Source: Macrostomum lignano
Taxonomy: Eukaryota
Direction: 5' to 3'
Length of the DNA: 22,894 nucleotides
NCBI GenBank assembly: GCA_002269645.1
Contig: NIVC01005187.1
Location: forward strand, 1 to 22,894
Shown here: piece after piece, positions 1 through 22,894 of the stretch
How the letters are laid out: the number at the start of each line of letters is the position of its first letter
Position numbering within the stretch: position 1 is the first letter of the stretch
The notes under the pieces: generated by a model
Seen by the model: the letters and a program-made list of their open reading frames with translations, nothing else
Databases searched by the model: none
Told to the model about the DNA's origin: nothing
Position numbers and translations under genes: made by a program

Positions 1-410
1 CTTATAAAGCGGATTGTGTAGCGGAGCACTTGGCGATAAAGGCAGGAAACTGCCGTGGTTGTTTATTGTCGAGATCAATATTAAAACTCGGTACTAATGT
101 CAATGCAAGCTTATAGCGTTCTGGGCACTGGCGGCTGCAACAATGGTTTGAAAGCAATAGAATATGAAGTCAGTGGCAGACGAAGGATTCGATGGCGACG
201 CAGTGTGATGAGCAATGGCGATGAGCACGGTGAAGGCAGTGAGTAGCAGTAGGTAGGCAGATGAGTAGTGGCGAGATTGGCGTTAGCCGTGGCAGCACAC
301 AGTGAAGTAGTGTGTAAACAGGCTGGCCCAGACAGAGGGGCCGTGCGAGAGATAAGGAGGCTCGAGGCAGCCAGACAAGAGAAGGAAAACAAGACGCGCA
401 AAGGAGAGAC

Positions 411-453
411 AAGCCTAAAAGCCTAGAAGCCTAGAAGCCTAGAAGCCTAGAAG
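411..453. repeat. 8-bp tandem repeat (AAGCCTAG)x~5
   Basis: aagcctaa aagcctag aagcctag aagcctag aagcctag aag read directly. Confidence 0.9.
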
Positions 454-1019
454 TGAGGAGGCCCTCAGACCGCCAGGCAGGGTTGATAAAGGAACGCAGA
501 GGGGGGTAGCGCGAAGCACGAGCGGTTTTCATTGGCTGGCTAAAGAACTTAAAATTATCGATCGTGCCAGTTTTTCTACGGTCGCATGAAAGGATAGCAA
601 ACGCGCAGTGAATTAGCAATAGGCACAGATTCGTTGGGCACTACTACAAGTAAACGTTAAAATAAACGATTGGAGAAATTGTAGAGGAGCTACAGTCGCA
701 ACGGCCCCTCTCGGGACCACTTTAACTGGCAACGTCACAACATACAATATGTAGAATCCTATTATTACTGTTATTATTAGTTGGTCGTTGCGCATCGATT
801 TATGCCTTTGTAGCGAAATTAGCTTGCCCGATGAAACGGTAAACAGGCCAAGAAGCGTCCCAGAGTCACTTGCGTAGCCACATAAAGGATCGTTACTGGT
901 AAAATTGGTAAAATAGGAAAGAAGTGACTCTAGACGACTCTGGAACGACGAGAGGTCACGGTAAAAGTCGCCCAAAAATCGTTGAAACTTGAGGTGTTTT
1001 TATTGTCTTCGGCTCTGAA

Positions 1020-1736
1020 AGCGTGTTGGCCTGGTGGTCAACACGCAGAAGACCGTCGTGCTATGCGTGCCGGACGACACCGAGGCTACAATCTTCTGCC
1101 GAGGCGCTGACGGACAGGCGAGTGAGCTTCCAAGATGTCAGCAAGTTCGTCTACCTCGGCGGTCTGGTTCCGACGTCCGCGAGATCTGCGGCGTCGCCGT
1201 GGACTTGCTTGGGCTGCGTTTCGTTCTATAAGGTCAGTCCTGCAGTCCGAGGCCCTACCGGACCGCCAGAGGGCGGCGCTGTTCCAGGCGGTGATCGAGA
1301 CCGTCCTGTTATACAACGCCGAGACCTGGACGCTGACAGACTCGCTCGAGGCTCAAGTCGACGCGGCGCACGCTGGCCTGCTGCGCGCCGCCTTCAAGAT
1401 CGGCAACGAGCGAGTCACCAACACGGCGCTCTATCATCGCGCCGGCCTGGCCCGTCCTAGCGATCTGCTGCGCCGTCGGCAACTCCAGCTAGCAGGCCAC
1501 GTCATCCGCGCCGAGGCCTACTGTCCGGAGCCGGTGCAGGAGGTGCTGCTACTTACGTTGCAGGCACCCTACCGGCGGGGACAGGCGAGGACTCGGCGCT
1601 ACGTCGACTGTCTGCTGGCTGACGCCGGCGCCCCGAACTCTGCCGGCGGTGCGGCTTTTGTTCGCGCCCAAGCTTTGAAGCGCGCGCATCTGACGCTGCT
1701 TTTGTGAACTGGCAGCGTACTCTGTTGTTGTTGTTG
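1020..1736 (+). mobile_element. 5'-truncated RTE-clade non-LTR retrotransposon with (GTT)n tail and target-site duplication
   Basis: Encodes late RT motifs and thumb region. Ends in ctgttgttgttgttg (1722-1736). Flanked by (G)CTCTGAA at 1012-1019 and 1736-1743. Confidence 0.85.
1022..1707 (+). pseudogene. C-terminal reverse transcriptase/thumb fragment of an RTE-like LINE, frameshifted
   Basis: Joining three frames gives RVGLVVNTQKT...KFVYLGG...DLRRRRGLAWAAF...LFQAVIETVLLYNAETWTLT...LQLAGHVIR...RRGQARTRRYVD. GLxVNxxKT, FxYLG, LLYxxETW and GHVxR are typical of RTE-clade RTs. Confidence 0.85.
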
Positions 1737-2469
1737 CTCTGAAGCTAATCTGAGCAAACGCAAGTGACTCTGAGGCGCTTCTTCTAGATTGGCTCTGGGG
1801 CCGCAGAGTCGTATCTGAGGCGTGCTATCGAGTCGCTTTAGAATTACTGAGTTGCGTCTAAATTACATCCGCGTTACTTTATAAATGAATTAGAATCGTT
1901 TTATTTAGAGTAGCACAACTCTATTCAGTCTACTTGAGTTAGTGGATAGTTAAGCACAAGCACAACGACTCTTGGATGACTTTCTTTCGACTCTTTTACA
2001 GTTTTATACAACTCCCATGATGCGCTCGTGACTCAAAAGTTACCCAAAAGTCGTTAGTCACTGTACGGTAACGGTACAATAACGTTTTTAACGGGTTGAT
2101 ATTTTGCCAAATCATGCTCACTAGCTAAGACTCACGTAGAGAAGCTCTGAACGCCCTTTGACGACCGAAACCATAACCTTAGCTATAGGATTTTCGCAGC
2201 TCGAGTATACTTTAACTTCGACTGCAGATACATGCAGACACGACCAAGTCTTTGCCTGGCTGTTTGCCCTGTGTGGCTCGAATCAATATCAAAGTTTTTT
2301 CTTATCTCAGCCTATATTTGTATTTTTACTTGTGCTTCGAGCGCGGCACAGCCGATCTACTAGCTAGTAACAACGACAAGGGTTCAAACTTCGAAGTTTT
2401 TCGTTAAAAAACGAGCTAAAGCAGTGTACACGACAGACCAGAAAACTCTGCAATTCGAGAACTGACAAG

Positions 2470-3603
2470 ATGGACTTCAAACCTATTTTGCAGCGACTGT
2501 TCAACTTGGCACAGAATGAAACACACAGCAGTATTGAAGAAGTTGGCGAAGAGATGACTGGTGAAACGGGGTTCCTCAGCTTCAGGCGCAAGCTCAGGAT
2601 CAAAAAAGGATACTCAACAATCAACATCTTTCTCAAGTTCAGCGACACCAGCCGGCAGGAGCTCGGAGAGTTGAAAGAATTCAGCGATCATTTTTGTCCG
2701 CGAGAGTGCCTGTTCTACGGCACCTTCGCACCCTTGCTGGAGCGGACTGCCTCTCAGCTGGGCTTGGGAAGCGTCGGCCTGCCCACCGTCCACCTGGAGA
2801 TGGTGCTGCCCACAGGAACTCTCATTGTGATGGAGGATCTCGGCGAGGCTGGCTTCGAGCTGGCTCCAGCCACAATGAACGTTGCTGAAGCTCGCTGCGT
2901 GTTGAGCAGTCTGGCTCGAGTCCAGGCGGCGTTCTGGCTGACGAAAGCTCGACTGGGCAGTCCGGCTTCGGGTCTGTTCGGTCCGGAGTCGCCTTTTAGC
3001 GACCCTTTGAAATCCCTTACTGGCACTGCTGTCAACTTTGACGCCTTCCTCGAACAGGGCTTTGAAGAGTTCCGTCACAAGTTTGACAATTATCTAAAAT
3101 GCGAGAAGCGAGCAGCCATTGTCAATGCCTACTTAGAGGATGGATTTCTCGAGAAAACTCGAAAGGTCTTGAAAGTAAATCAGGAGAAGAGCGAAGTCGT
3201 AGGCGTGATTCACTGTGACTTGTGGTACAATAACTGCATGATCAGCAGGGACTCCCGAGGTCAGCCAATTGAGTGTCGTCTCATCGACTGGCAGTTCTTC
3301 GGCATCGGCTGGCTGACCTACGACCTGGGCCCGCTCTGGATATCCAGCATTGACAATGCCATCGTCACGCAAGAGTTCCTGCCTTGCGTGGACTTTTATC
3401 ATCACGCTGTCCAGTCCGCGTACGAGAGCGCGATAGGGGAGAAGTTCCCAGTCTCCCAGGAGCAGATGAGGCAACAGGCTGTGCAGTCGTTGGTCTACGG
3501 CATCGGTTGGGTCATACTGTCTGCGGATACGCTGTGGGCGTTCCAGTCGGTTAGCAACGTGCTTGCCAACATAGCCGACGTGATCGAACACTTCAAGCTC
3601 TGA
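2470..3603 (+). CDS. Ecdysteroid-kinase-like (EcKL/CHK, choline/aminoglycoside kinase fold) protein, 377 aa, intronless
   Basis: Motifs E-x-x-FY (RECLFY), IVMEDL, catalytic loop HCDLWYNNCM and metal-binding LIDWQ. Length is typical for the family. Confidence 0.85.
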   Translation: MDFKPILQRLFNLAQNETHSSIEEVGEEMTGETGFLSFRRKLRIKKGYSTINIFLKFSDTSRQELGELKEFSDHFCPRECLFYGTFAPLLERTASQLGLGSVGLPTVHLEMVLPTGTLIVMEDLGEAGFELAPATMNVAEARCVLSSLARVQAAFWLTKARLGSPASGLFGPESPFSDPLKSLTGTAVNFDAFLEQGFEEFRHKFDNYLKCEKRAAIVNAYLEDGFLEKTRKVLKVNQEKSEVVGVIHCDLWYNNCMISRDSRGQPIECRLIDWQFFGIGWLTYDLGPLWISSIDNAIVTQEFLPCVDFYHHAVQSAYESAIGEKFPVSQEQMRQQAVQSLVYGIGWVILSADTLWAFQSVSNVLANIADVIEHFKL

Positions 3604-4198
3604 TGTCTGCGTCATGTTAACCGGCTTCGATAAGTTAAAACTTTATTAAAATCTAAAATTAGATCTTTATTTTCTATGTTAGCTTAAGTTACAGTTAGAA
3701 GTTGTAATTGAATCACAAGCGATTCGAAATGAGCATGCGACAAAGTTTCCTATGACATTTTTCCATACGAGCGTACTTTTGACTAAAAGAGCGCCAATTT
3801 TATTTATTCATTTACGCGTTTTAGGCTATCTATGAATAAAACAAATAAAAGAAAAGAAAAAACAAAGCCTCATGTTTTGATTTAATGAGCTTTTTCCAGT
3901 GGTAATTAAAACATTTTCTAAGTTGCTTCCAAATGTTTTATTGATTTTCACGACCAGATAATTTTGATTTTGTCAGTTAAGTTGATCATGGCTTTACTTT
4001 TTATGGGGCCAGGGGTTGTAGCTTATAGATGGTTAGAGCGTCGTGGGTAGAAGTAAATAACTAGAAGAGACGGGACTATGATATTGCTCATGTAATTCTA
4101 TTTTCTAGTTTTTCGTTTCTGCTGCTAAAAGAAGCAATAGGAGCTTCCTGCTCAAGCGCAGGGATGCTGACTAACGACTGAGCACAGTCGATCGCGAT

Positions 4199-5350
4199 CT
4201 ACAGACCGAAATGCTCAATCAAATCAGCGACATTGTTGAGTACATTGTCAATCCGACGAAGCACTGGAATCATCTCGGCGAACGTGACCAGCCAGGTGAT
4301 GCCCCAGTTGAGCGACTGGACAGCCTGCTGCCTTATCGTCTCCTTGGAGACCGGGAACTCTTGCTGCAGCCCCGTCTTGTACAGAGATCGAATGGTCTCG
4401 TCGTACAACTCCACACACGGCAGGTATTGCTCCACGGCGATGGCGTTGTCAATGCTGGATATCCAGAACGGCCCCAGGTCGAAGGTCAGCCGACCAATTC
4501 CGAACACCTGCCAGTCGATCAGGCGGCACTCGACAGGCTGTCCGCTGGCGTCTCTGCTGAGCATGCAGTTGTTGTACCACAGGTCCGAGTGCGTTATGCC
4601 CACTACTTCACGCTCCTCTTGGCCCGACTTGATCACCTGCTGAGCCTTCTTAAGATAGTCCCTATCCAGGTAGCCGTTGATGATGGCTATTCGCTTGTCG
4701 CACGTCATGTACTTTGCGAATTCGCGGCGGAACAACTCGAAACCGGCCGGTAGGAGCTCGTCCATGCTCTTCTTGGTTGCGGACAGGGCAAAGAAACCGT
4801 CGGACAGAGGCGACTGCGGTCCGAACAGACCCGAAGCCGGACTGCCCAGTCGAGCTTTCGTCAGCCAGAACGCCGCCTGAACTCGAGCCAGACTGCTAAG
4901 CACGCAGCGAGCTTCAGCAACGTTCATTGTGGCTGGAGCCAGCTCGAAGCCAGCCTCGCCGAGATCCTCCATCACAATGAGAGTTCCTGTAGGCAGCACC
5001 ATCTCCAGGTGGACTGTGGGCAGGCCGATGCTTCCCAAGCCCAGCTGAGAGGCAGTCCGCTCCAGCAAGGGTGCGAAGGTGCCGTAGAACAAGCACTCTC
5101 TCGGACAGAAGCAGTCCATCAATTCCTTCAGCTCGCCCGAGTCCTGTCGGGTTGTGTCGCTGAACTTGAGAAACACATTGATGGTTGAGTCGCCCTTCTT
5201 AACCTTGAGCCGGCGCCGGTAGCTGAGGAACCCAGTTTCTCCCGTCATCTCCTCGCCCGCCGACGCGATGCACCGGTCGGCCTCGTCCTCAGTCAGGCTG
5301 AACAGTCGAGACAAAATCGCCCTAAAGTCCATTTGTCCGTTTGTTTCCAT
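4199..5350 (-). CDS. Ecdysteroid-kinase-like (EcKL/CHK) paralog, ~383 aa, intronless
   Basis: HSDLWYNNCM and LIDWQ motifs; colinear with the 2470..3603 protein. The track start at 5368 is GTG; the first ATG is 5350, and the ATG aligned to the paralog (MDF) is 5332. Confidence 0.85.
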   Translation of the reverse strand: METNGQMDFRAILSRLFSLTEDEADRCIASAGEEMTGETGFLSYRRRLKVKKGDSTINVFLKFSDTTRQDSGELKELMDCFCPRECLFYGTFAPLLERTASQLGLGSIGLPTVHLEMVLPTGTLIVMEDLGEAGFELAPATMNVAEARCVLSSLARVQAAFWLTKARLGSPASGLFGPQSPLSDGFFALSATKKSMDELLPAGFELFRREFAKYMTCDKRIAIINGYLDRDYLKKAQQVIKSGQEEREVVGITHSDLWYNNCMLSRDASGQPVECRLIDWQVFGIGRLTFDLGPFWISSIDNAIAVEQYLPCVELYDETIRSLYKTGLQQEFPVSKETIRQQAVQSLNWGITWLVTFAEMIPVLRRIDNVLNNVADLIEHFGL

Positions 5351-6471
5351 TTTTTCCTTTCCTTTCACGCAGTTTTATTCACGGTAGAACTGCCTATATA
5401 GACAGCAGGGTTTTGCGAAGTGTTTGTACACTGAGTGTTTTTCTCTCCCAGGGTAGAGCGACCGAGTGCAGAGTTTACCCAGAAACTGTCTGTCACACCC
5501 CAGCTAAAAGTTTGGCCGTCATTTTGATAGCAAAGGGTAGAGAATAAATTGGGGTTGAGCGGCAGGAGAGTACATTCATTATTGAGAGTGCACTCGGATA
5601 AGATCTCTAACCCCCATACCAATGAACTGCGAGCTGCATGTACGAGTAAGATGTTTGTTGTTAAACGAGGGTCCTAGTGGGCTGGCCAAACCACTGAGAA
5701 TAGTGGGGTGGGTCCTTAGAGTTTATGTGCTACTAACAGTAGCGCTATATGGACTTTCGTTCAATTCCTACAAAGACGGTCTAGTTTTTTATAATTTAAC
5801 CATTATCTATCTCGTACTAGCTATCTCAACTACATTCAGCTATCTCAACTACATTTAGCTCCCTTAGTGGCTCCTCCCTTGAGGTGCAAATGTACCTCCA
5901 TGGCCCGCTCCCACCATGACCCTTCCATCGGTTTTCGATTTCGCTATGACCTTCAATCTATTAAAATCTTTATTTCGCAAATTTTTAGTCAGCCCAAGTA
6001 CACAGCAGCCTTCAGTCCAGGACTACCAAGTGCTGCTGTGTGGTTAAAAAATTGCGTGAACCGAAAAAGTTAAAAGTGAGTGCATTGCAACACGAACACT
6101 CCAGCCTCTCAGCTACATCAGCTTTAGTGCTGCTGCTATATAGCGTTTTAGTGTTTCGCTTCTTTTCCTCGAAAGAAGGACGAGAAAATGTTGAACGAAG
6201 CGTTGCACTTCAGGGTTCGTCAGCTGTTGCTGCAATTAAGTTTTTAATATTCGGGGATTTCTCGAGCGTTCGAAACATTTTCCCCGGAGATGTCCGCAGG
6301 GGGAAGTTCGAAATGAATAAGCCGAGGAAAAGTTCAAGTGCTGGGGCAGAGGTCAGTTCTAACGAGGGGAAATGCTCACGACTCGACTTTGAATAATCGC
6401 GTCCTTATTGTAACAAAATCTGTTCTATTATTTGAGTTTACGAATGTTAAATATTTCTATATTAATTTCCC

Positions 6472-7950
6472 AAGATTTGCATAGAATTCTCTTGATCTGC
6501 ATAGATTCTCTAGATCTGCAAAGGTTTCTATAGATCTGCATAAAAGTCTCTAGATCTGAATAGATTTCCCTAGATCTGCATGGGTTTCTATAGATCTGCA
6601 TAGGTTTCTCTAGATCTGCATAGATTCTCTAGATCTGCGTAGGTTTCTCTAGATCTGCATAGATTCTCTAGATCTGCATAGATTCTCAAGATCTGCATAG
6701 ATTCTCTAGATCTGCATAGATTTCTCTAGATCTGCATAGATTCTCTAGATCTGTGTAGGTTTTTCTATGCATAGATTCTCTAGATCTGTGTAGGTTTCTA
6801 TGCATAGATTCTCTAGATCTGCATAGATTCTCAAGATCTGCATAGATTTCTCTAGATCTGCATAGATTTCTCTAGATCTGCAAAGGTTTCTATAGATCTG
6901 CAAAGGTTTCTATAGATCTGCATAGAAGTCTCTAGATCTGAATAGATTTCCCTAAATCTGCATGGGTTTCTATAGATCTACATAGGTTTCTCTAGATCTG
7001 CATAGATTTCTCTAGATCTGCATAGATTCTCTAGATCTGTGTAGGTTTCTCTAGATCTGCATAGGTTTCTCTAGATCTGCATAGATTTCTCTAGATCTGC
7101 ATAGATTCTCTAGATCTGCATAGATTTCTTTAGATCTGCAAAGGTTTCTATAGATCTGCATAGAAGTCTCTAGATCTGAATAGATTTCCCTAAATCTGCA
7201 TGGCTTTCTATAGATCTACATAGGTTTCTCTAGATCTGCATAGATTTCTCTAGATCTGCATAGATTCTCTAGATCTGTGTAGGTTTCTCTAGATCTGCAT
7301 AGGTTTCTCTAGATCTGCATAGATTTCTCTAGATCTGCATAGATTCTCTAGATCTGCATAGATTTCTTTAGATCTGCAAAGGTTTCTATAGATCTGCATA
7401 GAAGTCTCTAGATCTGAATAGATTTCCCTAGATCTGCATGGGTTTCTATAGATCTGCATAGGTTTCTCTAGATCTGCATAGATTCTCTAGATCTGCGTAG
7501 GTTTCTCTAGATCTGCATAGATTTCTCTAGATCTGCAAAGGTTTCTATAGATCTGCATAGGTTTCTCTAGATCTGCATAGATTTCCCTAGATCTGCATGG
7601 GTTTCTATAGATCTGCATAGGTTTCTCTAGATCTGCATAGATTCTCTAGATCTGCGTAGGTTTCTCTAGATCTGCATAGATTTCTCTAGATCTGCAAATG
7701 TTTCTATAGATCTGCATAGGTTTCTCTAGATCTGCATAGATTTCTCTAGATCTGCAAAGGTTTCTATAGATCTGCATAGGTTTCTCTAGATCTGCATAGA
7801 TTTCTCTAGATCTGCAAAGGTTTCTATAGATCTGCATAGAAGTCTCTAGATCTGAATAGATTTCCCTAGATCTGCATAGATTTCTATAGATCTGCATAGG
7901 TTTCTCTAGATCTCCACAGATTTCTAGCTGCATTGATCTGTTATGGATTT
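6472..7950. repeat. 20-bp (19-20) minisatellite, ~73 units, TAGATCTGCA plus a variable decamer such as TAGATTTCTC, with a 238-bp higher-order repeat
   Basis: Direct reading. The same ordered run of variant units starts at 6893, 7131 and 7369, i.e. every 238 bp. Confidence 0.95.
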
Positions 7951-8603
7951 CTCAGTCATCGGCTGTCTTGCAGCTAAAACATATTCTTATACCAATGGAA
8001 TCTGTCTAGTGTGTGACATATGGCGTTTTTTATCCCTTAAGTGACTCTAGTCTAGATGTGTATCGAGACTGTGGGGGGTCTGAGTGATCCCCTAGCCATA
8101 TAAAACACTCTCCCAAGAAACCGATAAACTGACTGCCATGCAATGAGATAAAAAGCTCTCTGACTGCACTGAGCTGCCAGCGAACTGGCAACGGACCATG
8201 GCGATACACGCGGATTTCCACACTTTACACAGCAACTTAAAGACAAGGAGTTGCCCTGCTGCGATGCAATATATAGCCCATGGTTTACACGCCGGCTCTG
8301 CGGCTGCGGACTGAGGCTGAAGACAGAACGGCCAACCGCTTTATGATGGAGAAAGTGCTGGAAGCTGCCCACTCCCCCCCCCAAGTTTCTGGCCCGTGTA
8401 GCCGACCGAAAATCAATTGAGGCCGGGATCGATTTAATGCGGGGCGACGAGGCGCGGGACGGATAGGGGAGACCGCGGCTGCTGCTGGCGAGGGCTGGGA
8501 GAACCCGGCCAGAATCCATAATTTCAATCACTGGGCTCTGTTTTTGCTGCGACGCTCAGGCCTTTTAAAGTGGCATTTTTAGCGCTTTGAACCTGCGATC
8601 GGC

Positions 8604-8649
<46 letters not shown>
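8604..8649. repeat. (ATCT)n / GATA microsatellite, ~11.5 units
   Basis: atctatctatct... read directly; abuts the putative viral terminus. Confidence 0.95.
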
Positions 8650-8905
8650 AGTAGAAGGCATGAGGGGGCTTCTGGGACAAAATTTTTCACTTCCTCCATA
8701 ATCCACCTAAATCCATCCATATAATCCCTGACAGAATCAGAAAAAAAGGGGGGTCGCACCCGCTCACAAAACCTCCTCCATAATCCACCTAAATCCATCC
8801 ATATTATCCCTGACAGAATCTTGAAAAAGGGGAGGGGTCGCACTTGCTCCGAAAACTTCGAACATAATCCTATTAAATCCATCCATATTATCCCTGACAG
8901 AATCA
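8650..8905. repeat. Putative left terminus / TIR region with three ~82-84-bp subterminal direct repeats
   Basis: AGTAG start matches the known 5'-AG Polinton terminus. The core CATAATCC..TAAATCCATCCATAT(A/T)ATCCCTGACAGAATC recurs at 8697, 8779 and 8863. No partner TIR is in the window, so TIR status is unproven. Confidence 0.6.
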
Positions 8906-9118
8906 GAGCATAACCGGTGTCCTAATGTTATGCTCTGAGGGTTTATGCTCTAAGCATAAAAGCTCCAAATCCACCCATAGCATGTTCGAAACAATCAGAA
9001 AATAATCTGCATTCTTCTCCCCACATTCAATCCGAAGCGGCGAAACCAGATCCCCAAGACTTTAAATCATCAGCGCAGGGTCCTCACCCTTTGAAAAAAA
9101 TTAAATTCTCAATAAAAA

Positions 9119-9409
9119 ATGTTTCCAGTTGTCTCTCCAGGTTCTTATTATACTCAGCCCCATCCATTGTACAAATCCAAGTACCGATGCAAACTAGAAT
9201 GCAGCGAGTACATGAGAAAATATTGGCCTGACGTTGATATCAATGGCCCTAATATTAATCAAGCACTTAAATCTCACTGGTTTGAAAAACACGGAGTAGT
9301 CATTAACGATTATGACAGCTACTATAACTTTGCTGAAGTTATAAGGCAATTGAAGTGGCCAACTATAAGGTTGTACCTGGTGGCTTATATCGTAATTTTA
9401 CAAGTCTGA
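9119..9409 (+). CDS. Hypothetical viral protein, 96 aa
   Basis: Same TAAAAAATG start context as the other viral genes; ends 7 bp from the convergent penton stop. No recognisable motif. Confidence 0.5.
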   Translation: MFPVVSPGSYYTQPHPLYKSKYRCKLECSEYMRKYWPDVDINGPNINQALKSHWFEKHGVVINDYDSYYNFAEVIRQLKWPTIRLYLVAYIVILQV

Positions 9410-9416
9410 AGACGAC

Positions 9417-10274
9417 TCACATTCTCTCTATAACAATTGTTAGCACAAACTCTTCCCCGTTAAAATCGACACCAACTCCATCCTCTGTTTCAAACTGCAG
9501 AACGATTTCATGTATCTCTCTATTACTCAGAATCACTCTTTTCACGGGGTTTGGCTTTTGCACAAGCATTTTGCCACCAGCAACAGAGTTTGAAATGTTA
9601 AAAAGTATGTTGGTTCGTTTGCCTTTGAATATCCAATCATGGCTCAGATTGCTACGAATTAATATATTCAAACCTTTGACAATGTCAGCGATATTTGGCG
9701 CCAAGTACATACCGGATATTAGCCGGGACACAGCAACAGTGCCAGGCGCCTGCAGCGGGCTTTGGTCTGTGGCGCCACCATAAACTCTCTTTTCAAATCC
9801 CAACTCGCGATACCAAGTGCCATCTTTAAACTCTACCTCTGCGTCCTTATGAACTTGCAAGATAACTCTCATGACAGTTAGATCATAAGTTAATCTAACA
9901 GGGAACAGTTTATTTTCTGGTTTGCTTTCATCCGGTATCTCAAAATGCTTTCGTTTAGTGAAGACGTTCTCCAAGAAGTAATTATAAGTATCCACGCTCT
10001 GTGTGCTGACAGGAAATATCACAACCTCTGTTGTAGTACGCTTCCATTTGTAATAAAACTTGTTATTTTCCGCTGTCACATTGGGAACATTTGACCACCC
10101 AGTGAAATCATTGAGATAGACGTGGTAATTCGCCTCGGGATCCAAACGAAGTGGTTGCTCCAATTTTTGAATGAAGATTCCGTTTGACTCAGTAATGCGA
10201 CCCGCTACAGTGATTGGAATGCTCTCCTTAGAGTGTGAAACAATGTTGTTTAGTCTTTCGGCTATGGCTTCCAT
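9417..10274 (-). CDS. Putative minor capsid protein (penton, single jelly roll), 285 aa
   Basis: Immediately downstream of the major capsid gene, beta-rich, and carries motifs I recognise from Polinton minor capsids: WSNVPNVTAENNKFYY and C-terminal GVDFNGEEFVLTIVI. Confidence 0.7.
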   Translation of the reverse strand: MEAIAERLNNIVSHSKESIPITVAGRITESNGIFIQKLEQPLRLDPEANYHVYLNDFTGWSNVPNVTAENNKFYYKWKRTTTEVVIFPVSTQSVDTYNYFLENVFTKRKHFEIPDESKPENKLFPVRLTYDLTVMRVILQVHKDAEVEFKDGTWYRELGFEKRVYGGATDQSPLQAPGTVAVSRLISGMYLAPNIADIVKGLNILIRSNLSHDWIFKGKRTNILFNISNSVAGGKMLVQKPNPVKRVILSNREIHEIVLQFETEDGVGVDFNGEEFVLTIVIERM

Positions 10275-10296
10275 TTTTTTATTGAAAAAAAATTAT

Positions 10297-11593
10297 TCAA
10301 ACTTTACTAGACGAGTTATTGATCATATTGACCTTGATCTTCCTCTCAAATGCATAGATAATAAACAGATCAACAGCCGTTGCGGCACCAAATTCTTTCC
10401 GCTCGATATTAGTCACAATGTTAACAGGGCTATTGTCTGTAGGCATTTGTCTAGCAGTCACATCAACACCAAATATTGGATATAGTTTTTTTATACTGCA
10501 AGGTTGTCAAAACAATACCGTTATTCTCTTTGACAGCCAGGTCCGACAGTTCATTGTAAAACTTACTAATCTTGTTCTCCGAGAAATTCCCATTTTGTGG
10601 CAATGCAGGGTATAAATTGTCACTGATCTCATGTTGAATCGATCGAATGTTTCCATGTAGATATCTACCTACATTAGTTGTATTCCTCATAGTGACAATA
10701 ATGTACCTTGGATTGCTACAGGAGCCTTCTTTAATGCAAATATTGTGTCTTGCGTCATTCCGCTCATCTCTGCACATATAAGCTGTATAAGCAACATCAA
10801 TGTCTTTCTCAATCGCCTTCAAGTATTCAGCTTTGAGTGCAGTCTTGGGCTCAATAATTTCTAAGTACAGCTCCACGCTAGTTAGCTTAATCTCCATCGA
10901 TGTATGATTGGCCCCCGACCAAATTCCTCTGTTCCGATCATCTCTAGTCAGTCTAAATGTGTAGCTAAAGTTGCTTGTCAACCGATTGAAACTATTACAG
11001 AAACCACTCATAAACCTCAAAGGTACAAAAATATCTACAGACCTAAACAGCGGATTCTTAGCAGCATCGTTCTCACCAACAAGAGCATAGTTGTATCTCT
11101 CCTTTCTCTTTTTGTAACCAGGGTCATTCTCATCTCCTGTCTGTTCATTGGGGATGAATCCAGCACCGCTCCCCATCTGAATAAAATCCGGGTTCTCAAT
11201 CAAGCACTGGGTATCATAGACCACACCAAAGTTTGCTATTCTTTCCAATTCTGTACTTCCATTGGACACATTAAACTCTTTGAACATATAAGCCCAGAAA
11301 TTACTGGTTAGTGCGACATCCGCATTGTGTAGATCATCATTAGCATGAGCGGCGTCTGCGCCTCCTTTAGTTTTGAATTGATACGTCATATAGAAGCCGC
11401 TCCTTAGACTGTGCACACTAACCAAATACGAACATCCATTGTATGTAAATGTCAGTGTTTGACCAGGACCAAGATTAGTTTCATTCTGATTTTCCTGACT
11501 GGGAACTCTTACCTGAGTCGCTTTGATTGTGCTATCATCACTCAAAATAGGCTTGTTAATTTTGTAGAAAACTGGTGTCAGTGGGTCGTTCAT
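10297..11593 (-). CDS. Putative major capsid protein (double jelly roll), ~431 aa after correcting one frameshift
   Basis: The track ORF (376 aa) breaks at an A7 run (10486-10492). Removing one A continues KKLYPIFGVDVTARQ...DLFIIYAFERKIKVNMINNSSSKV* to 10297. Size, N-terminal ILSDDSTIK, PRYIIV and YPIFxxD fit Polinton MCPs. Confidence 0.75.
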
Positions 11594-11623
11594 TTTTTAA
11601 CTAAAAATAAAATAAAATAAGAA

Positions 11624-12850
11624 ATGAAGCGAAAAAGTACACAGCAGATATCTGAATTGGAGAAGCTAGCACAAGCAGAGAAACGAGTTACCGGGCTAAT
11701 AAATAAGGAGCAACAATCCTACAATGAATTCGTCCAAGCAGCCACCGAATTTCACAAACCCGGATACACAGAAGCGAAGAAAAACCTCGACACTGTGAAG
11801 GAAGCAGTTGATGATATTCAAGAGAGCCACTTGCAAAACACATTGGGTAAAATCCCATCTTCACCGGGACAACCACAGGCTCAGCAACCAGGACAACCAG
11901 TGCAGATGAATGTGAAGGATAACTTTTTTGGCCCCGTATTGGATGATGGAAAATATATTTTTGGAATTAGCGACTGGCGAAAAAATATTACCGGGGAACC
12001 GGCGGATTACAACATTGAAGTGACGAAGGAAACTATTTCAATCAATAAAGGCGCAGAAACTAAACGAATCCCCTTCACTCAAACTTTACTTGATTACATG
12101 ACTAAAAATCAGAAAAAAAGATCCGAGAAGCAGCTAAAAAATTACAAAGATCTTGTTACCTTTGCTCTCGATAGGGACATAGACATTCTCAAGAACAACG
12201 GTGTTTTGAAAATTTTACATGAAAACGGGATTGTCTTGAACAATTGTAAAAAATACAAATACTTTAAACAATGGTTTGGTTTGCCGGATCAAGAAGAGGT
12301 CATAAGACAACAAACACAACAACCACAACCGCCACAACAACCACAACAGCAGCAACCACAACCACAACCACAACAACAACTACAACAACCACAACAGCAG
12401 CAACCACAAACACAACCACAACCACAACAACCTCCACCGCCACAGCAACAAAAAACCCAGGTTGAACAAGTACTTGATCAACTTGACACTGTAGACCCGA
12501 TTCTTGTTTCGCAGTACAAAGATAGAAACCCTGATACTTGGCGACAATTAGAACAGTTCTCCCCAGAACGAATGAAGCGAATCAATGACAGAGTATTCAC
12601 ACCTAGGCTACAGCAACCCTCACCAGGAACATCCTTCTCTGACCAATCATTCGAATCACCACCAAGCTCTTCCGGAAAAGGCATGCCTGAATTCTACAAG
12701 CGAGTAGCGGTTCTTCTAGGAGCGGCAAAGACCGGAATGAAAGATGAGAATAGAAAAGAGTTCGTTCACATCCTCAATAAAATGCTTGAGAGAAAATACA
12801 TCGATAAGAGGGCGAGAGAGCTTCTGCTTTCGCGGTTCAACAAAAAATAA
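11624..12850 (+). CDS. Putative virion core protein with Q/P low-complexity linker, 408 aa
   Basis: Long ORF divergent from the MCP. C-terminal GKG-MPEFYKRVAVLLGAAKTG...EFVHILNKML resembles the GxG...RLxLLxA...G(N) helical domain seen in Polinton accessory proteins. Function is inferred. Confidence 0.6.
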   Translation: MKRKSTQQISELEKLAQAEKRVTGLINKEQQSYNEFVQAATEFHKPGYTEAKKNLDTVKEAVDDIQESHLQNTLGKIPSSPGQPQAQQPGQPVQMNVKDNFFGPVLDDGKYIFGISDWRKNITGEPADYNIEVTKETISINKGAETKRIPFTQTLLDYMTKNQKKRSEKQLKNYKDLVTFALDRDIDILKNNGVLKILHENGIVLNNCKKYKYFKQWFGLPDQEEVIRQQTQQPQPPQQPQQQQPQPQPQQQLQQPQQQQPQTQPQPQQPPPPQQQKTQVEQVLDQLDTVDPILVSQYKDRNPDTWRQLEQFSPERMKRINDRVFTPRLQQPSPGTSFSDQSFESPPSSSGKGMPEFYKRVAVLLGAAKTGMKDENRKEFVHILNKMLERKYIDKRARELLLSRFNKK

Positions 12851-12866
12851 TTTATTTCAAGTAAAA

Positions 12867-13247
12867 ATGCCACTTATTTTCGAAAAAGACATTGACAAAT
12901 ACTATGACAAAGAGGAACTTAATCTCATTAAACGCGGATCTGGACTTTTCCCTGCCGGCCACTATCCAAGAAAAGAACGCTCTGGGAATGGCCTTGCCGA
13001 TTTGATCGCTCAGGGGGCCAAGATTTTTAAGGTCATTGGAGAGAACAAAGAGAACATCAAGAACGTTGCCGAAGCGGCTGGCAGTGTAGCCACAGCAGCC
13101 AAAAAGATTAAAGATACGGTTCATAAAACCCGGAAATCAATACCAGATATTCAACCCCTTGCACCGAGTGCAGATAGTGTCGATCCAGCCATCTACGCAA
13201 AGATGAGAGCTGAATATAAGAAAGGAGGCGGTTTTAAATTTGACTAA
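12867..13247 (+). CDS. Small basic protein with GxG sites and an amphipathic helix (adintovirus 'cupiennin'-like; candidate protein-VI-like membrane-lytic protein), 126 aa
   Basis: True start is likely TAAAAATG at 12867; the track start at 12744 overlaps the upstream gene. Contains KRGSG-L, RSGNG-LADLIAQGAKIFKVIG... and terminal KKGGG-FKFD. Confidence 0.6.
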   Translation: MPLIFEKDIDKYYDKEELNLIKRGSGLFPAGHYPRKERSGNGLADLIAQGAKIFKVIGENKENIKNVAEAAGSVATAAKKIKDTVHKTRKSIPDIQPLAPSADSVDPAIYAKMRAEYKKGGGFKFD

Positions 13248-13282
13248 TTTGGTGCACCCTGACGGTAAAAGAGGTGTGAGGG

Positions 13283-13397
13283 TGTAGGACTAGTCGGATG
13301 TAGGACTAGTCGAAAAAAGACACACACATCCCGAAAAAAGACACACACTTCCCGCAAAGAGACACACACATACACATCCCGAAAAAAGACACACGCG
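13283..13397. repeat. Intergenic repeat cluster: 2x TGTAGGACTAGTCG and 4x ~21-bp CGAAAAAAGACACACACATCC
   Basis: 14-mers at 13283 and 13299; 21-bp units at 13311, 13332, 13353 and 13380. Confidence 0.9.
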
Positions 13398-13443
13398 TCT
13401 TAAATACACAAGTTTAAAAAGAAAAAGTTTTTTTACATAAAAA

Positions 13444-14243
13444 ATGGACTTCACAAACGACTTTCATCCCCACTGGACACGCAATCAGATAAAATTTGCT
13501 CACAACGAGATAATTCCAGGGCACTTCCGATGCATTGTTGTTGGCTCATCTGGGTCAGGGAAAACCTTCAGAGTTTTTAACATGCTCCTCAGACCTGGAT
13601 TCCTCGATTATGACACACTACATATCTATTCACCCACTCTGTATCAAGATGAGTATAAAATGCTAGTAGCGGGCCTACAGAACAAACTCAACAAGGAAGA
13701 TATTATTCAATGTTTTAGACATCAAAAAGACCTCAACAGCAACCCGGAAGTTGTAGCCACTGAATACGCAAAGCACATCCCAGACAATGAAAAATGGCAA
13801 AACATTAAAGTTTTCACTTATGGAGATCCACAGATAGATCCTAAAACTAAACTCTTACCTCAACCTGATGAACTAGAAAAGGGGAGAAAGCACCTGATTG
13901 TCTTCATGACTGCATGACCGGTCCCCAGAAACAGATAGAAAATTATTTCACCCGGGGTAGACATAATAATTGCAATGTTATTTACATTGCCCAAAACTGG
14001 TTTGAACTGCCAAATAAAACAATTAGAGGTAACTGTAATTTGATTCTCCTTTTCCCAACCATACCACAGGATCGACTGAAACGATTTTATAATGAGGTCA
14101 TTGCCCCAGCTCACATTACATATCCAGCTAAGAACTCTAACAGAACAATATCACAGGAGGAATTTGTTAACATATGCTATGAAAAGTGGAACCAACCCTA
14201 TCAGTTTGTCATGATTAATAAGGAGAAAAGAATTTTACTTTAA
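13444..14243 (+). CDS. A32/FtsK-like genome packaging ATPase, split by a 1-nt deletion in Walker B
   Basis: Walker A VVGSSGSGKT. Restoring one G at 13905/13906 gives Walker B LIVFDDCM. Downstream FTRGRH and IYIAQ...LP..IRxN are A32 family motifs. Confidence 0.92.
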
Positions 14244-14259
14244 TTTTTCATTTAAAAAA

Positions 14260-14994
14260 ATGTCTATTAATTTTGCTGGTGAGTCAACTACAGGCAACAG
14301 CACTCTCACAACTTCCTTCCTTGACAAGCGCTACATTAACACTGATGAAGAGATCCCAGAGATCAAACTGAATAAAAACAGACTGAAAGCCCTAGAGCGC
14401 TCCATGCACCAGTTGCAAATAAACATGGAAGATCTCAGGCTTAAAGTAGCTAGGCAGAAGTTTGAAAGTGATAAGCTTTATGTGCCGTTGTTAAACGCAA
14501 CTAATGAACTTAGGTCAGAAATAACTTCGGCAGTCTCGCAAATCAACGGTTTGAGATCGACAGTTAATCTTCTGGGAAATTCCACTGATAGACGGATGCG
14601 TATTCTTGAAGGAGGAGTTTTCACAAACACAGCTAAAGTAAATAATTTAGAAGAGTTCATGAACCAGTCAACAGCATTGCATGATAGAATTAAAGAAAAC
14701 GTCGCAACCAACACAGGTAAAGTAAATAATTTAGAAGAGTTCATGAACCAGTCAACAGCGATGCATGATCGAATCAAAGAAAGACTTGAAGCATTAAAGA
14801 GAAACGATGTATCACACAGTAGCTATCTAAACGGAATGTATAGCTCTTGGGGTAAAATAATAAGGAGGCTTAATCGTCTGGAGAGAACACTCAATCTTCG
14901 TGACATTGCTATTGATGAAGCAGAATCTACTGCTCGTCCGGTCATTTCTACAGATGAAATTATCAAAAAGAAAACAGATCTTTCAACCGGGTAG
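14260..14994 (+). CDS. Coiled-coil protein with a 28-aa tandem duplication (candidate fibre/spike), 244 aa
   Basis: Intact ORF with TAAAAAAATG start and heptad-like pattern. TNT(A/G)KVNNLEEFMNQSTA(L/M)HDRIKE occurs twice. Function is inferred. Confidence 0.65.
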   Translation: MSINFAGESTTGNSTLTTSFLDKRYINTDEEIPEIKLNKNRLKALERSMHQLQINMEDLRLKVARQKFESDKLYVPLLNATNELRSEITSAVSQINGLRSTVNLLGNSTDRRMRILEGGVFTNTAKVNNLEEFMNQSTALHDRIKENVATNTGKVNNLEEFMNQSTAMHDRIKERLEALKRNDVSHSSYLNGMYSSWGKIIRRLNRLERTLNLRDIAIDEAESTARPVISTDEIIKKKTDLSTG

Positions 14995-15027
14995 TTTTGT
15001 AATTTTTTTATTTTTTCTAGAGAAAAA

Positions 15028-15666
15028 ATGGCCCAACAAAATTCTTTATACGATCAGTCTCAATACGCTGAACCTAAACTACCGACAGCACCAAACCCAA
15101 TGGCACCGAATTCGAACACACAAAGCCTGAATGCACCGAATCTGAATGCACCTCAATATGAGCAACAAAAACTCTACCCCGTCATTTCATGTAACTCTCA
15201 ACAGTTTCGACTAGTGGAGATTCAAAAAATGCGAGATGATCTTGAAAAAAATATTTTCCACAACACAAAGAAAATTAAACGCTATGACAGCCACTGTAAA
15301 TTTTTCGACTACAGCAATATGATTCTAGGATCTGTGTCTGTTCTATCTGGATCTGCTGCGGCTGTCTCAACGTTGCCAGTCATCACAGCCCCAATCGCAA
15401 TCCCACTCGGCTCTGTGGGTGCTGCGTGTGGACTTATTTCAGCAATTACTGGAGCATTAGCGCGAAACAGGCGAAAAAAACTAAAGCAGCTACAGGAGAA
15501 GCAAGTAAAAGAGAAAGGGGTGCACACTTCAATCATAGGGTACATTTCAAGGGCAATCGAGGATAAGTTCATTTCAGAGGATGAGTTCAAAACCATTCAG
15601 GATCTTTATGAACAATCAATTCGAATGAACTTGAACATGGTCGGTACTGATGACATGAGTCAGTGA
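15028..15666 (+). CDS. Membrane-hairpin protein (resembles the adintovirus accessory gene labelled 'GasderminX'), 212 aa
   Basis: LYPVI...QFRLVEIQKMRDDLEK helical segment, a ~48-aa hydrophobic small-residue stretch (MILGSVSV...ITGALA), then basic RNRRKKLK and ISRAIEDKFISEDEF. The family label is from recall. Confidence 0.65.
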   Translation: MAQQNSLYDQSQYAEPKLPTAPNPMAPNSNTQSLNAPNLNAPQYEQQKLYPVISCNSQQFRLVEIQKMRDDLEKNIFHNTKKIKRYDSHCKFFDYSNMILGSVSVLSGSAAAVSTLPVITAPIAIPLGSVGAACGLISAITGALARNRRKKLKQLQEKQVKEKGVHTSIIGYISRAIEDKFISEDEFKTIQDLYEQSIRMNLNMVGTDDMSQ

Positions 15667-15750
15667 GAAATGAACTCGAGAAATTTCTTCAACATTATGT
15701 GGAAAGAAAGTCGGCAAGAAGGACAACGAGAAATACACCACAATGAACCC

Positions 15751-16152
15751 TTATGAAACACAGCCAAGAATAATTTCCTTGTAGGTCTTTCGTGTTTTGG
15801 TCATTGCATACAAAACAGTCATGCACAGCTCACCGCAAATATCACTGCTAAGACCTTGGAGAATAAAGTCTGAGCGATAAATTTTTTTAGTTTTTTTTCC
15901 CTTCATATAATTTCTTAGCTCTTCTGGTACTGCCGTCCCATAGCTATCGAAGTAATAACACTGGTGCTTGCGATCGGGATCAATCACCCAGCAAACCCAA
16001 TGAGATCCTGGCTTATCGGTGGTGTCAAAGTTCATGATGCCGCATTCTTTTCTTAGAGGAAAATCAGGCAGAGTGTCCCTCATAAATATTCCTCTAAAGA
16101 TTGGGATTTCCAGTTCGTTAGCCAAATCTTCAAGAAAGTTATTTGTCGTCAT
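15751..16152 (-). CDS. Adenain-like (C5 family) virion maturation cysteine protease, 133 aa
   Basis: Catalytic His (GSHWVC), Asp (YFDSYG), oxyanion Gln (ILQG) and Cys (SDICG) are in the expected order. Confidence 0.92.
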   Translation of the reverse strand: MTTNNFLEDLANELEIPIFRGIFMRDTLPDFPLRKECGIMNFDTTDKPGSHWVCWVIDPDRKHQCYYFDSYGTAVPEELRNYMKGKKTKKIYRSDFILQGLSSDICGELCMTVLYAMTKTRKTYKEIILGCVS

Positions 16153-16205
16153 TTTTTATGAGGTTTATTAAACTTTCTCTTAAACCTAAACCTAATCTCA
16201 ACCTC

Positions 16206-19200
16206 CTAAACCCAATCTCCTAAACCTAACCTCCAATGCCCGAACAGTAGACTGTTAATATTGTCATCAAAAATGAATCTCTTGTTATCTGCACCTGACA
16301 GTCCAATCTTTTTTTTGCTGAATTGTGTGAATAATATGGTTTTTGGATTGTAGCTTTGAGAACTCATGTGATGTCTTTTTGTTGCAATTCAAGGCGTCTC
16401 TGTATTCAGCTTCATTAATTTCCTTCCTAACCACGCGTTTCGGAATTCCCTTTGATTTTTTAATTGGGTCTGACGACTCACATTTTACAAAATAGGACTT
16501 TGCTCTCAACCCAATGAATTCAGTGATTATGTCACCAGCAATCTCGTCCTTCATTTTCCCAATCACTTTCTTGTTAGTGGCGTCAAACACTTGATCGCCA
16601 TTCTGTGTCCTGAAAGATTCATCATACTCAGACAAGTCAAACAAATCTTTTTGCTGCAGCATGTCCTGATAAATGTCTTCTGTTTGAATGTCCATAATAA
16701 AACTGTCTGTGTCAGTGTACAAGAGTTTCATTTTATCCTTGTACTGCTGCTTCATGCCATAGAAGAACTGGTACATCAGACGTTTTGATTCGTCGAGAAC
16801 AGTGACACCTGTATAGATCGGCTTGCGCAGCGTCACCTTGGTTTTGTAAAATATGATCACACCTAAGTAGCTATTAAAGATATGGAGTTCTTTGAATGTT
16901 GGCTTTGACATATTTGCTTGAATAACAGCAGGCTCTGATGAGGTAACAAGTTTCAGGTTTGTTGTTTTCCTCTCATTTTTCAAGAGTCTTGCCATAGACA
17001 GAGTTGTTGGCCAACTTAAAGAGGTTCTTGTCAAAGTCGTTGGTTGCTTTGGTCCTAAATTTGGGTGTTCTTATCAATGTAGGGTTTCATCCACGCTTCC
17101 TCTGTAAATGTAAGAGCCCTGTGAACTTTGGTGACCCTGCAACCAAGTGAGATAAAATACTGAAGCAGTTTGTAATGGATTTTGTAACGTGTCTTGTTGT
17201 TTAGATTCTGTGTTAGTTTCTCTGTATGTTCTTTTTCTGTTCCTGACAGGTGCCAAGTTCCATTATTATCATTGGGAGTTTCGATTATTTTCGGGCACTT
17301 GATGTTCTCTGGGAAGGGTGGAAAGTCAGAGAAATAGTCGTGAAGCTCTGGTGGAATGTAAACATCAACTTCATAAATGGCAGCCAATGAAAAGTCCCAC
17401 TTTAGTTCTGATGAGGGTAGCCATCGAAAATCTCTAACTGGAAGATCTTGACTCATCGCCCACCCGTAGAGATTATTAGCGTCCAAGTAAGTAATGTAGT
17501 TTGAGGGCTGCTCCTTATTGTAAGATTCAATGTAGGGATTGTTTGCTTTTGCATACCTGTTAACGCAAATTGAGATCCCCCTCGTTTGACGATTCGACAA
17601 AATTGTACATGTCAATGTCTGTAAGAAGTTCAATGTACCAATCTGGATCTTGATCCCATTTCATTTTAAGCAAAGATTCCCAGCTAGTGGCAGGGAGAGA
17701 CACATAATGTGCTGGATCGAGGCCATATGCTGTGTACCAGGTGTATCTGAAGGTTTCAAACACATCGGCCAGCAGAAACACATCTGTGAAGAGGTAAAGC
17801 AGGTGAAACTGGAAGAAGTTTTGACAATTAAAGTAATTATAGACATGCTTCGCGTGCTCATAGTCTTTGTCAGAGATGCCAGAGTCTGTTAGCTTTGAAA
17901 AGAATTTCTCCTGTGGTGGTAAACCTTCTTCAAATACGTGATACCCAGTAATATTCTCATAGGGGTAGAAGCCTTTCTTTCTTAAAAGTTTAAATGATTC
18001 ATCAGTTCTTGCAAATATCTTTGTATATGTACATTGTTCATCTTTTAGATTCTTGCTTAGTTCGTCTAGACTGGCAGCTAGAAATTGATATGAATCCTTC
18101 AGTCTTATCTTACCTTTACTGTTACCCAAATTATCCTGTTTAATATCAACACACTTAAACTTCTTGTTTTCTGCGATGCAATCAAGGTGTATGTCTGGAA
18201 TCATGCCGATTTTTTCAACTATTAAATGCATGTCATAGTTCTTTGCGTTGTGACAAAATATCGTTAGATCATGAATGTTGGATTTTAGCTTTAGATTACA
18301 GGTGTTATGCGCTGCACCTCTAAATTTCCCAGTAAAGTGGCAGTGGTCCCTAACGGTGGGGTTTTTAAAATCAGTGCAAGTTAACTGTTTCCTGCAGATG
18401 TGGCAATGAGTTGCTGATAGGAAATTGCTTTCATCCTCCTCAGTCATCATTATTGGAACAGGTTGAAGAGTGCTAATTACTCTTTGCAACTCTAACATTC
18501 TGGCAATAAACTGCTCCACACACTGGTCTCCAAAGAAATAATTATACTCAACAAGTCCTTTTGTATTAATAAAGGCATATGCTACTGAATTGGGGACATG
18601 TTTTTGAGTTTGAGTTTGTTTTTGAGTATGAGTTTGTTTTTGAGTTTCTGGCATGATTGAGCATTCGAAATCAGCATATACAACAAACGGGAGCTTCTCC
18701 ATCTTGTGATAGTTCTTAAAACGGAGATACTTCTCTTCAGCTGAAGGAAGAGAGCAATTGTCGGGTGATCCTCGCATGATAATTCATGCTCTGTTAGTTT
18801 TTCAAAGCGTTCAGGTCCACTGTAATGCTTAAGGCACAAGCGGCAGATGGCAACAGCCTCGTGATGATTATTCAACTGTTGTGAATGAGTCTTGAAAGAT
18901 CTTTAATCCAAACATAGTGAGCCTCCTCTAGTAAATTACCAATCACTAGAAGATCCACTTCAGTCCGCCTTTTCCCCTCAGGATCTAAAACGTCTTTGCT
19001 ACATCTGACCGGTTGAACTTTCTCAGTTTTTTCACTCCACTCAAAGACTGTATTCTAATTTTGTTATTAAACACTTCTTCTAGCTTTGGGATCTGAGAGA
19101 TCGCCAAGCCTCCTTTGTCAAACCTGATTCCCTTCTTTTCACATTCGATGAGATAGTGCTTGAAATAATTTTGATAATTTGAGGTTCTTTCGGGGTGGTG

Positions 19201-20047
19201 AGAGACACTATCATGATGAAGTGCAGAAAGAACTGCCCATAGAGCACAGCAGTTGTCTTTATTTTAACATTTATGCAAGCTTTTTTGCCGGCTAGCTTAT
19301 GCGGGAGATCTATATAAGAGGAGTCTTTAAGTGGGTCATATTTCATGACCATAACAGTCGCTCTTTGAATCCCTCCCACGACCCATCCGGAACCTCTGGA
19401 TGTAAACGCTTCAATTTTCTTAGTGACATCTTGAAGGAAAGGATCCAGTGTGTCTGTAGGGGTGAATGGCTTTGCCTTTGTTGTCATGTAATACTCGAGA
19501 TGTTCAGTGGGTTTTGCAGGCATATAAAACGCAATCTTGAATGATATCTGTAGTTTAAAGGTCTTGCGTGTTTTGAGTGTGTGATCAACAACTGATTGGA
19601 TGCTGTCTTTATAGTCGTAGATGTTTGCGGTGGTGCCGTTTATTGGGATTGTGTACTCTATGTAATGTTCTGTAAACTTCCTCTGTGCAAAATTAATCTC
19701 TTCAATGGCAAGCTCAGACTCTTTTAAATGTATTAATTGCTCTAATTTCTCTTGTTCCTGCTTATTTTGTGGGTACTTTGCTTTTTCACCAGTGAGAGTT
19801 TCGTATTTGTTAACTAAGTTGCGACTCCTCTCTTGGTGTTCCTTTGCAGGATTTTGTATAGGCGCATACTGGTTTGATTCTAATTGTTTTATGATTTCCA
19901 ACTGTTTTTCATAGCTTCCCAGGTGACCAGGGTCGGTGTTAAACTTTTGTTTACATTCTTTCTTAGTAAATTACTTTTGTCTTGAAATGAGACGCCTTTT
20001 GAAAAATATTTGTTGACTAAATCTCTTGCTGGATTGGCTTTTGGCAT
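16206..20047 (-). CDS. polB: Protein-primed family B DNA polymerase (~1280 aa reconstructed) with vOTU, Zn finger and EndoVII/HNH domains; at least 9 frameshifts
   Basis: Reconstructed order: GSGW, SYIDLP, vOTU NKDNCCALW...HYVWIKDLSRL, CRLC..H..C, ExoI YADFE, CHIC..DHCHFTGKFRGAAHNTCN, ExoII HNAKNYD, KGFYPY, ExoIII YLFTDVFLLADVFE, motif A LDANNLYG, motif B KLANNSVYGK, motif C YTDTDS, GKMKDE, LRAKSY, KGI, DNKR..GH. Stop at 16206. Confidence 0.95.
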
Positions 20048-20170
20048 TTTTTCTCGAAAATATAAAAAAATTTTGAGGGTGACCACCCTGATAGAAAAGT
20101 TGAACTGTTTCTACATCCTATCAGTAGCTTTAGGTTTATGAAGCTGGATAAAGTGGGGTTTTAAACCTCA

Positions 20171-20635
20171 TCACATGCGCATTATTGTAAACCCAGCATT
20201 GTGCAGTGTCATGATGGCTTTGACAATGTCAGACTTGCTTACAGAATTTTCATGCACACAAGCATCATGATCATCACAATCATCAAAATCAGGGCAGCCC
20301 TCTCCTGCCTTAATTGTTATACCTTTGTCTCTTGCAATCTTTTGTAATTCTAGCTGGTGGGCTCTATCATTCCCAGCTTTAACAGCAGTTGCTACACCTC
20401 CAGCTACACCACCTGCGGCACTTACGGCACCTGCAATGATTGGGATAAGAGCTGCTAATGGTAGGATTCCTCCTGACTTTTCATCTGTGATGCTGTGTCT
20501 TTGTTCATTACATTGAACTATTTGCTGCACGGGATCGATTTTTACTTTGGCACCTTTAATTGATATAAGACCTGGTTTCTTTGATTCAATGATTTTATTG
20601 AGTTTATTGATGGTTCTGGTTTCAATCTTTGTCAT
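20171..20635 (-). CDS. Small protein carrying an adenovirus pX (pre-mu)-like GG-ILPL hydrophobic segment, 154 aa
   Basis: KSGGILPLAALIPIIAGAVSAAGG versus human adenovirus pX MRGGILPLLIPLIAAAIGA (recalled sequence). A8-ATG start context. Confidence 0.65.
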   Translation of the reverse strand: MTKIETRTINKLNKIIESKKPGLISIKGAKVKIDPVQQIVQCNEQRHSITDEKSGGILPLAALIPIIAGAVSAAGGVAGGVATAVKAGNDRAHQLELQKIARDKGITIKAGEGCPDFDDCDDHDACVHENSVSKSDIVKAIMTLHNAGFTIMRM

Positions 20636-20649
20636 TTTTTTTTAATATT

Positions 20650-21664
20650 TTAATTAATTTCTGTGTCAGCTGGTATCACTAGGAGTTCAGCTCTAGTGAA
20701 TGACCGCGTGGGGGATTTAGGGTTAAAGGCCTGAGATAAAAAGTAATACTCTCCAGAGTCGGAGGTAAAATGTCTGTCTATTTTATGTACATCAAGGCTG
20801 AAGTATGGATCTGTAGCTCTTCTTTTAGTGTCCTTCTCTAGCTCTCCAGGTAGATATAAAAAGCGTAGAAACTCAGAGTTTGTCAGTATGTATGGTGATT
20901 CAACTCCGGTAGCTTAGGGTAGTTCGAGGTGTGTTTTGTGTTGTGCTTGTTGTCTGTTCTATGAGATGTCTTAAGTTTGACAATGTCTTGTTTAATTGCA
21001 TGGGACGGTTTCAATCCAGTCATGCGTGTGACTTCATTGTTCAGTTGCTCTATAACAATGGGGAGTCTTTCTGTCCACTTGGTATAGTACTGCCCCGCAC
21101 TCAGTTTGAGTTCTTGCGCTGTCTGCTTAGTGAATAGTCTCTTGGCTAGAGTTAAATTAAATCTCTCAACGTACGCTTGGTCCCTGTGCAGGTCTGTTCT
21201 TCCGTAGCGAATCTTCGTATTTTTCTTTTCCATAAGGGATTTGACTGCACCCATGAATTCCTTACCCGGGTCGGTCATAAAGGTTTGGGGTATCTGAGCG
21301 GAGAGTTTTTATAAATATCTTGCAGTGCGGCTGCAACTGCTTCTGATTGTTTAGTCTTTAGTGGGCGAGCTTCCTTATATCTGGAGGCAATGTCTGTAAT
21401 GGTAAGAGCATACTTGTAGCCTGAGTCATTGGGGAGAAACAGAAGATCTGCTTGGTGCGCCTCATTAGGTTTATAAATACTGAAATGGGGCCTTTCAAAT
21501 TTTACTGGTGGGAAATAGACTTGAAAGACAGCCTGCTTAGAGAGCCATTTTTCTACTGTAGCTTTTGGCTCCTTACTCAGCTCCATGAGTTTACTAACGG
21601 CATTTTTGCCTACAAAGAATCCTTTGTCGCTGTAGTAGAGTTTTTTAAGTTTCTGATCTGTCAT
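20650..21664 (-). CDS. int: Retroviral-type (RVE, DDE) integrase of the Polinton, two frameshifts
   Basis: HQADL...YALTITDIASRY (D1), MTDPGKEF (D2; frame restored by adding one A at 21284-21286) and YVERFNLTL (E). A third frame gives the C-terminal RFLYLPGELE...RRATDPYFS...RSFTRAELLVIP ending at TAA 20650. Confidence 0.93.
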
Positions 21665-21692
21665 TTTTTAAAAAAAAATTTTAAATAAAATA

Positions 21693-22045
21693 ATGCAGCG
21701 CTCTGGTGGTAAAATAGATTCACATGGACTGATAGAAAAGCTTCCTCATCCAAACAAAGGCTGGACAGTTCCCGGCTATAAATATTGCGGGCCTTTGAAT
21801 CCTCTTGAAATACAGCTGGATGGAAACAACAACCCAAATCCTGGACATGAGCCTGTGAACGAGCTGACTCTGTCTGCATGTGGCACGACGTTAAGTATAG
21901 GGATTATCCAGAGGAGAAGAATCGCTGGGACAAAGAAATGCTTAGGAGACTAGACAGTATAGGGACTTCAAGCGGATTTCGTGAGTCGATTGCTAGGAAA
22001 TTAGTCAAGGCGGTTATTTTTGGTAAGACAAAATTGGGGTTGGGG
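21693..22045 (+). CDS. Parvovirus-VP1u-like phospholipase A2 domain protein (adintovirus PLA2X-like), one frameshift, 3' end uncertain
   Basis: Ca-binding loop PGYKYCGP. Adding one G at 21866 gives PVNELDSVCMWHDVKY (HD dyad), then WDKEM and KTKLGLG. The frame stays open to 22162, but the sequence after 22045 looks non-viral. Confidence 0.85.
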
Positions 22046-22589
22046 ATCGACGGCGAGGGCGGGTGCATAGGGAGAGAGGGTGGGTGCACGGGAGAGAGGG
22101 TGGAGGCTCGGGAACAGGGTTTATTTTGTGCGCTCCTAACAATGAACTGGGAAGACTTTTGAAAGATATGGGGGTAGAGAGAGGCGCTTGAGTCGGGAAG
22201 GGTTTAACTACGAGCGTATTATTCTCAGCCCTGGCCAAACGCAACAGCTGCATTTTTAAAAGTTGAGAAAAGTAGCCCTCTAATCGATTTTTGCGAATGT
22301 ATTGGTAGGAATTTTGTCCATACAATCTTAGGAAAGGAAAGAGTGAGGTTGGGAGTCTTAGCTCGCTTTGCTGGTGTTGGGTGCTTGTGTAGAGCGGTGG
22401 GGTGGCTTGATCGATCGAACGCAACAGCTAGTAACAGAAATTTCGCGTAGATACGAGCGCATGTACATTTGAAAACGATTTTTAGCTCTCTATATCTTCA
22501 CACGCATTGTGCACTGAGAAATAGAAGCGACAGATTATAGTTTTTTATGTGCAACTACTTTACGCTTCTGCTGCTCGACTGAAACCGTA

Positions 22590-22894
22590 ATGGCTTCTAG
22601 TTCATCTATGGATGTCGATTGGTGTTTAAACCTGTCTGGCGAAACAGCGAAACGGAGACTATGCGAGGTCTTATCTGAGACTTTAGTAGAAATCAAGGAT
22701 CCAGTTAGAGCTGCGGAGAAAAGACAAAAAATCGCCAGATTTTTCGGGCTCAACGAAGAGTTGCTGCAAATGGAAGTCCTCACTCTAACGCAGCGGCAGA
22801 AGAAGAAGGAGGCGAGTGATCGCATGGCGGCGCTTGATGCAGAGCGGCGAGCTAAGCGCAAAGAAGACTTCAAACGGAAGCTCACCGCCTCACG
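22590..22894 (+). CDS. Possible 5' part of an ORF running off the window (charged, helical protein)
   Basis: ATG at 22590 with no stop to the window end: MASSSSMDVDWCLNLSGETAKRRLCEVL...RRAKRKEDFKRKLTAS. Absent from the track because it has no stop. No family recognised. Confidence 0.35.
   Translation, partial: MASSSSMDVDWCLNLSGETAKRRLCEVLSETLVEIKDPVRAAEKRQKIARFFGLNEELLQMEVLTLTQRQKKKEASDRMAALDAERRAKRKEDFKRKLTAS

Follow-up and report, generated by a model that had tools for sequence, protein, structure and literature searches.

The window analysed here, a whole Macrostomum lignano contig of 22,894 nucleotides (NIVC01005187.1), carries one member of a young Polinton family with a high copy number, as the sequences of its many relatives indicate. 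This family probably multiplies in the manner of an adenovirus-like virus; the copy in the window has a broken gene for its own major capsid protein (MCP), and its packaging would therefore need other copies. The contig is itself truncated and rich in errors, and the copy on it is capsid-broken; the family is the better finding.

Pfam families and predicted capsid folds agree with the identity that a preliminary description of this DNA had proposed: by these signs the element is an integrated provirus of the Polinton/adintovirus-like type. All 13 genes listed in that description lie between 8,650 and 22,200 (Table 1), and its left boundary, 8,650, is exact. The right boundary, which it placed at 22,045, is wrong: the element runs on up to 22,894, where the contig ends, and a 14th ORF begins at 22,590. 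The label "near-complete" reflected this contig end, which cuts through the element; the window lacks about 2.6 kb of it, the right inverted repeat among them. Another contig with the identical insertion, C714, spans the full element, 16,857 bp long with terminal inverted repeats (TIRs) of 698 bp that are 96.7% identical between the two ends; its TIR length, its AG...CT ends and its size fall within those of Polintons/Mavericks (100-1,500 bp, AG...CT and 13-25 kb), whereas the window has the left end only. The 6-bp target duplication at this site is uninformative by itself because it lies inside a microsatellite. Targeting of microsatellites was considered and rejected, as (ATCT)n occurs in one of 29 left flanks (that of the window's site), several others lying in different tandem repeats.

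Table 1. Features of the element and its left flank in the window
Feature	Position	Strand	Remarks
(ATCT)n microsatellite, insertion target	8604..8649	.	identical repeat flanks the right side of the element on C714
Left TIR, ~700 bp, begins AGTAG	8650..9350	+	84-bp subrepeats at 8697-8907
Small ORF at TIR edge, 96 aa	9119..9409	+	78-80 aa in most copies; weakly constrained
Penton / minor capsid protein, 285 aa, unbroken	9417..10274	-	predicted structure compared with mavirus penton
Major capsid protein, double jelly roll	10297..11593	-	frame breaks near 10,480
Q/P-rich protein, 408 aa	11624..12850	+	two allelic forms ~25% apart within the family
126-aa protein, three G-x-G/GG motifs, amphipathic helix from residue 38	12867..13247	+	motifs
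A32-type packaging ATPase, Walker A and RGRH	13444..14243	+	split near 13,905, in the window contig only
244-aa coiled-coil-like protein, 84-bp internal repeat	14260..14994	+	sequence
212-aa protein, long hydrophobic stretch at ~residues 109-145	15028..15666	+	candidate membrane hairpin, hydropathy
Adenain-type maturation protease, 133 aa, unbroken	15751..16152	-	His and Asp motifs by motif scan; Gln...Cys read off the sequence
Protein-primed family B polymerase (pPolB), ~1,280 codons	16206..20047	-	Exo I-III, Pol A, Pol C; Endonuclease-VII-like insert
pX-like core protein, 154 aa, unbroken	20171..20635	-	Adeno_PX PF05829, 30 bits, 4.6e-7, above cut-off
Retroviral-type DDE integrase	20650..21664	-	D, D, E motifs; three pieces in the window contig
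Parvovirus-type phospholipase A2 (PLA2), Ca-loop and HD motifs	21693..22190	+	split near 21,865 in the window contig
Variable accessory ORF, start only, cut by contig end	22590..22894	+	227 aa in sister insertions

The replication, integration, packaging, capsid and maturation genes were named correctly, as judged by Pfam matches, motifs and, for the penton, the fold. The polymerase matches DNA_pol_B_2 (PF03175; 1.1e-8, 34.9 bits against a cut-off of 25.8), and 3,988 of 5,876 candidates in the pPolB database search lie at E<=1e-30; the protease passes with Peptidase_C5 (2e-4, 21.6 against a cut-off of 21.3). Matches to fragments in the window fall below the cut-offs for the ATPase (Pox_A32, 7e-4), the integrase (rve, 1.8e-5, 25.4 bits; an unbroken natural ORF from a sister copy scores 42.7 bits) and PLA2 (Pfam PLA2, in two pieces). 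On C714 the ATPase is unsplit at 266 aa, and the integrase and PLA2 measure 338 and 166 aa. The penton gave zero Pfam matches in the window's own frames; its model best matches the mavirus penton (E 2e-5), followed by adenovirus pentons, and aligns with the mavirus protein at Z 9.6 and rmsd 8.8 (215 aligned). In the window's frames, the MCP matches DJR-like MCP (PF21738, 5.9e-7, above cut-off), and a low-confidence model (pLDDT 57) of a natural 431-aa sister copy matches the Sputnik MCP (E 3.9e-9), then those of PBCV-1 and mavirus. The preliminary description would have given way had jelly-roll folds been lacking; the models point to a double jelly roll for the MCP and a single one for the penton.

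Four membrane-active candidates had been proposed, of which PLA2 and the pX-like protein are backed by family matches; the proposal fares less well for the 126-aa and 212-aa proteins, singled out by motif and hydropathy only. For the 126-aa protein, family searches gave zero significant matches, and we infer from its sequence that it is likely a protease-matured, membrane-active core protein. The 244-aa protein could, at a guess, be a fibre, and the C-terminus of the Q/P-rich protein may be similar to Polinton PZ. No family match was found for the accessory ORF at the contig end. Across copies, Pfam, PHROG and PDB searches with such ORFs gave nothing significant except one RING finger, and they are not claimed as a single family because two types lack BLASTP similarity to each other. 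A suspected likeness to DUF3102 was unsupported.

Hundreds of near-identical copies make up the family, in agreement with the youth first claimed for it. The exact 20-nt termini occur 485 times in the assembly, against 0 for a reversed control; perfect 6-bp target duplications flank 21 of 27 two-ended contigs (15/20 and 6/7), and short and gene-deleted derivatives are likewise flanked by them. The nearest different insertion diverges by 0.22-1.59% (24 sites). TIR identity was discarded as an age clock, since it spans 89-100% and the ends recombine. Contig depth over the penton and MCP genes is ~10-25x that of the flank, a measure that is not copy number, and ~40 close penton matches compare with four contigs at the site. 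Coverage by two putative RNA runs (X1, X12) is just as even over host flank and intergenic DNA as that of a DNA run, so that they are uninformative on transcription.

Gene modules exist as forms 9-27% apart that, by comparison of the contigs, are reassorted among family copies. Reassortment is also seen where the duplications are perfect and in three contigs that belong to a single site, and the right arm of the window's insertion carries 541 bp of a second-subfamily penton at 98%. Some mosaics may be misjoins: the duplications fail to match in 3 of 20 contigs, and one site has two contigs that conflict at one module.

In the window, five of the 13 genes have a disrupted frame, namely those for MCP, ATPase, pPolB, integrase and PLA2, which the preliminary description left unmentioned; there are 14 breaks in total, nine of them in pPolB. 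Thirteen are not present in C714, from which the window differs by 3 substitutions and 28 gap openings over 14,261 bp, and look like assembly indels; each of these private breaks is found in 0-2 of 12-29 other contigs. Long-read assembly error is their most likely source. Open pPolB frames of at least 1,250 aa occur in 3 of 150 scored matches, about the remainder expected at one indel per kb. Frame breaks within repeats of this assembly are unreadable as decay unless contigs of the same site are compared. That all 14 breaks are genuine, and the copy a decaying fossil on one haplotype, could be argued from the division of the site's four contigs into two variants, most of the element being covered by the other variant only (C1655, the contig nearest the window, stops at 11,960, short of the private breaks). 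However, relative to C714 the window has 3 substitutions but misses a base at 16 positions, which is not a spectrum of natural decay, and together with the rarity of the private breaks elsewhere this makes a fossil most unlikely.

The MCP break behaves differently, being of a class found in 4 of 4 contigs at the window's site vs 0 of 34 others, with a second MCP lesion in two of the four. The window's MCP has 376 aa vs 431 aa in 21 of 39 contigs, and the part lost comprises the last two predicted strands. The sharing of the break among the site's contigs alone suggests that this copy is likely unable to build a capsid on its own. A copy that is itself intact and virion-competent, with every break including that of the MCP an assembly artefact, would suit the prevalence of gaps among the differences between same-site contigs and the slip-prone homopolymer run that hosts the MCP break, where three other contigs differ differently; it would also suit the lack of the window's MCP form in short-read contigs from four runs, although such contigs collapse many copies. 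The restriction of the break to this site and the second lesion speak against such a copy, which we consider very unlikely. Barreat and Katzourakis call a Maverick intact when all core ORFs are unbroken, and here the MCP is broken in all four contigs of the site. Potential virion competence, as first suggested, thus falls for the insertion but is plausible for the family, given its virion genes and the purifying selection on them.

Among variants present in at least two insertions, dN/dS is 0.10 for MCP, 0.15 for penton, 0.04 for ATPase, 0.23 for adenain and 0.14 for pPolB, with zero stops, the copies having been chosen by best penton score and so biased toward intact ones, and the variants being phylogenetically non-independent. 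These counts come from 25-26 insertion sites for MCP and penton, and the variant counts for ATPase, PLA2 and integrase from 10, 7 and 5 sites. Pairwise values are consistent with those of shared variants; singletons give 0.19-0.47, with two stops each in MCP and penton. The capsid, ATPase and protease genes are, on these ratios, under purifying selection comparable to that on the polymerase, and the conservation of virion genes makes spread through virus particles likely at the family level. Such selection means that capsids mattered while the lineage spread and says nothing of particles forming now. A self-synthesizing transposon that moves only within cells, its capsid genes being conserved remnants from a recent invasion, with particles never forming, would be in keeping with a family known here from assembled contigs alone, with the duplication-flanked short and gene-deleted derivatives and with the weaker constraint on singletons. 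It is nevertheless improbable, since shared variants of MCP and penton are as constrained as those of pPolB and the constraint extends to the comparison between two capsid subfamilies (dN/dS 0.05-0.09).

Under the favoured virus-like multiplication, and by analogy with adenoviruses and Polintons, a linear genome would be copied from its inverted ends by the protein-primed polymerase and loaded by the A32 ATPase into a jelly-roll capsid. Adenain would cut core precursors at their G-x-G motifs, membrane entry would be assisted by amphipathic peptides and PLA2, and the integrase would put genomes back into the germline, while co-replicating genomes could exchange modules. A bolder extension, in which a live recombining virus population persists in the animal today, with unbroken copies forming particles, complementing broken copies and re-entering the germline, is tentative and rather doubtful; if true, the long-sought virions of an animal Polinton would be visible in ordinary stocks.

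The closest MCPs, at 66-76% identity, are unnamed database entries (P0001-P0006 and P0009, from Logan, ENA and JGI contigs) that form one well-supported clade with the host copies in a quick-search MCP tree whose other members all lack names; their contigs are short (0.9-3.7 kb) and lack genomic context. Best pPolB matches reach 31-42% identity over the fragment searched, and the named matches, in records from ant, firefly, mussel, spider, beetle and snail, lie at 37-42%. The databases searched yielded no close relative that bears a name, and to that extent the lineage is uncatalogued, as had been supposed. In IMG/VR, 0 of 256 pattern matches to free-virus relatives were confirmed, JGI metagenome matches show 20-26% identity only (best 80 of 251), and fold matches to adintovirus entries have 10% identity.

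Vertebrate Mavericks (Barreat and Katzourakis 2021, PMC8097293) likewise have TIRs, 6-bp duplications, a near-end accessory region and a size class of 12.7-24.6 kb, and purifying selection on their morphogenesis genes is used there as an argument for virions. The present family differs in its invertebrate-type gene order, its PLA2 and its AGTAG termini, as against (AG)3 or (AGT)2; vertebrate counts there reach 287, in defective copies, whereas this family is at or above that number with much younger copies. Coral polintoviruses (PMC11131425) and nematode Polintons (10.1101/2023.08.22.554363) also combine extensive paralogous expansion in an invertebrate host with gene exchange between Polintons. 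There the exchange concerns pPolB, whereas in the present young family reassortment involves many modules; expression is shown for the coral elements. Published work already covers each of three features: large expansions in invertebrates, mosaicism, and purifying selection acting on capsid genes. Particles of animal Polintons have not been observed so far according to PMC8097293 and PMC11131425, nor have those of nematode Polintons (10.1101/2023.08.22.554363). A family in which young copies number in the hundreds, capsid genes are constrained and modules are swapped is good ground for the search.

Alpha adintoviruses (Starrett et al. 2021, PMC8502044) similarly encode a pfam03175-class pPolB, an rve integrase, a packaging ATPase, adenain, hexon, penton, and PLA2 and pX domains between inverted ends. 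Their PLA2X is a fusion, whereas PLA2 and pX are separate genes here, and the natural 166-aa PLA2 has no Adeno_PX match. As to the OTU domain at the N-terminus of pPolB, an alpha adintovirus trait, a Cys motif lies upstream of Exo I, with no Pfam match. As to the GasderminX/cupiennin-like module of the beta class, family searches returned no gasdermin match, and the amphipathic protein of 126 aa is possibly cupiennin-like.

Identification of the element as a Polinton is practically certain. All 13 genes that the preliminary description had placed in the range 8650..22045 were found, together with a fourteenth ORF, and its label of near-complete Polinton was justified insofar as the element is real and correctly named, but this copy is cut by the contig end and its capsid gene is broken. 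In the window, the major capsid protein (MCP), protein-primed family B polymerase (pPolB), adenain, and pX exceed the Pfam cut-off; the integrase, A32 ATPase, and PLA2 fall below it as fragments, and the rve and PLA2 cut-offs are passed by natural unbroken sister ORFs. Catalytic motifs, recognized by patterns from general knowledge, occur in the ATPase, protease, integrase, PLA2, and polymerase pieces. The expected jelly-roll folds were recovered for both capsid proteins: a model of the natural 431-aa MCP of another insertion (pLDDT 57) matches the double jelly rolls of Sputnik, PBCV-1, and mavirus, as well as viral MCP models, while a model of the window's own penton (pLDDT 65) best matches the mavirus penton, followed by adenovirus pentons. 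For two proteins listed as candidate membrane-active factors, an amphipathic helix (126 aa) and a hydrophobic stretch (212 aa, with unnamed look-alikes at 0.91-0.92) are present, from which a membrane activity may be inferred.

Features of the window and of one other copy
Feature	Position	Strand	Remark
Inverted repeat, 26 nt	850-875/1758-1783		on both sides of the 1020-1735 stretch
Stretch with 190-aa ORF	1020-1735		no Pfam match
Ecdysteroid-kinase-like gene	2470-3603	+	intronless
Ecdysteroid-kinase-like gene	4199-5350	-	intronless
Satellite	6473-7925		20-bp unit, ~74 copies
Element, left end	8,650		directly after (ATCT)n run
MCP break	near 10,480
Second MCP lesion	near 10,946		in two of the four contigs of the site
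Fourteenth ORF, start	22,590
C3HC4 RING-finger ORF	L031:1948-2577	-	accessory slot of another copy, E 4e-8

The window is an entire contig (C5187) of an assembly comprising 764 Mb in 5,269 contigs, and the element runs to its right-hand end. The right end proposed at 22,045 was misplaced, because the same insertion on contig C714 measures 16,857 bp, with inverted ends of 698 bp that are 96.7% identical, and is flanked on either side by (ATCT)n; relative to C714, about 2.6 kb of the element is missing from the window. Three further contigs (C714, C2018, and C1655) carry the insertion with its host flank. The locus is thereby present as four contigs, in two variants, and such redundancy inflates repeat counts in the assembly.

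The family behind this copy is young, numerous, and recombining, and its virion genes are constrained. The terminal 20-mer has 485 exact occurrences in the assembly, 247 of them forward and 238 reverse, against none for the reversed control. A first look gave 596 candidates for the penton, of which 136 were scored; for MCP, 109 of 557 candidates were scored, and for a pPolB piece, 150 of 883. The scored MCP matches fall into two subfamilies, one at about 92-100% and the other at 83-86% identity, and 102 of the 109 lie in open frames of at least 416 aa, the ranking favouring intact copies. Copies were compared on 40 contigs including the window, most of them picked by penton score; these hold 29 distinct left flanks, and the assembly therefore overcounts insertions about 1.4-fold. 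Both ends are present in 20 of these contigs, separated by 14.9-20.1 kb, and are bordered by 6-bp target duplications that are perfect in 15, match at 5/6 in two, and are unmatched in three; further end pairs show perfect duplications in 6/7. Together with a divergence from the nearest different insertion of 0.22-1.59% over penton and MCP (24 sites scored), these duplications bear out the suggested youth of the lineage. Six short derivatives (L157-L162) have internal deletions and resemble defective genomes: those of 0.6-0.9 kb keep nothing but the ends, those of 3.6-3.8 kb keep the ends and the capsid genes, and at 8.7 kb the polymerase is missing. Of the six, three have perfect duplications, two match at 5/6, and one is unmatched. 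Retrotransposons are nested within other copies (L048, L073, L054-L055, L023), with SAP, RT, and tyrosine recombinase ORFs (DIRS/Ngaro-like) or RT, RNase H, and integrase ORFs.

Several modules occur in two forms, lying 0-1% or 18-21% from the window for the ATPase, 0-6% or 23-27% for a 408-aa gene, and about 1% or 20-24% for the capsid pair; the 126-aa gene is likewise dimorphic, and these modules combine in several ways across copies. Some mosaics (C4346, C5022, C66) may be misassemblies. C5022 shares its left flank with C2192, and at its right end has the 6-mer found on the left of C4651; either the contig is misjoined or two insertions recombined ectopically. Reassortment extends to contigs whose duplications are perfect and, at one site, to three contigs that agree with one another. 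The right arm of the window's insertion contains 541 bp of second-subfamily penton (98% identity), and as this fragment recurs in two other insertions, the chimera is likely older than the integration. Between PLA2 and the right end, copies carry different ORFs of about 190-275 aa; the window type recurs in a handful of close matches, some twenty others hold a relative at 35%, and one copy has a RING-finger ORF.

Pairwise dN/dS among close copies, calculated from unbroken ORFs only and over non-independent pairs, is 0.14 for MCP, 0.25 for penton, 0.10 for ATPase, 0.29 for adenain, 0.23 for pX, 0.24 for PLA2, and 0.18 for integrase. Variants were also counted codon column by codon column, and this count took in broken copies. 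Among variants found in at least two insertions, the nonsynonymous/synonymous numbers are 9/24 in MCP (0.10), 6/11 in penton (0.15), 1/6 in ATPase, 9/10 in adenain (0.23), 15/17 in pX (0.26), and 52/95 in pPolB (0.14), with no stops; singletons give 0.19-0.47, and stops occur among them. The virion module was thus under a constraint similar in strength to that on the polymerase during the period in which these copies arose. The same purifying-selection argument is made for vertebrate Mavericks in PMC8097293. Such constraint is no proof of present-day particle formation.

In the window, five of the 13 genes are frame-broken at 14 places (MCP 1, ATPase 1, pPolB 9, integrase 2, PLA2 1); a fifteenth tested site is private to C714. 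The window and C714 differ by three substitutions and 28 gap openings over 14,261 bp, and of the 15 pairs of same-site contigs, 13 have more gaps than substitutions, an excess that reads as the signature of long-read error. Thirteen window breaks are absent from C714 and common to 0-2 of 12-29 other contigs. The MCP break near 10,480, by contrast, forms its own class in all four contigs of the site (31 contigs show a majority class and three a third, with two unscored), and the second lesion is present in two of the four. As the break takes away the two final predicted strands (residues 390-417 of the model), this insertion would be unable to build a capsid alone, and the suggested virion competence fails for the window copy.

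The data show that copies integrate with 6-bp duplications, have multiplied recently, reassort, and are under constraint. By analogy with adenoviruses, virophages, and Polintons, the linear form would be replicated by protein priming, the ATPase would drive genome packaging, adenain would mature proteins at G-x-G motifs, PLA2 might assist entry, the integrase would drive re-insertion, and broken copies could be complemented by others. We regard this chain as a whole as fairly probable.

The closest MCPs are unnamed, at 66-76% identity (7 of 14 matches), then 41-44% (4) and 22-24% (3). In a quick tree (55 rows), these MCPs and the host's own copies fall in one well-supported clade; none of ten clusters looked up bore an informative name, and a profile search returned 2,500 relatives at E<=0.001. 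The best 120 matches of a pPolB fragment show 31-42% identity, with records from insects, spiders, and molluscs among them; this is the common invertebrate class. The family works similarly to Alpha adintovirus in the Starrett scheme (PMC8502044), but lacks the PLA2X fusion and is therefore best filed as a Polinton. Literature on the presumed genus of the host, probably a free-living flatworm, with Polinton, Maverick, or transposon terms yielded no description of the family, and one supplement of PMC8502044 contains no flatworm term, although its host table may be elsewhere. The claim that the family is uncatalogued is unproven, because Repbase and most subscription papers lay outside the search. 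Flatworm Polintons as such are already in print: reports exist of piRNA-silenced planarian Polintons (PMC8532177) and of Orthopolintovirales insertions in Rhabditophora (10.1101/2025.04.19.649669, whose supplements may include this genome). Other sources report large polintovirus expansions and expression in corals (PMC11131425), pPolB exchange in nematode Polintons (10.1101/2023.08.22.554363), a vOTU domain (PMC11071308), and module mosaicism (10.64898/2026.10.13.758929).

The host flank contains two convergent ecdysteroid-kinase-like genes (PF02958, E 5e-27), which are inverted duplicates of each other with 89% similarity across 464 nt and with both frames unbroken, and a satellite. Farther left, the 190-aa ORF seems similar to the terminal portion of a LINE reverse transcriptase; the stretch containing it is missing from C2018 at the same locus and is thus likely a presence/absence insertion.

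Follow-up and report, generated by a model that had tools for sequence, protein, structure and literature searches.

A SLATT-like hairpin protein of a Macrostomum lignano Polinton bears family-wide late-domain motifs predicted to recruit ESCRT

The window, by which we mean the whole stretch of DNA that was analyzed, comprises the 22,894 nucleotides of Macrostomum lignano contig NIVC01005187.1 (assembly GCA_002269645.1). Pfam matches between 10463 and 21664 to DNA polymerase B, rve integrase, double-jelly-roll major capsid protein, A32 ATPase, and adenain-type protease, all five of which are present, identify the element on this contig, by its sequence, as a Polinton/Maverick (adintovirus). Its minus strand encodes a likely minor capsid protein (9417..10274; assigned by position only, without a Pfam match, and with homologues in 6 related loci) and the Polinton double-jelly-roll major capsid protein (10463..11593; PF21738, E 5.9e-7); the plus strand carries an A32-type packaging ATPase in two ORFs (13444..14243; PF04665, E 7e-4), a 244-residue coiled-coil-like protein taken from the ORF list and without a Pfam match (14260..14994), and, next to it, the 212-residue protein that is our subject (15028..15666). 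Downstream on the minus strand are an adenovirus-type maturation protease (15751..16152; PF00770, E 2e-4), the protein-primed DNA polymerase B in several pieces (16285..19523; PF03175, E 1e-8), a protein with an adenovirus pX-like hydrophobic segment (20171..20635; PF05829, E 4.6e-7), and a retrovirus-like integrase in two ORFs (20883..21664; PF00665, E 1.8e-5), and a parvovirus-type phospholipase A2-like fragment lies on the plus strand at 21693..21953 (PF08398, E 6.7e-4). We regard this copy as a relic, because the ATPase, polymerase, and integrase are each split over two or more ORFs. A Pfam search recognized no fusion glycoprotein in the element, and no long inverted repeat pair bounds it within the window, which is the whole contig and may end inside the element.

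Other features of the contig deserve brief mention. A short plus-strand ORF at 12870-13247 combines GxG sites with a basic amphipathic stretch and presumably resembles a membrane-active core protein of the adenovirus VI or "Cupiennin" class. An ATCT microsatellite at 8604-8649, followed by AGTAG and 82-92-base repeats, is a candidate left end of the Polinton. Farther left are a satellite of 19-20-base units (6408-7930), two facing intronless ecdysteroid-kinase-like (EcKL) host genes that are 89% alike over 464 bases (2470-3603, plus strand, and 4199-5350, minus strand), and, at 850-1783, a 190-residue ORF without a Pfam match that is bracketed by a 26-base inverted repeat (850-875 and 1758-1783) and that we take to resemble a retroelement reverse transcriptase tail. 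Four sequencing runs that we guessed to be RNA covered 13420-17500 evenly, with genes and spacers alike, and no holder of the gene is on record as RNA.

The ORF at 15028..15666 (plus strand) encodes a late-domain-tailed, SLATT-like membrane-hairpin protein. Near its start lies NSLY (15040..15051), a third tyrosine motif, nearly invariant in the 11-sequence alignment of the closest homologues (kept in 10 of the 11) and found in both of the tail types present in M. lignano. Residues 19-22 form PTAP (15082..15093), a predicted ligand of TSG101 (ESCRT-I) that recurs in homologue tails and genome copies; APN/APQ repeats follow at 15103..15156 (AP[NQ] is present four times, once overlapping PTAP); and residues 49-53 form LYPVI (15172..15186), a predicted ALIX V-domain ligand of the type (L/I)YPx(L/I/V) that is shared with homologue tails and metagenome loci. 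P[S/T]AP occurs in no other of the 31 ORFs to the right of base 8500, and when the 56 N-terminal residues were shuffled 100,000 times, each motif alone turned up in 1.1-1.5% of the shuffles and both together in 0.018%. The tail gives way to a long soluble helix (residues 55-96; 15190..15315) with a conserved F-R-L start, in which R61 is at least 90% conserved in the family and which includes the basic cluster KKIKR (residues 81-85; 15268..15282). An uncharged Gly/Ala-rich hairpin with a proline turn (residues 97-144; 15316..15459), the predicted membrane anchor, is followed by the basic cluster RNRRKKLK (residues 146-153; 15463..15486), with K151 at least 90% conserved, and by a C-terminal helix-loop-helix (15487..15642) in which the alignment and the model place the conserved S174, D179, and E186 and which is a candidate capsid-binding or oligomer surface. 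Residues 174-187 (15547-15588) are the most conserved part of the family, with the pattern S-[KR]-A-x-x-D-x-x-I-S-x-x-E-F; presumably they recall the second half of an EF-hand or a TerB-like loop, and DUF533 weakly matches 5 of 135 family members. An earlier note on this DNA had drawn attention to PTAP, LYPVI, and RNRRKKLK and to a two-helix hydrophobic hairpin; the three motifs are exactly where it placed them, and the hairpin is real, being uncharged from residue 97 to residue 144 and modeled as helix-turn-helix.

The gene is repeated in the M. lignano genome, where at least 151 matches to the 212-residue protein were found in a search that yielded 614 candidates, 150 of which were scored. 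In all 30 of the best copies, both motifs are kept and the protease and upstream coiled-coil genes adjoin. The distance from Q58 to the stop is 177-189 residues in 27 of these 30 and 155 residues in the window copy, which is therefore short at its C-terminal end. Among 20 more-distant copies that were fetched, 11 (loci L045-L051 and L060-L063) bear another type of tail, which is shorter, retains LYPVI, and carries, directly before the common PQYEQQK stretch, one to three overlapping P[S/T]AP motifs where the window copy has its APN/APQ repeats; the other 9 have a frame shift in the tail or lack an anchor. Judged from this alignment of tails, the APN/APQ repeats are likely to be worn-down P[S/T]AP repeats, and the presence of two tail types on one core suggests tail swapping and motif amplification within a single genome. 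Ratios of pN/pS among copies were 0.20 (29 copies, 406 pairs), 0.58 (11 copies), and 0.46 between types, values that are weak as evidence because the 29-copy set was picked by protein likeness.

Beyond this genome, a profile built from 11 sequences and searched against 1.84 billion representatives at 50% identity (cutoff, E of ≤0.001) defined a family of at least 791 proteins. Most of the best 150, which we examined, are 16-30% identical to the window protein; an informative name was attached to only 1 of 20 homologues checked, an uncharacterized Hydractinia protein, and the atlas clusters resembling that homologue are mostly eukaryotic (Mollusca being commonest) or viral. A metagenome scan with a DNA pattern drawn from the core only returned 40 loci. 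Counterparts of the capsid, ATPase, protease, integrase, or polymerase genes of the window accompany the gene in 12 of them, among which are 10 of the 11 loci exceeding 5 kb; Pfam confirmed the Polinton genes of several of them. Since the gene sits among virion and integration genes in 10 of 11 loci longer than 5 kb, we consider it to be a widespread Polinton gene. Relatives were absent from viral_contigs (four queries), from the first metagenome scan, and from phages. Some related elements also contain ORFs of 390-440 residues with a strong hydrophobic segment near the C-terminal end and no Pfam match (L071:5471-6793, L071:6773-8005, L072:4677-5963, and L088:7034-8191), which are candidates for envelope proteins.

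The structural model obtained from 135 sequences (pLDDT, 83.6; pTM, 0.65), which replaced a 9-sequence model with a pLDDT of 59.9, comprises a loose tail, a helix at residues 55-114 (pLDDT 83-97), a short proline turn, and helices at residues 124-179 and 184-205, so that the model and the alignment agree on an architecture of helix, two-helix hydrophobic hairpin, and helix. The uncharged stretch at 97-144 has a length of 48 residues in 116 of the 135 homologues, and 68 of the 135 have no charged residue in the hairpin at all. All 135 have a net positive charge ahead of the hairpin and 133 have one behind it, and because both flanks are basic both termini are predicted to be cytosolic; the positive-inside argument that the earlier note had made for one protein thus extends to the family. 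The plan is that of SLATT (SMODS- and SLOG-associating 2TM) proteins, and SLATT_1 and SLATT_4 profiles matched 44 (best E, 2.7e-7) and 10 of 135 members, respectively, at an E of ≤0.05; the window protein itself matched no SLATT model, the best Pfam match to SLATT_5 scored 27 bits against a cutoff of 29.5, and the LeoBC defense model matched more members (81 of 135) than SLATT_1. Given the weak SLATT_1 matches and the reach of LeoBC, we call the protein SLATT-like rather than a SLATT member, and the likeness may reflect a common hairpin plan. Among the best 50 viral fold matches, the top two (E 9e-6) are proteins without a name from invertebrate iridoviruses, others come from mimiviruses and pithoviruses, and 5 bear a SLATT label (best E, 3.2e-4); A0A5B8RH66, S6DF61, and A0A481Z009 belong to these iridovirus and giant-virus matches. 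Solved structures offered no Foldseek match at an E of 0.001, only generic helical hairpins; the leading matches, BAR domains and coiled coils with a Z score of at most 11.9, did not reach the threshold applied to helical proteins, and the best sequence match to a solved structure was AopB (E 0.002). Two other identities, GasderminX and PW, were considered and are not supported. The pX match falls on the ORF at 20171-20635 instead, and the 25 families listed for the 135 members do not include PF05829; PW sits between capsid genes in vertebrate Mavericks (PMC8097293, available text), unlike 15028-15666.

The earlier note had proposed that conservation of P[ST]AP and YPx[LI] in homologue N-terminal tails would bear on whether the motifs are functional, and the outcome was positive. 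From 147 new proteins, with the 11 profile-building sequences excluded, 5 with a late-starting core were removed, leaving 142, of which 22 had tails shorter than 12 residues; motifs were scored in the remaining 120 tails and in 500 shuffles. P[S/T]AP occurs in 55 of 120 tails, against a shuffled mean of 0.69 and a highest value of 4, and YPx[L/I/V] preceded by a hydrophobic residue occurs in 102, against a mean of 0.71 and a highest value, again, of 4, enrichments of about 80-fold and about 140-fold. Both kinds are present in 49 tails and at least one kind is present in 113, so that P[S/T]AP is absent from 65 and both motifs are absent from 7. The enrichment also holds in a control for search bias restricted to matches scored on the core alone (P[S/T]AP in 42 and YPx[L/I/V] in 77 of 93), and the motifs all but disappear in C-terminal tails (2 and 0 of 134) and in neighboring Polinton proteins, the other ORFs of related metagenome loci having either motif within the first 60 residues in 0 of 110 cases and anywhere in 1 of 110. 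In the metagenome loci themselves, 22 of 24 distinct tails have YPx[L/I/V] and 10 have P[S/T]AP (shuffles, 0.12 and 0.10), these 24 being kin of a motif-bearing clade and perhaps overlapping the 120-tail set. The choice of residues is also narrow: of 58 PxAP matches, 40 have S as their middle letter, 15 have T, and 3 have some other residue, and among 114 tails with YP, L or I stands in front of it in 93 and YPx is followed by L, I, or V in 108. PPxY, considered as a third late domain, is not enriched (6 of 120 tails versus 3.0 in shuffles) and is absent from the window protein.

PTAP comes first in 25 tails and YPxL comes first in 24, and spacing varies; in a quickly built tree of 152 cores (145 columns, with many forks open), the well-supported branches force at least 10 and at least 11 changes of the two motif orders. 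Repeated order switches and variable spacing are as expected of independently selected docking motifs, and motifs that persist, shift, and double as the surrounding tail changes behave like docking signals under selection. Some tail-less or motif-less homologues form small clusters on the tree (P0030, P0044, and P0100; P0068 and P0130; P0096 and P0097), and these may represent a true loss of ESCRT use.

Both candidate partners are encoded by the host. M. lignano has ALIX-type V domains, and the relevant ALIX exon keeps a phenylalanine aligned to human ALIX F676, which we take to be part of the YPxL pocket; the V-domain exon is followed by a PSAP of ALIX's own, a hint that M. lignano still reads PSAP. 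TSG101 is also present (UEV, E 7e-39; locus L032:1474-1875), and 4 of 6 pocket residues are kept (Y68, I70, P139, and S143), with H and V replacing human Y63 and F142, which belong to a trio of aromatic residues that grips the final proline of PTAP (10.1101/2024.11.15.623737, in its available part). Such changes in the pocket could stem from selection by late-domain parasites or simply from drift. In the single Hrs locus examined, there was no in-frame PSAP exon.

We suggest that the hairpin would sit in the membrane with both ends in the cytosol and that its tail, through P(S/T)AP and (L/I)YPxL, would bind TSG101 and ALIX and so bring ESCRT-III and VPS4, which would cut a neck pointing away from the cytosol; scission by ESCRT-III and VPS4 is established for these motifs in the sections available of PMC8402826 and PMC4880917. 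The conserved soluble helices would grip capsids, and scission would free vesicle-wrapped particles, as bluetongue virus NS3 does. The parts of this scheme differ in strength. That the motifs are genuine late-domain motifs, family wide, on a SLATT-like Polinton membrane protein is what the homologue alignments indicate, and recruitment of TSG101 and ALIX by the tail is predicted with considerable confidence. That the soluble helices hold capsids and lead to membrane-wrapped exit is an evenly balanced proposition, the capsid link being drawn by analogy alone, and we place at the same level the scheme as a whole, namely, that a Polinton hairpin protein recruiting TSG101 and ALIX enables capsids to leave the cell, or to enter endosomes, by budding, which is nonetheless the best explanation overall. 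Against it we count the altered pocket of host TSG101, the motif-less and very short tails, the failure to recognize a fusion glycoprotein in this element, the pore roles that published work assigns to SLATT proteins of Polinton-like viruses, and the shortened copy in a broken element. Adenovirus capsids are filled in the nucleus; if Polinton capsids are too, a further step across the nuclear envelope would be needed. More tentatively, and with the balance tipping slightly against it, many animal Polintons could carry a SLATT-derived TSG101/ALIX egress adaptor that makes them quasi-enveloped DNA viruses, with the same adaptor fold turning up again in iridoviruses and giant viruses.

Among other explanations, the one that survives best, unlikely as we judge it to be, is that the protein forms a pore (viroporin) of the SLATT type, serving lysis or escape from endosomes, and that the late motifs do no more than send this pore through ESCRT, to endosomal vesicles or away from the plasma membrane, to time or limit damage. 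The SLATT-like fold and profile matches speak for it, as do weak matches to the hairpins of pore formers (the RTX N-terminus hairpin model matches 24 of 135 members) and the pore roles proposed for SLATT proteins in the accessible text of PMC12220804 and 10.64898/2026.10.13.758929. The hairpins without any charged residue, in half of the members, offer no obvious ion path, and self-sorting would hardly seem to call for a pair of separate ESCRT handles that some tails even duplicate. A pore would also be compatible with membrane-wrapped exit, because NS3 and hepatitis E virus (HEV) ORF3 are channels and egress factors alike.

It is slightly more doubtful still that ESCRT is used for something else, whether loading of exosomes with DNA of the element, with RNA, or with this very protein, remodeling of the nuclear envelope, or a sponge for TSG101 and ALIX directed against coinfecting budding viruses. 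HEV ORF3 is secreted alone in vesicles (PMC11725905), the budding of an iridovirus depends on TSG101, ALIX, and Nedd4 (PMC4880917), and a defensive role against such viruses has been suggested for Mavericks (PMC8097293), all according to the portions of these papers available; the tandem P[S/T]AP of the second tail type would suit a sponge. Set against this are the company that the gene keeps, since it travels with the virion module, and the fact that iridoviruses and other large DNA viruses have look-alike folds of their own, both of which fit the making or release of particles better than action against them.

ESCRT would be uninvolved if the tyrosine motif were a plain YxxPhi clathrin-adaptor signal and the proline motif had another reader, which we consider improbable. 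YPxL does fit YxxPhi, and the altered TSG101 pocket of the host would sit comfortably with such a role. Equine infectious anemia virus (EIAV) budding uses AP-2 in addition to ALIX (cited via PMC8402826, in its available part). A YxxPhi signal, however, needs neither a proline after the tyrosine nor a preceding L or I, both of which are strongly kept, and among the 12 orderings of P, P, A, and S/T only P[S/T]AP (55 tails) and its overlap [S/T]APP (31 tails) are common. Finally, although the motifs are short and each arises now and then when the window tail is shuffled, their origin as chance products of a proline-rich tail is refuted by the homologue-tail shuffles, none of which reached beyond 4 tails for either motif, by the metagenome loci, and by the failure of PPxY, tested alike, to show enrichment, and we give it next to no credence.

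The earlier note was not aware of such a system having been described for Polintons, and we found no Polinton-ESCRT link in the literature searched, which lay mostly outside subscription journals. ESCRT is not mentioned in PMC8502044, PMC8097293, 10.1101/2024.03.25.586562, or PMC11161782, nor is it mentioned in three works that deal with SLATT genes, PMC12220804, 10.64898/2026.10.13.758929, and 10.64898/2026.06.19.733378; the words Polinton and ESCRT occurred together only in dUTPase and tree-of-life works, with one or two mentions each, SLATT and ESCRT never did, and a term search of PMC11296320 and 10.1101/2025.02.07.637071 added nothing. As far as the available text of these sources extends, the membrane-active genes of adintoviruses are named PLA2X, GasderminX, and Cupiennin (PMC8502044), a gene called SLATT is drawn on the maps of Hydra and Stylophora adintoviruses (PMC8502044 supplement), and SLATT genes are marked on maps in 10.64898/2026.06.19.733378; those of Polinton-like viruses have been proposed as pores for endosome escape (PMC12220804), and SLATT has been proposed to serve abortive infection or lytic exit (10.64898/2026.10.13.758929). 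A fusogen in nematode Mavericks led to the suggestion of enveloped virions, with budding and ESCRT unmentioned in the part available (10.1101/2022.07.12.499685), and no virion of a vertebrate Maverick has yet been observed, according to the accessible sections of PMC8097293. The nematode fusogen implies an envelope, for which no source is known. The two ESCRT motifs kept across the family single out host partners, which opens the way to simple binding and vesicle assays, and they point to vesicle fractions as the place to look for Polinton particles; they would also link a bacterial-type defense fold to viral budding. If our reading is correct, vesicle-cloaked particles would help to explain why Polinton virions are rarely seen and how these elements pass between cells and hosts.

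The closest functional parallel is NS3/NS3A of bluetongue virus (Orbivirus), as described in the available part of PMC6949946. Like the Polinton protein, this molecule of about 220 residues has two membrane segments with both ends cytosolic, N-terminal late domains that include PSAP, a coiled coil, and membrane-proximal polybasic motifs; NS3 bridges a nonenveloped capsid to ESCRT, and its PSAP is needed for budding. It differs in pairing PSAP with PPxY, in its glycosylated outer loop, and in belonging to a cytoplasmic double-stranded RNA virus, whereas the Polinton protein pairs P(S/T)AP with (L/I)YPxL, shows no enrichment of PPxY, and has a turn of a few residues. PF01616 matches 1 of 135 members (E 0.002) and NS3 is not among the best 50 viral fold matches, and we treat it as an analogue. 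ORF3 of HEV is likewise a small membrane protein; it is an ion channel, binds TSG101, and yields quasi-enveloped particles via multivesicular bodies (PMC11725905, available text), but it has 113 to 114 residues, is palmitoylated, and comes from an RNA virus, and we saw no link in sequence or fold. SLATT proteins share the arrangement of helix, two-helix hairpin, and helix, and those of adintoviruses, Polinton-like viruses, and large DNA viruses are described as putative pores, without a link to ESCRT in the passages available. HIV-1 Gag p6 has the same pair of motifs, PTAP and YPXnL, read by the TSG101 UEV and ALIX V domains (PMC8402826 and PMC4880917, accessible parts), but retroviral motifs sit on the capsid-forming polyprotein, whereas in the Polinton, a DNA element of the double-jelly-roll kind, they are carried by a membrane protein of their own. 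Tiger frog virus, an iridovirus, is itself a double-jelly-roll DNA virus that buds via TSG101, ALIX, and Nedd4, with three late motifs distributed over three proteins rather than gathered in one tail (PMC4880917, as far as available). Set beside these systems, the Polinton protein would be an ESCRT adaptor of a known kind in a new form, for which binding to ESCRT is likely and membrane-wrapped exit is plausible.
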